Origin: an uncultured archaeon
Lineage (GTDB): Archaea; Asgardarchaeota; Lokiarchaeia; Helarchaeales; HEL-GB-A
Length of the DNA stretch: 38,678 bases
Assembly: GCA_964353755.1 (NCBI GenBank)
Contig: CAYGYC010000002.1
Location: 1-38,678 of the forward strand
Reading direction: 5' to 3'
In this document: positions 1-38,678 of the stretch, in pieces
Numbering within the stretch: position 1 is the first letter of the stretch
Layout: the number at the start of each line of letters is the position of its first letter
The notes under the pieces: generated by a model
Databases searched by the model: none
Told to the model about the DNA's origin: nothing
The model's input: only the letters and a program-made list of their open reading frames with translations
Program-made: the position numbers and the translations under genes

Positions 1-1
1 C

Positions 2-388
2 CCGTATATCCACTCAACGATAAATGATTTTCGTTATTCTATTGCTAAAATCCTTCAGTGTGCCGAACAATCTGATGTCCAAGTAATGGTGCGCGGGCAC
101 CAGAAACCCCAGAATGCGTCCACTGAAAAAGCCAATTACCGGCTGTTTCTTCACGATATAGAGATGGCAGAGAAACGAATTCTCAAACTACTTGCAAAAG
201 GCGCTTTAACGGCGCATTATATGATGCCCTATATTTTTCGCCGCACCCATTTCCAGCATGAATTGATCTACCGGATATTAATGCGCACACAACAATTCTG
301 GATTACGAAATACCTGCGAGACCTCGAAGAAAAAAACCTGATTAAATCCTTTAATGAAGGAACTAAAATAAAATATATTCTTGTTTGA
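2..388 (+). CDS. hypothetical protein with C-terminal winged-helix-like segment; 5' end probably lies outside the window
   Basis: The frame is open from window position 2 (PYIHSTINDF...) through the tracked ATG at 86 to the TGA at 386-388. The C-terminal KYLRDLEEKNLIKSFNEGTKIKYIL looks like a wHTH recognition helix plus wing. No family recognised. Confidence 0.4.
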   Translation, partial: PYIHSTINDFRYSIAKILQCAEQSDVQVMVRGHQKPQNASTEKANYRLFLHDIEMAEKRILKLLAKGALTAHYMMPYIFRRTHFQHELIYRILMRTQQFWITKYLRDLEEKNLIKSFNEGTKIKYILV

Positions 389-453
389 ATAATGACTCTT
401 CAACATAAATCCAAAATAGACTATAAATAGATCTTCAGATATTTAATATATGA

Positions 454-1662
454 ATGGTATTAGGAGAGAACGAAGTGACACGAACAATAATTTTTACGGG
501 CAAAGGTGGTGTCGGAAAAACGACCTGTGCCGCAGCCTCAGCCCTCCAATGTGCAAAAATTGGGAAAAAGACCCTGGTCATGTCCAGCGATCCCGTGCAA
601 GCTCTTACGGATTGTTTAAACGTAGAGTTGGGTGTAGAGGAACCGAGAGAAATACGAAGTAATTTGTTTGGTCTGCAAATTGACTTAGAACGAGAAATCG
701 ATAAATACTATGGGACGGTTCGGAATTTTTTAATGCGGCTCTTCGAATCACGGGGTATCGAAACGGCGATTGCGAGTGAGATGGTTGCTTTACCAGGCTT
801 GGATGAATTGGTTTCCATCTTAAAGATAACTGAATATCTTAATCAGTTTGAAGTCATAGTTTTGGATACCGCACCTACCGGGCATACCTTCCGGCTTCTG
901 AGTTTTCCCCAAGTATTTAGTCTGTTCGGAAAGTCTATTCTCCGGATTCAACGCGGGATTATGAAAATTTTCGAGCCTCTCCGCGAACGCACGGAACAGG
1001 TCGTGCGCACGCCGATTCCAGATGAACTCTTCTTTGGGCAGATGGAAGGCTTAATTGAACGAGTCAATTCCATGCGAAATCTCCTTGTAGAATCCACGAA
1101 GACCACCGTGCGGATTGTTACGAATCTTGAAAAGATGGCCATTCTAGAAAGTGAACGGGCCTTAACTTTTATGAGCCTGTATGGCTTAAACGTGGATGCC
1201 CTGTGTGTAAATAAAGTGATTCCAGAAGGAATTAAAGATCCTTACTTTCAGAAATGGAAAGCCTCCCAAAGTGAGTATATGCGTCAGATTGAAACCAGCT
1301 TTTATCCGCTCAAAATTTTAAAGGTATATTTGAAAGAGGAAGAGGTTATCGGTCTAAAATCATTGGAAGCTGTAGCTACTGATATGTATGGGAAAAATGG
1401 TGACCCGTCCGAAATCTTTTCGCAGGAAAAACCCTTCACTCTCGAGACGGATCCAGAGGGCAATGTCATAATGACGATCAATTTACCATTTGCCAAAAAG
1501 GTAGGGGAAACCAAAATCCGCAAAAAAGGAGAAGAGCTTATCATACAATTGGGGGACTACAAGCGGATTTTATTGTTGCCCACCATTGCCCAGAATATGA
1601 AAATTGGAAGCGCCCGGTTTGAGGAAAATAAATTGATAGTTACCTTCATAAAATCTCCCTAA
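454..1662 (+). CDS. ArsA/Get3 (TRC40)-family ATPase with C-terminal HSP20-like (ArsA_HSP20) domain
   Basis: Deviant Walker A IIFTGKGGVGKTT and the ArsA/Get3 signature DTAPTGHTFRLL are present. The C-terminal ~75 aa (PFTLETDPEGNVIMTINLPFAKK...GDYKRILLLP...ARFEENKLIVTF) is alpha-crystallin-like. An alternative GTG start at 475 follows an AGGAG at 463-467. Confidence 0.9.
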   Translation: MVLGENEVTRTIIFTGKGGVGKTTCAAASALQCAKIGKKTLVMSSDPVQALTDCLNVELGVEEPREIRSNLFGLQIDLEREIDKYYGTVRNFLMRLFESRGIETAIASEMVALPGLDELVSILKITEYLNQFEVIVLDTAPTGHTFRLLSFPQVFSLFGKSILRIQRGIMKIFEPLRERTEQVVRTPIPDELFFGQMEGLIERVNSMRNLLVESTKTTVRIVTNLEKMAILESERALTFMSLYGLNVDALCVNKVIPEGIKDPYFQKWKASQSEYMRQIETSFYPLKILKVYLKEEEVIGLKSLEAVATDMYGKNGDPSEIFSQEKPFTLETDPEGNVIMTINLPFAKKVGETKIRKKGEELIIQLGDYKRILLLPTIAQNMKIGSARFEENKLIVTFIKSP

Positions 1663-1694
1663 CATTTGTAAGAGGCGTTCATACGCCAGAACAT

Positions 1695-2816
1695 GTGATT
1701 TTACGGGGGAAAAAAATTTGGCTGACGAAAGGCGGATTACTGGACTTATCCAATCAAGGGCTCTCCAATATTTCACCCATCGAAGGGCTGCAAGATCTCA
1801 CAAGTCTTAAATATTTGGTTCTGAACAATAATCGGTTCCTTAATCTTAATTGGCTTAAAGATATAGAAAGGTTACCCAATTTTCGGTTCCTAGCCCTCAA
1901 TAACAATCAAATTACGGCCCTTCAAGGCTTGCAATACCTACCCCGTCTTGAAACCTTGATTTGCACCAATAATAGGATTAAGGATCTCACGGGTTTAGAG
2001 AATTTGCATGCCCTTAAAAATTTGAACCTCTCCCACAATGGGATATATGAAAGTTCAGAAATCGAGAAATTAACAAATCTTGAGGACTTGGATCTCTCTT
2101 ATAATCGCTTACAGGTAATTAAAGGATTGAACTTATTAAAAAAGCTTATTCGATTAGACCTTTCTCATAATGATCCCGCAGAGATCCACGGATTGGAAGG
2201 TTTAAAGGAACTTCAATTTCTAAATCTAGAGTATAACCATATTTTTAAAATTGCGAATCTCGATTCACTTAGAAACCTGAGTAACTTGAATCTGGAAGGT
2301 AATCAGATCAAGAAAATTGAAAGATTAGAACTTCTGACGCGCCTTAAAGACCTCAATCTTAATAATAACCAAATAACCTCAATTGAGGGGTTAGATACTT
2401 TAAAAGAACTCCAATTTTTGCATTTAAAATACAATTCTATTAAAAAAATTGAAGGATTGCGCTTCTTGGATGCCTTAGAATATCTTCAACTCGATAATAA
2501 CCAAATCACTACAGTTAATGGAGGCGAATTTCCTCCCAATCTTCGATATGCGTCAATTAAATCAAATCAAATCCAGGACCTGCACAATTTGCCTTTTGGA
2601 ACCGCATTTCACTTCGAAAGAAATAAAATTACAAGTATGGAAGGGCTTGAAAACCATCTGCGCTATGATAAAGTGTTCCTTTTTGAGAATCCCGTTATGG
2701 CAGAAGTTTTTATGAATTACCCTCACTGGATTACAAGTGGCAAATATTGGAAATATTCAGTTCCCGAAGATGATTTAAAAGAAGAAAAAACAAAAAATGA
2801 TAATGAAATTGCGTAA
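1695..2816 (+). CDS. leucine-rich repeat protein (22-residue SDS22/internalin-class LRRs), no signal peptide
   Basis: About 13-14 consecutive LxxLxLxxNxIxxIxxLxxLxx repeats, e.g. LKNLNLSHNGIYESSEIEKLTN, LEDLDLSYNRLQVIKGLNLLKK, LKDLNLNNNQITSIEGLDTLKE. GTG start lies 32 nt after the Get3-like stop. Confidence 0.9.
   Translation: MILRGKKIWLTKGGLLDLSNQGLSNISPIEGLQDLTSLKYLVLNNNRFLNLNWLKDIERLPNFRFLALNNNQITALQGLQYLPRLETLICTNNRIKDLTGLENLHALKNLNLSHNGIYESSEIEKLTNLEDLDLSYNRLQVIKGLNLLKKLIRLDLSHNDPAEIHGLEGLKELQFLNLEYNHIFKIANLDSLRNLSNLNLEGNQIKKIERLELLTRLKDLNLNNNQITSIEGLDTLKELQFLHLKYNSIKKIEGLRFLDALEYLQLDNNQITTVNGGEFPPNLRYASIKSNQIQDLHNLPFGTAFHFERNKITSMEGLENHLRYDKVFLFENPVMAEVFMNYPHWITSGKYWKYSVPEDDLKEEKTKNDNEIA
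1737..2670 (+). repeat. tandem coding repeats (66-nt / 22-aa LRR periodicity) inside the LRR gene
   Basis: I aligned the repeat units by hand from the translated ORF. The boundaries are approximate. Confidence 0.75.
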
Positions 2817-2829
2817 AAAACAATCCGGA

Positions 2830-2997
2830 TTAAAGTTTGTTTTCTTTTTTTAATTTAAAATAACAAAAATGGCAAATTGGATCCGGCTTTCCATCGATCA
2901 TCCGCTCGATATACATAGAGCCACGTTCCGTAATCTTGTTGCAAATGATGCACTTAACGGTTTCTTGCGCTTTTTTATTTACATATGAGGCGGGCAA
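2830..2997 (-). CDS. candidate small zinc-ribbon protein (55 aa, CxxC-x22-CxxC), below the ORF-track length cutoff
   Basis: My translation of the minus strand is (M)PASYVNKKAQETVKCIICNKITERGSMYIERMIDGKPDPICHFCYFKLKKENKL*. The TTG start is 2 nt after the FGGY-kinase stop, and a GGGAG lies about 10 nt upstream. The region is about 47% GC over 2871-2970 by my count, against very AT-rich flanks, which fits coding sequence. Confidence 0.4.
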   Translation of the reverse strand: MPASYVNKKAQETVKCIICNKITERGSMYIERMIDGKPDPICHFCYFKLKKENKL

Positions 2998-2999
2998 TG

Positions 3000-4457
3000 T
3001 TAAAGATCTCCCGTAATTCTTTTCTTGTTCAACACCTCTAGGACAGCTGGCATAAAAACGCGAATAACTTTCTTGTAAATTTTGGTATTTTCTGGAATGG
3101 GCGATTTGGTAGTCGCAAATCGTACCATCTTTTGTATGGCTGCTTCAAAACTCGCATAATTTTTAAGTCCCACAAATCCTAGTATAGCGGCGCCCAGAGC
3201 GGCGCCATCCTTATTTTCTGCCACGCGAATTGGTTTATTGATAATATCTGCAAATATTTGAGACCATAAATCGCTGTTCATTCCTCCGCCATCGACCCGT
3301 AACTCTGTGGCTTTTTGCCTAGCCAGGCCCTCTAATAAGCCTAGATACACCTGCGCTGATAATGCAGCGCTTTCCAGAATAGCACGAATAAAATGTCCGC
3401 GAGTATGGCCTAACCCTAGAGCCATCAACTGGGCTTTCTTGAAAATGTAGAGCGGGAGGATCAATAATCCTTCACTCCCGGGTGGGACTTTTTGGGCTTC
3501 CGCCATCAAAGAATCATATATATTAATTTTTTTATCCATACATTCCTTAACTTGCGCTTGGGAAAAATTATCACGGAACCAATTCAGGGCAGTGCCTGTA
3601 CCCGGCATAGTACCTTCTAAAACCCATTTATTTTTTATGACATGGGGAAGGCTGAAGATGGGAATGTCCCCGGGCGAGGGAACGGGATGATCAACGACCA
3701 AATCAACAAAAGTACCGGTCCCCGTTGTGGTTTTTGCCTGCCCATTATTAACCACACCCAGCCCCAACGCAGAACATTGTTGATCACCGCCGCCTACTAT
3801 GATCGGTATTCCTTTTTTCAACCCTAATTCCGTAGCCGCAGCTTCCGAGAGTTCTCCAACAATTTCCCCGGGCATGCGGAGTTCAGGCCATAATTCCACT
3901 GGTAATCCATATAATTCGGCTAATTGCTCATCCCATTGATAGGAATCCATATTTAAAATTCCATAAATGGCATTGGAGGGGTCAGTAACTAGTGCCCCAC
4001 AGAGTTTCATGTAACAAAAGGCATCAGGAAAGATGATTTTAGAGGCGTTATTGAATAGGTTTGGATGATTATTTTTAAGCCATAATAACTTTGGAATGGC
4101 TCTCCTTAGCCCGCCTTCTTTTTGAAACTCCTTCATATCTGAAACTTCCCGTTCATCCATCCAGGTCAAAGCGGGATGCAAAATTTCACCGGTTTTGGAT
4201 ATGAAGGTACTGGATGCTCTATGAAATGCGGCCGATATGCCGATTAAATCAGCTGGATTAATTGCTTTACTCACTTTTTTGCATGTATTTTTGATTGCAT
4301 TCCACCATATAGCCGGATCTTGTTCAGATATTCCAGGAGGTTGTCTTTCAAGTTTGTATTCCTCATAAAATTTCACTAGTTCTTTTCCATCAATATCAAA
4401 AACAATACTTCTTGCCCCAGTTGTACCTACATCAAAAACTAGCAACAAATTGCTCAT
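3000..4457 (-). CDS. FGGY-family carbohydrate kinase (glycerol/xylulose-kinase-like)
   Basis: N-terminal actin-fold phosphate-1 motif LLVFDVGTTGARSIVFD and GGGDQQCSALGLG (GDQQ as in glycerol kinases). Length is ~485 aa. A GGTGA Shine-Dalgarno lies 4 nt upstream. Sits directly downstream of the G3P dehydrogenase gene. Confidence 0.85.
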   Translation of the reverse strand: MSNLLLVFDVGTTGARSIVFDIDGKELVKFYEEYKLERQPPGISEQDPAIWWNAIKNTCKKVSKAINPADLIGISAAFHRASSTFISKTGEILHPALTWMDEREVSDMKEFQKEGGLRRAIPKLLWLKNNHPNLFNNASKIIFPDAFCYMKLCGALVTDPSNAIYGILNMDSYQWDEQLAELYGLPVELWPELRMPGEIVGELSEAAATELGLKKGIPIIVGGGDQQCSALGLGVVNNGQAKTTTGTGTFVDLVVDHPVPSPGDIPIFSLPHVIKNKWVLEGTMPGTGTALNWFRDNFSQAQVKECMDKKINIYDSLMAEAQKVPPGSEGLLILPLYIFKKAQLMALGLGHTRGHFIRAILESAALSAQVYLGLLEGLARQKATELRVDGGGMNSDLWSQIFADIINKPIRVAENKDGAALGAAILGFVGLKNYASFEAAIQKMVRFATTKSPIPENTKIYKKVIRVFMPAVLEVLNKKRITGDL

Positions 4458-4476
4458 TATTTCACCTCTAAATTAA

Positions 4477-6252
4477 TTATAACTCGCCTTTAAAGAAAAA
4501 TGAATTTGCTTTAATATAAGAAAGGTAAAAATCTATTTCTGCCTTCTTTCTATTCTCGTTCCACCCCAGAAATGCGCCCATAATCTCGGCGGTGGTTTTT
4601 GCGACTTTACGTTGCCTCGAGGGATGGACTAACCAACAAATTTCGGTGCGTCTGCACAGAACATCATTCAAATGTCTTGGGATTTCATGTTTAATAATAT
4701 AAATAAGTTCTGCCTTTGTCCAGGGGAAGTATTTGGGGGGATATTCAGGATCGTGTATTAACAGTTCCGTTAAAGCATGATCTTTTAACATTTCATCAAT
4801 AATTATCAGCGCCCCTCTCCCAAATTCGATGTAAAGATGGTTCAATATCTCGGGATCTATTTTGCCTTGAGCCGCTTGGTATTGTTTACTCGCTTCAAAT
4901 TCATCGCGTTTAAGACTAATCTTGTACGGAATTTTGGCTATATTTTTGGCTTCAGACACATTATTAGTGCCATTTCTGGCGATATCGACTTTTCTACTCT
5001 TCAATATATATTTACGCATTAAATCTTCAGCCATAACCCTATAAGTCGTATATTTCCCACCAACTAAAGTAAACAGCCCATCTTCTCGCTCAAGAACTAG
5101 ATGTTTTCTACTCACTTCACTCTCTGACTTCCCTGGATCCAGCACTAACGGGCGGACCCCTGCATAGGTGCCTAAAATGTGGGCATCATCCATTTTTGCC
5201 TTAGGAAACAACAATTCTACGGTATTTCGGAGATAATCCACATCTTTTTTAGTAGCAACTGGTTTATCCAAATCTTCATCATAGAAAGTATCTGTTGTTC
5301 CTATTAAAACCCAGTGTTCACGAGGTAATACAAAGAAAAATCGATGGTCATCAATACTACTTATTCCAAAACCGTGATTAATTTTAAAATCATCATATTT
5401 GACCGCAAAATGAATTCCTTTACTGGGTCTTATTATTTTAGAGCTACCCGTATTTCGCAATATGTCATCTGCCCATATTCCCGCACAATTTACGACTACA
5501 GTTCCTCTGATAGTAAATGGTTCATGTTTGGCTTTGGGATTGAATTTATCATTCTCAACTACTTTAACTCCAGCAATCAATCCTGTTTCATCATGTATTA
5601 AATCTATCACTTTCAAATAATTGAGCGCAGTGCATTTACCCGAAGCAACGCTTTCTATAATTGTTTCAACGACAATTCTACCATCGTCCATATTGGTATC
5701 ATAATACAAGCCCACCCCCTGCAATTGATCCGTGTTGAGTTCGGGCTCTAATTCCGCTACTTTTTTCGGGTCGTCGATAATTTCCCACGGTTTATAATTT
5801 TGATTTTTACTACAATCATCATAGGTTTTCAAGGCAACTTTAATCATTTGCATATCATTACTGCTGGGAGGCAAAGCTTTTCCCGTACGAGGATCTGTTC
5901 TTTGACCAAAAACAGGTATAATAAACTGTAAAGGGCGCACATTATGGGGAAGCCCTTCATTTCGTAGCCAATCTCTTTCCCTGGTTGACTCTTCTACCAA
6001 TTTAATTTCAAAGGTTTTAAGATATCTCAACCCCCCATGGAACAACTTGGAAGATCTCGAGGAAGTGCCTTCCGCAAAATCATCCTTCTCAACCAGGGCA
6101 ACATTAAGCCCCCGCAATACGGCATCTCGAGCGACACCAGCTCCCGTTATTCCACCGCCAATGATAATAAGGTCAAATTCAGTCCGCTTCAATTTATTTA
6201 TGATTTCCGCCCTTTCTTTCTCGGAAAAACTGAGGTTCAGTATATCTTCCAT
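4477..6252 (-). CDS. FAD-dependent glycerol-3-phosphate dehydrogenase (GlpD/GlpA/GPD2 type)
   Basis: Dinucleotide fold DLIIIGGGITGAGVARDAVLRGLNVALVEKDDFAEGTSSRSSKLFHGGLRYL, plus GGKYTTYRVMAED and a C-terminal helical domain typical of GlpD/GPD2. Confidence 0.9.
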   Translation of the reverse strand: MEDILNLSFSEKERAEIINKLKRTEFDLIIIGGGITGAGVARDAVLRGLNVALVEKDDFAEGTSSRSSKLFHGGLRYLKTFEIKLVEESTRERDWLRNEGLPHNVRPLQFIIPVFGQRTDPRTGKALPPSSNDMQMIKVALKTYDDCSKNQNYKPWEIIDDPKKVAELEPELNTDQLQGVGLYYDTNMDDGRIVVETIIESVASGKCTALNYLKVIDLIHDETGLIAGVKVVENDKFNPKAKHEPFTIRGTVVVNCAGIWADDILRNTGSSKIIRPSKGIHFAVKYDDFKINHGFGISSIDDHRFFFVLPREHWVLIGTTDTFYDEDLDKPVATKKDVDYLRNTVELLFPKAKMDDAHILGTYAGVRPLVLDPGKSESEVSRKHLVLEREDGLFTLVGGKYTTYRVMAEDLMRKYILKSRKVDIARNGTNNVSEAKNIAKIPYKISLKRDEFEASKQYQAAQGKIDPEILNHLYIEFGRGALIIIDEMLKDHALTELLIHDPEYPPKYFPWTKAELIYIIKHEIPRHLNDVLCRRTEICWLVHPSRQRKVAKTTAEIMGAFLGWNENRKKAEIDFYLSYIKANSFFFKGEL

Positions 6253-6253
6253 T

Positions 6254-6874
6254 TTATTTCAACCCCATTTGGAACAATAATAATCCGATAAGCATCGTTA
6301 AAGGTGCCAAAACTAAGAGTAAAGGGAAAAGATCGGTGAGAACCTTCGTATTTAAAGCATTTCCTACGAGAAAAATTATAATTCCAAAGGTAATATCGAA
6401 GCTATTTATACGGATTTGTCCAGATGATTTCAATCCCACCTTTAAATACAAGATAGGTATGATAAGGGCTGAGGCTGAGCCGAAGGCCACCCACCAAGTT
6501 ACAAGATTCAGGTCATTATATGAAGGCACGATTAAAATTAGACTTGCAAAAACCAACACAGTGATAGTGGGAATGAATTTTAACTTGGGATACACGTATT
6601 TTTCAACGGCAAACATCAAGCCACCTATTCCCAGTACCGCGAAAAAGGATGCTATGACATATATTAATGAATCGGGATCCGTCCCATAAATGGAATTGAC
6701 AATGAGTAAAATTCGACAGAGCATATAAAAAACTGTAAAAAGCGCAATGCTTAAAAAATAAAACTTTCGTTCTACTTCCTTTTTTTGGGCTTTGATTATC
6801 AAATATCCTGTTAAAAATCCTAAATAAACCGTTAAAAATATAAAAAACGCGGTAGAAAGATTCTCATATTGCAT
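6254..6874 (-). CDS. polytopic membrane protein (about 6-7 TM helices), unknown function
   Basis: Strongly hydrophobic 206-aa ORF. Its stop is 1 nt from the G3PDH start. No NPA motifs, so it is not a GlpF-type channel. Confidence 0.7.
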   Translation of the reverse strand: MQYENLSTAFFIFLTVYLGFLTGYLIIKAQKKEVERKFYFLSIALFTVFYMLCRILLIVNSIYGTDPDSLIYVIASFFAVLGIGGLMFAVEKYVYPKLKFIPTITVLVFASLILIVPSYNDLNLVTWWVAFGSASALIIPILYLKVGLKSSGQIRINSFDITFGIIIFLVGNALNTKVLTDLFPLLLVLAPLTMLIGLLLFQMGLK

Positions 6875-6960
6875 TTTAAACCCTTCTTTTAATTGTGGCT
6901 TTTACACGATATTTAATTAATAGTAATGGGAGTTTAAAATTCATTTCGCTTCATTCTGAA

Positions 6961-8091
6961 TTAGACTATTCGATTAACTAATTCAACCAGATCTATTACT
7001 TTTAATTGTCCAAGGTTGGCGGATTTTTTAAAATGATATTTACAGAGCGGACAAGCCGAAATTAAATATTCTGCCCCAGTTTCAAGTGCTTCAGTAATTC
7101 GGTTCTCTCTCACAGCATCAGCAAGTTCTGGAAAGTTTGACCGGACACCACCTCCGGCCCCACAACAGAAGCCTTTCTCCCGCGAATGATCCATTTCTAA
7201 CACGGAGACCCCTTCCATTTTTTGGAGGATTTTTCGTGGGACATCATAAAAATTCATTCCTCGACCGAGATGGCACGGATCGTGATAAGTAACCTTAGAT
7301 TTGAGTTGTTCTCGCGAGATATCACCTAATTTATTATAAATAACTTCACTGATATGCATAACATTAACATTAAAATTAGGTCGATGCTTTGGATAGAAAT
7401 CTTTGATAACTCTATAGCAAGCACTACACGGAGTAATGATTTCTTTAATTGCATGGGTTTGCCATTCTTCAACATTATGATTCATTGCTTCAATTACTGG
7501 ACTTAAAAAGCCAGTGCGAATCGCAGGAGATCCACAACACCATTCGTCTTCCATTATTGTAAATTCAACTTTTAATTTCTGTAACAATTCAATTGAAGCT
7601 CGGGCAATTTCAATTTCGCGATAGGAGCCCATACATCCCAAAAAAAGCACCGAAGAAACATCTTCCTGAGTTCTAATTAAATCTTTAACTGAGTTATATC
7701 GGTTTGCGTGAGTTTCATTAAGTGGATTATGATGTTCGGAGATACTCTTGGCAATTTTTGAATATTGAGAAACATCGATCCCAGATTCTACGATTGAGGC
7801 TCGTGCAAGTTCCATTAATTCGGCTTCATCTACTTTAGGAAGGCAAAAGGAATTACAGAGATTACAAGTCAGACAGGAGAATATGCTTTCCAAAGCTCCT
7901 TGATCATAGGAACGGATTCCCTTTTCATTTAAATTCACATGGAGAGAGCGAATATAGGGGGTCAGGTTCTCTGAGGCTGAGGCAATGACAGTTGGGCAAT
8001 TATCACGGCACATTTTCATGCAAGTACTGCACATTTCCAGTCTAAATCGAATTTGGCGTGGCAGTCCTGTCTTTTGCGTCAATCGAATCAC
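6961..8091 (-). CDS. (Fe-S)-binding CCG-domain protein, GlcF/GlpC/HdrD-like
   Basis: Two ferredoxin-like Cys clusters (CSTCMKMCRDNCP, CLTCNLCNSFC) and two CCG motifs (WCCGSP, FCCGAGGG). The start is 2 nt after the stop of the upstream flavoprotein gene. Confidence 0.85.
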   Translation of the reverse strand: MIRLTQKTGLPRQIRFRLEMCSTCMKMCRDNCPTVIASASENLTPYIRSLHVNLNEKGIRSYDQGALESIFSCLTCNLCNSFCLPKVDEAELMELARASIVESGIDVSQYSKIAKSISEHHNPLNETHANRYNSVKDLIRTQEDVSSVLFLGCMGSYREIEIARASIELLQKLKVEFTIMEDEWCCGSPAIRTGFLSPVIEAMNHNVEEWQTHAIKEIITPCSACYRVIKDFYPKHRPNFNVNVMHISEVIYNKLGDISREQLKSKVTYHDPCHLGRGMNFYDVPRKILQKMEGVSVLEMDHSREKGFCCGAGGGVRSNFPELADAVRENRITEALETGAEYLISACPLCKYHFKKSANLGQLKVIDLVELVNRIV

Positions 8092-8093
8092 CT

Positions 8094-9527
8094 TTAAAGT
8101 CCTAATTTCCCAGGATTCATTATATTATTCGGATCAATTAACTTTTTTATCCCTTTCAATAGGGTAAAAGTACCAGAACCGAGTTCTTGTTCCATATATT
8201 CGCCCCGGAATATCCCGACACCATGATGATGCGATATGCTCCCCCCATTTTCCAGGCAAGTTTTTAACCCGTCGCGCCATGCTTGTTGATATAATAGGGA
8301 GGCTTTTTGCTCCTTTTCTGTATCTTTTTCCAGCAGCACAAAAATCAGGTACATACTCCCCCCTTCTAAATAGAAATGAGACCAATGAGCCATGACATTT
8401 ATCTTTTTGCTTTGAATGGCCTGCTTCATCTTGTTAAATAAATTTTCCAGGTTATCAAAGGTCGTTACTACATCGATGGTATCTGCCAGAACATTCATTT
8501 TAATCCAGTCCGGGTTAGGATAATACATGTTCAATCGATTTTTAAACCAAATTTTCCCGCCTTCGTCACCCATATCCTTTGCGCCTTCATTGAAACAAAT
8601 CTCCGAGCACACCTTCTTCTGATATCCAATAAGATCCTTAGTTTCCTTGTAACCATCGAACGAAAGCGTTAAGTAACTCTGGTCCTTTTCGATCTCTTTA
8701 ATGTGATAGACCATCCGCGCCTCGACGGCTTCATAGAGCCGGATAATCGAGGGTTTTATGCCGAGATTCATTATCTTTCTTACGGCATTAAAACCTGCGG
8801 TTAACGTGGGAAAGAGAAATCCCGCAAATTCTCTAATATCCGGATTTCTTTTGATGCTCAAACAAATATCGGTAATGATTCCGAAGGTCCCTTCTGTCCC
8901 GATAAATAATTCGTTGAAATTTGGGCCAGTTGCTTTACGAGGAACGCGTGAATGATTCGTATGGATAACCTCACCTGAGGGGAGGACCACCTCTAAATCC
9001 AGCACCATATTTTCTATATTACCATACAAGGAAGATAATGCGCCGGCTGATCTGGTAGCTACAAACCCCCCAACAGAACTTGTTGTTAAGGAGCTAGGTA
9101 GATGCCCTAAAGTATAGCCGTGTTTATTTAAAAAGTCCTCCAAATGTTGGCCAATAACCCCTGCTTGACATAAGACGTAATTTGATTCCTTATGAATTTC
9201 TATTCGTCTTAATTTTTTCAAATCAATTGCTAGTCCTCCGGTCAAGGGGACAATGCCGCCATTGACACCTGCCCCCCCTCCGTACGGGATCGCGGGAATT
9301 TTATACCGATTAGCAATTTTCAAAATCTGCGAAATCTGTTCTAGTGAATCAACCCAGACGATGTAATCCGGAAAGGGTTGCTTTAAAATAGACGGTAACC
9401 GGTATTGCATTATTTTCAGCTGAAACGAATCCCGACCATACGCAATTTTATCTGCGTCCTTTGAGGAAATATTTTTTTCGCCAACTATGGATTCTAATGC
9501 TTTATAAACGGTTTCATTCTTTACCAA
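8094..9527 (-). CDS. FAD-linked oxidase (VAO/PCMH fold), GlcD / alkyl-DHAP-synthase-like
   Basis: FAD-binding region PYGGGAGVNGG. Blocks GHLPSSLTTSSVGGFVATRSAGALSSLYGNIENMVLDLEVVLPSGEVI and NGGSISHHHGVGIFRGEYM...IDPNNIMNPGKL match the AGPS/GlcD family as I remember it. Confidence 0.85.
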   Translation of the reverse strand: MVKNETVYKALESIVGEKNISSKDADKIAYGRDSFQLKIMQYRLPSILKQPFPDYIVWVDSLEQISQILKIANRYKIPAIPYGGGAGVNGGIVPLTGGLAIDLKKLRRIEIHKESNYVLCQAGVIGQHLEDFLNKHGYTLGHLPSSLTTSSVGGFVATRSAGALSSLYGNIENMVLDLEVVLPSGEVIHTNHSRVPRKATGPNFNELFIGTEGTFGIITDICLSIKRNPDIREFAGFLFPTLTAGFNAVRKIMNLGIKPSIIRLYEAVEARMVYHIKEIEKDQSYLTLSFDGYKETKDLIGYQKKVCSEICFNEGAKDMGDEGGKIWFKNRLNMYYPNPDWIKMNVLADTIDVVTTFDNLENLFNKMKQAIQSKKINVMAHWSHFYLEGGSMYLIFVLLEKDTEKEQKASLLYQQAWRDGLKTCLENGGSISHHHGVGIFRGEYMEQELGSGTFTLLKGIKKLIDPNNIMNPGKLGL

Positions 9528-9623
9528 TTTAAAATCGCCTTCCTTCTAGAATTAGTGCTTATTTCTAACTATAATAGGGAAAATCGCTTTCGTTTCAACA
9601 TTTACAATCAAACATTTAAGAAT

Positions 9624-10250
9624 TTATTGGAAAAATTTTACTATATCATCAAGAATGGGTGGGCGAAATTTAATCGTTTCAATATCCATCGGATATTCCA
9701 TTAATTCAGTTAAACTGAAATCGATAAATAAAATCCCAATTTCCTTAGCGCCCAAAGTGTTTTGAATCATATTCATAATAAAAGCTGCCCGTTCTTTTTT
9801 GGTTTGAATGACATATTCTGTATCTATATCCAGCGCATTGGGACTATTGGCTTCAATTAGCCACGCCATATACTCATTAAATAGTTCTTCATTTTCCGTT
9901 TGCTCCAGCTGGGCATCCAACTTTAAAATTGATTCAATCATTTTTAATAACCGTTCATTCATGCTCAAGAAATCTTGTAATTGTGATTGGATTTTCTCTT
10001 TTGATTTCGTAAGGGATTCTACATAAACCCGATTTATCTTCCCAATTTTCGTTGATATTTGCTGAATCCATTCCTCTAAAATCGTATAGAATTGATCAAC
10101 TTTTTCATCATAATCCGTCGGAAGTGGAAATCTAATAGACCGCCTATAAAAAAAGAAAGGGATTTCTAATAGTTTTTTTGATTTTTGACCTAAATCAGAA
10201 ATTGAAACTTTGTCAATTTTGCCAATCTCTGATTTCTGGGGCATACACAT
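9624..10250 (-). CDS. hypothetical, predicted helical/coiled-coil protein
   Basis: 208-aa ORF starting 4 nt after the stop of the longin-like membrane protein gene. No family recognised. Confidence 0.6.
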   Translation of the reverse strand: MCMPQKSEIGKIDKVSISDLGQKSKKLLEIPFFFYRRSIRFPLPTDYDEKVDQFYTILEEWIQQISTKIGKINRVYVESLTKSKEKIQSQLQDFLSMNERLLKMIESILKLDAQLEQTENEELFNEYMAWLIEANSPNALDIDTEYVIQTKKERAAFIMNMIQNTLGAKEIGILFIDFSLTELMEYPMDIETIKFRPPILDDIVKFFQ

Positions 10251-10254
10251 TCAC

Positions 10255-11160
10255 TCATAGGATTTTCTCGCTATATTCAGCTAAGGGATAAAGTTTTCTG
10301 CGTTCTTTCAGCCGCCCTCCATACATCCCACACAACAACGACAAGGAGACGAGTAAGGGGCTAAAAGCAAGGTACCATAAAAACACATTTACATCCATGA
10401 ACTCTTGTCTAGCAGATGTTACAGAGCCAATAAGAAGTAGAATCCCAACACTCGTACCAAGGAGGAGGGCAGTCCAAATGCCGCGTTTCGTATTTCCTGC
10501 GATATATGCGGCTAGGAAAGTGGGTAGAAGAAATATAATGCAACTGAAACCCATTAAAGCAACAATTATAACTAAAGTAATAGTTTGTAATGTTTGAAGT
10601 TCAATTGCGCTAAGATTATCAGAAAAATCAATAGGAGGAAGCCCGAATCCCGCAATATTTATCTGAGAAATACGAATAATTGCCGGTACAAACAATAAAA
10701 GTATAAGTCCCATTACCAACAATCCAGTAATAAATCCGATAATCATTTTAAAATTCGTACGGGCGGAAACCTTTCCTTCCAGGATTGAATCAACGGTAAA
10801 CCTGAATTCTTCGAATTCTTTGACATTGGGAGCTTTGGTTTCTAACTTTTGGCGAAAGATTGTGTAGAAATCGGTTAAAATCTTTAATAAGAGTTTACGA
10901 ATCAAGGTTAAATTATCTCTTGGATCGGCAATAACTATTCCAATAAGAGAAACTTTTTCCGAATACTTTAAAATTGCGAGTTGTTCTCCTGTCTGCAGCT
11001 TTAACGACTGCATTCCAGCCCCTAACGCCTCGGTTGCAAATGATCCTAACGCATTGATAAATCCGGAAATTAATTGATCATCAATTTTACTTTTTTTAAG
11101 AAAATGCTTTGCAAAAATGCAAACTCCATTCTCTGTAGTAATATAAAGCGAATGAAACAT
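10255..11160 (-). CDS. membrane protein: N-terminal longin/roadblock-like alpha/beta domain fused to about 4-5 TM helices
   Basis: N-terminus MFHSLYITTENGVCIFAKHF...DDQLISGFINALGSFATEALG...LAILKYSEKVSLIGIVIAD...LLLKILTDFY has the secondary-structure pattern of longin/roadblock/TRAPP-type modules. It is followed by hydrophobic segments (IIGFITGLLVMGLILLLFVPAII, ITLVIIVALMGFSCIIFLLPTFLAAYIAG, and others). The domain call is pattern-based only. Confidence 0.65.
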   Translation of the reverse strand: MFHSLYITTENGVCIFAKHFLKKSKIDDQLISGFINALGSFATEALGAGMQSLKLQTGEQLAILKYSEKVSLIGIVIADPRDNLTLIRKLLLKILTDFYTIFRQKLETKAPNVKEFEEFRFTVDSILEGKVSARTNFKMIIGFITGLLVMGLILLLFVPAIIRISQINIAGFGLPPIDFSDNLSAIELQTLQTITLVIIVALMGFSCIIFLLPTFLAAYIAGNTKRGIWTALLLGTSVGILLLIGSVTSARQEFMDVNVFLWYLAFSPLLVSLSLLCGMYGGRLKERRKLYPLAEYSEKIL

Positions 11161-11519
11161 GCATTAAGTTATTGGAAATTAAGTATATATCCTTAATGAA
11201 AATTAATTTTTCCTTACCATTAAATGGTACGGTACAATTGATTTAGAAATTGCAGGAAAAAGGGGATGCTTATTCTTTGGTCGTGTGAATAAGATACACA
11301 ATTAACCCCACATAGGCCAGAATAACGATAAAACTTATTAAAATACCTTCGAAAATCATTTTTCTTTCAACACCTATTATTTTATTAACGTAAAATATTA
11401 ACAGGATATAAATGGTTTTGAATTATTTTCAATTGAGAAAAGAGTTCGGAAATATTGTGAATGGGATTAAAAAGTGACTGAGAGATTTCCAAAAAGAAGG
11501 GTGAGTATTTATAATGGAA

Positions 11520-12884
11520 TTATTTTAAAGGAAGCCCATCCTTTTGACTTAAATTTTCCCAGAATTTTATGTAACTCTTACGAGTTTCTTTACTGATTTC
11601 CATTTTAGATAGCGTTTCTATTAAAATCTTTATTAATGAGTAATTATTTTTTATGGCATTGGAGCTGAGTTCGTTTAATTTGATGTTCAATTGATTTTTA
11701 TCAATCCTAGGGAAATTTTGCTTGATATCATCGACCGATTTTATTAATGCTTGTTCCAATTCATTATTCTTTTTCATTATTACGGGAGATCGAGTTAAAT
11801 AATCCATCAAAGTCATTCGATGAAGTTTCTCATGGACCCACCAGAGCGAATTGTCATTACTAAGAGAGGGCGTCTTTAGTTTTCGTAAAGCCTCTGGAAT
11901 TTCAAAGAAGAAGGGTTTAAAAACGCTTAAACATGGGGCAGATGTCCCGGTAAGCCAATGGGTTTGAAGATCCTTTGATAAATCTGCTACATAACTTCCC
12001 GTAGTTTGATGCACTGTTAAGGCATTCGCATGCCCACATATGGAAGACATTGTCCCTTTTACAGGATCAAAGGGCTGCTCATCGAATTTGGTCCCATGAT
12101 CTCTCAGAATTTTCATTATCAGTGAAATATTGATCTGTCCTTTCCTATCTAATAAACGATTAATCGTTCTTGATTGCCTATCAATGCAACCTGAGAGGGC
12201 ACGTTTTCCTGGATCGGAATAGCACTCTGCAAAATCAAACTGTGATTTCGATTCGCACCAGCCTCTTTCAACGGCATTCTCGATAAGTCCGGGCGAGGCC
12301 AAATCCCATTTGTCTTTTATAGTCAGTCCATTTGAAATGGTCGCTACATCCGCGACCTTTTTAGCAACCCAAAACTTACCCGCCGTTTCTAGCACCCACG
12401 CTTCTTTAAGATCAGCAACAATAAATGAATTATGATAAACAAAATTGGGACCATTTTGGCTTGCTACGCCCCCTTGCCCCCATTGTGTAATCAACTCTGT
12501 GATTATATTAAGCGCTTCCCGGGCAGTCTTTGCTCGTTGTAAGGCAAGGGTCATTAAATCCATTCCTAATAAAGCAGTCTTCTCGTATTTTTCTTTTGTA
12601 AAAACAGCTTCATTGCCCATGACTATGCCGTATTCATTCGCCCCCATTTCACAACCCATTCTTAACCAAACAGGTTTCGCCAGAATTACTGAACATGTCT
12701 CTGATACTTGCGGAATGCTCATATACTGACATTGAATTTCCTCACCCTGTTGATGAGTGGATCTCGGCAGATAGCAGATAGCATGGGCTTCGTTGGGGTC
12801 TCTATCGCTATTCTTCCCAAAAATTATGGCACCATCTTCGGTGCTATTGCCCAATACCACAATTGTATCACACATAAAATCCAC
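11520..12884 (-). CDS. peptidase C69 family (Ntn hydrolase, dipeptidase/secernin-like)
   Basis: MCDTIVVLGNSTEDGAIIFGKNSDRDPNEAH has an N-terminal nucleophile Cys followed by the FGKNSDR.PNE block typical of C69/secernin. The true start is probably ATG at 12875, which places Cys at residue 2. Confidence 0.85.
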   Translation of the reverse strand: MDFMCDTIVVLGNSTEDGAIIFGKNSDRDPNEAHAICYLPRSTHQQGEEIQCQYMSIPQVSETCSVILAKPVWLRMGCEMGANEYGIVMGNEAVFTKEKYEKTALLGMDLMTLALQRAKTAREALNIITELITQWGQGGVASQNGPNFVYHNSFIVADLKEAWVLETAGKFWVAKKVADVATISNGLTIKDKWDLASPGLIENAVERGWCESKSQFDFAECYSDPGKRALSGCIDRQSRTINRLLDRKGQINISLIMKILRDHGTKFDEQPFDPVKGTMSSICGHANALTVHQTTGSYVADLSKDLQTHWLTGTSAPCLSVFKPFFFEIPEALRKLKTPSLSNDNSLWWVHEKLHRMTLMDYLTRSPVIMKKNNELEQALIKSVDDIKQNFPRIDKNQLNIKLNELSSNAIKNNYSLIKILIETLSKMEISKETRKSYIKFWENLSQKDGLPLK

Positions 12885-12937
12885 ACATCCCGGAAAAACA
12901 ATAAATTCGGTATCTACCGTTTTTCGTATTCTACTAA

Positions 12938-13030
12938 ATTGAATGTGATAAAGATTTTTGAAGAAAAAACCATAATCATTTTATTGTCTTTTTTAATTTA
13001 TTACATTGAATTTGATAAAGATTTTTGAAG
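12938..13030 (+). promoter_or_regulatory. pair of 26-nt direct repeats (12938-12963 and 13005-13030, 25/26 identical) in a divergent intergenic region
   Basis: The repeats are ATTGAATGTGATAAAGATTTTTGAAG and ATTGAATTTGATAAAGATTTTTGAAG, spaced 67 nt start to start. The second copy ends 8 nt before ATG 13039. Each copy contains an A/T-rich TATA-like core (GATAAAGATTTTT). Confidence 0.5.
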
Positions 13031-13038
13031 GAATACAC

Positions 13039-13521
13039 ATGAGTTTTTCAAATCCAATCGAGAAGGTACTACAGTTAATCAACAATTTGAAACTTTTCAC
13101 CGAAGTCAAGGGGATAGGTGAAATTCATACAGAAGTAAATAATTTATTACGCGATGTTTATGACCTTTTTATTGGATTAGAATCGTTCAACCGAAAAAAG
13201 CGATTAGTATTATTGAAGCTAGCCCATTTATTTCCAAAAACACTGACAACCGCTGAATTGCGACAGGTGATGGAGTATTCAGATAACACCTCTTTAAGTT
13301 ATGTGCGAAGTGAAATTAAGGAGCTTGAAGATGCAAATTTAATAATAATAAATAAGTATAAGGACAAGAAACTGCCTTTTCAGTGTCAGATAAACCATAA
13401 ACACCGGCTTATGCGACTTTTAATCGCGTTAACGAGCTTTGGAACAGAATACAAAGAAATGGTAGCAGAACAGGTAGAAAAACAGTCAAAAGAACCTGTG
13501 GAGGATCAAGATGACCAGTAA
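13039..13521 (+). CDS. winged-helix (wHTH) protein with acidic tail, putative transcription regulator
   Basis: The ATG at 13039 is preferred over the tracked TTG at 13006. TLTTAELRQVMEYSDNTSLSYVRSEIKELEDANLIIINKYKDKKLPFQCQIN fits helix-turn-helix plus wing. No SD is present, so the mRNA may be leaderless. Confidence 0.6.
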   Translation: MSFSNPIEKVLQLINNLKLFTEVKGIGEIHTEVNNLLRDVYDLFIGLESFNRKKRLVLLKLAHLFPKTLTTAELRQVMEYSDNTSLSYVRSEIKELEDANLIIINKYKDKKLPFQCQINHKHRLMRLLIALTSFGTEYKEMVAEQVEKQSKEPVEDQDDQ

Positions 13522-14206
13522 AATCGAGTACGATGAGGAAGTACTCCACTTTTTAAACGGCTTGCGGCGTTATATTACCGCTAGAGCATTGGCGATCTAT
13601 ATAATTGTTGGAGGCGCAACGGTTGCCTTCGGATTTATATTCTATTACTTTCTCTATTGGATTCTGCCTCCCATATACAGTTTGCTGTTTTTTATTTTAA
13701 TAATGATAGGTTTTACAGTGGGATTAAATGTATTACTTCAGCGAAGTCTGTTAATCTATCATCTTCCCCCTTATACTCTAGATATTGCTAAAAAGGCAGG
13801 CTTTAAAATTGACGAGTTTAAAATTCATTTCATTTTCAAACGAGCTAATATCTATCCCACTTCAAATATTTTCATAAGAATCGGCCTACTTGTGGGATAT
13901 ATACCCTTTACCGAATTGCGATTTAAATCGTATAAAATGAGTTTAACGAGTGAGAAGTTATGTGAAAAAACTGATTTATTGGGTTCGCTTATAGTGAAAG
14001 AGATTGCAGAGCGAAACCTGTTAGCATGGGATATGGAGAGTGATAGTAAACGAGTTGGTGTAACCCGTAAAAAAATAGGGGGATTGCGCCTTAAAACAAT
14101 TTGTTTACCCGAAGAAGTGACAGGTCGATTGATGCAAATGGGAAAGGCAATCCGAGAATGGCAAAAAGCCCTCGAAAAGGTAGCCCATTTCGCGCTTTCA
14201 AGTTGA
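13511..14206 (+). CDS. membrane protein (2 N-terminal TM helices plus soluble C-terminal domain), unknown function
   Basis: The ATG overlaps the upstream gene by 11 nt and is preceded by a strong GGAGGA Shine-Dalgarno at 13500-13505. Hydrophobic segments include ALAIYIIVGGATVAFGFIFYYFLYWIL and LLFFILIMIGFTVGLNVLL. Confidence 0.65.
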   Translation: MTSKIEYDEEVLHFLNGLRRYITARALAIYIIVGGATVAFGFIFYYFLYWILPPIYSLLFFILIMIGFTVGLNVLLQRSLLIYHLPPYTLDIAKKAGFKIDEFKIHFIFKRANIYPTSNIFIRIGLLVGYIPFTELRFKSYKMSLTSEKLCEKTDLLGSLIVKEIAERNLLAWDMESDSKRVGVTRKKIGGLRLKTICLPEEVTGRLMQMGKAIREWQKALEKVAHFALSS

Positions 14207-14221
14207 CAGGACGGAAAATTT

Positions 14222-15325
14222 ATGTCCTCCTTGTTAAAACGCCTCTTTGGCGGAATTAAAGTTTACTTTGGTAAAGAATTTCGCTATTATACCATAATTT
14301 ATCTCTTCTTTTTAATTGTTATTGCAATTATCTCCCCACTTTTCATTTTGCTTGATATTGAACGCTTGAATAATATCGAACTTGTTTATATCATAGGACT
14401 TTCATCTACAGTCATGTATTTTCTATACATCTTTTTAACATTAAATAAGCGAATGCGCGAAATTTTCTTTCACACGAAATGGAAATATCTTTTATCCATC
14501 CCTCTGCCAATTGGAGGCGCGATAGGATTCAGTTTTGCGATAACTTTTCTGGTTGAATTAAATCTGACAGTGCTTTATTATATAGTAACCTTTATCTTAT
14601 TAGGGGCATTCTTAATATGGTTAATCATTCAGTTGTTATCTTTTGGATTATTTGTAAAGGATTTCAATATTTATCTTCTAGAAAAAATTGGATCAAATTC
14701 TGAAAAACGCAATAACTGGCTAGTTATTTTTTCTATTTTATTTCAAACGGCTATGATCATCTATTGCGTGGCTCTTAGAGATAGTTATATAGAAATAACA
14801 CATTTGATATCTTTTCCATTTGATGTTTGGTTATTTCCCTTGATCTGTACCATTCTCTCTGGAATCCTCTTAATTGTTGCACTATGCCAAAAAAAGTATC
14901 ATTCGGCATTCTTCACGACGAGCTATATATTCCTCTACAGCTTATTTTTACTTTATCATATAGGCTATCTGATGCTTGTTATCTATAGCACTGAATTCTT
15001 TATAGGAGCAATTAATCTGCTGAGTCTCCTTATCTTCACCTTTTTACTGTTTTATACCTTTCAGGCTGTTGGAGGCGCGATAAAAACAAGATTAAAGCGA
15101 TGGTGGCAACCCTTGAGTTTCTTTTTATTCACTATTGTTCTCTTATATGCGACTTGGAGTGTTACTTTTCTGTATGAATTATCTGAAAAGATCGCTGACA
15201 AGCTTCTAGAACTATATTTTTGGAGTATTAATCATTTCATTTCCTATATCTTTGGAATTGTCTTACTAATTATTACGGTGTTCCTTTTCCTGGGACGGTT
15301 GAAAAGAAAAAAAGAAGTAGAATAA
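14222..15325 (+). CDS. polytopic membrane protein (about 9-10 TM helices), unknown function
   Basis: 367-aa very hydrophobic ORF, 15 nt after the previous gene, with a basic C-terminal tail (GRLKRKKEVE). No transporter signature recognised. Confidence 0.7.
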   Translation: MSSLLKRLFGGIKVYFGKEFRYYTIIYLFFLIVIAIISPLFILLDIERLNNIELVYIIGLSSTVMYFLYIFLTLNKRMREIFFHTKWKYLLSIPLPIGGAIGFSFAITFLVELNLTVLYYIVTFILLGAFLIWLIIQLLSFGLFVKDFNIYLLEKIGSNSEKRNNWLVIFSILFQTAMIIYCVALRDSYIEITHLISFPFDVWLFPLICTILSGILLIVALCQKKYHSAFFTTSYIFLYSLFLLYHIGYLMLVIYSTEFFIGAINLLSLLIFTFLLFYTFQAVGGAIKTRLKRWWQPLSFFLFTIVLLYATWSVTFLYELSEKIADKLLELYFWSINHFISYIFGIVLLIITVFLFLGRLKRKKEVE

Positions 15326-15865
15326 TTATTCCAAACTAACTGCCCAAATCGTTTCTCGGCCTTTCTTGCCGTCGCGCTTAATTTTCCCTGAAAGCACTAG
15401 TTCGAGAAGGTAGCGTCGGATTGTTTGCGTATTAAACTTGAAATAATTCTTTAATTCGGAGATGGTCATTTTCTGCTGTTCTTGGAGCATATCGAACATG
15501 TTTTCTTTGATGGATTTCGGCTGCGCGGGTTTCGAGGCTACTTTAGGATAATACCGTTGTGCAAATTTCAGTAATTCGCTGTAATTCTGCAGACTTTTAC
15601 TCCCATCCAGAAAGAGGAGCAATAAGTTCATTTCTTCGGGATACGCAACGACATAGAAATCTTCAAAGAAAATGGCCCGGGGTTTGATTCCATTGCCGCT
15701 TTGAAACATTAAATAGAAGGGGGTACAGAATTTTTCTAGATCGACTTCAAAGTCCTTGGCCAGAGATTTATTCCATTCGATTATTGGTCCTTTTAATGTA
15801 TCGAATCCAATCATCGCTATTTTCTTAACTTGATCCGTTGTCATTTCCATCTTTCTCTTCACCAT
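15326..15865 (-). CDS. longin/roadblock-like domain + C-terminal winged-helix fusion protein (putative GTPase partner)
   Basis: The N-terminal ~100 aa (IAMIGFDTLKGPIIEWNK...FYVVAYPEEMNLLLLFLDGS...) looks like an alpha/beta regulatory module. The C-terminus MTISELKNYFKFNTQTIRRYLLELVLSGKIKRDGKKGRETIWAV is wHTH-like. Possible starts are 15865, 15850 (preceded by a GGTGA SD), 15844 or 15814. The first three overlap the GTPase 3' end. Confidence 0.75.
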   Translation of the reverse strand: MVKRKMEMTTDQVKKIAMIGFDTLKGPIIEWNKSLAKDFEVDLEKFCTPFYLMFQSGNGIKPRAIFFEDFYVVAYPEEMNLLLLFLDGSKSLQNYSELLKFAQRYYPKVASKPAQPKSIKENMFDMLQEQQKMTISELKNYFKFNTQTIRRYLLELVLSGKIKRDGKKGRETIWAVSLE

Positions 15866-16340
15866 TCGTTGCCTTTAATAATTCTTTTATCAAAATATAA
15901 TACAGTTTCTCTTTTTGATGCGTATCTATTGCTGTTAGTCCATAAGTTGGCACTTGTAAGACATTCTCAACGCGTTTTGCACTGAAATGACCATCGATAT
16001 CCTGTTTATTAGCTATTGCCACAACACGCGCGTTCTGGTGCGTGTGATTCACCCAATCCACCAACTGCTTAGTTTGCAGAACATTTTGAGGCGATGAATC
16101 CGTTACCACGAAGACTAAAAATGAACCGTTTAAAAATTGATCCCAAAACGGTTGAAATGCCGCTTGTCCTCCTATGTCCCAAAGTTTCACCTCATGTTCC
16201 CCAAATTGTAAACTGGCGAAGTCTAATCCGATGGTCGGCTTGTAATCGAGTGGGGGGACTTTCCCTGATAATAATTTTATCAACGTGGATTTTCCTACTG
16301 ACGGATATCCTAAGAAGGCTACTTTTACGCTTACTCCCAT
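15825..16340 (-). CDS. small GTPase, Arf/Sar-like (Ras superfamily)
   Basis: G1 is GYPSVGKST, switch I is KPTIG, G3 is WDIGGQ followed by AAFQPFW (Arf-type WDxGGQ..RPLW), and G4 is NKQD. The 171-aa protein begins MG. Confidence 0.9.
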   Translation of the reverse strand: MGVSVKVAFLGYPSVGKSTLIKLLSGKVPPLDYKPTIGLDFASLQFGEHEVKLWDIGGQAAFQPFWDQFLNGSFLVFVVTDSSPQNVLQTKQLVDWVNHTHQNARVVAIANKQDIDGHFSAKRVENVLQVPTYGLTAIDTHQKEKLYYILIKELLKATNGEEKDGNDNGSS

Positions 16341-16403
16341 TGTAAATTCATCTCATTCATATGTACTGTTTTTAAAATTAGTAGCCCTAAAAAAAGAATT
16401 AAA

Positions 16404-16428
16404 CCCGAATAATATGGTGATATTCGGG
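16404..16428. promoter_or_regulatory. 8-bp-arm inverted repeat CCCGAATA-n9-TATTCGGG in the divergent GTPase/nrdJ promoter region
   Basis: Read directly from the sequence. A related palindromic CCGAATATTC recurs at 16449-16458. Both lie between TATA-like A/T boxes for the two divergent genes. Confidence 0.35.
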
Positions 16429-16514
16429 ACTCATGCCAATAACACCTACCGAATATTCTAAATTGTAAAAGCGTTATTTGATAAAATAGACTATATTTTT
16501 TTGAAGGGGTTACC

Positions 16515-18344
16515 ATGAAAGTGTTAAGTAAAACGGCAATGGTGGTTTTGGAGCAGCGTTATTTGGCAAGGGATATCCATGGCAACATTATCGAAACGCC
16601 TGAGAAGATGTTTCGACGGGTGGCTAATAATATTGCCGCGGTAGATAAGATATATGGCATATCTCCAAAAGAAATTCAGGATATTGAAGAAAGGTTTTAT
16701 GATTTAATGGTAAATTTGGATTTTCTCCCCAATTCACCGACCTTAATGAATGCCGGTCGTAAATATCAGCAGTTAGCTGCATGTTTTGTATTACCCATTG
16801 AAGATTCTATAGTAAGTATTTTTGATTCACTAAAATATGCCGCAATCATCCATCAAAGTGGGGGAGGGACCGGCTTTTCCTTTTCCAATTTACGGCCCAG
16901 AGGCGATATCGTGAAATCGTCAAATGGGGTGGCTTCTGGTCCTGTGTCGTTCATGAAAATTTATGATGCGTCCTCCGAGCAAATTAAGCAGGGGGGGATG
17001 CGGAGAGGCGCGAATATGGGGATTCTGCGAGTGGATCATCCGGATATTATTGAATTTATCACGATCAAGGATGATCCAACGGTATTAACAAATTTTAATA
17101 TCAGTGTTGCCATTACGGATGCGTTCATGGATGCGATAAAACGGAATGAAGCCTATCCGCTTATAAATCCAAGAAATAGACAAGTAATGCGCAAGGTAGA
17201 GGCGAGGAGAATCTTCGATCTGATGGTGTTAATGGCATGGAAGAATGCGGATCCTGGCGTTATTTTCATTGATTCCATAAATAAAGCAAATCCAACACCT
17301 CATCTCGGCAAAATAGACGCCACCAACCCATGCGGGGAAGTCCCTCTTTTACCGTGGGAAGCCTGTAATTTGGGCTCGATTAATGTGGCAAATTTTGTTC
17401 AGAACGGAGGAATTGATTATCCAAGGCTTGCAAAAACAGTACAAACCGCCGTGCATTTCTTGGATAATGTAATAGATGCAAGTAAATATCCCGTGAAAGA
17501 AATTGATAGGATGGTGAAAGGGAATCGTAAAATAGGTTTAGGCGTGATGGGATTTGCAGATTTACTGATTCAATTGAAGATCACCTATGGATCTGAAAAG
17601 TCTTATGAAATAGCGGATGAATTAATGGATTTTATCGAAAAGGAAGCCTATAAGGCATCAGAAAAGTTAGCCGAAGCGAAAAGGGTGTTCCCTAACTACA
17701 AAGGAAGCATTTATGACGGGAAAACAAAGCTTCGGAATGCGACTTTGACGAGTATTGCCCCCACCGGCACCCTAAGTATTATTGCAGGCTGTTCCAGTAG
17801 TATTGAAACGTTATTTGGGGTGGTCTTTCGCCGGCGAATTCTAGATGGACGAACTTTTTTAGATGTTAATCCCTATTTTGAGAAATTAGCTAAGGAAATG
17901 GGAATTTATAGTACCACGTTAATCGAGAAAATTGCCAATCAGGGATCAATTAGAGATATTCCTGAAATTCCAGAAGAACTTCAAGAAATATGTGTGACGG
18001 CTTTTGAGGTTTCTCCCGAATCTCATGTAAAAATGCAAGCAACTTTTCAAAAACATGTGGATAATGCCGTTTCTAAAACGGTAAATCTTCCTCAGACGGC
18101 AACTATTAAAGATGTTGAAAAAATCTTTTTGCTGGCATATGATCTGGGCTGTAAAGGAATCACGGTTTATAGATATGGGTCAAAAGAAAGCCAAGTTTTA
18201 TCAATTGGAGAAGAAGAAAAAAGTTCAACAGAATTTCACTCAAAAACCAGTGAAAAATGCCCTGTCTGCGGCTCAGAAAATTTAGTTCATCAGGCATCCT
18301 GTAATTTTTGTAAAGATTGCGGATATTCTATTTGTTTATTATAG
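16515..18344 (+). CDS. nrdJ: class II (adenosylcobalamin-dependent) ribonucleotide reductase with C-terminal Cys-rich zinc finger
   Basis: Active-site block [34 protein letters not shown], and C-terminal [26 protein letters not shown]. No ATP-cone and no intein-sized insert. Confidence 0.92.
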
Positions 18345-18393
18345 AGAGTACATTTTTAAACAAAGAAAAAAGAGGATAAAACACAGAAATGAA

Positions 18394-18657
18394 ATGAGGT
18401 CCTGTGAATTGGAAAAAAAAGATGAAGAAAAGAAAAAAGGAAAATCGAGGTGCCCAGAGTGTGCGGGTGAACTGAAATATGACAGTTCTGTGCGTAGATA
18501 TGTTTGCACACGCTGTGGTTTAGCTTTAAATACCTTTGAGTTAGATAAAATGCGACAACAGCAGCGTGATAGCATCCGACAAGAAAAAGGAAGAGATTTT
18601 GAGGAAAAAAAGAGAAAACGAGAATATTTAGACTGGTGGCTTAGCGAAAAAGAATAA
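18394..18657 (+). CDS. small zinc-ribbon protein (TFIIB/TFB-type ribbon-like) with Lys/Glu/Arg-rich helical tail
   Basis: CPECAGELKYDSSVRRYVCTRCGLAL resembles the N-terminal Zn ribbon of TFB (CPECGS..l.yD...GE.VC..CGlV). The rest of the protein is charged and low in complexity. Confidence 0.55.
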   Translation: MRSCELEKKDEEKKKGKSRCPECAGELKYDSSVRRYVCTRCGLALNTFELDKMRQQQRDSIRQEKGRDFEEKKRKREYLDWWLSEKE

Positions 18658-18723
18658 CGTAATTAAACATATAAGAAAAAACGAAAAAATAAAAATAAAA
18701 CTATTAATAAATGAGAATATTAG

Positions 18724-19722
18724 TTATAAAAAATCTATCTGAGCTCCTTTATTATTCACATTTGTGAAGAAAATATTTGATTCACACTTATTTTCCAAAA
18801 ACTTTTCGAGTTTTTGTTTCAATTTCTGTGCATTGAGTAAACCCCTAACCAGCGCGAAGGTGGTTGGCCCAAAAGAACTCATTCCCGATCCGTAAGCGCC
18901 ATTTTTCATACAAAATTCAATTAATTCTGGAATTAGTTCATCTTGCAATTCGATTTCAAGTTTTTTAAACCCTACCTTTTGTAATTCATAGATTCCATGT
19001 CCAAAGGTTTCGATCTTCTTGTCCTTCATCGAAGGCAGTAATTTCATCAAGATAATATAACAGATAGTTTTAACATCATCCAATGCGATGGGGCAATTCT
19101 GTTGAAATACCTTGATCTCTTCAGTACCATGTGCGCCCCGTTTTAACTGCGGAAGAGCAATTACAAAATACCAGTCATCTGGAACCGCTTCCCAATAGAT
19201 GATAGGAGCTGGTGGAGCTTTTGAAGCAGAAGAAGGCAGATAAGTTTCCTTCTGTTCGCCTTTCCCGAAAGTATGTCCTCCATCTACAATAAAGCCACCC
19301 TTTTCAAAGGCAGTAAGTCCGATTCGTGAAGTCCCACCCCGCAATGTTATCCGGGCCAGTTCATAGGGCGTCTTTTCGATATGATTTAATAAACACAAGG
19401 CTTTACTGATTGCGAGAGAAAGTTGCGTTTTGGAACCGAGACCGATATGGGCAGGGATATTTGAGGTAATCTGTAATGATACCTCATTTTTCAAATTCAG
19501 CGTTTTTATGATGTTATTAGTTAAATCTTCGATTTCTCCTCTTAAGTAACCCGGAGAATTAAGTATTTGGCATTCATAATGAGTTTTTTGGTCCTTAGCC
19601 TCAATAATAGTATTTGGTTCATTTAGTGCGACTCCTAATCCCCCGTCAATCCGTCCAATATTTCCATTTAAGTCGATTAAGCCAAAATGTAACCGTGATG
19701 GCGTGGTAATTCTGATTCTCAT
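18724..19722 (-). CDS. GHMP-kinase-fold protein, beta-ribofuranosylaminobenzene 5'-phosphate (beta-RFAP) synthase-like
   Basis: N-terminus MRIRITTPSRLHFGLIDLNGNIGRIDGGLGVALNEP matches the MJ1427-type beta-RFAP synthase family as I recall it. A GHMP motif GLGSKTQLSLA is also present. Confidence 0.75.
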   Translation of the reverse strand: MRIRITTPSRLHFGLIDLNGNIGRIDGGLGVALNEPNTIIEAKDQKTHYECQILNSPGYLRGEIEDLTNNIIKTLNLKNEVSLQITSNIPAHIGLGSKTQLSLAISKALCLLNHIEKTPYELARITLRGGTSRIGLTAFEKGGFIVDGGHTFGKGEQKETYLPSSASKAPPAPIIYWEAVPDDWYFVIALPQLKRGAHGTEEIKVFQQNCPIALDDVKTICYIILMKLLPSMKDKKIETFGHGIYELQKVGFKKLEIELQDELIPELIEFCMKNGAYGSGMSSFGPTTFALVRGLLNAQKLKQKLEKFLENKCESNIFFTNVNNKGAQIDFL

Positions 19723-19810
19723 TTTTCCGTTTCTCTCGTTTAAGTACTAACCACAACAACTCAAATGTTAATATTTTAGGTTTATTGTAATTTTTGTTGC
19801 TAAGTTTTAG

Positions 19811-20401
19811 TTATTTGGGGACTTGGTTTAAATAACCATCCGTAATTAATTCATTCGACTGGATAATAGATAATAGAACTGCGCCGGTGACCTCATCGCG
19901 GAGATCATCCCAATATTTTCCGTTTTGGTGATTTATTCCAGGACATCCGTCCCAACCGTTTTGACTGAAATCAATGGTCATTTTTACAGGCGTCGGATTG
20001 TATTCTGATGTTTCCCAGGTGAATGGAAATAAGCGGCACACAATTGGGCGAAATTTATAGATTTTGCAGGATACCTGTTGATCTATTTCACTATAAAAAG
20101 GACAAAGATTCAGTTCATTCTTTTTAAGAATAAAAGCTTCTCCTTCGATTTCAAACGTATTGGAAGAAAACGTTCGTAATTTGTGAATCTTTTTCTTAGT
20201 TAAATAAGTGTCCTTAAATTCTTGGATTGTCGGGATATTCAAGTAGTGTGAAATGGCATGCATTTCCCGATTCGATAGAATGATTTCGTTTAATTTACAA
20301 CATTTTCCACAGCGAATACAAGAATAGCGAGTGTTTTTAACGCGATAAGAAATGAATCGCGGAATATTTTCAAACATATGAAAATGTTCCTGAAGTTTCA
20401 A
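19811..20401 (-). CDS. YkgJ/UPF0153-family cysteine-cluster (CxxCxxCC) protein
   Basis: CIRCGKCCKLN motif plus downstream Cys residues (CPFY, CKIYKFRPIVCRLFP). Lies 12 nt downstream of the subtilase gene. Confidence 0.7.
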   Translation of the reverse strand: MKLQEHFHMFENIPRFISYRVKNTRYSCIRCGKCCKLNEIILSNREMHAISHYLNIPTIQEFKDTYLTKKKIHKLRTFSSNTFEIEGEAFILKKNELNLCPFYSEIDQQVSCKIYKFRPIVCRLFPFTWETSEYNPTPVKMTIDFSQNGWDGCPGINHQNGKYWDDLRDEVTGAVLLSIIQSNELITDGYLNQVPK

Positions 20402-20413
20402 TCGTTAAATTTT

Positions 20414-23400
20414 TTATACTTGTTTCCCAAATTTTTTCAGTTTCTCTAAGAGATCTTTTTGGCGTTCTTGACTATCAAGAATCATTCTAAGTTTGTCTGG
20501 ATCATTTATCTCCGATTTATCTAGTACTTCATCTGTTTCTTTTATGTAGAGATGATATTCACTCATTATATTGGAAACCTCGCGTTTCAGCTTTTCTTTG
20601 TACTCAACAATGGTCATTTGTTTTTTCCACTGGCGCCGGCGGTACAGTAAGATTCCTACAATAATATTGGTAATTATCAAAGCAATCAGCATCCCCAAGA
20701 AATTTTGGAACCAAGTCGCCCATTTTTGGGGTATAGGGGGCTTATCGTCATCAGGAGGTGCTGCATCTTCTAAAACTAATTGCTGAATGCCATAAGAGGA
20801 GGTCTGCGAAGGGCTATTAGCGTAAATAACTAGGTAGTAGGTCCCAGTTTCATTAAGCCATCCATCTAAATATAGGGTATTATACCATCCTCCTTGTACA
20901 TGGAATAAAATCATGTAGAGTAGTCGATTTGAGGGCGTGATAAGGCACGAAAATAAGGTTAAATTGTTAAATAAGTCAAGTCCTTTGTTTGAAGTGATAT
21001 GAATTGAAATTGAAAGATGTTCTCCGATCCTTAATGGCGCTGATTCATTATTTTTATTTATGATTATTGAAATATTGATAGTATCTTTTAGAAGCCAATT
21101 GAGTGAATTATTTAGGAACTGGAAATTGTCAAGCTCCGTAATACACGACGCATTGAATAAACTAGAATCGCCTACGCACAAAATCTTCCCCAAAGTATCA
21201 TTCACGAGGATAGTAGGCTCCCCGTTGTATTGCGTAAACAGAGTTGTTACGGATAAATTCAGAAAAGTAACGAATGTATATAGTCTAATCCGCGTTAGAT
21301 TCCGCGAAATATCATGTTGATTAGGGTTTATAAAAATCTGATCAGTTATTGAATTAAAAGAATTTTTAATCAGAATTCCAAAGCGGTTTAAAATTGAATT
21401 AATGGAATAATGTTCACACTCAGTCTTTGGTTCTAACAAAAAAAACAAACTGCCGCCATTCATCCCAAATTTGATTAAAGTATCGACTTCCGTTTGAGAT
21501 AAATTAACCTCTGGATCACATATTATTACCAAATCATAGTTTGAAATGAAAGAATAATTCTCTTGGAAAGTACTGGTATGATAGGGAAGTTCAAAGGGGA
21601 GAGAAATAACGGTATCCAGTGAAAAATTAGAATACTGTTTTAATAAACCAAAATCATCCACATCGTAATTATTCATTTGACATAAGTTATAGAGATTAAA
21701 ATAGCTGCCATAAATGGTATCTAACCGTTCAGCCCAAATCGTAAATAAATCTTCAATTTGAAGGAGATTCTGAAAGCTGAGGTTCATTGGTTTATAAAAT
21801 AATATACGCCCTGCTGGATATTGGACTGAAAAATTAATCCATACTTCCCCAATATGGAAATTCTCTGCAGTGATATTCACCTTATGATAAAATGATCCAA
21901 TTATTGGAGTTTGAGGCAGAGTGATAATTATTTGGAGACTTCCAAAATTTTGGATCTGTGAAGGTAAGCTATAAGAAATCCAACTGGGAGGAAGGTTTCC
22001 AGCAATTGGTACGACTTGTAAATTATTAAGTGGGTAATTTGTGGTCAGTGAAATATTAAAAATCCCAATATCATTTGGAAAATGAATTAATTGAGGGGCA
22101 AAAGGGATAATTTTCGGGAATAGGGAATGAATTTTGAAGGAATTATCTTTAATGAAGATATTTCGAGCGAAAAAGTTATCCATATAACTTTCTTCTTGGG
22201 ATATTTCTTCGGTAAATCCCATTAGATAGAGAACTAATTCGTTAATGAGCGATTCAGTGCCTGCAAACCAGAAAAGAGAGTAAATATCCACCTCGGTGGG
22301 ATTCCAACTGGCATTTACCCATTTAAATTCAAAGGGTGCTAATCTGCCTAAATGTATCACTTTTGAAAAGAAGGTTTGTGTTTGAGCAGCGGTGGAATTA
22401 ATGATGAACATTCCTAGGCTGTCATTGACCACCACATTTCCCAGATTAATCAGGAGGACATTACTGGTGTAGGGTTGATTTATATTTCCGAGTCGAGAAA
22501 TATTTGAACACAAGAGCGCCAAATTAGTTACATTTTCAGATGAAAACCGATTTTTCATTGCATAAATTGAGTCGTTTATCCCTTGATATGAGCCTCCAAC
22601 ACCAATATATTGAGAAAAGCGAATAAATTTAGAACTATTTAATCTTGAGATTAAATCCCATTGCATCGCTATACTTTTATTTTTGGAAATGGCATCATTA
22701 TTTAATAACGAATTGGCTTGAATTTGGGTTCTAATGCTTTCGCTTGTGTTAATTTCGTGAGCAGATGAAGGAATACAACCAGTATATCCTATGTATGAAG
22801 AATTCCCCTTATTGGAATCATGAACGTAAATAATATCATCAATTGAGTTAAATTCACAAGTATCATTGTTATTCTGATTAGAGAATAAATTCGTGGACCA
22901 TGAACTGAAGACGGTCAAATTATGAAGCGCAGTTGATTCTAAATTAATTAGAGTGAGATTAACACGAAATCCATTGATTGAAGACCAAGCTTCCATAGAA
23001 AAGATACATAAAACTGAATAATCCGTAATAATCGATTGACTTACTGAGAATTCGGAAGTCAAATTATGTAATTCCCGTAAAATATACATGTCAGATAACC
23101 ATTTTACATTATTATTATATTTAATGGCTAACTGACCCTGAATTAGATGCGTAAAATTTTCGTTTCGCCCTGATTCAAGGATTGCTATTAAAGATCCATA
23201 AGAGGTAACAAAAGCAGTTAGATTTTGGTTTCGTACATAACCTAATGAGAATAGGGTAGGCGTATATAATCTTTCTTCAGTTAATGAAGTATTGAGACTA
23301 TTATCAACTAAATAAGAATGCGCCGCCACAATATTCACTAACCCCGCCCCTTGAACATTCGGATTTAGAGTCGAAAGTGAAATTGCAGTCTCTTGAAGGA

Positions 23401-24697
23401 TGATTTTCACTTCTTCAGCTGATAAAAATTTTGAATGCTGTAATAAACTCGCAACTAACCCCGTTACATTGGCTGCCGCTGCACTTGTACTATTAACTAT
23501 CGTATAGAACGTATCCAAAGGTTTTCCATAATTTAAAGCGCCCTGGATAAAGTCACTCACATTAATTGGTAAGTTAGAAGGAATGCTAGGGCGGCAAGAA
23601 ACGATATTCACCCCTGAAGCGAGGAGATCAGGTTTAGTATGAAAGGATAAGGTAGGCCCTCTTCCACTAAATGAGGCTGGTTGATGTGTAAAATCATTGA
23701 AAGCGCCAACGGTAATAGCTACGGGTGCCATACCCGGAGCGCTAATGCTTGAATAGGCAGGGCCCTCATCACCTGCAGCAGTAATCACAATCATTCCCCG
23801 TTTGATCGCAGCAGTTATCGCAAGATTGACTGGATCTTCTGGATAACCTGGCATGGAGAAGCACATGGCAATAATATCTGCCCCATGAACTATAGCATAT
23901 TCAATACCCGAAATGATCCAAGACCATAACCCAATACCTAACTGGCTTAGGACCTTAATGTTCAGAATATCAACTCCCGGCGCAACTCCTTTATAAGTAT
24001 TATTTAATTTTCCATCACCTGTAATGATCCCTGCACAAAATGTCCCATGTCCATGAAAATCTAGCGGGAATGGATCCCCCTCAACCATTGAAATGCCTCC
24101 GAAAGCCAAAATTGAATTATTTAAATCCGGGTGAAAAATATCAACCCCGGTATCTAATAACGCGACAATTACATTAGTTCCATTGTACTTCTCAAGATAA
24201 TTATCAGAGTTTGTGGCGTGCAAGAAATTGGATAGATTTGGAGTAACTATTTCGGAAATCCGGGCCTCATCAGATTGCGTTCCTAGAAAATTTGGAATCG
24301 TAAATTGTTGATCTAACCATATTTTTTCTACTTCTGAAAGACGCGCAATTTTTTCGATTTCTGAAACCGGGGCATAAAAAGCCGCGATAGGAATTAATTG
24401 CCATTCGCGAATAAATCGGATCTCGGGGGATATAGAAGCAATTTTGGGGATTGCATCTTTCATTGCAGTTTTACTGGTAAAGGTAATTATAATTTGCACT
24501 GAATCTAAGATTTTTTCTGAATTCGTTAAAAGAGATTGAAGGTTATAACCTACCTTACTCAGCGTATTATTTAGGCAGTGTCCATTTTGGGGCGTATTAA
24601 TAACCGCACGGGGCACTCCCATTAAAAGTGATGAAAAAATCGCACTAATGAGAATTAGTGAAAATAATTTTTTGTATGGCATCTTATAATAACTCAT
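20414..24697 (-). CDS. very large secreted, C-terminally membrane-anchored subtilisin-like (S8) serine protease rich in N-x-S/T sequons
   Basis: Catalytic triad blocks are VALLDTGVDIFHPDL (Asp), HGHGTFCAGII (His) and NSTSAAAANVTG (Ser). The signal peptide MPYKKLFSLILISAIFSSLLMG follows internal Met 39/44, so I place the start at 24697 (or 24682) rather than 24811, which would overlap the upstream gene. The C-terminal TM is FLGMLIALIITNIIVGILLY, followed by a ~90-aa charged cytoplasmic tail. Confidence 0.88.
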   Translation of the reverse strand: MSYYKMPYKKLFSLILISAIFSSLLMGVPRAVINTPQNGHCLNNTLSKVGYNLQSLLTNSEKILDSVQIIITFTSKTAMKDAIPKIASISPEIRFIREWQLIPIAAFYAPVSEIEKIARLSEVEKIWLDQQFTIPNFLGTQSDEARISEIVTPNLSNFLHATNSDNYLEKYNGTNVIVALLDTGVDIFHPDLNNSILAFGGISMVEGDPFPLDFHGHGTFCAGIITGDGKLNNTYKGVAPGVDILNIKVLSQLGIGLWSWIISGIEYAIVHGADIIAMCFSMPGYPEDPVNLAITAAIKRGMIVITAAGDEGPAYSSISAPGMAPVAITVGAFNDFTHQPASFSGRGPTLSFHTKPDLLASGVNIVSCRPSIPSNLPINVSDFIQGALNYGKPLDTFYTIVNSTSAAAANVTGLVASLLQHSKFLSAEEVKIILQETAISLSTLNPNVQGAGLVNIVAAHSYLVDNSLNTSLTEERLYTPTLFSLGYVRNQNLTAFVTSYGSLIAILESGRNENFTHLIQGQLAIKYNNNVKWLSDMYILRELHNLTSEFSVSQSIITDYSVLCIFSMEAWSSINGFRVNLTLINLESTALHNLTVFSSWSTNLFSNQNNNDTCEFNSIDDIIYVHDSNKGNSSYIGYTGCIPSSAHEINTSESIRTQIQANSLLNNDAISKNKSIAMQWDLISRLNSSKFIRFSQYIGVGGSYQGINDSIYAMKNRFSSENVTNLALLCSNISRLGNINQPYTSNVLLINLGNVVVNDSLGMFIINSTAAQTQTFFSKVIHLGRLAPFEFKWVNASWNPTEVDIYSLFWFAGTESLINELVLYLMGFTEEISQEESYMDNFFARNIFIKDNSFKIHSLFPKIIPFAPQLIHFPNDIGIFNISLTTNYPLNNLQVVPIAGNLPPSWISYSLPSQIQNFGSLQIIITLPQTPIIGSFYHKVNITAENFHIGEVWINFSVQYPAGRILFYKPMNLSFQNLLQIEDLFTIWAERLDTIYGSYFNLYNLCQMNNYDVDDFGLLKQYSNFSLDTVISLPFELPYHTSTFQENYSFISNYDLVIICDPEVNLSQTEVDTLIKFGMNGGSLFFLLEPKTECEHYSINSILNRFGILIKNSFNSITDQIFINPNQHDISRNLTRIRLYTFVTFLNLSVTTLFTQYNGEPTILVNDTLGKILCVGDSSLFNASCITELDNFQFLNNSLNWLLKDTINISIIINKNNESAPLRIGEHLSISIHITSNKGLDLFNNLTLFSCLITPSNRLLYMILFHVQGGWYNTLYLDGWLNETGTYYLVIYANSPSQTSSYGIQQLVLEDAAPPDDDKPPIPQKWATWFQNFLGMLIALIITNIIVGILLYRRRQWKKQMTIVEYKEKLKREVSNIMSEYHLYIKETDEVLDKSEINDPDKLRMILDSQERQKDLLEKLKKFGKQV

Positions 24698-24725
24698 ACT
24701 CCTTATTATAAAAATATGGTTAAAT

Positions 24726-27125
24726 TCATTCATTGAAAATAACAGAGACTTCGTTAGAATTATTTGCAGAGAACGCAAGCGTGATCTCAAGTTTATGAGT
24801 AGCGAGGTCATAGTTCCATTTGACCGATGCCGAATTATCTTTTAATTTTATATCTTGAGGGGGTTTCTTGGAATAAATTAATAATTTCAAGGTAGAATTT
24901 GGGGAATATTGGATCGTAAAACTGAGATTCGCTGAATCAATTTGAATATGTGGAATCAATTTATTTGAACAGGTAACAAATTTCTCATGAGCACCAATTA
25001 ACGCAACTCCCTCTTTAATGAAAGGAGCAAATATGAAATATTTATATCCCATTCGTTTGAGAGTTAAATTTATCTCCTCTTCTGGACCTATTTCCTTGAG
25101 CTCATTCGTGAAGAAATCATAAAGCACTCCTTTCTCTGGATATCCCAACTCTTGTAGAGTTACCTTAGGATCTTTCACGCGGTAGTGCCAAAGATTCACC
25201 ACTACAATGTAACGCCAAAAAAGTCCCCCTCTTTGGGTCCAAGTATCCATAATATAGGGTTTTTGATGAATTTTGAACATTAGATCATTCGCTGTAATCG
25301 GACGATCTGGCTTTAGAAGAAGTCCTTCTTCGGTACAAGTTTTTATGAGCAAATCTCGATTAATCCGCTCTGCCCTATCGCCTGGACAAATGATTCCACC
25401 CCCTAAATTGCTGAGTAAGGTCATCTGCTCAGGGTATAGTTCGCGGTAGAACCCTTGTTTAAGAGGAGTTTTTGTAGTGAGATAACAATCCAAGGAAGGC
25501 CAAATCCCAACTCCCCATGCGAGAATGTTAGTTTGACTAAAGTGAGGATAGTAAAATTGTTTTGTGCCCCGTGCATTATAATCCCCTGTGACTCGGACGT
25601 TAGTCACTGCAGGAAATTTTAAGGCATTAAGAAATGCGCCTGAGGGCGCCATACAATATTGTATTGAGATATTATGCCGATGCGCCGCTTCAGCCATCCA
25701 CGTTAGCCAGTTTTCTGCAGCATATACATCTTCTTGAAGGAATGAAATCCGAGAAAAGGTATTAATAAGCCAATCTTGTTCGTACATGATTAGACCCCAT
25801 TCAGCCGCTTGATTCATGAGAGTATCCCAAAAAGCAGGCTCCATCGGGAGAGCTGCTCGCTTGCTAATGATGGATTTATACTTTTTGAGATAAGGTGATT
25901 TCGGTGAAAACCATCGAGAATGGCATGCCAAGGGCAAATTAATCTTTTCATGAAGTGTTTTCAATCCATTCGGGAATTCTGTTGGAATGGCTTCCCAGAG
26001 AATGGTACCTCCGAAAGCAGCCCCACCGATTAATTTCCCGATCCATTTAAATGGAGGATACTTCCATATCGCATTCATGTCTTTCTGGTACCACCAACTA
26101 TCCAATTGAAAGTATTTAATAGGAATTTTCTTTTCCTGAAAAATGTTGCACGCAGAGGTTATTGTTTGTTCGCAGTTCATCCCTTTTTCTTTGCGATAAT
26201 AATAGTAGGCACCGTTTTGTGTCCAAAACCCGAGATTAGCAAGCACAGGATCGGCATAGGGATCTTTAGGAACTTTATTATGATATTTATGCAGATAATC
26301 GCACCAATCCACAATGGCTTTATTAATGCCTTGCGTAAAAAATAGTAAGGTAGAATGTTCATAGCCCGGGGGTATTTCTTTAATTTGTCCCTCTAAACCG
26401 TGGAAAATCATATCCTCTTGCCCAGTAAAAGCGATCATAAAATGATCTAAAGGCCCTAACACAGCTGCATTCAATTCATTATCATAAAAAACGACAGGTC
26501 CTTGAGTACTTTGCTGGGATATACTTCGCATAGGAGGAGAAAAGATGCCATAACGGAAAGCCAGTACTCTCTGATTGGGCCCCTCCTGATTAAAGGATGG
26601 AAATTTGAAAAAGGGGATGTGTAACTTTTTTGTTGCCACATCTTTGAGTCCTAACGGGAATTCTAGCTGAAATTTGATGATTGGTTGATTTGAATAGATA
26701 TAAATACTAGAGTGGACCCGAATGGCGGTTCCCTCTAGTTCCCATTTCATAAAAATTCGTTCAAAAGTGCCAAAAATATCAGAACTGGTGCTTTTTTCGA
26801 GGGATATGAGTTTAATGCTTTGGTTTTTTTGGGATGCATGGGCAGAGTACCAGCGGTTTTGATAGTGAATTTGAAGGGTTCCATTGGATAATCGCCTTCC
26901 CTTTCCAAAATTTATCTCATACCGACCGAACGCATCAACTATGACCTCCGGAATACAGTTTTGAACTTGATCAAATTCCGGTTGCGCGAATCGGTCTAAT
27001 TTACTAGGACGATAGGCAGCATTAACCCGCAGAGCCCAAATTTTCCAGATAAGTGGTATTAAAAAATACGCTATCACGAAAAAAGAGACAAAAAAGATTA
27101 AAATGCTCCACAAATTCATGGTCAA
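24726..27125 (-). CDS. N-terminally membrane-anchored extracellular protein, possible TIM-barrel glycoside hydrolase (function uncertain)
   Basis: N-terminal TM LWSILIFFVSFFVIAYFLIPLIW. Motifs YFQLDSWWYQKD and MYEQDWL resemble the beta-strand-end acidic motifs of clan GH-D (GH27/31/36) enzymes. That similarity is from memory and is not verified. Confidence 0.75.
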   Translation of the reverse strand: MTMNLWSILIFFVSFFVIAYFLIPLIWKIWALRVNAAYRPSKLDRFAQPEFDQVQNCIPEVIVDAFGRYEINFGKGRRLSNGTLQIHYQNRWYSAHASQKNQSIKLISLEKSTSSDIFGTFERIFMKWELEGTAIRVHSSIYIYSNQPIIKFQLEFPLGLKDVATKKLHIPFFKFPSFNQEGPNQRVLAFRYGIFSPPMRSISQQSTQGPVVFYDNELNAAVLGPLDHFMIAFTGQEDMIFHGLEGQIKEIPPGYEHSTLLFFTQGINKAIVDWCDYLHKYHNKVPKDPYADPVLANLGFWTQNGAYYYYRKEKGMNCEQTITSACNIFQEKKIPIKYFQLDSWWYQKDMNAIWKYPPFKWIGKLIGGAAFGGTILWEAIPTEFPNGLKTLHEKINLPLACHSRWFSPKSPYLKKYKSIISKRAALPMEPAFWDTLMNQAAEWGLIMYEQDWLINTFSRISFLQEDVYAAENWLTWMAEAAHRHNISIQYCMAPSGAFLNALKFPAVTNVRVTGDYNARGTKQFYYPHFSQTNILAWGVGIWPSLDCYLTTKTPLKQGFYRELYPEQMTLLSNLGGGIICPGDRAERINRDLLIKTCTEEGLLLKPDRPITANDLMFKIHQKPYIMDTWTQRGGLFWRYIVVVNLWHYRVKDPKVTLQELGYPEKGVLYDFFTNELKEIGPEEEINLTLKRMGYKYFIFAPFIKEGVALIGAHEKFVTCSNKLIPHIQIDSANLSFTIQYSPNSTLKLLIYSKKPPQDIKLKDNSASVKWNYDLATHKLEITLAFSANNSNEVSVIFNE

Positions 27126-27347
27126 CCCTACTTGGATAATTATTTCTTTTAGCGAAACTTATTCTAAAGCGAAAAATATCACTAATACCAGCAGAGCCAA
27201 TGCTAAAGCAATGACTAAGAGCTGTATACTAAATATTCTAATATAATTTCTTCTCTTTATTATATTCAAATCTTTAAAAAGTTTTGTTTTCAAAATATCT
27301 TGGATTTTAGATAAGTTTAAGAGTTATAATCGTAAAGGGATATAGTT

Positions 27348-27692
27348 ATGGAATTTTGGTGCGACGAATGCGGCAGTTTAATGTATCACCTTAAAAAAGG
27401 CGGTAAAAGTGTTCTTACTTGCAAGCGCTGTGGTTTCACCAAAGAACCCGATGGAGAAATTACTGATGAAGCATTTACAATCTCAACAAAAATCCGACAC
27501 TCCGAAAAAGATCGCATAGAAATTATAAAAGATGATGGTTTAAAGGCAATGCCTACTACCAAAGAGGCACAATGTCCTAAATGTAACAATAGAGAGATAG
27601 CTTATTGGCAAGTACAAACCCGGGGCGCAGATGAAGGGATGACAACATTCTATCGATGCATAAAATGTAAATTCACTTGGCGCGCTTACTAA
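27348..27692 (+). CDS. tfs: transcription factor S (TFS; TFIIS/Rpb9-like cleavage factor)
   Basis: N-terminal Zn ribbon CDECGSLM...CKRCG. C-terminal ribbon CPKCNNREIAYWQVQTRGADEGMTTFYRCIKCKFTW carries the acidic QTR.ADE hairpin. Confidence 0.92.
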   Translation: MEFWCDECGSLMYHLKKGGKSVLTCKRCGFTKEPDGEITDEAFTISTKIRHSEKDRIEIIKDDGLKAMPTTKEAQCPKCNNREIAYWQVQTRGADEGMTTFYRCIKCKFTWRAY

Positions 27693-27753
27693 CACAATTC
27701 AAACACCAGTATCCTTAAAATTTAATGTAAATTCATTTTCTAGAGGAAAAAGA

Positions 27754-28182
27754 ATGGTTATCGAGAAATTAAAAACAATCAAACAATTCTCCAACATTAA
27801 AGAAATTCTAATTAATAAAGATTTAGCTATGCTCGGAGATTCTTTTGTCAATTTCATCTACTCCCTAGCAAAATCATATGCATTAGAAAAATTCGATGGT
27901 TGGAAAATACCTAATAAAGTGTTAGCTCAAGCCTTACGTGATGCAGAAATGCGTTATTTAGTCTCCCATAAAGCAAGTAGGCATAATTTAGGAGACGCCG
28001 TTGAAGCCCTCATTGTTCATGCTTGGCTCTATCAAAATATTTCCATCGAAGAACTAACCACTATTCTATATACACAATTGAAAACTGGCGACTTTTCAGA
28101 TCGAAAAAAGGAAGAACGCAGTGCTGTCCAGGCATTTACTTCTTTATTGCTGGAAATTCGAAATAAATACAAACTAAAATAA
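27754..28182 (+). CDS. archaeal RNase III-like domain protein
   Basis: LAMLGDSFVNFIYSLAKS and LGDAVEALIVHAWLY align with the two RNase III signature helices (ERLEFLGDA / DAFEALIGA). The first catalytic Glu position is Ala here. Confidence 0.5.
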   Translation: MVIEKLKTIKQFSNIKEILINKDLAMLGDSFVNFIYSLAKSYALEKFDGWKIPNKVLAQALRDAEMRYLVSHKASRHNLGDAVEALIVHAWLYQNISIEELTTILYTQLKTGDFSDRKKEERSAVQAFTSLLLEIRNKYKLK

Positions 28183-28217
28183 GATATGAAATAATTAATC
28201 TCTAAGTTGATTATTTT

Positions 28218-28508
28218 TTACGATTCTGATATTACATGTTCAAACTTTGTCTCAAACTCTTCTATACTTGCTTCTAACCTCTTTAGCGCATCCTCTAATG
28301 CCTGGGTAGGACTTTTTTCTTTATTAGTTTTTATATAAAATCGGAGTTCTTTAATCAAGGGATGCTTTATCATATAGCCGGTGTGAACCACCGCTGGATC
28401 ATTGAACAATTCCTTGCGTAATATGTTCATTAAGGTGTGCCCTTCTTCATAAATATTCAGTTCAATTTCGTTCTCGGTTTTATTTAAAATCTCAATTTTC
28501 ATGTCCAA
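28218..28508 (-). CDS. rpoL: DNA-directed RNA polymerase subunit L (Rpo11/Rpb11)
   Basis: KIEILNKTENEIELNIYEEGHTLMNILRKELFNDPAVVHTGYMIKHPL matches the RpoL pattern (EDHTLgN.L...L....V.fagY...HP). The start may be Met3 (28502). Confidence 0.9.
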   Translation of the reverse strand: MDMKIEILNKTENEIELNIYEEGHTLMNILRKELFNDPAVVHTGYMIKHPLIKELRFYIKTNKEKSPTQALEDALKRLEASIEEFETKFEHVISES

Positions 28509-28614
28509 AAACCTCGATAAAAAAAATAAAATCCTAATTAAAAATTTTATCTATTAGATTTTTGAGCAGATTTACATTAAAAATATTTGGAAAAATTTAA
28601 AGTAGGAAATCATT

Positions 28615-28830
28615 TTGGCTAGAACCCGAAGGAAAGAGTTAGTATTTTTTTTGAAAGATCCCGAGAAACAGGCAAAATTTCTAGAGACCGTGCATAAGAA
28701 AATTACAATGGTGAATATACATATCGAATCAAAGTTGGATAAAATAAGATTAACGATTTCAGGAACCCATGAAAGCGTACGCTATGCCATTCAAATCATT
28801 AGAGGGATTGAAACTGCCTTAAAAAGTTAA
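28615..28830 (+). CDS. hypothetical small protein (71 aa, TTG start)
   Basis: ORF only. It overlaps the csl4 3' end by 4 nt in convergent orientation. No family recognised. Confidence 0.3.
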   Translation: MARTRRKELVFFLKDPEKQAKFLETVHKKITMVNIHIESKLDKIRLTISGTHESVRYAIQIIRGIETALKS

Positions 28831-29411
28831 GGATGGTAGGTTCCATAATTCTGAGAGACTTTTCGGCTTTCAGTGATATTGCAATTCGCACAATGAAGCC
28901 GCGGTCCTGCTTGTTTTAAAATGGCGCCACACTCAGAACAATAGGCTAAAATGACGCCAAGATCAGGAGCAGCGGTACTAAGGAAAAACGGAATTATGGT
29001 GTCATCTATTACTACAGCCTTGATAATATCTCCGACTTTAAAGGCATCTGAGAGACTTTCAAGATAGGTCTTTGAGACTTGCGAAATATGAATCATTCCT
29101 TCAAAATCAGTTGAAGGATTAAATCCGGGAACATTGGTAATGTCCGCAATTGTCATTTGCTTCCGGACCATGTTTATTTGGCCAACTATAATATCGCCCT
29201 TTTTGGGAAGGGTGGGTTTGTTTTCCTTGGGCATTACTGAAATGCGTTTTTCCTTATTATCGATTTTGATTTCACCAATAATGCAAGAAAATATTATGCC
29301 ATTTTTAGTATACGTTCCTCTACCTGGCATATACATTTCTTCTACGCTGATCTTTTGTCCCGGAATGACGAGATCGCCGGATTTTATCTCACTTTTTTCC
29401 AATTTTATCAA
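28827..29411 (-). CDS. csl4: exosome complex RNA-binding cap protein Csl4
   Basis: N-terminal domain GDLVIPGQKISVEEMYMPGRGTY, S1 domain GDIIVGQINMVRKQMTIADI...GMIHISQV, and C-terminal Zn ribbon CSECGAILKQAGPRLHCANCN. The only usable in-frame start after the upstream stop is TTG at 29411. Confidence 0.88.
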   Translation of the reverse strand: MIKLEKSEIKSGDLVIPGQKISVEEMYMPGRGTYTKNGIIFSCIIGEIKIDNKEKRISVMPKENKPTLPKKGDIIVGQINMVRKQMTIADITNVPGFNPSTDFEGMIHISQVSKTYLESLSDAFKVGDIIKAVVIDDTIIPFFLSTAAPDLGVILAYCSECGAILKQAGPRLHCANCNITESRKVSQNYGTYHP

Positions 29412-29482
29412 CAGCTCATTATGAATTTACTTTTTAATTAAATTTTTTGATCAACAGCTCATTATGAATTTACTTTTTAATT
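29407..29482. repeat. tandem duplication: perfect 33-nt direct repeat (29407-29439 and 29450-29482, 43-nt period) covering the csl4 start
   Basis: ATCAACAGCTCATTATGAATTTACTTTTTAATT occurs twice. On the coding (minus) strand each copy reads AATTAAAAAGTAAATTCATAATGAGCTGTTGAT, which contains a mini-ORF ATG AGC TGT TGA. In the proximal copy its stop overlaps the csl4 TTG start. Confidence 0.85.
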
Positions 29483-29486
29483 GTAT

Positions 29487-30140
29487 TTATTGTATTTTTA
29501 CTTTACTAATGATTCGGTAGAGATCTATTTGCACGGGATAGGACTTCTTTTGATGGAACTCAAAAAGATGAGGAATTACTATCTGAAGAGGGATGATGGC
29601 ATCAACGATTGCCTGTTGATTTTGGATCAAATTTCGTAAAAAAGTTTGGTTTTTCGTTCCAGATTTATGGATAGAGTAAATTATTGGCGCATTTCGCATA
29701 GCTTTCTTTAAAAAAATACTATCCATGCCGCGATCTCTCTTCTGTACTCCAAAAGGTGGATTTTGGATGATCACATCAACAGTGATATTAAAATCTTGGA
29801 TATTCATCTGAACCCATCTAATTTTATCAAAAATATTCAGGGTTTTCGCATTTTGATCTGCTATATCTAATTGCCGTCGGTCTATATCAACGCCAATAAC
29901 TTGTTTGGCACCTAATAACGCGGCACCTATTGCTAATAGACCAGTTCCACACCCCAAATCGCCGATCATTTTATTCTGAATGTCGTTGTAGGTATTGGAG
30001 ATGATAGAAAGAATCGTTGAAGCGCCTTGGGGGGTAATGGAATATTGTTCTAATTCGGGTTTAGGATTCTCCATTTCTTTTAAATTTTGCAATACTATTT
30101 CAAGTTTTTTCCTTGAAACTAATCTTTTCTGAGAAACCAT
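29487..30140 (-). CDS. SAM-dependent methyltransferase, COG2263 / METTL5-like (NPPF N6-adenine type)
   Basis: SAM motif I is IGDLGCGTGLLAIGAALLGA, followed by VIGVDID and the catalytic motif IIQNPPFG. The position next to csl4 is conserved in archaea. Confidence 0.85.
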   Translation of the reverse strand: MVSQKRLVSRKKLEIVLQNLKEMENPKPELEQYSITPQGASTILSIISNTYNDIQNKMIGDLGCGTGLLAIGAALLGAKQVIGVDIDRRQLDIADQNAKTLNIFDKIRWVQMNIQDFNITVDVIIQNPPFGVQKRDRGMDSIFLKKAMRNAPIIYSIHKSGTKNQTFLRNLIQNQQAIVDAIIPLQIVIPHLFEFHQKKSYPVQIDLYRIISKVKIQ

Positions 30141-30186
30141 GGTGGATTACACTGGGTTTATTTCAATCATCAACATATAAAACAAA

Positions 30187-30315
30187 TCAATTTCCTTTAT
30201 TTTTACAACCACAGACCGAAAATTCATGAACTTTTTTATCATTTTCCCAAAAAGAAATAAGTATGATTGGCTTTTTACATTTATTACAAATTTTTGGGGT
30301 ATCTATTTTGCTCAT
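30187..30315 (-). CDS. candidate Cys-rich micro-protein (42 aa, CxxC...CxC), below the ORF-track cutoff
   Basis: My translation is MSKIDTPKICNKCKKPIILISFWENDKKVHEFSVCGCKNKGN*. It has an ATG start and fills the otherwise empty 209-nt gap between enolase and the methyltransferase on the same strand. No clear SD. Confidence 0.25.
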   Translation of the reverse strand: MSKIDTPKICNKCKKPIILISFWENDKKVHEFSVCGCKNKGN

Positions 30316-30349
30316 TTAAATTCCAGTGATCTGAATTCTCAATTATATG

Positions 30350-31666
30350 TTAAAATTCTTTCCAGGCTTTTCCATAATTCGTTCCCGCATAGATTGCGCG
30401 ATTGCCTAATTGCTCTTCAATTCTAAGAAGCTGATTATATTTGGCAGTTCGTTCACCGCGTGCAGAGGCGCCTGCTTTAATCAAGCCCGAATTGAGACCG
30501 ACTGCTAAATCTGCAATCAAAGTATCCTCGGTTTCACCACTTCGGTGACTAACAATCACTGCATAATTATGTGAATAAGCTAAAAGAGCCGTTGAAATAG
30601 CTTCCGATAAGGTACCACATTGATTCACTTTAAGAAGAATACAATTACCTGCTTTTTTATCAATTCCAAGTTGCAGCCGTTTAGATTGAGAAACAAAAAG
30701 GTCATCACCCACAATCAACGCTTGAGATCCAAGGATTTTGGTTAGTTTCGCAGTATTCTCAAAATCCCTTTCCTGAAAGGGATCTTCGATCGAGCCTAAT
30801 GGGTATGATTCCACCAAATTTCGATAATAATCGGTTAATTCACCAGCACTCAGTTGCTTCCCATCGATCGTATAGGATTCTTTCGTATGAAATTCACTCG
30901 CCGCGGCATCAATTGCAAAAATAACATCTTTTTTAGGGCTGTAATTCGCAGTTTCAACGGCAGAAACTAGGATTTCAAAAGCTTCCCGGCTCGTTTTCAT
31001 ATTTGGCGCAAATCCCCCCTCATCGCCTACATTTATTGCAGTTTTCCCATATTTTTTTTCTAAAAGGGATTTCAAGGTCTGATAAATTTCACTTAACGCT
31101 TGAATTGCCGCTTGATACGTCTTAAAATTGATGGGAAGAACCATGAATTCTTGAATAGTGAGATCATTTCCTGCATGTTTCCCTCCGTTAATAATATTCG
31201 CCATGGGTACGGGAAGTAAGAATTTATCTTTTGTAGTAGTATGAGAAAGGGTATATAAATATTGATAGAGCGATTGATTTTTTACTTGGGCAGCTAATTT
31301 GGCTACAGCAAGCGAGACCGATAAAATGGCATTCGCCCCTAAATTGGCTTTGTTTGGGGTTCCATCTAACTCGATCATCGCGCCATCAATATTCTTCTGC
31401 TCAAATACATTCATTCCTGTTATTTTGGGAGCTATTTTCTGATTAACATTTTGAATTGCTTTTTTAACGCCTTTTCCTTTAAATTCCGGGGTTTGATCTC
31501 GAAGTTCGAGTGCTTCATAAGTTCCGGTTGATGCCCCCGAGGGGACTGCTGCTCGCGCTTGGAAATTATTTTCAGAAAAAACCTCCGTTTCGACGGTTGG
31601 ATTTCCGCGGGAATCCAATATCCACCTGGCATGAATCTTTTTAATTACAACTTTAGAATTATTCAT
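30350..31666 (-). CDS. eno: enolase (phosphopyruvate hydratase)
   Basis: IHARWILDSRGNPTVETEV and SHRSGETEDTLIADLAV are present, and the full-length 438 aa is collinear with the enolase family. Confidence 0.97.
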   Translation of the reverse strand: MNNSKVVIKKIHARWILDSRGNPTVETEVFSENNFQARAAVPSGASTGTYEALELRDQTPEFKGKGVKKAIQNVNQKIAPKITGMNVFEQKNIDGAMIELDGTPNKANLGANAILSVSLAVAKLAAQVKNQSLYQYLYTLSHTTTKDKFLLPVPMANIINGGKHAGNDLTIQEFMVLPINFKTYQAAIQALSEIYQTLKSLLEKKYGKTAINVGDEGGFAPNMKTSREAFEILVSAVETANYSPKKDVIFAIDAAASEFHTKESYTIDGKQLSAGELTDYYRNLVESYPLGSIEDPFQERDFENTAKLTKILGSQALIVGDDLFVSQSKRLQLGIDKKAGNCILLKVNQCGTLSEAISTALLAYSHNYAVIVSHRSGETEDTLIADLAVGLNSGLIKAGASARGERTAKYNQLLRIEEQLGNRAIYAGTNYGKAWKEF

Positions 31667-31978
31667 CGATCACACATCCTATTTGTTTCACTCTATAATT
31701 CTCTTAAAATTTTATAAAGAATTTCTTTTGAGATAAATTTTAATGCGTTGTTAGTAGAATAAAGAATTAAAAATTTAAATTACTGTAAATTCTTTAGAGA
31801 TTCAACCCCAAAGATTTGTAAAAGAGAACAGAAAATACAGATTTTTAGGGTTTATGAACGAAAAGTAGAATAAATAAAAGAATTGCAGATCAATTTAAAA
31901 AAGAAAATTAGATGTATAAGGAATTTGTGAGTTTAGAGATTCATTTCATGAATTCAGAGAAAGTGTGAGGTATAAAAG

Positions 31979-32698
31979 ATGTTTGCACCACCCGGTCTTG
32001 GATATGACCGTGCCATAACCCAATTCTCGCCAGATGGCAGGCTCTTTCAGGTTGAATATGCAATAGAGGCGGTTCGGAGAGGCACAACTGCTATTGGAAT
32101 TAGATGTGTAGAAGGTGTGGTTTTAGCAGTTGAAAAAAGAGTATTAAGTTTGCAAGAACCCGAAACCGTTGAAAAACTTTTTACTATTGATGAACATGTG
32201 GGAGCGGCCATTGCGGGCTTAACTGCAGATGCACGAGTTTTAATAGATAATGCCAGAATTCAATCGCAAATTAATCGGTTGTATTACAATGAAGCTATTA
32301 ATCTTTCGGTTTTAACGAAGCGTATTTGCGATTTAAAACAATTGTACACGCAACATGCTGGTGTACGCCCATTTGGCGTTTCCTTATTAATTGCAGGAAT
32401 TGATGATTCACCAAAATTGTTCATGACCGACCCTTCCGGTGCTTTTTGGGGATATCGAGCTCAAGCAATAGGCGCAGGTGCGCAAACCGTTCGCGAAGAA
32501 TTGGAAAAGGAATATGATGAAAATAAATCCATGGAAGAAATTATTATTCTAGCATTAAAGGCACTAAAAAAAGTCATCGAAACGGAGTTAGACCCTACAA
32601 AAGCGGAAATTGCAGTAATTAAAACGGACACTAAAAAATTTGAACGACTTTCATACAGTGAAATGGATAGTTACATCAAAAAAGCACTTAGCAGCTGA
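31979..32698 (+). CDS. psmA: proteasome subunit alpha
   Basis: YDRAITQFSPDGRLFQVEYAIEAV signature. A GAGGT SD lies upstream of the ATG. Confidence 0.96.
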   Translation: MFAPPGLGYDRAITQFSPDGRLFQVEYAIEAVRRGTTAIGIRCVEGVVLAVEKRVLSLQEPETVEKLFTIDEHVGAAIAGLTADARVLIDNARIQSQINRLYYNEAINLSVLTKRICDLKQLYTQHAGVRPFGVSLLIAGIDDSPKLFMTDPSGAFWGYRAQAIGAGAQTVREELEKEYDENKSMEEIIILALKALKKVIETELDPTKAEIAVIKTDTKKFERLSYSEMDSYIKKALSS

Positions 32699-32748
32699 TA
32701 TAATAAGTGAGATAATTAATAACAAAAAGCAATAGTGGTTTGTGAATA

Positions 32749-33465
32749 ATGATGGGAATGCGCGGCGATAAGCGCATAGATTTAGGCGATGCAGTAATAG
32801 CTCGATACGAAACGAGCGGGGAGAAATTTGAAATCCTCGTCCACCCGAATTTAGCTTGGGATTATCGCAAAGGAAAAGAAATAGAAATTAGCGATATATT
32901 AGTGGGTGACACTGTTTTTGAGGACGCACACCGAGGAAAAAAAGCAACCAAAGAAAGTTTACAAAAAGTATTCGGTAACATTGATTCTAGCGAAATTATC
33001 AAGCAGATTCTGACCAACGGAGAAATTCAGCTGACTACTGAGCAAAGACGGAAGATAGTCGAGGAAAAACGAAAGCAAATAATAACCTATATTGCTCAAA
33101 ATGCCATCAATCCACAAACAAGTCTTCCACATCCACCCGCCCGTATAGAGCGAGCTTTGGAGGAAGTAAGAGTTATAATAGATCCGTGGAAAAACGTAGA
33201 AGACCAAGTGAAAGATCTTGTCAGAAGCTTAGAGCCGATATTACCTATCCGATTAGAAAAAATAACCTTCGCCGTTAAATTGCCAGGAAAATTTCAAGCG
33301 AAAGCGTACCAAATAATTATACGGAATGGGACAATAACCAAGGAAGAATGGCAGGCAGATGGAAATTGGATTGCTTTAGTTGAAATGGCAGCTGGAATGC
33401 AACCAAACGTTGTAGACCAATTGAGCAAACTCACAAAAGGCCGTATAGAAGTTAAAAAATTATGA
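32749..33465 (+). CDS. SBDS/Sdo1-family ribosome maturation protein
   Basis: [49 protein letters not shown] matches the FYSH domain. The position between psmA and rrp4 is canonical. Confidence 0.92.
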
Positions 33466-33500
33466 AATTGTTGAAAAATAAAAAGGTTTGAGGTGTTTTT

Positions 33501-33701
33501 ATGAGTATACTTTTTGAAAAGAAAAAAGTTGTTATTCCAGGAGAATCTCTTGCTGAAGGAGATTATAGAGCGGGTTCCGGTACTTATAAAGAAGGAAATT
33601 TAATTAGATCATCTATTATAGGATTGCCGGAAATGAGGAATAATTTCGTTTATGTAATTCCGCTTCAGGGAGCGTATATATCGAATCTAAGATATGCGTA
33701 A
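33501..33701 (+). CDS. rrp4: exosome cap protein Rrp4, N-terminal-domain fragment ending at an in-frame TAA
   Basis: VVIPGESLAEGDYRAGSGTYKEGNLIRSSIIGL...VYVIPLQGAYI is the Rrp4 NTD. It is in the same frame as 33711..34226, separated by TAA and three codons. Confidence 0.8.
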   Translation: MSILFEKKKVVIPGESLAEGDYRAGSGTYKEGNLIRSSIIGLPEMRNNFVYVIPLQGAYISNLRYA

Positions 33702-33710
33702 ATCCCTAAA

Positions 33711-34226
33711 GTGGGAGATATTATAATTGGTAAAGTAATAAGTACCAGCATCGTCTCCTGGAAAATCGATACCAATTCAGCATACGAAGCATCCCTCCAT
33801 GCATCATCTGTTTTAGATCGATCCTTTAATCCGTTGAAAGATGATATTCGAAAACAATTCGATGTAGGAGATTTACTAGCGGCAGAAGTCATTGCATTTA
33901 ATAGAACGAGAGACCCTGTTTTATCAATAAAAGGAAGGGGATTAGGAAAATTAAGAGGAGGACGAATTATAGAGATCCATCCAGCTAAGGTTCCCCGGTT
34001 AATTGGACGAAAAGGGTCAATGATTAATCTAATAAAAAATGAAACGAATAGCCGCATCACCATCGGACAAAATGGATTAGTTTGGGTCAGTGGAAAGGAC
34101 AATGAAACTGAATTGTTGATAGAAAAGTTAATTCGAAAAATTGAGAAAGAGGCTCATACCTCTGGATTAACGGATAGAATAAAAGAACTTATTCAAGAAG
34201 GAATGAAAAAACCTGAGGTGAAATAA
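33711..34226 (+). CDS. rrp4: exosome cap protein Rrp4, S1 + KH portion (tracked with a GTG start)
   Basis: The S1 domain is GDIIIGKVISTSIVSWKIDTNSAYEASLHAS. The KH domain is PAKVPRLIGRKGSMINLIKNETNSRITIGQNGLVWV. The stop abuts the rrp41 ATG. Confidence 0.85.
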   Translation: MGDIIIGKVISTSIVSWKIDTNSAYEASLHASSVLDRSFNPLKDDIRKQFDVGDLLAAEVIAFNRTRDPVLSIKGRGLGKLRGGRIIEIHPAKVPRLIGRKGSMINLIKNETNSRITIGQNGLVWVSGKDNETELLIEKLIRKIEKEAHTSGLTDRIKELIQEGMKKPEVK

Positions 34227-35054
34227 ATGGCTTTATATAGATATCAAGCTCCAAAATCATTAATTGATAAAGAAGGAAAACGGATAGATAATCGAAAATA
34301 TAATGAATTACGCCCCATATCATTTAAAGTCGGAATTTTGCCAAATTGTGATGGCTCTGCTTATATTGAAATGGGCGGAAATAAAATCCTTGCAGGAGTT
34401 TACGGGCCCCGAAAAGTAACCCCCCGCCATCTTGCGCTTCCCAATAAATGTGTGGTCCGGTCATTATATCGCATGGCCACCTTTTCAGTGGATGAAAGAA
34501 AATCACCAGCGCCTAGTCGACGAGAAGTGGAATTGTCTATGGTAATCGCCAATGCATTAGAACCATCTATTTTCGTAGATCAATACCCTAAAACTTTAAT
34601 CGATATAAATATTCAAGTTTTAGCGGCTGATGGAGGCACCCGATGCGCTTCTCTCAATGCCGCCTCCTTGGCTCTCGCAGATGCAGGGATTGCACTCAAA
34701 GATCTAGTTACAGCTGTTGCCGTCGGGAAAGTTAGCGGAAAAATTGTCCTTGATTTAAATGATATTGAAGATAAAGAAGGAGAAGCGGATTTACCGATAG
34801 CCGCCATGCCACAGCATAATGAAATAACCCTGCTTCAATTTGATGGAATAATGACCGAACAGGAGTTTAAAGAAGCCGTAAGTTTGGGGTTAGAAGGAAT
34901 CAAACAAATTTACGTTCTGCAAAAGGAAGCTATTCGGGCAAAATTTGCTGATATTTCTGAAGATATCGCAGAAGAAGGTCCAGAAGATCTTGGTGCTGAA
35001 ATGAAAGACGATAAAAGAGAAAAAAGAAATGAAATGCGTTTCGAGGATGAATGA
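34227..35054 (+). CDS. rrp41: exosome complex exonuclease Rrp41 (RNase PH domain) with acidic C-terminal tail
   Basis: GKRIDNRKYNELRPISFKVGILPNCDGSAYIEMGGNKILAGVYGPR and ADGGTRCASLNAASLALADAGI. Confidence 0.93.
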   Translation: MALYRYQAPKSLIDKEGKRIDNRKYNELRPISFKVGILPNCDGSAYIEMGGNKILAGVYGPRKVTPRHLALPNKCVVRSLYRMATFSVDERKSPAPSRREVELSMVIANALEPSIFVDQYPKTLIDINIQVLAADGGTRCASLNAASLALADAGIALKDLVTAVAVGKVSGKIVLDLNDIEDKEGEADLPIAAMPQHNEITLLQFDGIMTEQEFKEAVSLGLEGIKQIYVLQKEAIRAKFADISEDIAEEGPEDLGAEMKDDKREKRNEMRFEDE

Positions 35055-35881
35055 TCAAAATGGAAACCTACAGAATAATATCAGATTTAGAAAAACGCCA
35101 TATTGAAAATCTTGCGAAAAAAGGACAACGAATTGATGGGCGCGGGCTTAATGAATATCGAGATATCATGATTGAAACAAATTTTATTCCAAAAGCCGAA
35201 GGATCATGCAAAATTTCTCTTGGTAAAACAGAGATTGTTGCAGGTGTGAAAATTTCTACCGGTCCGCCTTATTCGGATACTCCGGAATCTGGCGTTATCA
35301 CCATTAATGCAGAACTTTGCCCTATGGCAGCTCCTCATTTTGAATCGGGTCCACCTAATGAATATTCCGTAGAATTTTCTAGAGTTGTTGATCGTGGCAT
35401 TCGTCATGCTAATATCATCAATAAAGAGAAGCTGATTATTGTACCGAGCGAAAAAGTGTTTATCATCTTCATTGATTTATATGTAATAGGATTTGATGGC
35501 AACTTATTTGATGCTGGGTCATTGGCTGCTGTAAAAGCCTTATCTACTACAATGCTCCCAGAAGTGGATGAAAGCATGATTACTGGTAAAGAGCCTTTGA
35601 AAACTAGAGAAGAATTGAAGTGGCATCCTTTAGAAGTTTTGGACCTCCCTGTTTCAGTAACTGTTGCGAAAATAGGGGACACCTTAATGGTAGATCCGAA
35701 CGCTAATGAAGAGCGAGTTTTAGATAGTAGAATTACCTTCACATTGAATTCCCAAAATGAAATTGTAAGCGCGCAAAAAGGTGAAGCAGGATCTTTCAAG
35801 GTTGATGAAATCTATAAGGCGCTCGGAATGGCTCAGGAAGTCGCTCCGAAGCTCCGAAAATACCTTCAACCTTCCTCTTAA
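35051..35881 (+). CDS. rrp42: exosome complex component Rrp42 (inactive RNase PH subunit)
   Basis: GQRIDGRGLNEYRDIMIETNFIPKAEGSCKISLGKTEIVAGVK. It overlaps rrp41 through an ATGA start/stop junction. Confidence 0.9.
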   Translation: MIKMETYRIISDLEKRHIENLAKKGQRIDGRGLNEYRDIMIETNFIPKAEGSCKISLGKTEIVAGVKISTGPPYSDTPESGVITINAELCPMAAPHFESGPPNEYSVEFSRVVDRGIRHANIINKEKLIIVPSEKVFIIFIDLYVIGFDGNLFDAGSLAAVKALSTTMLPEVDESMITGKEPLKTREELKWHPLEVLDLPVSVTVAKIGDTLMVDPNANEERVLDSRITFTLNSQNEIVSAQKGEAGSFKVDEIYKALGMAQEVAPKLRKYLQPSS

Positions 35882-35972
35882 ATTTTTTTAAAAAAATTTT
35901 TAATATCTTGAATGTTACATTTACCTAAAACCGATAAAAAAATAAAAAATAAAAAAAAGAGTTGGATTTCCT

Positions 35973-36251
35973 TTGGGTGGAAATACGAAAAAAGTTGGTA
36001 TTACCGGAAGATTTGGCGCACGTTATGGATCTACTGTCCGAAAGAGAGTTAGAAAAGTTGAAGAGCGCATGAAACAGCCTCATAAATGTCCGCGCTGTCT
36101 AACAAAAGCTGTTCATCGGCTAGCTGTGGGGATCTGGCAATGTCGAAAATGTAGTTTGAAATTTTCAGGTGGCGCCTATATGCCAGAAACCGCCGAAGGA
36201 CGAAAAGCTACCCGAGGAACTAAACGTATCGCAAGTCAGACGCAAGAATAG
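35973..36251 (+). CDS. rpl37ae: ribosomal protein eL43 (L37Ae)
   Basis: TKKVGITGRFGARYGSTVRKRVRKVEE plus Zn ribbon CPRC...CRKC. TTG start. Confidence 0.93.
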   Translation: MGGNTKKVGITGRFGARYGSTVRKRVRKVEERMKQPHKCPRCLTKAVHRLAVGIWQCRKCSLKFSGGAYMPETAEGRKATRGTKRIASQTQE

Positions 36252-36271
36252 AATAATTCTCTAACCTGTAA

Positions 36272-36535
36272 GTGGAACCCGAAGTGGAAAGTATAAACGC
36301 AACTATTGCAATCAAATTTAGCGATTCTGACACGGCTGAAACTTTCTTTGCGGCTTTAGAGCCTGAGACTTTAAATACTTTAACAGATAGGTCGTCTATT
36401 TCTATTAAAAAAGAAAAGGATACTATTCAGCTTGAAGTGAATGCTAAAGATATAATAGCATTTCGTTCTACATTAAACTCCTATTTAATTTGGATGAAAG
36501 TGCTCTTCGCTATTGATGAGCTATTCAACCGTTAA
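36272..36535 (+). CDS. pcc1: KEOPS complex subunit Pcc1
   Basis: ATIAIKFSDSDTAETFFAALEPE...IQLEVNAKDIIAFRSTLNSYLIWMKV fits the Pcc1/CTAG pattern (A.D...LRAs.NS.LR). The superoperon position is conserved. GTG start. Confidence 0.75.
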   Translation: MEPEVESINATIAIKFSDSDTAETFFAALEPETLNTLTDRSSISIKKEKDTIQLEVNAKDIIAFRSTLNSYLIWMKVLFAIDELFNR

Positions 36536-36681
36536 CTGATCCTCCAACTCATCCTTAAAGGTTAGTTGAAAAATCCAAAATTTCAAATATACAAAACTCG
36601 GTAAAAAAGTATAGGAAAAATTTATTATAACTTTTAAAAAATGAGAGCGAATTATAATTTATAAAAAAAAGTGAGAAGAAT

Positions 36682-37068
36682 ATGGCAAAAATACCGCCTC
36701 AACTTCAAGATCAATTCTATAAATTCCAACAATTACAGCAAAAGGTAGAAATTTTAGGCAATCAACGTTTACAGCTCGAAAGAGATTTGAAAGAAACCGA
36801 AAGCGCATTGGCAGAATTAGAAAAATTAGTAGATCAAAATGCCGTCGTATTTAAAACGATTGGGGCAATACTCGTCAAAGCGAATAAAGACAAAGTAAAA
36901 GAGGAATTAAGCGATCATAAAGAAACGCTTGATATGAGAATTAAAACCATTCAGAGACAAGAGGAACGAGCAAAGCAAGATTTAGAGGAAAAACGAACGG
37001 CTATTCAAACTGCCTTGCAACAAGCCCAAATGGGCGCTGGTGGAAGTGGATTTCCAGGACCCATGTAA
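36682..37068 (+). CDS. pfdB: prefoldin subunit beta
   Basis: Coiled coil, beta hairpin, coiled coil: FQQLQQKVEILGNQRLQLERDLKETESALAELEKL...VFKTIGAILVKANKDKVKEELSDHKETLDMRIKTIQRQEE. Confidence 0.9.
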   Translation: MAKIPPQLQDQFYKFQQLQQKVEILGNQRLQLERDLKETESALAELEKLVDQNAVVFKTIGAILVKANKDKVKEELSDHKETLDMRIKTIQRQEERAKQDLEEKRTAIQTALQQAQMGAGGSGFPGPM

Positions 37069-37129
37069 TTTACTTAATCCACTCTATTTTTCTTAATTAT
37101 CTTTAAATGATGATCGTTTCGCGACGTTT

Positions 37130-37435
37130 ATGAATCCAAAAATTCCTCTTTCCGTTCAAAATTTATCCGCTGAACAGCTAGAGAATATACTTTTCCTCGC
37201 AGAACAAGTCGCACGTAAATATATCTCCTCTCAAATTCCCTCTAAAGAAATAAAAAATTTAGAAGTATTGATAGAATTTGATACCACCACTGAATTTAAA
37301 CTCGAATGTATAATTGATATCCAATTAATTAGGCATTCAAAAATCAACCCCCAAAAAATCACCGATCAAGCTGTCCAAAAAGTCTTCGAGTTCATTGAAA
37401 AAGAACTGAATTTAACGCCTTCCGAACCGTCCTAG
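37130..37435 (+). CDS. small conserved-looking hypothetical protein (possibly DUF3194-like)
   Basis: 101-aa ORF in the superoperon tail. The family assignment is from memory only. Confidence 0.5.
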   Translation: MNPKIPLSVQNLSAEQLENILFLAEQVARKYISSQIPSKEIKNLEVLIEFDTTTEFKLECIIDIQLIRHSKINPQKITDQAVQKVFEFIEKELNLTPSEPS

Positions 37436-37677
37436 CCCATAAACATGGGCAGCACGACCATAATTATTACCATTACCGCAATCATAACCGCCATGCATAT
37501 CCAGGTGTTTTTGTTCTTACCTTTTTGCTTATTTTTCCAATCCGCATATTCTTTCTCACACGTTGGAGAGCAGAATTCCTTATCGGGCGCGTTGGCGAGT
37601 CCACACACTAAACAGTGTTTGTGCGGTTCCCAGCGTTTTATCCATTTTTTCCGTTTAAGTCTCTCTTCAACTGCCAT
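37432..37677 (-). CDS. Zn-ribbon protein (DUF2116-like) with C-terminal TM helix
   Basis: HKHCLVCGLANAPDKEFCSPTCEKEY, then the hydrophobic WICMAVMIAVMVIIMVVLPMFMG. Confidence 0.6.
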   Translation of the reverse strand: MAVEERLKRKKWIKRWEPHKHCLVCGLANAPDKEFCSPTCEKEYADWKNKQKGKNKNTWICMAVMIAVMVIIMVVLPMFMG

Positions 37678-37756
37678 GATTATTGCCCGAATACCATTGG
37701 TAAAAAACTATAAAATTATAACTATTTAAAATTATATCCTCGCTCCGGGAAAAAAA

Positions 37757-38446
37757 TTAGAACACAATTCGTGTGCCGATTTTTTCTCCTTTTACTACTT
37801 TAACTATGTTCTCCGGATTTTTACCTGAGATGAAATGGGTATAAATTTTTGAGCGTTCCACGATTTTTAGGGCGAGGAAGTCAAACAATCGATAGTGGCC
37901 TGCGGTATTTGCATCAGGTTTATTGATGAGTTCGAAAAGTTGTTTGGTGGTAATTTCATCAAGTTTCTTTGCCGCGGGATTTACGGCGGGATCTTCGGCA
38001 TATACACCATCGACATCCGTCACATCGATAAGCATATTGGCGCCGAGGAGTTCTGCAACGATTGCGGCGACTGCGTTTGTGGATTGGCCCGGCGTAAGTC
38101 CCCCTAGGACGACGGCTCGACGGCTCGAAGCGGCTTGCAGCGTTTCTTCAAGGGATCTGGGTGGAATTGGATGCACTAACCCTTTTAAAGCACTGATTAA
38201 AAGTCGCGCATTTACTCGTGACACGCGAATCCCGATATCATCACAATATCCCTCAGAGGCACCTAAAGCACGCATGGCGGTTATATATTTTCTGGCTTCG
38301 GTACCGCCCCCCACTACAACGACAATTTCATGACCTTCTTTCAATAGTGATTCAATATTCCTTGCAATCTGCTTGATTTCGGCTACATTAATTTGCCCCT
38401 CTTTATTGAGAAGCAAAGAGCCCCCGATTTTAATTACTATTTTCAT
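37757..38446 (-). CDS. pyrH: UMP kinase (archaeal type)
   Basis: Amino-acid-kinase fold: KIVIKIGGSLL, VVVVGGGTEARKY, DVDGVYAEDP. The 229-aa length fits archaeal PyrH. Confidence 0.93.
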   Translation of the reverse strand: MKIVIKIGGSLLLNKEGQINVAEIKQIARNIESLLKEGHEIVVVVGGGTEARKYITAMRALGASEGYCDDIGIRVSRVNARLLISALKGLVHPIPPRSLEETLQAASSRRAVVLGGLTPGQSTNAVAAIVAELLGANMLIDVTDVDGVYAEDPAVNPAAKKLDEITTKQLFELINKPDANTAGHYRLFDFLALKIVERSKIYTHFISGKNPENIVKVVKGEKIGTRIVF

Positions 38447-38526
38447 TGACTAACACCTTATCTTTATTTCAATTCTCTTTTCCTTTGCGGCTTCCTTCTC
38501 TTACCATTAGATCTTTTAATTACTAG

Positions 38527-38678
38527 TTATGAATTCTTACTATCATTTAAAATTTTTGACATGACGATTGCCTTAAATGCTGGTAATTCTACGAGTGGAA
38601 TATTACCCCCTTGCCCCAATTCAGGTTTGCCTCCGCCACGACCACCCACCTCTTTGGTAATCACCCGTACCAAATTTC
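38527..38678 (-). CDS. 3' end of an alanyl-tRNA synthetase / AlaX-type gene (DHHA1 C-terminal region); 5' part lies outside the window
   Basis: My minus-strand translation is ...NLVRVITKEVGGRGGGKPELGQGGNIPLVELPAFKAIVMSKILNDSKNS*. The GGxGGG(K/R)P(E/D).xQGG block is characteristic of the AlaRS/AlaX C-terminus. Confidence 0.55.
   Translation of the reverse strand, partial: NLVRVITKEVGGRGGGKPELGQGGNIPLVELPAFKAIVMSKILNDSKNS

Follow-up and report, generated by a model that had tools for sequence, protein, structure and literature searches.

An AGPS-like flavoprotein, an iron-sulfur subunit, a GlpD-type enzyme and an atypical FGGY kinase share a conserved gene cluster in Helarchaeota

Alkyl-DHAP synthase (AGPS/ADPS, EC 2.5.1.26), with structures from Dictyostelium (2uuu) and guinea pig (4bby), is a flavoenzyme of the VAO/PCMH fold with FAD_binding_4 and FAD-oxidase_C domains, and its catalysis is redox-neutral, using oxidised FAD with no net redox. 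The same fold is found in GlcDEF glycolate oxidase and in the D-lactate/D-2-hydroxyacid dehydrogenases (mLDHD, 8jde; LctD, 7qh2; YdiJ), a group whose flavoproteins pair with a GlcF-like Fer4 and CCG subunit, also in fused form. The only studied example of the gene module considered here is the PA3026-PA3025-PA3024(-PA3023) operon of Pseudomonas aeruginosa, which is activated by GliR/PA3027 and combines a FAD oxidoreductase of AGPS-like type with a homologue of GlpD and an FGGY kinase other than GlpK (Kotecka et al. 2021, PMC8151288). GliR induces PA3026-PA3024 >100-fold, at the same time as a phospholipase and a lipid kinase, and deleting the operon leaves growth on glycerol unimpaired (PMC8151288). 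The induction pattern and the deletion phenotype therefore indicate that the module does not serve plain glycerol catabolism.

The window analysed here is a stretch of 38,678 nucleotides from an uncultured archaeon of the Helarchaeales (contig CAYGYC010000002.1). Six genes lie at positions 2830-9527, all on the minus strand, separated in gene order by 2, 86, 1, 19 and 2 nt; gene content and spacers are identical to those of the initial annotation, and the motifs it had listed (GHLPSS, SSVGGFVATRSAG, YGNIENMV, NGGSISHHHGVG, DPNNI and GDQQ) are all found in the translations. The first gene (8094-9527) starts with TTG and encodes a 477-residue AGPS-like FAD flavoprotein of the VAO/PCMH fold (Pfam FAD_binding_4 and FAD-oxidase_C), with 2 nt between its stop and the start of a 376-residue HdrD/GlpC/GlcF-type iron-sulfur subunit (6961-8091; Pfam Fer4_8/Fer4_17 and two CCG). 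Like HdrD, GlpC and the C-terminal half of TfrB, this subunit carries two four-Cys ferredoxin motifs (Cys 21-32 and 73-83) and two complete five-Cys CCG domains (Cys 153-225 and 273-350), with all 18 expected cysteines present. Unlike those proteins, it is accompanied by neither a flavin or fumarate-reductase part nor a membrane anchor bearing haem ligands, and a hydropathy scan found no hydrophobic segments in it. Its best profile match is to TfrB positions 133-486, the HdrD-like part (235 bits), NCBIfam GlpC models match at 99 and 66 bits, and it scores under every equivalog cut-off.

The next gene (6254-6874) encodes a 206-residue membrane protein that shows seven hydrophobic segments in a hydropathy scan, matches no Pfam or NCBIfam family and is 56% identical to its counterpart in Hel_GB_A. 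A role as membrane anchor or as permease for small solutes is probable. As it contains no His residues, the usual haem b ligation is impossible, and the lack of a histidine for haem as acceptor is a counterweight to reading the cluster as encoding a dehydrogenase. Only 1 nt separates its stop from the start of a 591-residue GlpD/GlpO-family FAD dehydrogenase (4477-6252; Pfam DAO and DAO_C), which is under the NCBIfam equivalog cut-offs (PRK12266, 253 bits versus 360) and whose solved relatives are 3da1 (260 bits), GlpO (238) and E. coli GlpD (134). The 485-residue FGGY-family kinase that follows (3000-4457; Pfam FGGY_N and FGGY_C) had been noted for a GlpK-like GDQQ motif; the motif is indeed present, but the protein is not an orthodox GlpK, as its TIGR01311 score of 168 bits falls far short of the cut-off (590; XylB, 246; AI-2 kinase, 243) and among solved structures it comes closest to the AI-2 kinase LsrK (170 bits; Thermococcus GK, 133). 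A 55-residue zinc-ribbon ORF (CxxC...CxxC; 2830-2997) begins 2 nt past the kinase stop, and has a Hel_GB_A counterpart of 72% identity (tblastn).

All six genes occur in unchanged order in Hel_GB_A, a 10.3-kb contig from a wetland metagenome spans positions 2600-8133 of the window, and a contig from a different metagenome study bridges the CCG/flavoprotein junction. The arrangement is therefore no assembly accident. Of 85 prokaryotic loci with an AGPS-like gene, 36, from many phyla, have a GlpD-type gene no more than 8 kb away, 29 have an FGGY kinase gene at such a distance, and 51, bacterial as well as archaeal, have one or both, a linkage far above chance. In 28 of 29 Asgard loci the AGPS-like orthologue has a CCG gene next to it in the same orientation, which in 24 of them is the gene immediately downstream; this downstream placement is also found in loci of Chloroflexota, Bacillota and Thermoplasmatales, and one single-chain protein (P0181) fuses AGPS-like, Fer4_8 and CCG parts. 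Many bacterial members of the family have no CCG partner, so that electron transfer to iron-sulfur clusters is not family-wide. Some loci have Pyr_redox_2 and DUF1667 as partners of the anaerobic type, or a YegS lipid kinase. Two further proteins join the AGPS-like domain to a kinase of the PfkB family (P0228) or a HAD phosphatase of the Cof type (P0269), and bacterial loci contain LacI and DeoR regulators, sugar-type ABC transporters and a DeoC/LacD aldolase. Together with the GlpD/FGGY neighbours, these associations tie the module to sugar/polyol-phosphate chemistry. The P. aeruginosa operon has its three gene types, AGPS-like, GlpD-type and FGGY kinase, in common with the window cluster, the PA3026 orthologue being 29% identical to the window flavoprotein over 461 residues and the kinases 26% identical. 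However, PA3026 falls in the long-form subclade that includes true AGPS, has HQH and keeps an R447-type Arg, and a YegS lipid kinase is reported there instead of a CCG partner or a 7-TM protein (PMC8151288).

At the sequence level, the flavoprotein is AGPS-like rather than GlcD-like, as the initial annotation had suspected: in a phmmer search against the PDB, Dictyostelium and guinea-pig AGPS rank first (203 and 173 bits), followed by mouse LDHD (141), LctD (115) and glycolate oxidase (93). R263, Y393 and H433-H435 align with AGPS Arg419, Tyr578 and the HHH loop, and are kept across the AGPS-like family, whereas an equivalent of the second catalytic arginine, Dictyostelium R447, is absent throughout the Asgard clade, where YYPNP occupies its place. 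AGPS chains superpose on the structural model with the lowest rmsd and the longest alignment (2.0-2.1 Å over 462-464 residues; TM 0.90-0.91). In the phylogeny, the protein belongs to a separate Asgard clade of the AGPS-like superclade, and union of that clade with true AGPS is rejected (AU p = 0.019). True AGPS itself branches within the GlpD/FGGY-linked long-form clade, so that AGPS chemistry originated inside this family.

Taking the gene content, conserved linkage, fusions, active-site residues, fold and phylogenetic position as observed, we think it reasonably probable that the flavoprotein is part of a flavin/iron-sulfur dehydrogenase for a phosphorylated glycerol-type substrate, within the Helarchaeota version of a widespread module, and not an ether-lipid synthase. 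The cluster would be the local form of a prokaryotic module consisting of a G3P-dehydrogenase-type flavoenzyme, an atypical FGGY kinase and an AGPS-like flavoprotein, the last of which may form a two-subunit dehydrogenase with the HdrD/GlpC-like protein encoded downstream. The kinase would phosphorylate a glycerol-like or small polyol substrate, and the GlpD-type and AGPS-like enzymes would each oxidise a phosphorylated C3-type intermediate, with the AGPS-type Arg/Tyr/His pocket of the latter suited to a DHAP-like phosphate ester. From the FAD, electrons could be relayed by two [4Fe-4S] clusters and the CCG clusters, the final acceptor being of a membrane or thiol/disulfide kind. The genome, which is 88% complete, yielded no MqnA-type menaquinone gene, and this too is a counterweight to the dehydrogenase reading. 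We infer the label 'dehydrogenase' for the AGPS-like protein from its iron-sulfur partner and from the fusions, and it should be noted that retention of the catalytic Arg/Tyr/HHH set of a redox-neutral enzyme is a counterweight to it.

That set, the close match of the model to AGPS and the nesting of true AGPS within the GlpD/FGGY-linked clade would also fit AGPS-type redox-neutral lipid chemistry, in which the kinase and the GlpD-type enzyme turn alkyl- or acyl-glycerol into alkyl- or acyl-DHAP, whose C1 substituent is then exchanged or released by the AGPS-like enzyme by way of a flavin N5 adduct. Ether lipids would be made, or glycerol ethers cleaved without O2, and the iron-sulfur subunit would merely keep the flavin oxidised. 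The YegS/DagK lipid kinases at six AGPS-like loci and the phospholipase co-induced in P. aeruginosa also favour this explanation, which we nevertheless regard as unlikely. The model alignment starts at AGPS residue 158 and nothing matches the earlier residues, where the gating helix of 4bby is located. A review describes this helix as belonging to a domain unique to AGPS (PMC3509576). The missing R447 equivalent and an iron-sulfur partner, near-constant in Asgard loci and sometimes fused, speak against lipid chemistry as well, and soluble substrates are suggested by the FGGY kinases, LacI/DeoR regulators, sugar-type transporters and aldolase. G1P dehydrogenase and GGGP synthase are both encoded in the genome at equivalog level. 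Neither the cluster nor the scanned flanking ORFs include a FAR or DHAP-acyltransferase (GNPAT) gene, and a 2025 survey did not find the plasmalogen pathway in Archaea (10.1101/2025.10.10.681575). The ether-lipid role raised initially, with its bearing on the lipid divide, is accordingly not upheld. Orthology to AGPS is likewise ruled out by the absence of the N-terminal domain and of the second Arg, by the separate clade and by the low scores (a true myxobacterial AGPS reaches 536 bits to 4bby); the window flavoprotein is only ~25% identical to AGPS, and true AGPS has Gly/Thr in place of the W327/R331 pair kept throughout the prokaryotic AGPS-like proteins.

The conservative reading offered initially, an ordinary D-lactate/glycolate-type 2-hydroxyacid dehydrogenase (a GlcD and GlcF-like pair) that merely neighbours a glycerol kinase and a G3P dehydrogenase independent of it, is in our judgement distinctly improbable. 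The CCG partner does resemble GlcF as well as GlpC, mLDHD ties with AGPS in VIA-align (Z 43.0 versus 42.0), and the W327/R331 columns hold Trp with Arg/Lys/His in three of four GlcD-type paralogues. The best NCBIfam match of the flavoprotein is the GlcD profile TIGR00387, but at 204 bits it is far under the cut-off of 568. In addition, two of the three ligands of the His/His/Glu metal triad of LDHD/GlcD are replaced (Y393 for the second His, H434 for Glu), the AGPS-like superclade is split from the GlcD-type paralogues with 99% SH-aLRT and the protein is not nested in D-lactate/glycolate dehydrogenase clades, the GlpD/FGGY linkage recurs across phyla, and the kinase is not GlpK.

There is also little likelihood that the GlpD-type enzyme has the AGPS-like and CCG proteins as its accessory subunits (GlpB/GlpC analogues) and forms with them and the 7-TM anchor one membrane-bound anaerobic G3P dehydrogenase, as co-directional genes, the GlpC matches of the iron-sulfur subunit (GlpC being a CCG protein) and a GlpD-type gene overlapping the AGPS-like start in two proteobacterial MAGs would allow, since AGPS-like/CCG pairs occur with no GlpD-type gene nearby at five loci (L014, L015, L017, L018 and L023), four Asgard loci have another CCG gene farther away, upstream and in the same orientation, and the substrate-type active site of the AGPS-like protein is complete.

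The 86-nt spacer between the iron-sulfur and 7-TM genes (6875-6960, minus strand) is A/T-rich and may contain an internal archaeal promoter, possibly parting the cluster into two transcription units, one for the flavoprotein and iron-sulfur subunit and the other for the membrane protein, GlpD-type enzyme, kinase and zinc ribbon.

Six ORFs lie on the minus strand between positions 2830 and 9527, where the initial annotation placed them, with spacers of 2, 86, 1, 19 and 2 nt in gene order, and every motif quoted in that annotation is present in their translations. The source MAG, a Helarchaeota-type Asgard genome, totals 4.7 Mb on 550 contigs, with completeness at 88% and contamination at 6.3%. 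All six genes recur in identical order in Hel_GB_A, five of them at 56-83% identity and the 55-aa zinc-ribbon ORF (2830-2997) at 72% (tblastn), and contigs of two separate metagenome studies cover positions 2600-8133 and run across the boundary from the Fe-S gene to the flavoprotein gene. The cluster is genuine. A scan for sigma-70 promoters and terminators gave hits at shuffle level and was set aside, the sigma-70 model not being applicable to an archaeon.

The cluster represents the Helarchaeota form of a widespread module whose biochemistry is unsolved. We consider it probable that its 477-aa flavoprotein resembling alkyl-DHAP synthase (AGPS, EC 2.5.1.26; P0001, 8094-9527) and its 376-aa HdrD-like Fe-S protein (P0002) form a putative flavin/Fe-S dehydrogenase for a small phosphorylated compound of the glycerol type. 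An atypical FGGY kinase would supply this compound, and P0001 and P0002 would oxidise it alongside the GlpD-type dehydrogenase encoded next to them.

Genomic context is the strongest evidence on the cluster. Of 81 genomes sampled from the phylum, 38 have an orthologue of P0001 at E <= 1e-80, and such orthologues occur in many bacterial phyla as well. A same-strand gene with the cysteine-rich Fe-S domain CCG adjoins the orthologue in 28 of the 29 Asgard loci fetched, directly downstream in 24. Around the AGPS-like gene in 85 loci from many phyla, a GlpD-type gene lies within 8 kb in 36 and an FGGY kinase gene in 29; both are within this radius in 14 loci, and at least one of them in 51. The order GlpD - AGPS-like - FGGY is recurrent, and two MAGs of Proteobacteria show an overlap of the GlpD-type gene with the AGPS-like start. 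Other recurrent neighbours are a YegS/DagK lipid kinase (six loci) and Pyr_redox_2 with DUF1667 (five loci), which in Firmicutes accompany anaerobic G3P dehydrogenases; ABC transporters, LacI or DeoR regulators and a DeoC/LacD aldolase also occur. The AGPS-like domain also occurs naturally fused: with Fer4_8 and CCG in P0181, with a PfkB sugar kinase in P0228 and with a Cof-type HAD phosphatase in P0269. On the strength of the CCG adjacency, the fusions and the locus survey, the flavoprotein and the Fe-S protein are a conserved pair, and this pair is linked to kinase and G3P-dehydrogenase-type enzymes. As side observations, four loci of Asgard family f19 (L105, L108, L109 and L111) have a more divergent CCG gene, 21-25% identical to P0002, upstream of the AGPS-like gene, in flanks that stop short of the downstream side, and in three proteins of ~950 aa (P0127, P0128 and P0132) FAD_binding_4 matches two stretches of the chain, suggestive of a tandem arrangement.

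The PA3026-PA3023 operon of P. aeruginosa is the only studied example that we found. It encodes an FAD oxidoreductase (PA3026), a GlpD homologue (PA3025), an FGGY kinase (PA3024) and a YegS lipid kinase (PA3023); GliR activates it more than 100-fold, together with a phospholipase, and its deletion gave no phenotype, glycerol included (PMC8151288). A path to alkylglycerone phosphate was only suggested by the authors, from database annotation (PMC8151288). The orthologous locus of P. paraeruginosa (L096), which we located with a primer sequence from that study (PMC8151288), carries the same GlpD/AGPS-like/FGGY trio as the window, its PA3026 orthologue being 29% identical to P0001 and the kinases 26% identical to each other. 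The three genes lie together and are co-directional in the window, as in the PA3026-PA3024-type module. The literature searched for AGPS together with glpD, FGGY or Asgard yielded nothing about function, and that for Rv2251 incidental mentions only. Among orphan enzyme sets connected with glycerol-phosphate metabolism, the module is one of the more widespread, and P. aeruginosa is a tractable model for it; its substrate, once solved, would fill a real gap and explain the evolution of AGPS chemistry.

The remaining proteins were classified from their profiles and motifs. P0002, whose best profile match is the HdrD-like half of TfrB, carries two four-cysteine ferredoxin-type motifs (Cys 21, 24, 28, 32 and Cys 73, 76, 79, 83) and two five-cysteine CCG domains (Pfam CCG matched twice; Cys 153, 185, 186, 222, 225 and Cys 273, 309, 310, 347, 350), that is, 18 of the 18 cysteines expected for two [4Fe-4S] and two CCG sites. 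P0004 (591 aa, 4477-6252) has DAO and DAO_C domains; its best solved relatives are G3P dehydrogenase (260 bits) and oxidase (238 bits), and judged by sequence it is a GlpD/GlpO-family enzyme below equivalog cut-offs (252.7 bits against PRK12266, cut-off 360). P0005 (485 aa, 3000-4457) has FGGY_N and FGGY_C domains and the GDQQ motif. It reaches 168 bits with the GlpK model TIGR01311, against a cut-off of 590, and scores higher with the profiles of XylB (246) and AI-2 kinase (243); its best PDB relative is LsrK, and a better GlpK-like gene (358 bits) lies outside the cluster on contig C7. These scores indicate that P0005 is not GlpK.

The 206-aa protein (6254-6874) has seven hydrophobic segments and zero His, and so is without haem ligands; it matched no Pfam or NCBIfam family, and its relatives in the ESM Atlas are unnamed archaeal (Asgard) clusters only. 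No MqnA was found in the genome (88% complete). Helarchaeota carry several alkyl-CoM reductases, and this genome has four McrA-like (MCR_alpha) matches (C7:73-456, C383:1927-2304, C138:3187-3564 and C154:8856-9248). CoM/CoB thiol chemistry is plausible because of these four McrA-like genes.

P0001 itself has FAD_binding_4 and FAD-oxidase_C domains. Its likeness to AGPS rather than GlcD, suggested in the initial annotation, was borne out: among solved structures its top sequence matches are the AGPS chains of Dictyostelium (203 bits) and guinea pig (173 bits), against 141 bits for mouse LDHD, 115 for LctD and 93 for glycolate oxidase. The top Foldseek matches of its model (pLDDT 93) are mammalian AGPS, with TM 0.90-0.91 against 0.83 for LDHD. 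In VIA-align the Z-scores of AGPS (42.0) and LDHD (43.0) tie, so that fold alone cannot separate the two, AGPS superposing more closely (rmsd 2.0-2.1 A) and over more residues (~463). R263 occupies the column of the catalytic Arg (Arg419 in guinea pig, R352 in Dictyostelium), a residue that does not vary among 62 relatives or the true AGPS rows. Y393 (in GGSMY), also invariant, aligns with the Tyr of Dictyostelium CLYFIF, the Tyr578/Y508 column, which has a catalytic-base role in AGPS (PMC3509576). H433-H434-H435 (SHHHGVG) match the AGPS HHH loop (His615-617), which is HQH in some relatives, and the R263, Y393 and H433-435 columns are kept across the AGPS-like family.

These kept columns are in keeping with ether-bond chemistry on alkyl- or acyl-DHAP, which, if true, would be the interesting outcome and which we regard as unlikely. 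Kinase, GlpD-type enzyme and AGPS-like/Fe-S pair might then constitute an O2-independent route for the formation or, with greater likelihood, the cleavage of glycerol ether bonds, an idea to which we give an equally low probability. The route would start with phosphorylation of a glyceryl ether; oxidation would turn it into an alkyl-DHAP-type ketone, and the flavin would be the site of cleavage or exchange at C1. If such a route existed, eukaryotic AGPS would have been recruited later from this prokaryotic chemistry, and sediment Asgard archaea and bacteria could use ether lipids or other glyceryl ethers.

On the other side, P0001 largely lacks domain features of AGPS, and probably also the substrate-tunnel residues whose absence the initial annotation named as weighing against its AGPS reading. 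P0001 has N338 (YYPNP) at the column of Dictyostelium R447 (Y-I-R-D motif), as do its relatives throughout the Asgard clade; true AGPS and a long-form bacterial subclade do have an R447-type Arg. Only ~50 residues precede the FAD domain of P0001, and its model aligns with residues 158-658 of guinea-pig AGPS and 91-586 of the Dictyostelium enzyme. The gating helix of the guinea-pig structure (4bby), which we take to lie in the N-terminal part before residue 158, has no counterpart in P0001. A true bacterial AGPS from Sorangium (P0276, locus L098) matches residues 83-656 of guinea-pig AGPS with 536 bits, which puts the 173-203 bits of P0001 at paralogue level. A review states from mutagenesis that Dictyostelium R447 matters for catalysis, and describes an extra domain gating the fatty-chain channel as particular to AGPS (PMC3509576). 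P0001 is not an AGPS orthologue, and the label 'alkyldihydroxyacetonephosphate synthase' that automatic pipelines give to these proteins (JGI names) is unjustified for its clade and could be misread as evidence that Asgard archaea make ether lipids in a bacterial- or eukaryote-type way.

Sorangium sp. So ce513 carries both a true AGPS (L098:1438-3399:-; 536 bits to 4bby) and a separate AGPS-like paralogue (L063:7953-10007:+; 180 bits), and thereby allows a useful comparison of both kinds inside a single genome. The paralogue, at first a candidate true AGPS, was dropped as a reference, as it reaches only 191 bits with the Dictyostelium structure 2uuu. The W-x3-R pair W327/R331 is kept across prokaryotic AGPS-like proteins, where true AGPS has Gly and Thr, and of four GlcD-type paralogues examined, three combine Trp with Arg, Lys or His in the corresponding columns. 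The exchange to Gly/Thr may mark the switch from a polar to a lipid substrate.

The IQ-TREE phylogeny (75 rows) represents true AGPS by myxobacterial orthologues only, without eukaryotic AGPS; the 120 best relatives of Sorangium AGPS are all at least 63% identical, and their source names are all bacterial, mostly myxobacterial. True AGPS (99% SH-aLRT) falls inside the long-form bacterial subclade with PA3026 and Streptomyces and Clostridia/Myxococcales forms. P0001 belongs to an Asgard clade (Helarchaeota, Njord/Atabey, Jord) placed in a polytomy beside a bacterial clade, several members of which have a CCG partner. Forcing the Asgard clade and true AGPS together cost 45.3 lnL (AU p = 0.019, for a group named after the tree was seen). 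Nor do these data support the idea that eukaryotic AGPS came from Asgard archaea, since the subclade from which true AGPS branches is bacterial and GlpD/FGGY-linked.

The genome also encodes the normal G1P-based lipid pathway that the initial annotation held would weigh against its AGPS reading: an equivalog-level G1P dehydrogenase (NF002022, 473 bits, cut-off 413) and a GGGP synthase (TIGR01769, 256 bits, cut-off 162) lie together on one contig (GC 38.7%). No GpsA C-domain was found in the 88% complete genome, and a Pfam scan of the cluster and its flanking ORFs found no FAR or DHAP acyltransferase. PlsC-type acyltransferase domains occur outside the cluster. The matches at C452:654-1940 and C16:18623-19309 mark a 731-aa ORF with two PlsC-type domains and a 370-aa NAD_binding_4 (reductase-type) ORF, neither linked to the cluster. 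A 2025 preprint reports no evidence for a plasmalogen pathway in Archaea (10.1101/2025.10.10.681575).

A plain 2-hydroxyacid dehydrogenase, the conservative reading of the initial annotation, would suit both the CCG partner and the tied fold scores, and we hold it to be less likely again. The GlcD/LDHD metal site (GH.GDGN.H ... GEHG), whose columns follow the metal ligands that we assume for mouse LDHD, keeps H384 in P0001; Y393 replaces the second His and H434 the Glu, so that two of the three ligands are replaced, and the GlcD-type rows L090 and own_L005 have E-H in the last two columns. P0001 scores 203.6 bits with the GlcD equivalog TIGR00387 (cut-off 567.9) and 102.5 with PRK11230 (cut-off 897). 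It does not nest in D-lactate/glycolate clades, a placement that the initial annotation had named as counting against its AGPS reading; in the tree the AGPS-like proteins split from GlcD-type paralogues (SH-aLRT 99%). A GlpB/GlpC-like accessory role, which would fit a GlpC-type Fe-S protein beside a GlpD-type gene, is about as improbable, the flavoprotein keeping its own catalytic columns.

A tblastn search of the genome with P0001 gave 26 matches in ~22 separate FAD-linked oxidase (VAO/GlcD-type) ORFs, a family that is greatly expanded in this assembly. The bin also holds, on contig C164 (L095:1-7500; L002), a second cluster of GlpD-type (565 aa), AGPS-like (562 aa) and FGGY (525 aa) genes followed by a UgpB-like binding protein. 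We rejected it as an archaeal paralogous cluster and left it out of the evidence about the organism: its GC content is 58.8% against 37.5% in the window, a Myxococcales MAG encodes a flavoprotein 61% identical to its own, and C164 is probably a bacterial contaminant contig.

Follow-up and report, generated by a model that had tools for sequence, protein, structure and literature searches.

The window analysed here, a stretch of 38,678 nucleotides, encodes a 301-aa protein in which a longin domain runs directly into a membrane domain of four helices. The protein belongs to a large Asgard-wide family that is uncharacterised (the longin-TM family) and represents its Helarchaeota orthologue group. 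It is best explained as a membrane-resident longin docking platform whose final client would most plausibly be an Arf/Rag-type small GTPase, an explanation that we hold tentatively and place somewhat short of an even chance.

Gene Pair and Longin Fold

The longin-TM gene (10255..11160 including the stop codon; 301 aa, ATG start) and the gene that follows it (9624..10250; 208 aa, ATG start) lie on the minus strand in that order in the ORF list, with 4 nt between the stop codon of the first and the ATG of the second. Both ORFs were present at the coordinates given in a preliminary description of this DNA, and all the peptide strings quoted there were recovered in the sequence. Its basic observation, two coupled genes with a longin and membrane fusion, was thus confirmed. 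The 301-aa protein has 34 homologues of similar or equal length and the same architecture (30–66% identity, conserved N-terminus), and the 208-aa protein has 19 (44–60% identity, 31 invariant columns). Because both are conserved in this way, the comparative sequence evidence identifies them as genuine genes and not chance ORFs. The locus is covered by none of the three small nanopore metatranscriptomes of a related study, the only ones that exist.

The 301-aa protein was modelled with AlphaFold (pLDDT 83, pTM 0.73). Residues 1–127 (10780..11160, minus strand) form a cytosolic domain that starts straight at β1 (residues 2–9), with no helix before it, and continues through β2 (14–19), α1 (28–47), β3 (52–54), β4 (60–66), β5 (72–78), and two C-terminal helices, α2 (84–108, in segments 84–101 and 103–108) and α3 (113–127). 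Longins are defined by a five-stranded sheet in the order β1-β2-α1-β3-β4-β5-α2-α3, by the lack of a helix before β1, and by an extra C-terminal helix (PMC10933270), and the model shows all of these features. The Foldseek search that the preliminary description had called for, run against the PDB, returned exclusively longin proteins at ranks 1–42 (E 2.9e-4 to 1.8e-2, probability 0.98–1.00), with 2vgl_S as the best match (E 2.9e-4, probability 1.00). TM-scores were 0.45–0.69 against single-domain targets of about 120–160 aa and 0.18–0.24 against large multi-domain chains. The top matches comprised AP sigma/mu, TRAPP Bet5/Trs23, Fuzzy, Mon1-Ccz1, zeta-COP, Sec22b, and SRX, and most of the 42 structures are binders of Arf, Rab, or SR-beta GTPases.

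Sequence profiles gave fainter signals in the same direction. Direct Pfam and NCBIfam scans of the 301-aa and 208-aa proteins yielded nothing above threshold, the top Pfam match of the 301-aa protein being Sybindin (E 0.04; 14.4 bits against a cut-off of 25). Its relatives matched Fuz_longin_1, Longin, Clat_adaptor_s, Intu_longin_1, and Sybindin; curated longin models were matched by 10, 8, and 6 of 50 relatives identified with the family profile at E ≤ 1e-10. Some relatives exceeded the gathering score, among them P0147 with Fuz_longin_1 (27.6 bits) and P0168 with Clat_adaptor_s (22.6 bits). The matches to Fuz_longin_1, Longin, and Clat_adaptor_s came from soluble relatives, and members bearing transmembrane helices reached only sub-threshold E values with the Pfam longin models (best 0.0014–0.005). 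Judged by its modelled fold, the N-terminal ~127 aa is a true longin-type module, which bears out the longin-like character first proposed for ~110 aa.

The roadblock/LC7 assignment offered as an alternative did not hold, as the domain has no N-terminal helix and no Robl_LC7 Pfam match, and MglB appeared only at ranks 43–47 (E ~0.02). GAP-type longins carry a GP motif in the β1–β2 loop and a conserved arginine finger (PMC12290439). Across 31 sequences, G12 is invariant and is followed by V, I, A, T, or S, never by P. The domain has only one arginine-finger candidate, R81, where 25 sequences carry R, 4 carry K, and 2 carry Q. Since both the GP motif and an invariant arginine finger are lacking, in contrast to GAP-type Asgard longins, catalysis of this type by the longin domain appears unlikely, and membership among FLCN, SMCR8, NPRL2, and their Asgard look-alikes was rejected.

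Membrane Domain and Topology

Residues 136–288 (10297..10755, minus strand) form the membrane domain. AlphaFold places its helices at 136–165, 185–221, 224–248, and 259–288, and hydropathy likewise indicated four segments. The polytopic character proposed earlier, with about 4–5 helices, therefore stands with the count set at four, and the direct fusion of the two parts was borne out by a junction of only ~8 residues (128–135) between the last longin helix and TM1. Positive-inside counts over 31 sequences averaged 0.2–0.3 K+R in the outside loops, 1.6 in the inside loop, and 5.5 in the tail, which fits a topology of four helices with both the N- and C-terminus in the cytosol. The cytosolic loop motif Y219-I-A-G-x-x-K/R-R-G227 is preserved in 78 diverse family members. 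The basic cytosolic C-terminal tail (G-G-R-L-K-E-R-R-K-L-Y-P-L...; 10255..10296 with the stop codon, minus strand) carries the family-wide motif 'GYxGGxxxxRxxLYP'. On the outer side, the loops are ~10–19 residues long, conserved, and acidic.

The membrane helices conserve no His, Cys, or Met residues that could bind haem or another redox cofactor, and no conserved charged residues occur in the membrane interior among the four helices. The closest Pfam entry for the membrane domain was DUF2231 (E 0.018, below the cut-off); NCBIfam gave nothing meaningful and a PDB sequence-profile search gave nothing. A Pfam scan of the 78 members returned scattered weak matches, for example DUF3792 in 6 and DUF2207_C in 5. 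The domain thus has no consistent match to any recognised family, and a known transporter or sensor class, which the preliminary description had raised as a contrary outcome, likewise found no consistent support in Pfam, NCBIfam, or the PDB.

Distribution of the Family

A family profile search recovered 851 representatives. Among the 147 best representative clusters, about 90 have the architecture of a longin domain with ~4 TM helices; they come from Promethearchaeota (Loki-type), Helarchaeota, Baldrarchaeia, and Odinarchaeia, and all are annotated as hypothetical. The design is thus recurrent and not unique to one genome, and the family can be recognised by the longin domain together with the motifs 'GYIAGxxKxG' in a cytosolic loop and 'GGxxxxRxxLYP' in the cytosolic tail. 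The family spans at least four Asgard lineages, with several longin-TM paralogues per genome. Paralogues form tandem longin-TM pairs at some loci (L005/L009, L011), and elsewhere a longin-TM gene is followed by a longin-only gene (L007, L019); such pairs hint at a dimer. The paralogues and distant members occur in unrelated gene contexts. In soluble relatives, this longin subtype is joined to DNA-binding domains (TrmB/MarR HTH, TRASH) or to TIR, so it may serve more generally as a module for interaction or sensing.

Conserved Gene Neighbourhood

The conserved neighbours of the longin-TM gene are a micro-ORF, the 208-aa partner gene, and a metabolic cluster. The micro-ORF (11270..11359, minus strand) lies in the intergenic sequence, 109 nt ahead of the longin-TM gene, and encodes a 29-aa single-pass membrane peptide (MIFEGILISFIVILAYVGLIVYLIHTTKE). 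tblastn located it at a conserved position ahead of the orthologous gene in L003/4, L006, L016, L017, L018, and L022 (44–75% identity, E 1.7e-11 to 6e-5).

The partner gene lies 4–36 nt downstream of the longin-TM gene in 6/8 distinct orthologous lineages, so the coupling of the two genes reported earlier was upheld. In L003/4 and L018 the orthologue lacks this neighbour; L003 belongs, judging by a shared locus-tag prefix, to a MAG series in which a partner homologue occurs elsewhere, after an actin-domain gene. The orthologue alignment suggests that the true start is M3 ('MPxK', coordinate 10244), which would widen the gap to the upstream gene to 10 nt. Homologues were collected by translating orthologous loci and by profile search; a single-sequence word-indexed search had given only near-identical copies, but the 19 profile homologues show that the protein is not an orphan. 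AlphaFold predicts a compact, soluble alpha/beta domain with 5 strands and 6–7 short helices (pLDDT 85, pTM 0.82). This model contradicts the helical, coiled-coil partner first envisaged, as it contains no long uninterrupted heptad helices. No significant PDB match was found by fold or sequence, and the modelled fold is unrecognised. A degenerate GTPase or P-loop protein was also considered and found no support, since the kinase/RecA-like Foldseek matches were weak (probability ≤ 0.28) and the protein has no P-loop motif; an hhalign comparison with the Arf-like protein of the window was null. Nor is it a paralogue of the ~206-aa protein of the metabolic cluster, which is a polytopic membrane protein.

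The cluster (3000..9527, minus strand), which is described here as genomic context and not as one system with the longin gene, was annotated from Pfam and NCBIfam. It comprises genes for a GlcD-like FAD oxidase (8094..9527), a CCG/HdrD-like Fe-S protein (6961..8091), a visibly polytopic ~6-TM protein of 206 aa (6254..6874), a glycerol-3-phosphate dehydrogenase-like protein (4477..6252), and an FGGY kinase (3000..4457), all on the minus strand. It stands directly 3' of the longin-TM gene, or of the partner where present, in 8/8 orthologous lineages with downstream sequence, after gaps of 17–157 nt. The upstream contexts differ and are of three kinds, namely Peptidase_C69, a TetR/SCP2 block, and an opposite-strand FAD_binding_4 gene.

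Proximity to Small GTPases

An Arf-like small GTPase (15825..16340, minus strand; Pfam Arf 3.3e-18) lies 4.7 kb from the longin-TM gene. The preliminary description saw here a GTPase pair and a second longin-like module close by, but only one Arf-like GTPase is present, followed by an HTH protein, and searches of the window detected no second member of the family; HTH179, the protein next to the GTPase, gave no hhalign or HMM signal for the longin family. An Arf-like gene occurs near the orthologue only at loci that are collinear across the whole window (L006, L022), and in L003 no GTPase was found within 8 kb. Among about 8 independent orthologue and paralogue groups, 3/8 have a GTPase within 6 kb, approximately the chance expectation at roughly one GTPase per 27 kb, and none was found within 6 kb of the distant members (Odin, Baldr, second Helarchaeota paralogue). 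The synteny check thus failed to sustain the claimed linkage to the Arf-like GTPase, and in this orthologue group GTPases lie near the gene no more often than expected by chance.

At the level of the family, sequence comparisons gave hints of a GTPase link in two places. The relative P0126 has this longin subtype (E 2e-13) fused to an Arf-like domain, and in one paralogue group (L010/L011/L023/L025) a Gtr1/RagA-like GTPase lies 1.4 kb upstream on the same strand, with two additional Rag-like GTPases directly downstream in L023/L025. The membrane-tethered GTPase platform first suggested for this locus therefore loses its conserved linkage to this gene and keeps these family-level hints, and the overall interpretation given in the preliminary description was partly supported.

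Discussion

Eukaryotes employ the longin fold as a docking platform for trafficking GTPases, and the closest structural counterparts of the 301-aa protein are the small longins of coats and tethers (AP sigma/mu N-terminal domains, zeta-COP, and the TRAPP 'sybindin' subunits Bet5/Trs23). These longins dimerise, and the dimer serves as a platform for Arf or Rab GTPases. They share the β-β-α-β-β-β-α-α order, gave the best structural matches (2vgl_S, 2j3t_C, 9ddt_B, and 1w63_Q; target-normalised TM-score 0.55–0.69), and are tied to the family by the weak Sybindin signal and by the Clat_adaptor_s matches of relatives, although the 301-aa protein reaches the gathering score of no Pfam model, those of coat and tether longins included. 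Unlike the 301-aa protein, they are soluble, work within large complexes, and in no case carry a polytopic membrane domain. Pfam detected neither TRAPP/Bet3 nor V4R among the 20 annotated neighbours in the window, and a large adaptin partner was not seen nearby. The tri-longin GEFs (Fuzzy, Mon1/Ccz1, Inturned) are represented by the most frequent Pfam matches of relatives, Fuz_longin_1 and Intu_longin_1, and by the top-matching structures 7q3d_C, 9l0d_A, and 5ldd. Their longins heterodimerise into platforms for Rab GTPases, an arrangement that the tandem paralogue pairs of this family parallel, but the GEFs are peripheral and have three longin domains, whereas the 301-aa protein is integral and has one longin with four TM helices.

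The signal recognition particle receptor (SR-alpha SRX/SR-beta) and Ragulator (LAMTOR)/Rag offer a functional analogy, in that a longin or roadblock platform keeps an Arf/Rag-family GTPase at the membrane. SRX structures (2fh5_A, 1nrj_A) are among the matches, and the Rag-flanked paralogue group provides the parallel on the GTPase side. In the SR system, however, a soluble longin meets a GTPase that has its own TM anchor, whereas here the TM helices are on the longin protein; Ragulator uses roadblock domains and lipidated LAMTOR1, whereas the 301-aa protein is an integral longin and its GTPase binding is putative. From Asgard archaea, soluble proteins with longin or roadblock domains and fusions of longins to GTPases have been described (PMC10933270; PMC4917890; 10.1101/2020.10.19.343400; PMC12290439); they belong to the same superfamily and the same phylum-level group, P0126 is such a longin-Arf fusion, and these four sources leave a transmembrane longin architecture unmentioned. 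A wider but incomplete literature search found no prior description of transmembrane longins in archaea, which does not prove their absence.

A longin domain on a membrane-anchored protein also recalls the longin SNAREs (Sec22b, VAMP7, Ykt6), in which it is likewise N-terminal and cytosolic; plant phytolongins are non-SNARE longins with a single C-terminal TM. Sec22b structures (1ifq_B, 2nut_C) are among the fold matches, and Sec22b and Ykt6 longin domains appear among the structural and sequence matches. A proto-SNARE or direct fusion and trafficking factor is nonetheless extremely improbable, as it fails on the defining features: longin SNAREs have a ~60-residue heptad SNARE motif and linker, which the ~8 residues before TM1 exclude, and a single C-terminal tail or lipid anchor, where this protein has four helices and conserves a cytosolic loop and tail; the partner, moreover, does not form a coiled coil. 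A role as a small channel or transporter subunit, with the cytosolic longin domain as its gate, seems very unlikely. One source labels a homologue 'MFS family permease' and a few members have weak ABC2_membrane_3 and MFS_1 Pfam matches, but these are scattered, mostly sub-threshold, and inconsistent between members, no PDB transporter matched, and the four helices have no conserved intramembrane charges, unlike known transporters.

Two further explanations carry more weight. The longin might serve as the sensor or switch of a membrane-bound signalling protein, with the four-helix domain sensing the state of the membrane or its lipids or relaying a signal. The HTH, TRASH, and TIR output domains of soluble relatives point this way, as do the numerous fusions of Asgard longins with two-component signalling domains reported in a preprint by Liu et al. 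(10.1101/2020.10.19.343400) and the outside loops, which are short yet conserved and acidic. We consider this quite unlikely, given that the 301-aa protein has no recognisable output or enzymatic domain and that loops of this length leave little space for ligand binding. Alternatively, the protein could organise or regulate the neighbouring cluster for polyol/glycerol-3-phosphate oxidation from the membrane, where, with the 208-aa protein, it would tether or control the soluble GlcD-like oxidase, the CCG/HdrD-like protein, and the G3P-dehydrogenase. The invariable succession of the cluster despite a varying upstream side argues for this, as do the paralogue P0043, which adjoins a LUD_dom (lactate-utilisation) gene, and the fact that CCG/HdrD/GlpC-type Fe-S subunits typically act with a membrane partner. 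The orthologous genomes are closely related, however (GlcD 77–84% identical), and the synteny may for that reason be merely inherited; moreover, the membrane helices offer no redox ligands, the cluster has its own ~6-TM protein, and paralogues and distant members stand in unrelated contexts. We give this explanation a minority chance.

In the docking platform that we favour, the membrane domain would hold the longin platform flat on the inner face of the cytoplasmic membrane. The platform would probably dimerise with itself or with a paralogue, like other longins, and would then dock soluble proteins at the membrane. The first candidate ligand in this lineage is the 208-aa alpha/beta protein, whose adjacent gene suggests that it may bind the platform; the 29-aa peptide may associate with the membrane part, and the presumed final client is the Arf/Rag-type GTPase. 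A bolder version, which we regard as unlikely, would make the Asgard-wide family the missing membrane receptor for Arf/Rag-like GTPases, a transmembrane counterpart of Ragulator and the SR receptor. Longin-TM dimers would then set the membrane sites for GTPase docking and switching, with the 208-aa protein as a lineage-specific adaptor and the 29-aa peptide as a membrane subunit.

Asgard genomes are rich in genes for small GTPases, longins, and roadblock proteins of eukaryote-like type. To our knowledge, the GTPases are without prenylation signals or eukaryote-type lipid anchors and every longin described to date is soluble. Because a true longin sits in a four-pass protein that recurs across these lineages in several copies per genome, the longin-TM family is a concrete, testable candidate for connecting these proteins to the membrane. 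The locus also exposes two more uncharacterised components, the 208-aa protein without a fold neighbour in the PDB and the conserved 29-aa membrane peptide. Should the client prove to be the dehydrogenase system, the locus would provide the first example of a longin platform that organises metabolism at the membrane of a prokaryote. If the membrane-receptor reading is true, membrane-anchored GTPase platforms would predate the origin of the eukaryotic endomembrane system.

Gene Identity and Conservation

Two adjacent open reading frames were confirmed on the minus strand, one encoding a 301-aa protein (10255..11160; the longin-TM gene) and the other a 208-aa partner (9624..10250). Only 4 nt separate the longin-TM stop from the partner ATG, and alignment of orthologues indicated that the real start of the partner gene is probably the third codon, 'MPxK'. 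No Pfam or NCBIfam model matched either protein above threshold. Judged by their sequences, both are genuine genes. The 301-aa protein had 34 homologues of near-identical length (30–66% identity), and all named ones came from Helarchaeota or Promethearchaeota MAGs except one partial Deferrimicrobium-labelled entry, probably a case of bin contamination. Helarchaeota-type genes also sit on two contigs (L008, DATKTP010000282.1; L010, DATKTP010000045.1) from a MAG that bears the label 'Candidatus Deferrimicrobium sp.'; they match the genes of L001, a Helarchaeota-type locus, and their identities to the window genes equal those of L001, which points to contamination of that bin. One family-bearing contig carries a Bathyarchaeota label (L012), and its longin-TM gene may be a similar case. 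The window belongs to an Asgard archaeon of the Helarchaeota type. From end to end it was collinear with one contig (L006) of the MAG Hel_GB_A, and similar sequence was present in freshwater, wetland, and sediment metagenomes.

Longin and Membrane Domains

An AlphaFold2 model of the 301-aa protein was built from 31 sequences (mean pLDDT 83, pTM 0.73). In this model, residues 1–127 follow the longin order of elements (b1 2–9, b2 14–19, a1 28–47, b3 52–54, b4 60–66, b5 72–78, a2 84–108, a3 113–127), without an N-terminal helix and with an extra C-terminal helix. Roadblock domains are marked by the former and longins by the latter (PMC10933270). A Foldseek search of the PDB returned nothing but longin proteins at ranks 1–42, the best being 2vgl_S (E 2.9e-4, probability 1.00). 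These included the sigma and mu N-terminal domains of AP-2, AP-1, and AP-3, TRAPP Bet5/Trs23, zeta- and delta-COP, Fuzzy, Mon1-Ccz1, the SRX domain of SR-alpha, and Sec22b. The roadblock protein MglB first appeared at rank 43. The preliminary description had likened this region to longin/roadblock/TRAPP-type modules; the longin half of that resemblance held, and the roadblock half did not. In an exhaustive HMMER search, the longin-TM family profile matched 851 representatives, of which 135 reached E ≤ 1e-10; many of the 851 have in common only the first ~130 residues. When 50 such relatives were compared with Pfam, Fuz_longin_1 matched 10, Longin 8, and Clat_adaptor_s 6, some passing the gathering score; the window protein alone gave a sub-threshold match to Sybindin (E 0.04). 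Given the element order, the Foldseek ranks, and this sequence bridge to the Pfam longin models, residues 1–127 almost certainly form a longin domain. It lacks the GP motif and invariant arginine of GAP-type longins, which argues against an FLCN-type GAP catalytic mechanism (PMC12290439).

The membrane domain starts 8 residues past the last longin helix. A polytopic fusion had been proposed with four or five helices, and the model contains four (residues 136–165, 185–221, 224–248, and 259–288). Among the 31 sequences of the alignment, the mean Lys+Arg count is 0.2–0.3 in the two predicted outside loops (Asp+Glu 1.5–3.1), 1.6 in the four-residue TM2–TM3 loop, and 5.5 in the C-terminal tail. From these charge counts, both ends of the protein are predicted to be cytosolic, with the longin domain facing the cytoplasm. 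Two cytosolic motifs are kept family-wide: 'GYIAGxxKxG' in the TM2–TM3 loop, and 'GYxGGxxxxRxxLYP' in the C-terminal tail. In the 31 aligned sequences, the membrane helices lack conserved His and Cys residues and carry no buried charges. Neither curated families nor solved structures gave a match to the membrane domain (DUF2231 was sub-threshold at E 0.018), and 78 family members gave only scattered weak matches.

Longin and roadblock proteins are abundant in Asgard archaea, and 41 longin domains, some GTPase-fused, have been reported in Lokiarchaeum (PMC4917890, PMC10933270, 10.1101/2020.10.19.343400). A full-text literature search of incomplete coverage found no description of a transmembrane longin architecture, and an earlier one is possible. 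Eukaryotic membrane-anchored longins are tail-anchored SNAREs, and plant phytolongins are another membrane-anchored case. In contrast to the tail-anchored SNAREs, the longin-TM protein is a fusion that passes the membrane four times and carries conserved cytosolic motifs of its own, a different design.

Family Distribution

The fusion is not a single event. Of the 147 top cluster representatives (50% identity), about 90 carry a polytopic region behind the longin domain, beginning near residue 130–150. Named members belong to Promethearchaeota, Helarchaeota, Baldrarchaeia, and Odinarchaeia, and every one is called 'hypothetical protein'. Hel_GB_A by itself accounts for at least three loci (L006, L007, and L011), which together hold four family genes; a longin-only gene adjoins one of these. 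Soluble relatives carry the same longin subtype fused to an Arf-like GTPase (protein P0126), a TIR domain (P0170), or TRASH zinc-binding or TrmB/MarR helix-turn-helix domains. Tandem longin-TM paralogues occur at L005/L009 and L011, and a longin-TM gene is followed by a longin-only gene at L007 and L019; such pairs fit the dimeric habit of longin platforms. The tandem pair at L005:2305-8927 (= L009) lies ~3–5 kb from genes for Sec23_trunk/VWA (522 aa) and Roadblock/LC7 (168 aa) proteins.

The 208-aa Partner

The partner had been described as a coiled-coil protein. Its AlphaFold model (18 sequences, pLDDT 85, pTM 0.82) is instead a compact alpha/beta domain of five strands and six or seven helices. 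Foldseek found no significant PDB neighbour (best E 0.066, probability 0.28), its weak matches being inconsistent P-loop-kinase or RecA-like folds, and nothing was found among PDB sequence profiles. A P-loop or GTPase relationship was not supported: the protein lacks a P-loop motif, and profile comparison showed no similarity to the Arf-like GTPase of the window. Nor is the partner an orphan: translating the gene downstream of longin-TM orthologues revealed clear homologues, and a profile search gathered 19 members (44–60% identity). The partner lies 4–36 nt after the longin-TM gene in six of eight orthologous lineages (the window, the L001 group, L006, L016, L017, and L021). It is missing from this position in L003/L004 and L018, and a homologue in the MAG series of L003 (P0200, sharing the ACTSRS locus-tag prefix with P0021) is located elsewhere, 62 nt downstream of an 828-aa actin-domain gene (L027:5453-8651). 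The coupling is thus frequent, not obligatory.

Genomic Neighbourhood

All window proteins were compared with 26 related loci by tblastn. Every longin-TM orthologue at ≥55% identity precedes a same-strand metabolic cluster (3000..9527 (-) in the window), in 8/8 lineages. The genes that follow encode the partner (in most lineages), a GlcD-like FAD-linked oxidase, a CCG-domain Fe-S protein resembling HdrD/TfrB/GlpC, in many cases a protein of ~206 aa, a glycerol-3-phosphate dehydrogenase/oxidase-like protein, and an FGGY sugar/polyol kinase, domain assignments that all fall below equivalog cut-offs. The 206-aa protein (6254..6874 (-)) is polytopic (~6 TM), had no family match, and occurs in L003 and L006 but not in L001 or L017. 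On the upstream side of the longin-TM gene, Peptidase_C69 is found in the window, L006, L016, and L022, a TetR/SCP2/ADC block in L003, and an opposite-strand FAD_binding_4 gene in L001. A micro-ORF for a 29-aa single-pass membrane peptide (MIFEGILISFIVILAYVGLIVYLIHTTKE; 11270..11359 (-)) lies 109 nt upstream and occupies the same place in seven orthologous lineages (44–75% identity); it is preceded by a TATA-like 'TTTATATC' and a GGTG motif.

The metabolic cluster is flanked by genes for an ATPase of the Get3/TRC40/ArsA family whose C-terminal domain is HSP20-like (454..1662 (+)) and a leucine-rich-repeat protein (1695..2816 (+)); L006 and L017 keep both. In L007 and L019, a more distant Get3-like gene stands 1.5 kb upstream of the longin-TM paralogue. 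Elsewhere in the window, a 1465-aa subtilase (Peptidase_S8; 20414..24811 (-)) has a C-terminal region weakly matching the IFT52 GIFT domain, ABC_transp_aux, and DUF2194. The ribonucleotide reductase gene, intact at 16515..18344, is broken by ~1.35 kb in its L022 homologue (L022:571-3771), which could be an intein or other insertion.

Association with Small GTPases

The preliminary description linked the longin-TM gene to a nearby Arf-like GTPase pair, counting its longin-like module as the second within 6 kb of that pair. The pair proved to be one Arf-like GTPase (15825..16340 (-)) whose gene overlaps by 41 nt the start of a 179-aa HTH protein (15326..15865), an arrangement kept in L006 and L022. 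The latter carries a DeoR-type HTH at its C-terminal end, and its first ~110 residues matched nothing, the longin-TM family included. The GTPase is separated from the longin-TM gene by 4.7 kb containing three opposite-strand genes and a peptidase gene, and it is near a longin-TM orthologue only in L006 and L022, which are collinear with the whole window. At L003, no GTPase lies within 8 kb on either side. A small GTPase was found within ~6 kb in three of about eight independent ortho-/paralogue groups, roughly the chance expectation, since the compared loci carry about one per 27 kb. Distant family members from Odin and Baldr and another Helarchaeota paralogue had none within 6 kb, and no other window ORF matched the longin-TM family. 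On these grounds, the proposed linkage is unsupported.

Hints at the family level are real, namely the longin-Arf fusion, the tandem pairs and those with a longin-only gene, and a paralogue group with Rag-like GTPase neighbours. In this group (L011:4848-9029; L023:1094-6331; also L010 and L025), a conserved same-strand string runs from a 303-aa Gtr1/RagA-like GTPase through a 386-aa protein (weak Arrestin_C match, E 0.035) directly to one or two longin-TM paralogues. Two more Rag-like genes, convergent, lie directly downstream in L023/L025. The string is a possible Rag-GTPase/longin membrane module.

Proposed Role and Alternatives

The fold and family of the longin-TM protein are solid; its function is inferred. 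We tentatively model it as a membrane-resident longin docking platform, with doubt slightly outweighing confidence for the model as a whole. In this model, the four-helix domain, possibly together with the 29-aa peptide, would anchor a dimerising longin domain to the inner face of the membrane, and this platform would recruit soluble proteins there. The putatively co-transcribed 208-aa protein would be the first candidate. By analogy and from the family-level hints, an Arf/Rag-type GTPase would be the most plausible final client; for the window's own orthologue, such a client is rather doubtful.

The constant position ahead of the metabolic genes might suggest a protein that organises or regulates the dehydrogenase cluster next to it. 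The orthologous genomes are close relatives (GlcD 77–84% identical), so this synteny may be simply inherited. We consider that role unlikely. A membrane-bound signalling protein, which the TIR and helix-turn-helix fusions of soluble relatives bring to mind, is quite improbable. The polytopic domain could belong to a channel or transporter subunit, a reading to which we give very little weight. A proto-SNARE, for all the longin fold, fails on its own defining features and is barely credible. The longin-TM family bears on how Asgard GTPase systems meet membranes.

Follow-up and report, generated by a model that had tools for sequence, protein, structure and literature searches.

An Arf-like GTPase gene and a roadblock/longin-like winged-helix gene form a conserved pair in Asgard archaea

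The eukaryotic proteins NPRL2 and NPRL3 consist of a longin domain followed by two or three domains of the winged helix-turn-helix (wHTH) type (PMC3747258, PMC3521125). In the Streptomyces conservon, roadblock, HTH and GTPase are separate proteins, and the state of the GTPase is linked to gene regulation (PMC8510531). In MglA/MglB, and in the widespread archaeal MglAB operons, the gene for a small GTPase adjoins that of a roadblock-fold regulator, which docks the GTPase as a dimer. MglB is a GAP that contributes no arginine finger. Small GTPases and roadblock/longin proteins are each encoded by the dozen in Asgard archaea. For the Arf-type GTPases among them, the regulators have been stated to be unidentified (PMC11914678). 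In the cultured strain MK-D1, pairs cannot be read from the genome layout because GTPase genes generally lie outside operons with roadblock or longin genes (PMC10933270).

Here we describe an operon in a 38.7 kb stretch of DNA (the window) from a Helarchaeota-like Asgard archaeon. A literature search of incomplete coverage returned no published description of it. An earlier note, made from the sequence alone, had placed two overlapping genes at this locus, and a direct check of the sequence located both open reading frames, on the minus strand, together with their overlap. The upstream gene (15825..16340) encodes an Arf-like small GTPase of 171 aa. The downstream gene (15326..15850) encodes its partner, in which a roadblock/longin-like domain, a linker and a winged helix make up 174 aa if translation begins at the 15850 ATG. 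With the alternative ATG, at 15865, the open reading frame has 179 aa (15326-15865). Overlap with the GTPase gene is 41, 26 or 20 nt for candidate starts at 15865, 15850 and 15844, respectively. Position 15850 is most likely the true start, because the first position in an alignment of 24 homologues corresponds to partner M6 (MELTTDQ...). The GGTGA Shine-Dalgarno-like site that had been proposed for this start, within the GTPase gene, is present at 15860-15864, 8 nt 5' of the ATG. The junction (15825..15864, minus strand) combines a 26-nt gene overlap with this internal Shine-Dalgarno-like site, a layout that fits translational coupling. Most junctions in 82 orthologous loci measure -4, -1, -11, 0 or +1 nt, and a 4-nt stop/start overlap is usual. 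Since the partner has 509 homologues at E<=1e-3, and 83 of 84 related loci contain the pair, both open reading frames are real genes rather than chance.

All five G motifs can be read from the translation of the GTPase, and the complete G-domain reported previously therefore stands. These are G1 (G11-YPSVGKST-19), G2 (P35-TIG-38), G3 (W54-DIGGQ-59, containing catalytic Gln59 and followed by AAFQPFW), G4 (N111-KQD-114) and G5 (T136-A-I). The protein ends in an acidic C-terminal tail. Its assignment as Arf-like also holds; Arf was the top Pfam family (66.2 bits, E 3.3e-18, cut-off 22.3), with lower scores for Roc (52), Ras (42) and Gtr1_RagA (17), and the best PDB matches were Arl3, Arl2, Asgard ArfR and Arf1. 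Used against the PDB, a profile of the GTPase family scored 86 bits with Arl3, 76 with ArfR (8oul), ~71 with Arf1 and ~70 with Rab1, a narrow margin over Rab. No Rag occurred among the top 60 matches of this profile. By these PDB profile scores, the GTPase is no closer to solved ArfR proteins than to Arl3.

Two further likenesses to Arf had been suggested. The G3/interswitch region, which in Arf-family GTPases toggles between the GDP and GTP forms, was called Arf/Sar-type, and this is correct in part; the WDxGGQ motif is conserved, but the Arf-type Trp next to it is confined to the Helarchaeota group. The 'MG' start was compared with that of eukaryotic Arfs, and this likeness fails, since only 5 residues precede β1 and orthologues outside Helarchaeota begin ML.., MK.. 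or MP... With 5 residues there, the GTPase has no N-terminal amphipathic helix, an element that is released upon GTP binding and has been called the defining Arf feature (bioRxiv 10.1101/2024.02.28.582541). The window GTPase and close relatives have 10 residues before the P-loop Gly, and most other orthologues, starting MLSSEIDKL..., have ~15. The corresponding number in Arf1 is 23. The Helarchaeota GTPase has no evident membrane-targeting element.

The first ~100 residues of the partner (N-terminal domain, 15536..15850, minus strand) had been likened to GTPase-regulatory roadblock/longin modules, and both structure prediction and Foldseek bear this out. AF2 models of the full-length protein and of the N-domain alone share the order β-β-α-β-β-β-α, which in the full-length model is followed by the wHTH. 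Confidence was moderate (pLDDT 77-80; 79.7 for the domain-only model, with pTM 0.74). The modelled domain has the five-stranded antiparallel β-sheet against helices, over ~100 aa, that typifies the roadblock/longin superfamily. DSSP assignments for both models lack an N-terminal helix, as in longins, yet have a single C-terminal helix, compared with β1-β2-α1-β3-β4-β5-α2-α3 in longins. All of the top 50 Foldseek PDB matches were roadblock, longin, σ/ζ-adaptin-type or Rag C-terminal domains. They had a probability of 1.00 (0.99 for 8adl_S) and TM scores of 0.46-0.64, with E values of only 1.4e-3 to 1.8e-2. Roadblocks gave the best matches and longins scored slightly lower. Among the names, at TM 0.5-0.63, were Asgard Roadblock2 (that of MK-D1 at E 1.4e-3, TM 0.63/0.60), LAMTOR2-5, MglC, ζ-COP, the Ykt6 longin domain, AP σ subunits and Rag C-terminal domains. 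Yeast Npr2 (8adl_S) and ESCRT-II were also found with the partner, and every match outside the wHTH is a roadblock/longin protein that binds small GTPases. We conclude, with the moderate confidence of the models, that the domain belongs to the roadblock/longin superfamily; the missing roadblock N-terminal helix makes its predicted order longin-like.

At the level of sequence the domain stands apart. Residues 1-105 matched nothing in Pfam, NCBIfam or PDB sequences; where these searches, run with phmmer and hmmsearch on the PDB, retrieved anything, it was the wHTH. At E<=10 the N-domain retrieved 0 Pfam families, and thus none of Robl_LC7, Longin, Sybindin, Clat_adaptor_s, SRX or NPR2. When 1.84 billion representatives were searched exhaustively with HMMER, only 26 clusters were returned, all of them self-family. 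Within the family, F21, D22, G26, P27, W31, F50, Y51, L52, F54, G57, N58, P62 and A64 are invariant, and the segment FYLxFxxGN...PRAI is conserved. The G26-P27 pair is kept in all 107 aligned members and in all divergent representatives. A GP located where the β1-β2 loop ends or β2 starts has been reported as specific to GAP-type longins (PMC12290439), and that of the partner lies just before β2.

We compared the partner family profile with NPRL2 using hhalign. No match was obtained in the longin region of human NPRL2. Against a 16-sequence NPRL2/Npr2 alignment (14 NPRL2 homologues, the human sequence and yeast Npr2) the match was collinear and the GP motifs aligned, but P was 0.16 and the probability 0.4%. 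Hence, we claim no homology to NPRL2. The catalytic arginines of NPRL2 (R78), FLCN (R164) and SMCR8 (R147) lie in the loop before β5; R78 and R164 were assigned to the β4-β5 loop from the sequences of their proteins. The β4-β5 turn of the partner contains no Arg, its sequence being PEEMN in the window protein and, in the consensus, PKDLEL, and the NPRL2 loop HKKYSRN is an insertion in hhalign that the partner lacks. We considered R63 (KPRAI) as an arginine finger and rejected it. This residue is in the α1-β3 loop, not β4-β5, and divergent members carry L, K, Q or M in its place. With the canonical loop absent, and R63 misplaced and replaceable, an arginine-finger GAP mechanism appears unlikely.

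The C-terminal winged helix named in the earlier note (15329..15520, minus strand) was recovered by Pfam, PDB profile matches and Foldseek. Partner residues 116-169 matched HTH_DeoR (3.9e-07) and DUF977 (5.8e-06) in Pfam. Searched against the PDB, the family profile found wHTH structures of the Lrs14-like, Zα and MarR types, and Foldseek returned MarR/ArsR-type regulators. A basic wing, KIKRxGKKGRxxxW, is conserved. DUF742 was not among the matches listed for the window protein's wHTH or for that of 8 divergent members, or among the 25 commonest families across 107 members. The families matched (DeoR, Lrs14, MarR, ArsR) are DNA-binding, and we infer that the wHTH binds DNA. In NPRL2/3 and ESCRT-II, winged helices make protein contacts and not DNA contacts.

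Lack of synteny in relatives was named in the earlier note as a refutation, and this condition clearly fails, since the gene pair is conserved in the Asgard relatives sampled. We inspected 84 loci from metagenome-assembled genomes labelled Helarchaeota, Promethearchaeota/Lokiarchaeia, Thor-, Hermod-, Hod- and Odinarchaeota. In 83 of these, a GTPase orthologue lies directly upstream of the partner on the same strand, and the lone exception is a contig end. The GTPase is retained beside divergent Sifarchaeia and other partner variants; in Sifarchaeia the pairing persists although another C-terminal domain replaces the wHTH. We considered whether this domain comprises two helix-hairpin-helix motifs (G-I-P and G-L-G), an assignment that neither Pfam nor PDB sequence searches supported. 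In Jordarchaeia there is a domain-only homologue of the partner with no adjoining GTPase. No neighbouring genes besides the GTPase were common to Helarchaeota and other lineages, and none of the DUF2070, RsmB-type methyltransferase, PAC2, RNR and membrane-protein neighbours is conserved across lineages. Membership of a defence system was ruled out, PADLOC giving only trivial matches at the P-loop/HTH level (E 4e-4 to 6e-3). In Helarchaeota the mean charge is -3.7 for the GTPase tail and +4.6 for the partner linker; in other lineages the signs are reversed (+2.7 and -9.3, respectively). This swap of complementary charges between lineages hints at a GTPase-partner interaction. Pairwise identities of the two proteins correlate with r = 0.81, a value that is confounded by shared phylogeny and carries little weight.

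The region upstream of the GTPase gene contains a dyad, AATATCACCATATTA, at 16410..16424 (minus strand, as for all elements described here). It is enclosed by a longer inverted repeat, CCCGAATA-N9-TATTCGGG (16404-16428). The dyad, a candidate operator, is present in all 5 Helarchaeota loci; 4 of these are identical to AATATCACNATATTA and the other, L005, reads AATACTACGATATTA. The Helarchaeota form has a single match in the window, at the promoter of the GTPase operon. Other Asgard lineages have a related dyad, TAATAT-N4-ATATTA, at this position, just 5' of a T-rich box. Its strict form occurs in 23 of 77 distinct upstream regions, whereas shuffles predict 0.085 and none of 385 random windows contains it. 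The loci, 736 kb in total, hold 28 strict matches, 23 of which fall 40-130 nt 5' of the GTPase ATG. Only about half of the upstream regions fit the dyad patterns. The dyad is AT-rich within AT-rich genomes, and the loci compared are phylogenetically related. Directly 3' of the dyad lies the T-rich, TATA-like box GTTTAATTCTTTTTTTA (16388..16404), whose ATTC and T-run are kept in position across lineages and which is likely the core promoter of the operon. A Shine-Dalgarno-like GAGATGA (16348..16354), 8-14 nt 5' of the GTPase ATG, is invariant in the 5 Helarchaeota loci.

For the fusion of a regulatory module to a winged helix, the earlier note knew of no characterised example. NPRL2/NPRL3 (GATOR1/SEACIT, the GAP for RagA/Gtr1) are a precedent, and the conservon has the same parts as separate proteins. 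In both NPRL2/NPRL3 and the partner an N-terminal longin-type domain precedes the wHTH, as seen here by AF2 and Pfam, and a GP precedes β2. The GTPase in each case is from the Arf/Rag side of the superfamily and the secondary-structure elements are collinear in hhalign; the likeness is one of architecture only. Conversely, the partner has ~175 aa and one wHTH, compared with 380-615 aa and 2-3 wHTH, and lacks both the TINI/INT region and the β4-β5 loop bearing an Arg78-type finger. The Asgard pair is operonic with no paralogous heterodimer partner encoded nearby, and its Arf-like GTPase has NKQD and no Rag C-terminal roadblock domain. A conservon (CvnA-D of Streptomyces and Mycobacterium) comprises a roadblock protein, a DUF742 HTH, an MglA-type GTPase and a histidine-kinase-like ATPase, a set that the Asgard operon does not match. 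Here roadblock/longin and HTH are fused, the GTPase is Arf-like, the system is archaeal and Asgard-restricted, and no CvnA-type sensor or HK-like ATPase is conserved in the neighbourhood. Unlike MglB, the N-domain lacks the roadblock N-terminal helix, has no Pfam Robl_LC7 match and carries a wHTH. Unlike MglA, the GTPase lacks an intrinsic switch-I arginine, and its best matches are Arl/Arf. The GP in the β1-β2 loop recurs in C9orf72-SMCR8, FLCN-FNIP and Asgard 'FLCN/SMCR8-type' longins, and the substrate of C9orf72-SMCR8 is an Arf. However, the partner has no DENN domain and no equivalent arginine finger, and is presumed to be a homodimer rather than a heterodimer. In SRβ/SRα-SRX an Arf-like GTPase is bound by its partner's longin-type domain, as may happen in the Asgard pair. 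The latter differs in having no NG domain, transmembrane anchor or neighbouring SRP genes, and SRX is not among the top structural matches.

On balance, we favour the view that the operon encodes a cognate GTPase/platform pair under translational coupling, that the wHTH binds DNA, and that expression of the operon depends on GTPase state; we hold this to be somewhat likelier right than wrong. In the proposed mechanism, a small GTPase and a platform protein conserved across most sampled Asgard lineages would bind each other physically. The roadblock/longin-type domain would dimerise, as such domains do, and the Arf-like GTPase would dock on a conserved face that the β1-β2 'GP' loop makes up together with the α1-β3 loop and the α1 end. 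Docking would read the nucleotide state of the GTPase, alter it, or both. GAP or GEF activity is conceivable; a GAP would work without an arginine finger of the NPRL2/FLCN type. The dimer would offer two winged helices to TAATAT-N4-ATATTA, with half-site centres 10 bp apart, beside the operon's own promoter. Another transcription factor could bind the dyad. Since docking would read or change the state, and the winged helices of the dimer would bind the promoter dyad, expression of the operon, and possibly of other targets, would be set by GTPase state, with a sign that may be positive or negative. The partner's winged helix probably autoregulates the operon in this way.

Alternatively, the partner could be a miniature longin regulator of the NPRL2/FLCN type, acting in trafficking or nutrient signalling as a GAP or GEF for an Arf/Rag-like GTPase. 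The wHTH would then be a protein-protein or dimerisation module and the dyad would serve another factor. This possibility, which we think rather unlikely, draws on the longin and wHTH architecture shared with NPRL2/3 (PMC3747258, PMC3521125), the invariant GP motif of GAP-type longins, the Foldseek matches to yeast Npr2 and ESCRT-II, and the reported abundance of NPRL2-like longins in Asgard archaea. Against it, the partner has no significant homology to NPRL2 and lacks the loop that bears the arginine finger, and its only wHTH has its sequence affinity to prokaryotic DNA-binding families. The dyad is conserved at a specific position with a 10-bp half-site spacing that suits a dimeric wHTH, and the Helarchaeota GTPase shows no evident means of membrane targeting.

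The remaining alternatives differ in what the N-domain does. It could bind the GTP-bound GTPase without altering the cycle, so that the GTPase recruits the wHTH protein to, or releases it from, DNA or elsewhere. Longin-type SRX binds the GTP form of Arf-like SRβ (PMC3747258), and a stable effector of this sort would agree with the charge complementarity of tail and linker, the lack of a catalytic arginine at the canonical position and the dispensability of R63 in divergent members. We nonetheless consider it unlikely, because SRX structures are absent from the top 50 Foldseek matches and most characterised roadblock/longin platforms do alter nucleotide state. It overlaps the favoured explanation and differs on catalysis alone, a point on which present evidence cannot separate the two. 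In the last case the partner would be an ordinary one-component transcription factor, its N-domain sensing a small molecule and the GTPase being a co-transcribed target with no physical interaction. A small α/β sensor domain joined to a wHTH is the commonest design among prokaryotic regulators. Moreover, nothing at the sequence level ties the N-domain to GTPase regulators, and Jordarchaeia hold it without a neighbouring GTPase. Conversely, its structural neighbours are all GTPase-docking roadblock/longin domains and include no ligand-binding folds. The GTPase is linked through coupled junctions in 83/84 loci while other neighbours change, the pairing outlasts replacement of the wHTH in Sifarchaeia, and the charges of tail and linker swap reciprocally. 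We therefore judge the one-component factor very improbable.

A broader idea, in our opinion quite doubtful, is that the Asgard operon is a surviving relative of the ancestral module behind eukaryotic NPRL2/NPRL3, and encodes a GTPase-gated transcription factor that couples an Arf/Rag-like nucleotide state to DNA binding. Such a factor, if real, would represent a mode of control that has not been demonstrated for Ras-superfamily GTPases in archaea. Set against the genome layout of MK-D1, the present operon is an exception; one GTPase and one platform are strictly linked and apparently coupled, with a conserved candidate operator, in most sampled Asgard lineages. Because both proteins are small (~170 aa), direct in vitro assays of binding, of GAP or GEF activity and of DNA binding are feasible. 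Should the wHTH bind the dyad, the pair would exemplify, in compact form, the wiring of a Ras-superfamily GTPase to transcription. Should the wHTH be a scaffold, no known relative of the longin and winged-helix GAPs that control eukaryotic Rag GTPases would be simpler in design than the partner. The operon thus supplies a GTPase and partner ready for testing, from the prokaryotes most closely related to eukaryotes.

The GTPase and partner genes form an overlapping pair on the minus strand, in a window that is AT-rich (34-41% G+C). The upstream member (15825-16340) encodes the 171-aa GTPase. The partner ORF, in its longest form, spans 15326-15865. The possible partner starts at 15865, 15850 and 15844 give overlaps of 41, 26 and 20 nt, confirming the 20-41 nt overlap with the GTPase 3' end described in the earlier note. 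A GGTGA Shine-Dalgarno sequence for the 15850 start was also described, and lies 8 nt upstream of that ATG. Because homologues begin at the equivalent of the Met encoded at 15850, we took this as the start (174 aa). At its other end, the partner gene abuts the convergent gene for a 367-aa membrane protein (14222-15325, plus strand) with zero spacer (TAATTA, 15323-15328). Hence, there is no space for a separate terminator between the two.

We found 105 loci encoding a partner relative in one-genome-per-species contigs. Linkage was scored for 84 (80 retrieved loci and four from exact protein look-up). In 83 of the 84, the gene directly upstream encodes a GTPase orthologue and has the same orientation, so the pair is syntenic in relatives; the lone remaining locus is cut off by a contig end. 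Outside Helarchaeota, the GTPase orthologues are 38-48% identical. Most junctions between GTPase stop and partner start are -4 nt, the remainder being -1, -11, 0 or +1. A few junctions at +40 to +52, and two at +17, are probably start-codon miscalls. Pairing is also kept in a Sifarchaeia variant and three further divergent representatives. All other operon neighbours differ between Helarchaeota (a class II ribonucleotide reductase gene and a convergent trio of genes, one for a 171-aa protein and two for membrane proteins) and the remaining lineages (DUF2070, RsmB-type methyltransferase and PAC2). The GTPase and partner genes are the only ones held together at the locus. This contrasts with the published description of strain MK-D1, in which operons generally do not combine GTPase genes with those for roadblock or longin proteins (PMC10933270).

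The trio occupies 13006-15325 on the plus strand, and is kept in all Helarchaeota loci but missing from other lineages. Its 171-aa soluble product has only a faint FUR-like match, and its two membrane products, polytopic and of 231 and 367 aa, have no Pfam match. The reductase gene (16515-18344, plus strand), divergent from the operon, is intein-free, with a 609-aa product; two related Helarchaeota contigs (L003, 2387-5332; L004, 33-2927) encode a product of 964-981 aa that contains a LAGLIDADG-domain intein. Two operon-bearing contigs, L005 (DATKTP010000010.1) and L071 (DATKTW010000082.1), sit in MAGs labelled as the bacteria Candidatus Deferrimicrobium and Nanopelagicaceae. These are probably mis-binned Asgard contigs.

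The nearest partner homologues are in Helarchaeota MAGs (64-74% identity), which marks the window as Helarchaeota-like. A profile search recovered 509 homologues, almost all of 162-190 aa. Their annotation is either hypothetical protein or a name drawn only from the winged helix (wHTH), 'DUF977' or 'biotin operon repressor'. With the N-domain profile as query, an exhaustive HMMER search across 1.84 billion representative proteins returned just 26 clusters, each of ≤199 aa. Thus, the N-domain is a tight, isolated, Asgard-only family. Its other architectures are limited to three. In Sifarchaeia (loci L085/L086, Candidatus Sifarchaeum subterraneum, 3480-4061; proteins P0130 and P0132) the N-domain and upstream GTPase are retained, and an unrelated ~90-aa C-terminal domain takes the place of the winged helix. 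Two G-hydrophobic-P/G hairpin-like motifs in this domain look like helix-hairpin-helix; the domain has no Pfam match and no PDB sequence match. Two short family members of 107-124 aa (P0134 and P0135) have a polybasic tail (e.g. KRKRRKRRRRRR) at the winged-helix position. A polyanion-binding C-terminus may be a common theme of the family. In Jordarchaeia (L092-L097; one MAG is labelled Thermoproteota) a 126-aa homologue consists of the N-domain only. Its gene has no adjacent GTPase gene and is flanked by amino-acid permease and UDP-glucose dehydrogenase genes.

All five G-motifs are present in the GTPase (G11YPSVGKST, P35TIG, W54DIGGQ, N111KQD and T136AI). The best Pfam score was for Arf (66.2 bits), followed by Roc (52), Ras (42) and Gtr1_RagA (17), in agreement with the complete, Arf-like G-domain first proposed. 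The top solved relatives are Asgard ArfR (8oul and 8ouk), then Arl1, Arl2 and Arl3. With the family profile, PDB scores were 86 bits for Arl3, 76 for ArfR 8oul, ~71 for Arf1 and ~70 for Rab1; Rag was absent among the best 60 matches. Judged by these scores, the GTPase is Arf-like at the G-domain level. By the same measure the solved ArfR proteins are no nearer to it than Arl3 is, and it may fall within the 'ArfL' group of earlier work. The earlier note had also called the G3 region Arf/Sar-type. The Trp following G3 is indeed present in the window GTPase but is confined to Helarchaeota. The N-termini examined have no amphipathic helix, the defining feature of the Arf family (10.1101/2024.02.28.582541). 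Since this helix is missing and the Trp is lineage-specific, the 'MG' start, likened to that of eukaryotic Arfs, is coincidental. In the P-loop, P13 (16302-16304) occupies the position of Ras Gly12 and is Pro without exception across the GTPase family (GxPAVGKT), which is unusual. This residue may be relevant to how, or whether, a GAP reaches the γ-phosphate.

Partner residues 1-105 had no sequence match in Pfam, NCBIfam or the PDB. AlphaFold2 models were made for the full-length protein (25 sequences, pLDDT 76.6) and the N-domain only (107 sequences, pLDDT 79.7, pTM 0.74). Both gave β-β-α-β-β-β-α; a linker modelled with low confidence and a winged helix of three helices and two strands follow. 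As modelled, the N-domain is without an N-terminal helix, which is the longin order, but has a single C-terminal helix. Foldseek against the PDB returned exclusively roadblock/longin-type matches for the N-domain (TM 0.5-0.64). The best was Roadblock2 of Prometheoarchaeum MK-D1 (E 1.4e-3, TM 0.63/0.60); LAMTOR2-5, MglC, ζ-COP bound to Arf1, the Ykt6 longin domain, AP σ subunits, Rag C-terminal domains and yeast Npr2 were also matched. The E-values are weak, as usual for 100-residue α/β domains, and the list is homogeneous. At superfamily level, models and matches therefore bear out the suggested ~100-aa longin/roadblock-like module. The winged helix, also anticipated, is clear: residues 116-169 match HTH_DeoR (3.9e-07) and DUF977 (5.8e-06), and Foldseek matched the C-domain to MarR/ArsR-type regulators.

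Thirteen invariant partner residues cluster in two N-domain segments. One comprises F21, D22, G26, P27 and W31 (end of β1, β1-β2 loop and start of β2). The other comprises F50, Y51, L52, F54, G57, N58, P62 and A64 (α1 and the α1-β3 loop). The fold topology would place both at one end of the sheet. In the C9orf72-SMCR8-ARF1 structure, the GTPase is on that sheet end, above parallel α1 helices (PMC8213707). We also compared net charge in the GTPase tail (residues 157-171, 15828-15872) and the partner linker (~99-116 of the 174-aa form, ~15503-15556). Outside Helarchaeota the tail is basic (IRRRLKE; mean +2.7) and the linker strongly acidic (-9.3); in Helarchaeota this is reversed (-3.7 and +4.6). 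The reciprocal swap would fit a contact between tail and linker but is only a hint, because it is essentially one evolutionary event. The mirror-tree correlation between the proteins (r = 0.81) is confounded by phylogeny.

According to a 2025 survey, GAP-type longins (NPRL2, FLCN, SMCR8 and C9orf72) are set apart from others by a GP motif immediately ahead of β2, a motif also present in some Asgard longins (PMC12290439). The invariant G26-P27 of the partner is at this position. Judging by their sequences, the arginine finger of GAP-type longins appears to be placed in the loop before β5. The equivalent partner turn, PEEMN (consensus PKDLEL), has no Arg, and in a profile-profile alignment the HKKYSR78N segment of NPRL2 is an insertion absent from the partner family. 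R63, conserved alongside the second invariant segment in the core family only, was considered as a finger; it lies in a different loop, and divergent members have L, K, Q or M instead. Hence, these alignments make an arginine-finger mechanism unlikely. The partner could possibly be an MglB-like allosteric GAP, a GEF or a pure reader of nucleotide state.

Upstream of the operon is an inverted repeat. The core of this dyad (16410-16424, AATATCACNATATTA) is found in five Helarchaeota loci, with two substitutions in L005. The general form of the dyad is TAATAT-N4-ATATTA (AATATCACCATATTA in the window), and the wider repeat spans 16404-16428. A T-rich box (ATTC and a T-run, 16388-16404) follows. 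Dyad and box precede the operon both in Helarchaeota and in Asgard lineages only distantly related to them; in loci L009-L083 they lie at roughly -90 to -45 relative to the GTPase ATG. Where the proteins are just 33-45% identical, the element at this position is TAATAT-N4-(A/G)TATTAT-CCAG-ATTCATATTTTTT, with a median dyad centre of -72 relative to the ATG. A strict pattern, TAATA[TC]-N4-[AG]TATTA, occurred in 23/77 distinct upstream regions; the controls gave 0.085 (dinucleotide shuffles) and 0/385 (random windows, same loci). Across 736 kb of loci, 23 of its 28 matches were in the interval 40-130 nt ahead of the GTPase start. The dyad is strongly enriched at this position. The 38.7-kb window contains a single copy of the Helarchaeota form. 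Loci L019 and L046 have a second copy ~940 nt further upstream.

With 10 bp between its half-site centres, the dyad suits a symmetric dimer. Domains of the roadblock and longin types form dimers. The wHTH has sequence affinities to the prokaryotic DNA-binding families DeoR, HTH_11, ArsR, MarR, GntR and Lrs14, and a conserved wing (KIKRxGKKGRxxxW). Some other factor could bind the candidate site. The simplest reading is that the partner's own wHTH would bind the dyad, making the operon autoregulatory.

MglA/MglB is the classical prokaryotic GTPase/roadblock operon and SRβ/SRX the classical Arf-like/longin pair. Such pairing is already known; here, a winged helix is fused to the roadblock/longin module. 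The earlier interpretation was largely right, and the finding real. A longin and wHTH are also combined in NPRL2 and NPRL3 (PMC3747258, PMC3521125). The partner shares this layout in minimal form, though homology to NPRL2 could not be demonstrated by profile alignment. Actinobacterial conservons, where CvnB/C/D are a roadblock-type protein, an HTH protein and a small GTPase, tie a GTPase to gene regulation (PMC8510531). The operon matches this parts list, with two parts fused and CvnA absent. Our literature search, of incomplete coverage, found no paper on the partner family or operon. The Asgard core gene set of Liu et al. lists unnamed roadblock/longin and small-GTPase families, which may include the pair. 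The pair is conserved across most Asgard lineages sampled, and carries a candidate operator that is itself conserved. For Asgard cell biology, it is chiefly of value as a small, testable system in which GTPase and partner are clearly paired.

What the first reader, a model, noticed from the sequence alone, without database searches (positions are those of the whole stretch)
33501..34226. Exosome cap gene rrp4 is interrupted by an in-frame TAA inside a 24-nt (8-codon) insertion
ORFs 33501..33701 and 33711..34226 are in the same frame (both start coordinates are divisible by 3). They are separated only by TAA (33699-33701) plus ATC CCT AAA. Read through, the junction is VIPLQGAYI-SNLRYA*I-PKVGDIIIGKV. 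Archaeal Rrp4 as I recall it reads V.PL.G.Y.P.VGD.VIG at the NTD/S1 boundary, so deleting an in-frame 24 nt that spans the stop (for example 33678-33701 or 33681-33704) restores a canonical GAYIPKVGD. The extra segment looks like a decayed tandem duplication. Positions 33672-33695 and 33696-33719 match at 15/24 sites (GCGTATAT versus GCGTAAAT at the start). The TAA aligns with TAT (Tyr) of the first copy, which is a single T-to-A difference. All neighbouring superoperon genes are intact and tightly coupled. Possible explanations are an assembly error or population polymorphism, fresh pseudogenisation of a normally essential subunit, a genuinely split Rrp4 (66-aa ring-binding NTD plus a separately initiated S1-KH protein), or stop-codon read-through.
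Basis: seen in the sequence. Interest (0 to 1): 0.65.

Follow-up and report, generated by a model that had tools for sequence, protein, structure and literature searches.

The report
Predicted mini-intron inside archaeal rrp4 gene
The stop codon that seems to break the exosome gene rrp4 lies in a conserved 24-base insert that folds like the introns of archaeal tRNAs, so it is most likely cut out of the mRNA; this would be a rare protein-gene intron in an Asgard archaeon, a relative of eukaryotes.

Summary
ORF1 (33501-33701, Rrp4 N-terminal domain) and ORF2 (33711-34226, S1+KH) share a frame and are separated by TAA plus 9 nt. Independent assemblies from several studies carry the same sequence.

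It is not an error, a fresh pseudogene or read-through. Thirteen distinct Helarchaeota (Asgard) relatives have a 22-29 nt insert at exactly this codon. Seven insert lengths are not multiples of three. Most in-frame inserts carry two to four stops. Both halves are under purifying selection (dN/dS 0.22 and 0.08, dS about 1-1.5).

It is probably not a true two-protein split. Two lineages have Ala (GCG, GCT) where the others have the GTG "start". No Shine-Dalgarno motif precedes the GTG. The "non-coding" IPK codons before it are conserved.

[quoted passage not shown] Cutting after the second nucleotide of each bulge removes 33678-33701 and gives GAYIPKVGD. That junction matches an intron-less sister allele. 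Synonymous sites in the exon strand of the helix are frozen.

Best explanation (about 0.8): a BHB mini-intron removed by the tRNA-splicing endonuclease and RtcB, as in crenarchaeal cbf5. No RNA data were available, so splicing itself is inferred. Covariation support is weak.

The parts
33501..33677 (+). rrp4 exon 1: N-terminal (ring-binding) domain, codons 1-59, ending ...CAG GGA GCG TAT (Q G A Y)
   Evidence: Pfam ECR1_N_2 and NCBIfam NF003181 positions 1-55. A GAGGTG Shine-Dalgarno motif lies upstream. dN/dS is 0.22.
33663..33671 (+). 5' strand of outer helix h (CUUCAGGGA, exon 1), pairing with 33703-33711
   Evidence: MFE folds of all 13 homologous junctions show it. The codons CTT, GGA and GCG here are the same in all 14 sequences, unlike 58 of the other 59 comparable conserved codons.
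33672..33675 (+). 5' strand of the central 4-bp helix H (GCGU, exon 1), pairing with 33696-33699
   Evidence: 100% of cells are paired in 13 sequences. U14 pairs with G or A at column 43.
33676..33678 (+). 5' bulge B1 (AUA). The predicted 5' splice site lies between 33677 and 33678
   Evidence: Unpaired in the folds of 9 of the 13 junctions, partly paired in the MFE fold of the window and of three others. The cut falls between the 2nd and 3rd bulge residue, the rule stated for cbf5 in PMC2738675. The A33678G variant in X2 and X6 lies in the bulge.
33678..33701 (+). Predicted BHB mini-intron, 24 nt (AUAUCGAAUCUAAGAUAUGCGUAA). It holds the in-frame TAA at 33699-33701
   Evidence: Homologous inserts of 22-29 nt occur at the same codon in 12 other distinct sequences. 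The interior varies and the ends are conserved. Excision gives a full-length Rrp4 and the same junction as the intron-less allele L108.
33679..33694 (+). Inner helix h' with its loop: UAUC (33679-33682), GAAUCUAA loop, GAUA (33691-33694). U33695 is an extra unpaired nucleotide
   Evidence: A closing stem of at least 4 bp is present in 8 of 13 sequences against about 1 expected from shuffles. L020 has UUUC/GAGA, a change on both sides.
33696..33699 (+). 3' strand of central helix H' (GCGU, intron); (A/G)CGU in relatives
33700..33702 (+). 3' bulge B2 (AAA). The predicted 3' splice site lies between 33701 and 33702
   Evidence: It is a 3-nt bulge in the MFE fold of all 13 sequences and in the RNAalifold consensus. 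It is invariant.
33702..34226 (+). rrp4 exon 2: ATC CCT AAA GTG GGA GAT... (I P K V G D), S1 and KH domains, stop at 34224-34226
   Evidence: NCBIfam NF003181 positions 59-220. dN/dS is 0.08. The spliced protein aligns without a gap across the junction to solved Rrp4 structures 2JE6 and 3L7Z.
33703..33711 (+). 3' strand of outer helix h (UCCCUAAAG, exon 2)
31979..37068 (+). Context: the archaeal exosome/proteasome superoperon, psmA (31979-32698), SBDS (32749-33465), rrp4, rrp41 (34227-35054), rrp42 (35051-35881), L37ae (35973-36251), Pcc1 (36272-36535), prefoldin beta (36682-37068)
   Evidence: The same order is found in all relatives.

Best explanation
The 24 nt at 33678-33701 are a bulge-helix-bulge (BHB) mini-intron in the rrp4 pre-mRNA of a Helarchaeota (Asgard) archaeon.

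The proposed structure in the transcript is as follows:
- Exon 1 (CUUCAGGGA-GCGU) pairs with the 3' end of the intron (GCGU) and the start of exon 2 (UCCCUAAAG).
- This gives an outer helix h and a 4-bp central helix H.
- H is flanked on opposite strands by two 3-nt bulges, AUA and AAA.
- A small stem-loop (h') forms inside the intron.

The tRNA-splicing endonuclease EndA would cut after the second nucleotide of each bulge. In Asgard archaea EndA is the broad-specificity (alpha-beta)2 type. An RtcB-type ligase would then join ...GGA GCG UAU to AUC CCU AAA GUG.... The mature mRNA would encode one ordinary 233-aa Rrp4 with the junction GAYIPKVGD.

Unspliced mRNA would yield only the 66-aa N-terminal domain, so the intron could also throttle Rrp4 output. 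That last point is speculative.

What is shown: the sequence anatomy, its conservation, the fit to the BHB geometry and the frame logic. What is inferred: cleavage and ligation in vivo.
For: 1. The interruption is old and conserved. About 25 clusters of S1-KH-only 'proteins' at 76-85% identity appear among the homologues. Every locus fetched has a separate N-terminal-domain ORF in the same superoperon. There are 13 distinct junction sequences with inserts of 22, 24 (x5), 25 (x5), 27 and 29 nt at the same codon.

2. All 13 fold (MFE) into the same architecture, with z-scores from -1.5 to -3.7. L099 is a perfect canonical hBHBh' motif. The fold persists in a 160-nt context. On the alignment 92% of cells pair, against at most 48% when the partners are slid.

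3. The BHB cleavage rule is a cut between bulge residues 2 and 3 (PMC2738675). Applied to each sequence, it yields a full-length 230-238 aa Rrp4. That protein aligns without a gap across the junction to solved Rrp4 structures.

4. L108 (P0001) has no insert and reads GCGTAT|ATCCCTAAAGCG, which is exactly the predicted ligation product. It is the sister of the insert-bearing L019 (200/200 bootstraps) and is nested in the insert clade (200/200). This implies one gain and one precise loss, the pattern described for cbf5.

5. There is no initiator for the second half in L019 (GCG) or in L110/L111 (GCT). No Shine-Dalgarno motif precedes the GTG: -1.5 kcal/mol against -7 to -11.5 for neighbouring operon genes.

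6. There is RNA-level constraint. Of 62 conserved codons that are at least 4-fold degenerate, only 4 use a single codon in all 14 sequences. Three of those four (CTT, GGA, GCG) form the exon strand of h/H (Fisher p about 4e-4). This holds although dS is about 1-1.5. The intron ends, A(U/C)(A/G)... and ...(A/G)CGUAA, are conserved while the interior varies.

7. A closing stem h' of at least 4 bp is present in 8 of 13 sequences against about 1 expected.

8. The enzyme is plausible. Asgard archaea carry the (alpha-beta)2 EndA with the L1 loop that accepts relaxed BHB motifs (PMC5829648). Some Asgard lineages are rich in non-canonical tRNA introns (PMC11291895).
Against: - There is no RNA evidence. 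No metatranscriptome holds this organism, so excision and ligation are unobserved.
- Covariation is weak. Helices h and H are invariant or change on one side only. Only one pair shows a change on both sides, shuffles are not exceeded, and RNAalifold finds no compensatory pair. The structural support therefore rests on compatibility and conservation, and half of the helix is coding sequence.
- Only L099 is a canonical BHB. Most sequences have an extra unpaired nucleotide between h' and H'. The window's MFE fold shows a 2-nt 5' bulge. L001/L112 has no h'. L102 has a weakened h.
- The frozen synonymous sites are also retained in the intron-less L108.
- EndA and RtcB were not looked for in this genome, because only a 38.7-kb window was available.
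Confidence: 0.8

Rival explanations
1. Genuine gene fission. The N-terminal domain (66 aa) and the S1-KH module (171 aa, initiated at GTG 33711) are made as two polypeptides that assemble non-covalently on the exosome ring. The conserved RNA structure would serve termination-reinitiation coupling.
For: Gene callers annotate two ORFs in all relatives. Ten of 13 junctions keep GTG at the boundary and L107 has an ATG one codon later. Both halves are under purifying selection. Only 9 nt separate the stop from the GTG in the window.
Against: L019 (GCG) and L110/L111 (GCT) have no start codon at or near the boundary, so the caller had to begin 11 codons inside the S1 domain. There is no Shine-Dalgarno motif, whereas neighbouring operon genes have GAGGTG. 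GTG is simply the ancestral Val codon of PKVGD. ATC CCT AAA upstream of it would be non-coding, yet it is conserved as I-P-K codons. The distance from stop to GTG varies between relatives. A re-fused allele (L108) matches the BHB ligation product exactly.
Confidence: 0.1
2. Programmed translational bypassing (hopping). The ribosome takes off near GCG UAU and lands after the insert, as in phage T4 gene 60, with the stem-loop as the stimulator.
For: A short gap of variable length lies in a conserved stem-loop. There is a partial repeat GCGUAU / (A/G)CGUAA at the two ends.
Against: There is no matched pair of take-off and landing codons. UAU has no UAU/UAC after the gap. AUA (AUG in L001 and L107) does not match AUC. 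Landing on (A/G)CG would be followed directly by UAA. In the window 7 sense codons precede the stop, so no stop follows a take-off codon. The repeat is explained by the near-palindromic helix H. No such mechanism is known in archaea (my knowledge).
Confidence: 0.03
3. Non-functional lesion: an assembly or sequencing artefact, a population polymorphism, or a recent pseudogene tolerated because Csl4 can cap the exosome.
For: An intact Csl4-like gene lies in the same window at 28827-29411(-). Archaeal exosome caps can use Csl4 or Rrp4 (established knowledge).
Against: Contigs from at least four runs in several studies span the insert unchanged. The insert is shared by a whole clade with dS about 1-1.5 and dN/dS of 0.22 and 0.08 in the two halves. 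The ends of the insert are conserved.
Confidence: 0.02
4. Stop-codon read-through or recoding of TAA, giving a 241-aa Rrp4 with an 8-residue insertion.
For: In the window the two ORFs are in frame with a single TAA between them.
Against: Seven of 13 homologous inserts shift the frame (22, 25 or 29 nt). The other in-frame inserts carry 2-4 stops of different kinds. The insert-encoded residues are not conserved.
Confidence: 0.02

Closest known systems
BHB intron in the cbf5 (pseudouridine synthase) pre-mRNA of Crenarchaeota (Watanabe 2002; Yoshinari 2006; Yokobori 2009, PMC2738675)
   Same: Both are short inserts in a protein-coding gene for an RNA-processing factor. Both interrupt the frame and sit in a mostly relaxed BHB motif. 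The predicted cuts fall between bulge residues 2 and 3. The host has the hetero-oligomeric (alpha-beta)2 EndA. Distribution is clade-restricted, with secondary precise loss.
   Different: The gene differs (rrp4, exosome cap) and so does the phylum (Asgard/Helarchaeota). The intron position is unrelated (the boundary between the N-terminal and S1 domains). The rrp4 intron is 22-29 nt long. For cbf5, splicing was demonstrated by cDNA and in vitro cleavage. Here nothing has been shown at the RNA level.
Archaeal pre-tRNA BHB introns, canonical hBHBh' and relaxed hBH/HBh' (Marck & Grosjean 2003)
   Same: The geometry is the same: a 4-bp helix between two 3-nt bulges on opposite strands, with an outer exon-exon helix and an inner intron helix. 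L099 matches the canonical form exactly. The size lies in the tRNA-intron range of 11-175 nt.
   Different: The host RNA is an mRNA. The exon strands are constrained by codons. There is no tRNA body to help recognition.
HVO_1309 mRNA cleaved at a BHB by the Haloferax volcanii splicing endonuclease (PMC7714728; reviewed in PMC10485636)
   Same: It is another archaeal mRNA that is a substrate of the tRNA-splicing endonuclease.
   Different: It comes from a different organism (Haloferax volcanii, with an alpha2-type endonuclease) and a different gene. It has no relation to rrp4.
Unconventional cytoplasmic splicing of HAC1/XBP1 mRNA (IRE1 cleavage, RtcB or Trl1 ligation)
   Same: A small intron is removed from an mRNA by an endonuclease plus a tRNA ligase. 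This changes the reading frame or the C-terminal part of the protein, and it has regulatory potential.
   Different: The nuclease is different (IRE1) and recognises twin stem-loops, not a BHB. The system is eukaryotic and stress-regulated. No regulation is shown here.
Translational bypass in phage T4 gene 60
   Same: A short untranslated gap inside one coding sequence is associated with a stem-loop.
   Different: It requires matched take-off and landing codons and a stop right after take-off. Both are absent here.

Membership tests
Archaeal BHB intron (substrate of the EndA splicing endonuclease) | Two 3-nt bulges on opposite strands separated by a 4-bp helix | tested here: met
   MFE folds of all 13 junctions give H = GCGU/(A|G)CGU and a 3-nt 3' bulge AAA. 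L099 is canonical, with a clean 3-nt 5' bulge AUA. Eight others show the same AUA/ACA 5' bulge but with an extra unpaired nucleotide between h' and H', or a wider loop. Four have a shorter 5' bulge in the MFE fold (2 nt in the window, 1 nt in L101, L102 and L110). This is prediction only, with no structure probing.
Archaeal BHB intron (substrate of the EndA splicing endonuclease) | Flanking helices h (exon-exon) and h' (intron-intron) | tested here: met
   Helix h has at least 4 bp in 12 of 13 sequences and is weakened in L102. Helix h' has at least 4 contiguous bp in 8 of 13, is interrupted in 4 and is absent in L001/L112, which makes that one an hBH-type relaxed motif.
Archaeal BHB intron (substrate of the EndA splicing endonuclease) | Cutting between bulge residues 2 and 3 and joining the exons gives the functional RNA | tested here: met
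   The rule is quoted from PMC2738675. Applied to all 13 sequences it restores one ORF of 230-238 aa with GAYIPK(V/A)GD. The result is identical to the intron-less allele L108 and aligns gap-free to 2JE6.
Archaeal BHB intron (substrate of the EndA splicing endonuclease) | Base-pairing supported by compensatory changes | tested here: inconclusive
   There is one change on both sides (L020, A-U to U.G) and several one-sided changes (U.G to U-A, G-C to G.U). Shuffle controls are not exceeded and RNAalifold finds no covarying pair.
Archaeal BHB intron (substrate of the EndA splicing endonuclease) | Spliced RNA, or the excised (often circular) intron, observed in vivo or in vitro | not testable with these tools
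   No RNA run holds this organism.
Archaeal BHB intron (substrate of the EndA splicing endonuclease) | Host encodes a splicing endonuclease able to cut relaxed motifs, plus an RtcB ligase | not tested
   Neither is in the 38.7-kb window. The literature reports that Asgard archaea have the (alpha-beta)2 EndA with the L1 loop (PMC5829648).
Split gene (fission into two independently translated cistrons) | The downstream part has its own start codon and ribosome-binding site in all members | tested here: not met
   L019 has GCG and L110/L111 have GCT at the boundary. There is no Shine-Dalgarno motif: -1.5 kcal/mol against -7 to -11.5 for neighbouring genes.
Stop-codon read-through / recoding | The two parts are in the same frame with a single recoded stop, conserved among relatives | tested here: not met
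   Seven of 13 inserts are not multiples of 3, and most in-frame inserts carry several stops.
Programmed ribosomal bypass (T4 gene 60 type) | Identical take-off and landing codons flanking the gap | tested here: not met
   No codon pair at the two ends matches in a way that gives the conserved product.
Pseudogene | Relaxed selection, or decay, in the interrupted gene | tested here: not met
   dN/dS is 0.22 for exon 1 and 0.08 for exon 2, with dS about 0.9-1.6.
Exosome cap protein Rrp4 | N-terminal domain + S1 + KH architecture, encoded next to rrp41/rrp42 | tested here: met
   The read-through protein scores 260.8 bits against NCBIfam NF003181 (cut-off 200). Pfam finds ECR1_N_2, RRP4_S1 and KH. 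The gene order matches. The best solved-structure match is 3L7Z/2JE6 at E = 4e-50.

The most novel reading that the evidence does not exclude
The intron is not just tolerated but acts as a switch. Splicing by the tRNA-splicing machinery would set how much full-length Rrp4 is made relative to a free 60-70-aa ring-binding N-terminal domain. This would couple exosome cap composition (Rrp4 versus the Csl4 encoded nearby) to the state of the RNA-processing machinery. It would be an archaeal counterpart of HAC1/XBP1-type regulated unconventional mRNA splicing, in the lineage closest to eukaryotes. A weaker version is that such BHB mini-introns are scattered through protein-coding genes of Helarchaeota and are routinely mis-annotated as split genes.
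Probability: 0.12. Interest if true: 0.85.

Novelty: new member of a known kind. Interest (0 to 1): 0.62.

Why it matters
Introns of the tRNA (BHB) type inside protein-coding genes are extremely rare. A 2023 review counts two archaeal genes, cbf5 and HVO_1309, and expects more (PMC10485636). My searches of the held library found no report for rrp4, for Helarchaeota or for any Asgard protein gene.

If confirmed, this would have several consequences:
- It would be the first protein-gene BHB intron in Asgard archaea, the closest known relatives of eukaryotes.
- It would show that endonuclease-plus-ligase mRNA splicing operates there on a core RNA-decay gene.
- It would provide a second clean case of intron gain and precise loss.
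- It would correct a systematic annotation error. Dozens of database entries list 'KH domain protein', 'hypothetical protein' or a truncated Rrp4 where one intact Rrp4 is probably made.
- It would give a concrete template for finding more such introns behind apparent split genes and pseudogenes in archaeal metagenome-assembled genomes.

Tried and rejected
- RNA evidence: three searches for RNA runs (reads laid) found nothing for this organism.
- Scan of genome contigs with the single protein: it returned only one close relative, L001, and otherwise distant archaea with uninterrupted rrp4.
- Internal control for the cleavage rule: no tRNA gene lies in the window, and no intron-containing tRNA lies in 50 loci. 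The rule was taken from PMC2738675 instead.
- Generic scan of the window for BHB motifs that join ORFs: it recovered the rrp4 site. Chance motifs are abundant (694 real against 650 in the reversed sequence). The other 20 'joins' include intergenic spacers that merely fuse adjacent genes (for example at about 4400-4540 on the - strand), and none looked like a second interrupted gene, though I did not examine them individually. No second candidate was found, and the scan is not specific.
- Covariation tests: they gave no significant signal.
- Read-through, pseudogene, artefact and bypass readings: considered and rejected for the reasons given under the rival explanations.
Duplication remains a possible origin of the insert. 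It is not an explanation of its conservation.
Full report
**1. The observation**

- ORF1 runs 33501-33701, is 66 aa long and ends in TAA at 33699-33701.
- Nine bases follow (ATC CCT AAA).
- ORF2 starts at GTG 33711, runs to 34226 and is 171 aa long. It is in the same frame as ORF1.

Pfam and NCBIfam identify ORF1 as the Rrp4 N-terminal domain (NF003181 positions 1-55). ORF2 is the S1 and KH domains (positions 59-220). The read-through protein scores 260.8 bits against the Rrp4 equivalog, whose cut-off is 200.

The gene sits in the usual superoperon: psmA, SBDS, rrp4, rrp41, rrp42, L37ae, Pcc1, prefoldin.

The DNA is not an assembly artefact. Contigs from runs X1 (depth 18, identical), X2 (another study, 98% identical, no indel), X5 and X6 span the junction with the insert and the TAA. 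The only local variant is A33678G.

**2. The interruption is shared by a whole clade**

A protein search with the read-through sequence gave an unexpected result. About 25 of the closest clusters (76-85% identity) are 154-180 aa proteins that cover only the S1-KH part. Where a source names them, they are called Helarchaeota. The closest full-length protein is P0001 (230 aa, 75% identity).

I fetched the loci. In all of them the superoperon is the same, and a separate 60-73 aa N-terminal-domain ORF precedes the S1-KH ORF.

I extracted the junctions. There are 13 distinct sequences:
- the window
- L001 (identical to L112, Hel_GB_A)
- L019 and L020
- L099 (identical to L100)
- L101 to L107
- L110 (identical to L111)

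All read ...CTTCAGGGA GCGTA(T/C) [insert] AT(C/T)CC(T/G)AAAG(T/C)(G/T)GG(A/C)GAT.... L107, whose exon 2 reads ...AAAGTGATGGAT, fell outside the search pattern and was added by hand. The inserts are 22, 24 (x5), 25 (x5), 27 and 29 nt long. The insert always begins A(T/C)... and ends (A/G)CGTAA. Its interior varies in sequence and length.

Among 81 metagenome loci screened, only L001, L019 and L020 are interrupted in the same way; L021 is cut off by its contig end, and L098 is broken elsewhere (a stop 29 codons upstream, which I did not follow up). The next relative, L022 (63% identity), and the more distant ones are continuous.

**3. What this excludes**

*Read-through.* Seven of 13 inserts are not multiples of three. 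Five of the six in-frame inserts contain 2-4 stops. The window is the only case with a single stop.

*Fresh pseudogene.* Pairwise dN/dS is 0.22 for the N-terminal part and 0.08 for S1-KH. Synonymous divergence is about 0.9-1.6 substitutions per site. The interrupted state is therefore ancient, and both halves are maintained.

*Independent initiation of the S1-KH half.*
- In L019 the codon at the boundary is GCG, and in L110/L111 it is GCT. Both give IPKAGD. No ATG, GTG or TTG is nearby, and the gene caller had to start 11 codons inside the S1 domain.
- GTG in the others is simply the ancestral valine of PKVGD.
- Neighbouring operon genes have GAGGTG-type Shine-Dalgarno motifs, with duplex energies of -7 to -11.5 kcal/mol. 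The stretch before the GTG has none (-1.5 kcal/mol).
- The three codons ATC CCT AAA before the GTG would be non-coding in a split gene. They are conserved as I-P-K.

**4. What it looks like**

Folding 48-55 nt around each of the 13 junctions gives the same minimum-free-energy architecture every time.
- Exon 1 CUU.AGGGA pairs with exon 2 UCCCU.AAG. This is helix h.
- Helix h continues directly into a 4-bp helix H, where GCGU of exon 1 pairs with (A/G)CGU at the 3' end of the insert.
- On the 3' strand, a 3-nt bulge AAA separates H from h.
- On the 5' strand, AUA (or ACA) follows H. It is a clean 3-nt bulge in 9 of the 13 MFE folds and is partly paired in the other four.
- Then comes a small stem-loop h' inside the insert.

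Z-scores against dinucleotide shuffles range from -1.5 to -3.7. The fold persists in a 160-nt context.

This is the hBHBh' motif that the archaeal tRNA-splicing endonuclease recognises. L099 is a perfect canonical example: (((((((((...((((((.....))))))))))...))))). The others are relaxed versions.
- Most have one extra unpaired nucleotide between h' and H'.
- The window's MFE fold has a 2-nt 5' bulge. The 3-nt alternative is slightly less stable.
- L001/L112 lacks h'.
- L102 has a weakened h.

Relaxed motifs are what the (alpha-beta)2 EndA with the L1 loop cleaves, and Asgard archaea have that enzyme (PMC5829648). The cbf5 introns are also mostly 'unconventional' BHBs.

**5. The splice-site test**

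The rule is a cut between the second and third residues of each bulge (PMC2738675).
- It places the 5' cut between 33677 and 33678.
- It places the 3' cut between 33701 and 33702.
- The intron is therefore 33678-33701 (AUAUCGAAUCUAAGAUAUGCGUAA).
- The ligated mRNA reads GGA GCG UAU | AUC CCU AAA GUG, which is G A Y I P K V.

Applied to all 13 sequences, the rule restores a single 230-238 aa ORF. The spliced window protein aligns without any gap across the junction to the solved S. solfataricus Rrp4: VIPLQGA.YIPKVGDIIIGKV against VIPLEGSFYYPKINDIVIGLV.

Because of the AU repeat, three neighbouring cut registers give the same product. The BHB register is one of them. The register one base to the left, and registers three or more to the right, do not.

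It is not a mutated TAT.

**6. An intron-less allele**

L108/L109 (P0001) reads CTTCAAGGAGCGTAT|ATCCCTAAAGCGGGCGAT. This is exactly the predicted ligation product.

In a neighbour-joining tree of the spliced proteins with ten intron-less outgroups:
- the insert-bearing sequences plus L108 form one clade (200/200 bootstraps);
- L108 is the sister of insert-bearing L019 (200/200).

This implies one gain at the base of the clade and one precise secondary loss. The same pattern was reported for the cbf5 intron, where replacement by a copy of the spliced mRNA was proposed.

**7. RNA-level constraint**

There are 62 alignment columns where the amino acid is invariant and the codon is at least 4-fold degenerate. 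Only four of them use one codon in all 14 sequences. Three of those four are L55 CTT, G57 GGA and A58 GCG, which form the exon-1 strand of h/H directly before the insert.

Counting P61 as the fourth helix column gives 3 of 4 inside the helix against 1 of 58 outside it (Fisher p about 4e-4). Synonymous sites elsewhere are near saturation.

A closing stem of at least 4 bp next to the bulge occurs in 8 of 13 inserts, against about 1 expected from shuffled interiors. The sequences are related, so this figure is not a true probability.

**8. Weak points**

- Formal covariation is poor. On the MAFFT alignment A2, 92.3% of cells pair, against at most 48% for slid partners. But only one pair shows a change on both sides (L020, A-U to U.G). 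The shuffle control is not exceeded. RNAalifold recovers h, H and the 3' bulge without any compensatory pair.
- Half of the helix is coding sequence, and the intron-less L108 keeps the same codons.
- Above all there is no RNA evidence.
- EndA and RtcB are not in the window.

**9. Rivals**

*True fission (0.10).* This remains possible for the lineages that keep GTG. It fails for L019 and L110, and it does not explain the conserved IPK codons, the missing Shine-Dalgarno motif or the BHB geometry.

*Ribosomal bypass (0.03).* This lacks matched take-off and landing codons. UAU has no UAU/UAC downstream. AUA or AUG does not match AUC. Landing on (A/G)CG would be followed directly by UAA.

*Artefact or pseudogene, and read-through (0.02 each).* Both are contradicted as set out in section 3. 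An intact Csl4-like gene at 28827-29411(-) means that Rrp4 loss might be survivable. Selection on both halves argues against loss.

**10. Comparison with what is known**

The closest known system is the BHB intron of crenarchaeal cbf5. The only other archaeal mRNA listed as a substrate of the splicing endonuclease is Haloferax HVO_1309 (PMC10485636: 'at least two archaeal genes... more remain to be discovered').

Asgard lineages are already known for abundant non-canonical tRNA introns (PMC11291895). Five literature searches found no report of an intron in rrp4, in Helarchaeota protein genes or in any Asgard protein gene. The library does not cover everything.

I therefore file this as a new member of a known kind. 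It meets the sequence and structure criteria of a BHB intron. The decisive criterion, observed splicing, is untested.

**11. Verdict**

The best explanation, at about 0.8, is a 24-nt BHB mini-intron (33678-33701) in rrp4 pre-mRNA. It is conserved, with gain and loss, in a Helarchaeota clade and is presumably removed by EndA and RtcB to give a normal Rrp4.

Interest is 0.62. A specialist would find a protein-gene BHB intron in Asgard archaea notable and directly testable. The mechanism has a precedent, and the evidence here is comparative only.

Noticed in passing
window 28827-29411 (-): A 194-aa ORF carries an ECR1_N domain (Pfam E = 3.6e-12). It is probably the alternative exosome cap protein Csl4 and is intact. 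It lies next to a methyltransferase gene at 29487-30140 (-). It matters for whether Rrp4 is dispensable.
   Followed up: partly
window 33678 (runs X2, X6): There is a population or strain variant A33678G, in the third nucleotide of the predicted 5' bulge, which is the first intron nucleotide. It occurs in two runs of one wetland study. The rest of the insert is unchanged.
   Followed up: partly
run X6, contig 5 laid on window 33654-33686: The same wetland sample also holds a second, L019-type rrp4 allele. Its loose end reads TAAGAAAGATAGACGTAAATCCCGAAAGCG, meaning a 27-nt insert and GCG instead of GTG. Two insert-bearing Helarchaeota lineages therefore co-occur.
   Followed up: no
database entries P0058 (154 aa), P0060 (160 aa); loci L110/L111: Gene callers truncate the S1 domain where the boundary codon is not GTG. 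Where it is GTG they split Rrp4 into two 'genes'. NCBI names include 'KH domain-containing protein', 'hypothetical protein' and 'RNA-binding protein'. This is a systematic mis-annotation across the clade.
   Followed up: partly
window 15825-16340 (-) and 1695-2816 (+): An Arf/Ras-family small GTPase and a leucine-rich-repeat protein are present. Both are typical Asgard 'eukaryotic signature' proteins and fit the Helarchaeota placement. The GTPase ORF overlaps by 41 nt an ORF with a DeoR-type HTH (15326-15865, -).
   Followed up: no
window 20414-24811 (-) and 24726-27125 (-): A 1465-aa subtilase-family ORF and a 799-aa ORF with no Pfam match overlap by 86 nt in different frames. This may only reflect the ORF finder's longest-start rule. 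It could also be one very large gene with a frame break. I did not examine it.
   Followed up: no
window 16515-18344 (+): The ribonucleotide reductase large subunit (609 aa) matches the Pfam barrel domain in two separate stretches. I did not check whether this reflects an insertion or just divergence.
   Followed up: no
window 27754-28182 (+): A 142-aa ORF matches PF11469 (archaeal RNase III-like, Ribonucleas_3_2). It lies next to a TFS/TFIIS-type zinc-ribbon gene at 27348-27692. This is another RNA-processing gene near the exosome operon.
   Followed up: no
L098 around 480-600: A distant rrp4 homologue appears to have its N-terminal domain in a different frame from the S1 domain (frame -2 against frame 0), without the insert described here. 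It may be a frameshift or sequencing error in that contig.
   Followed up: no
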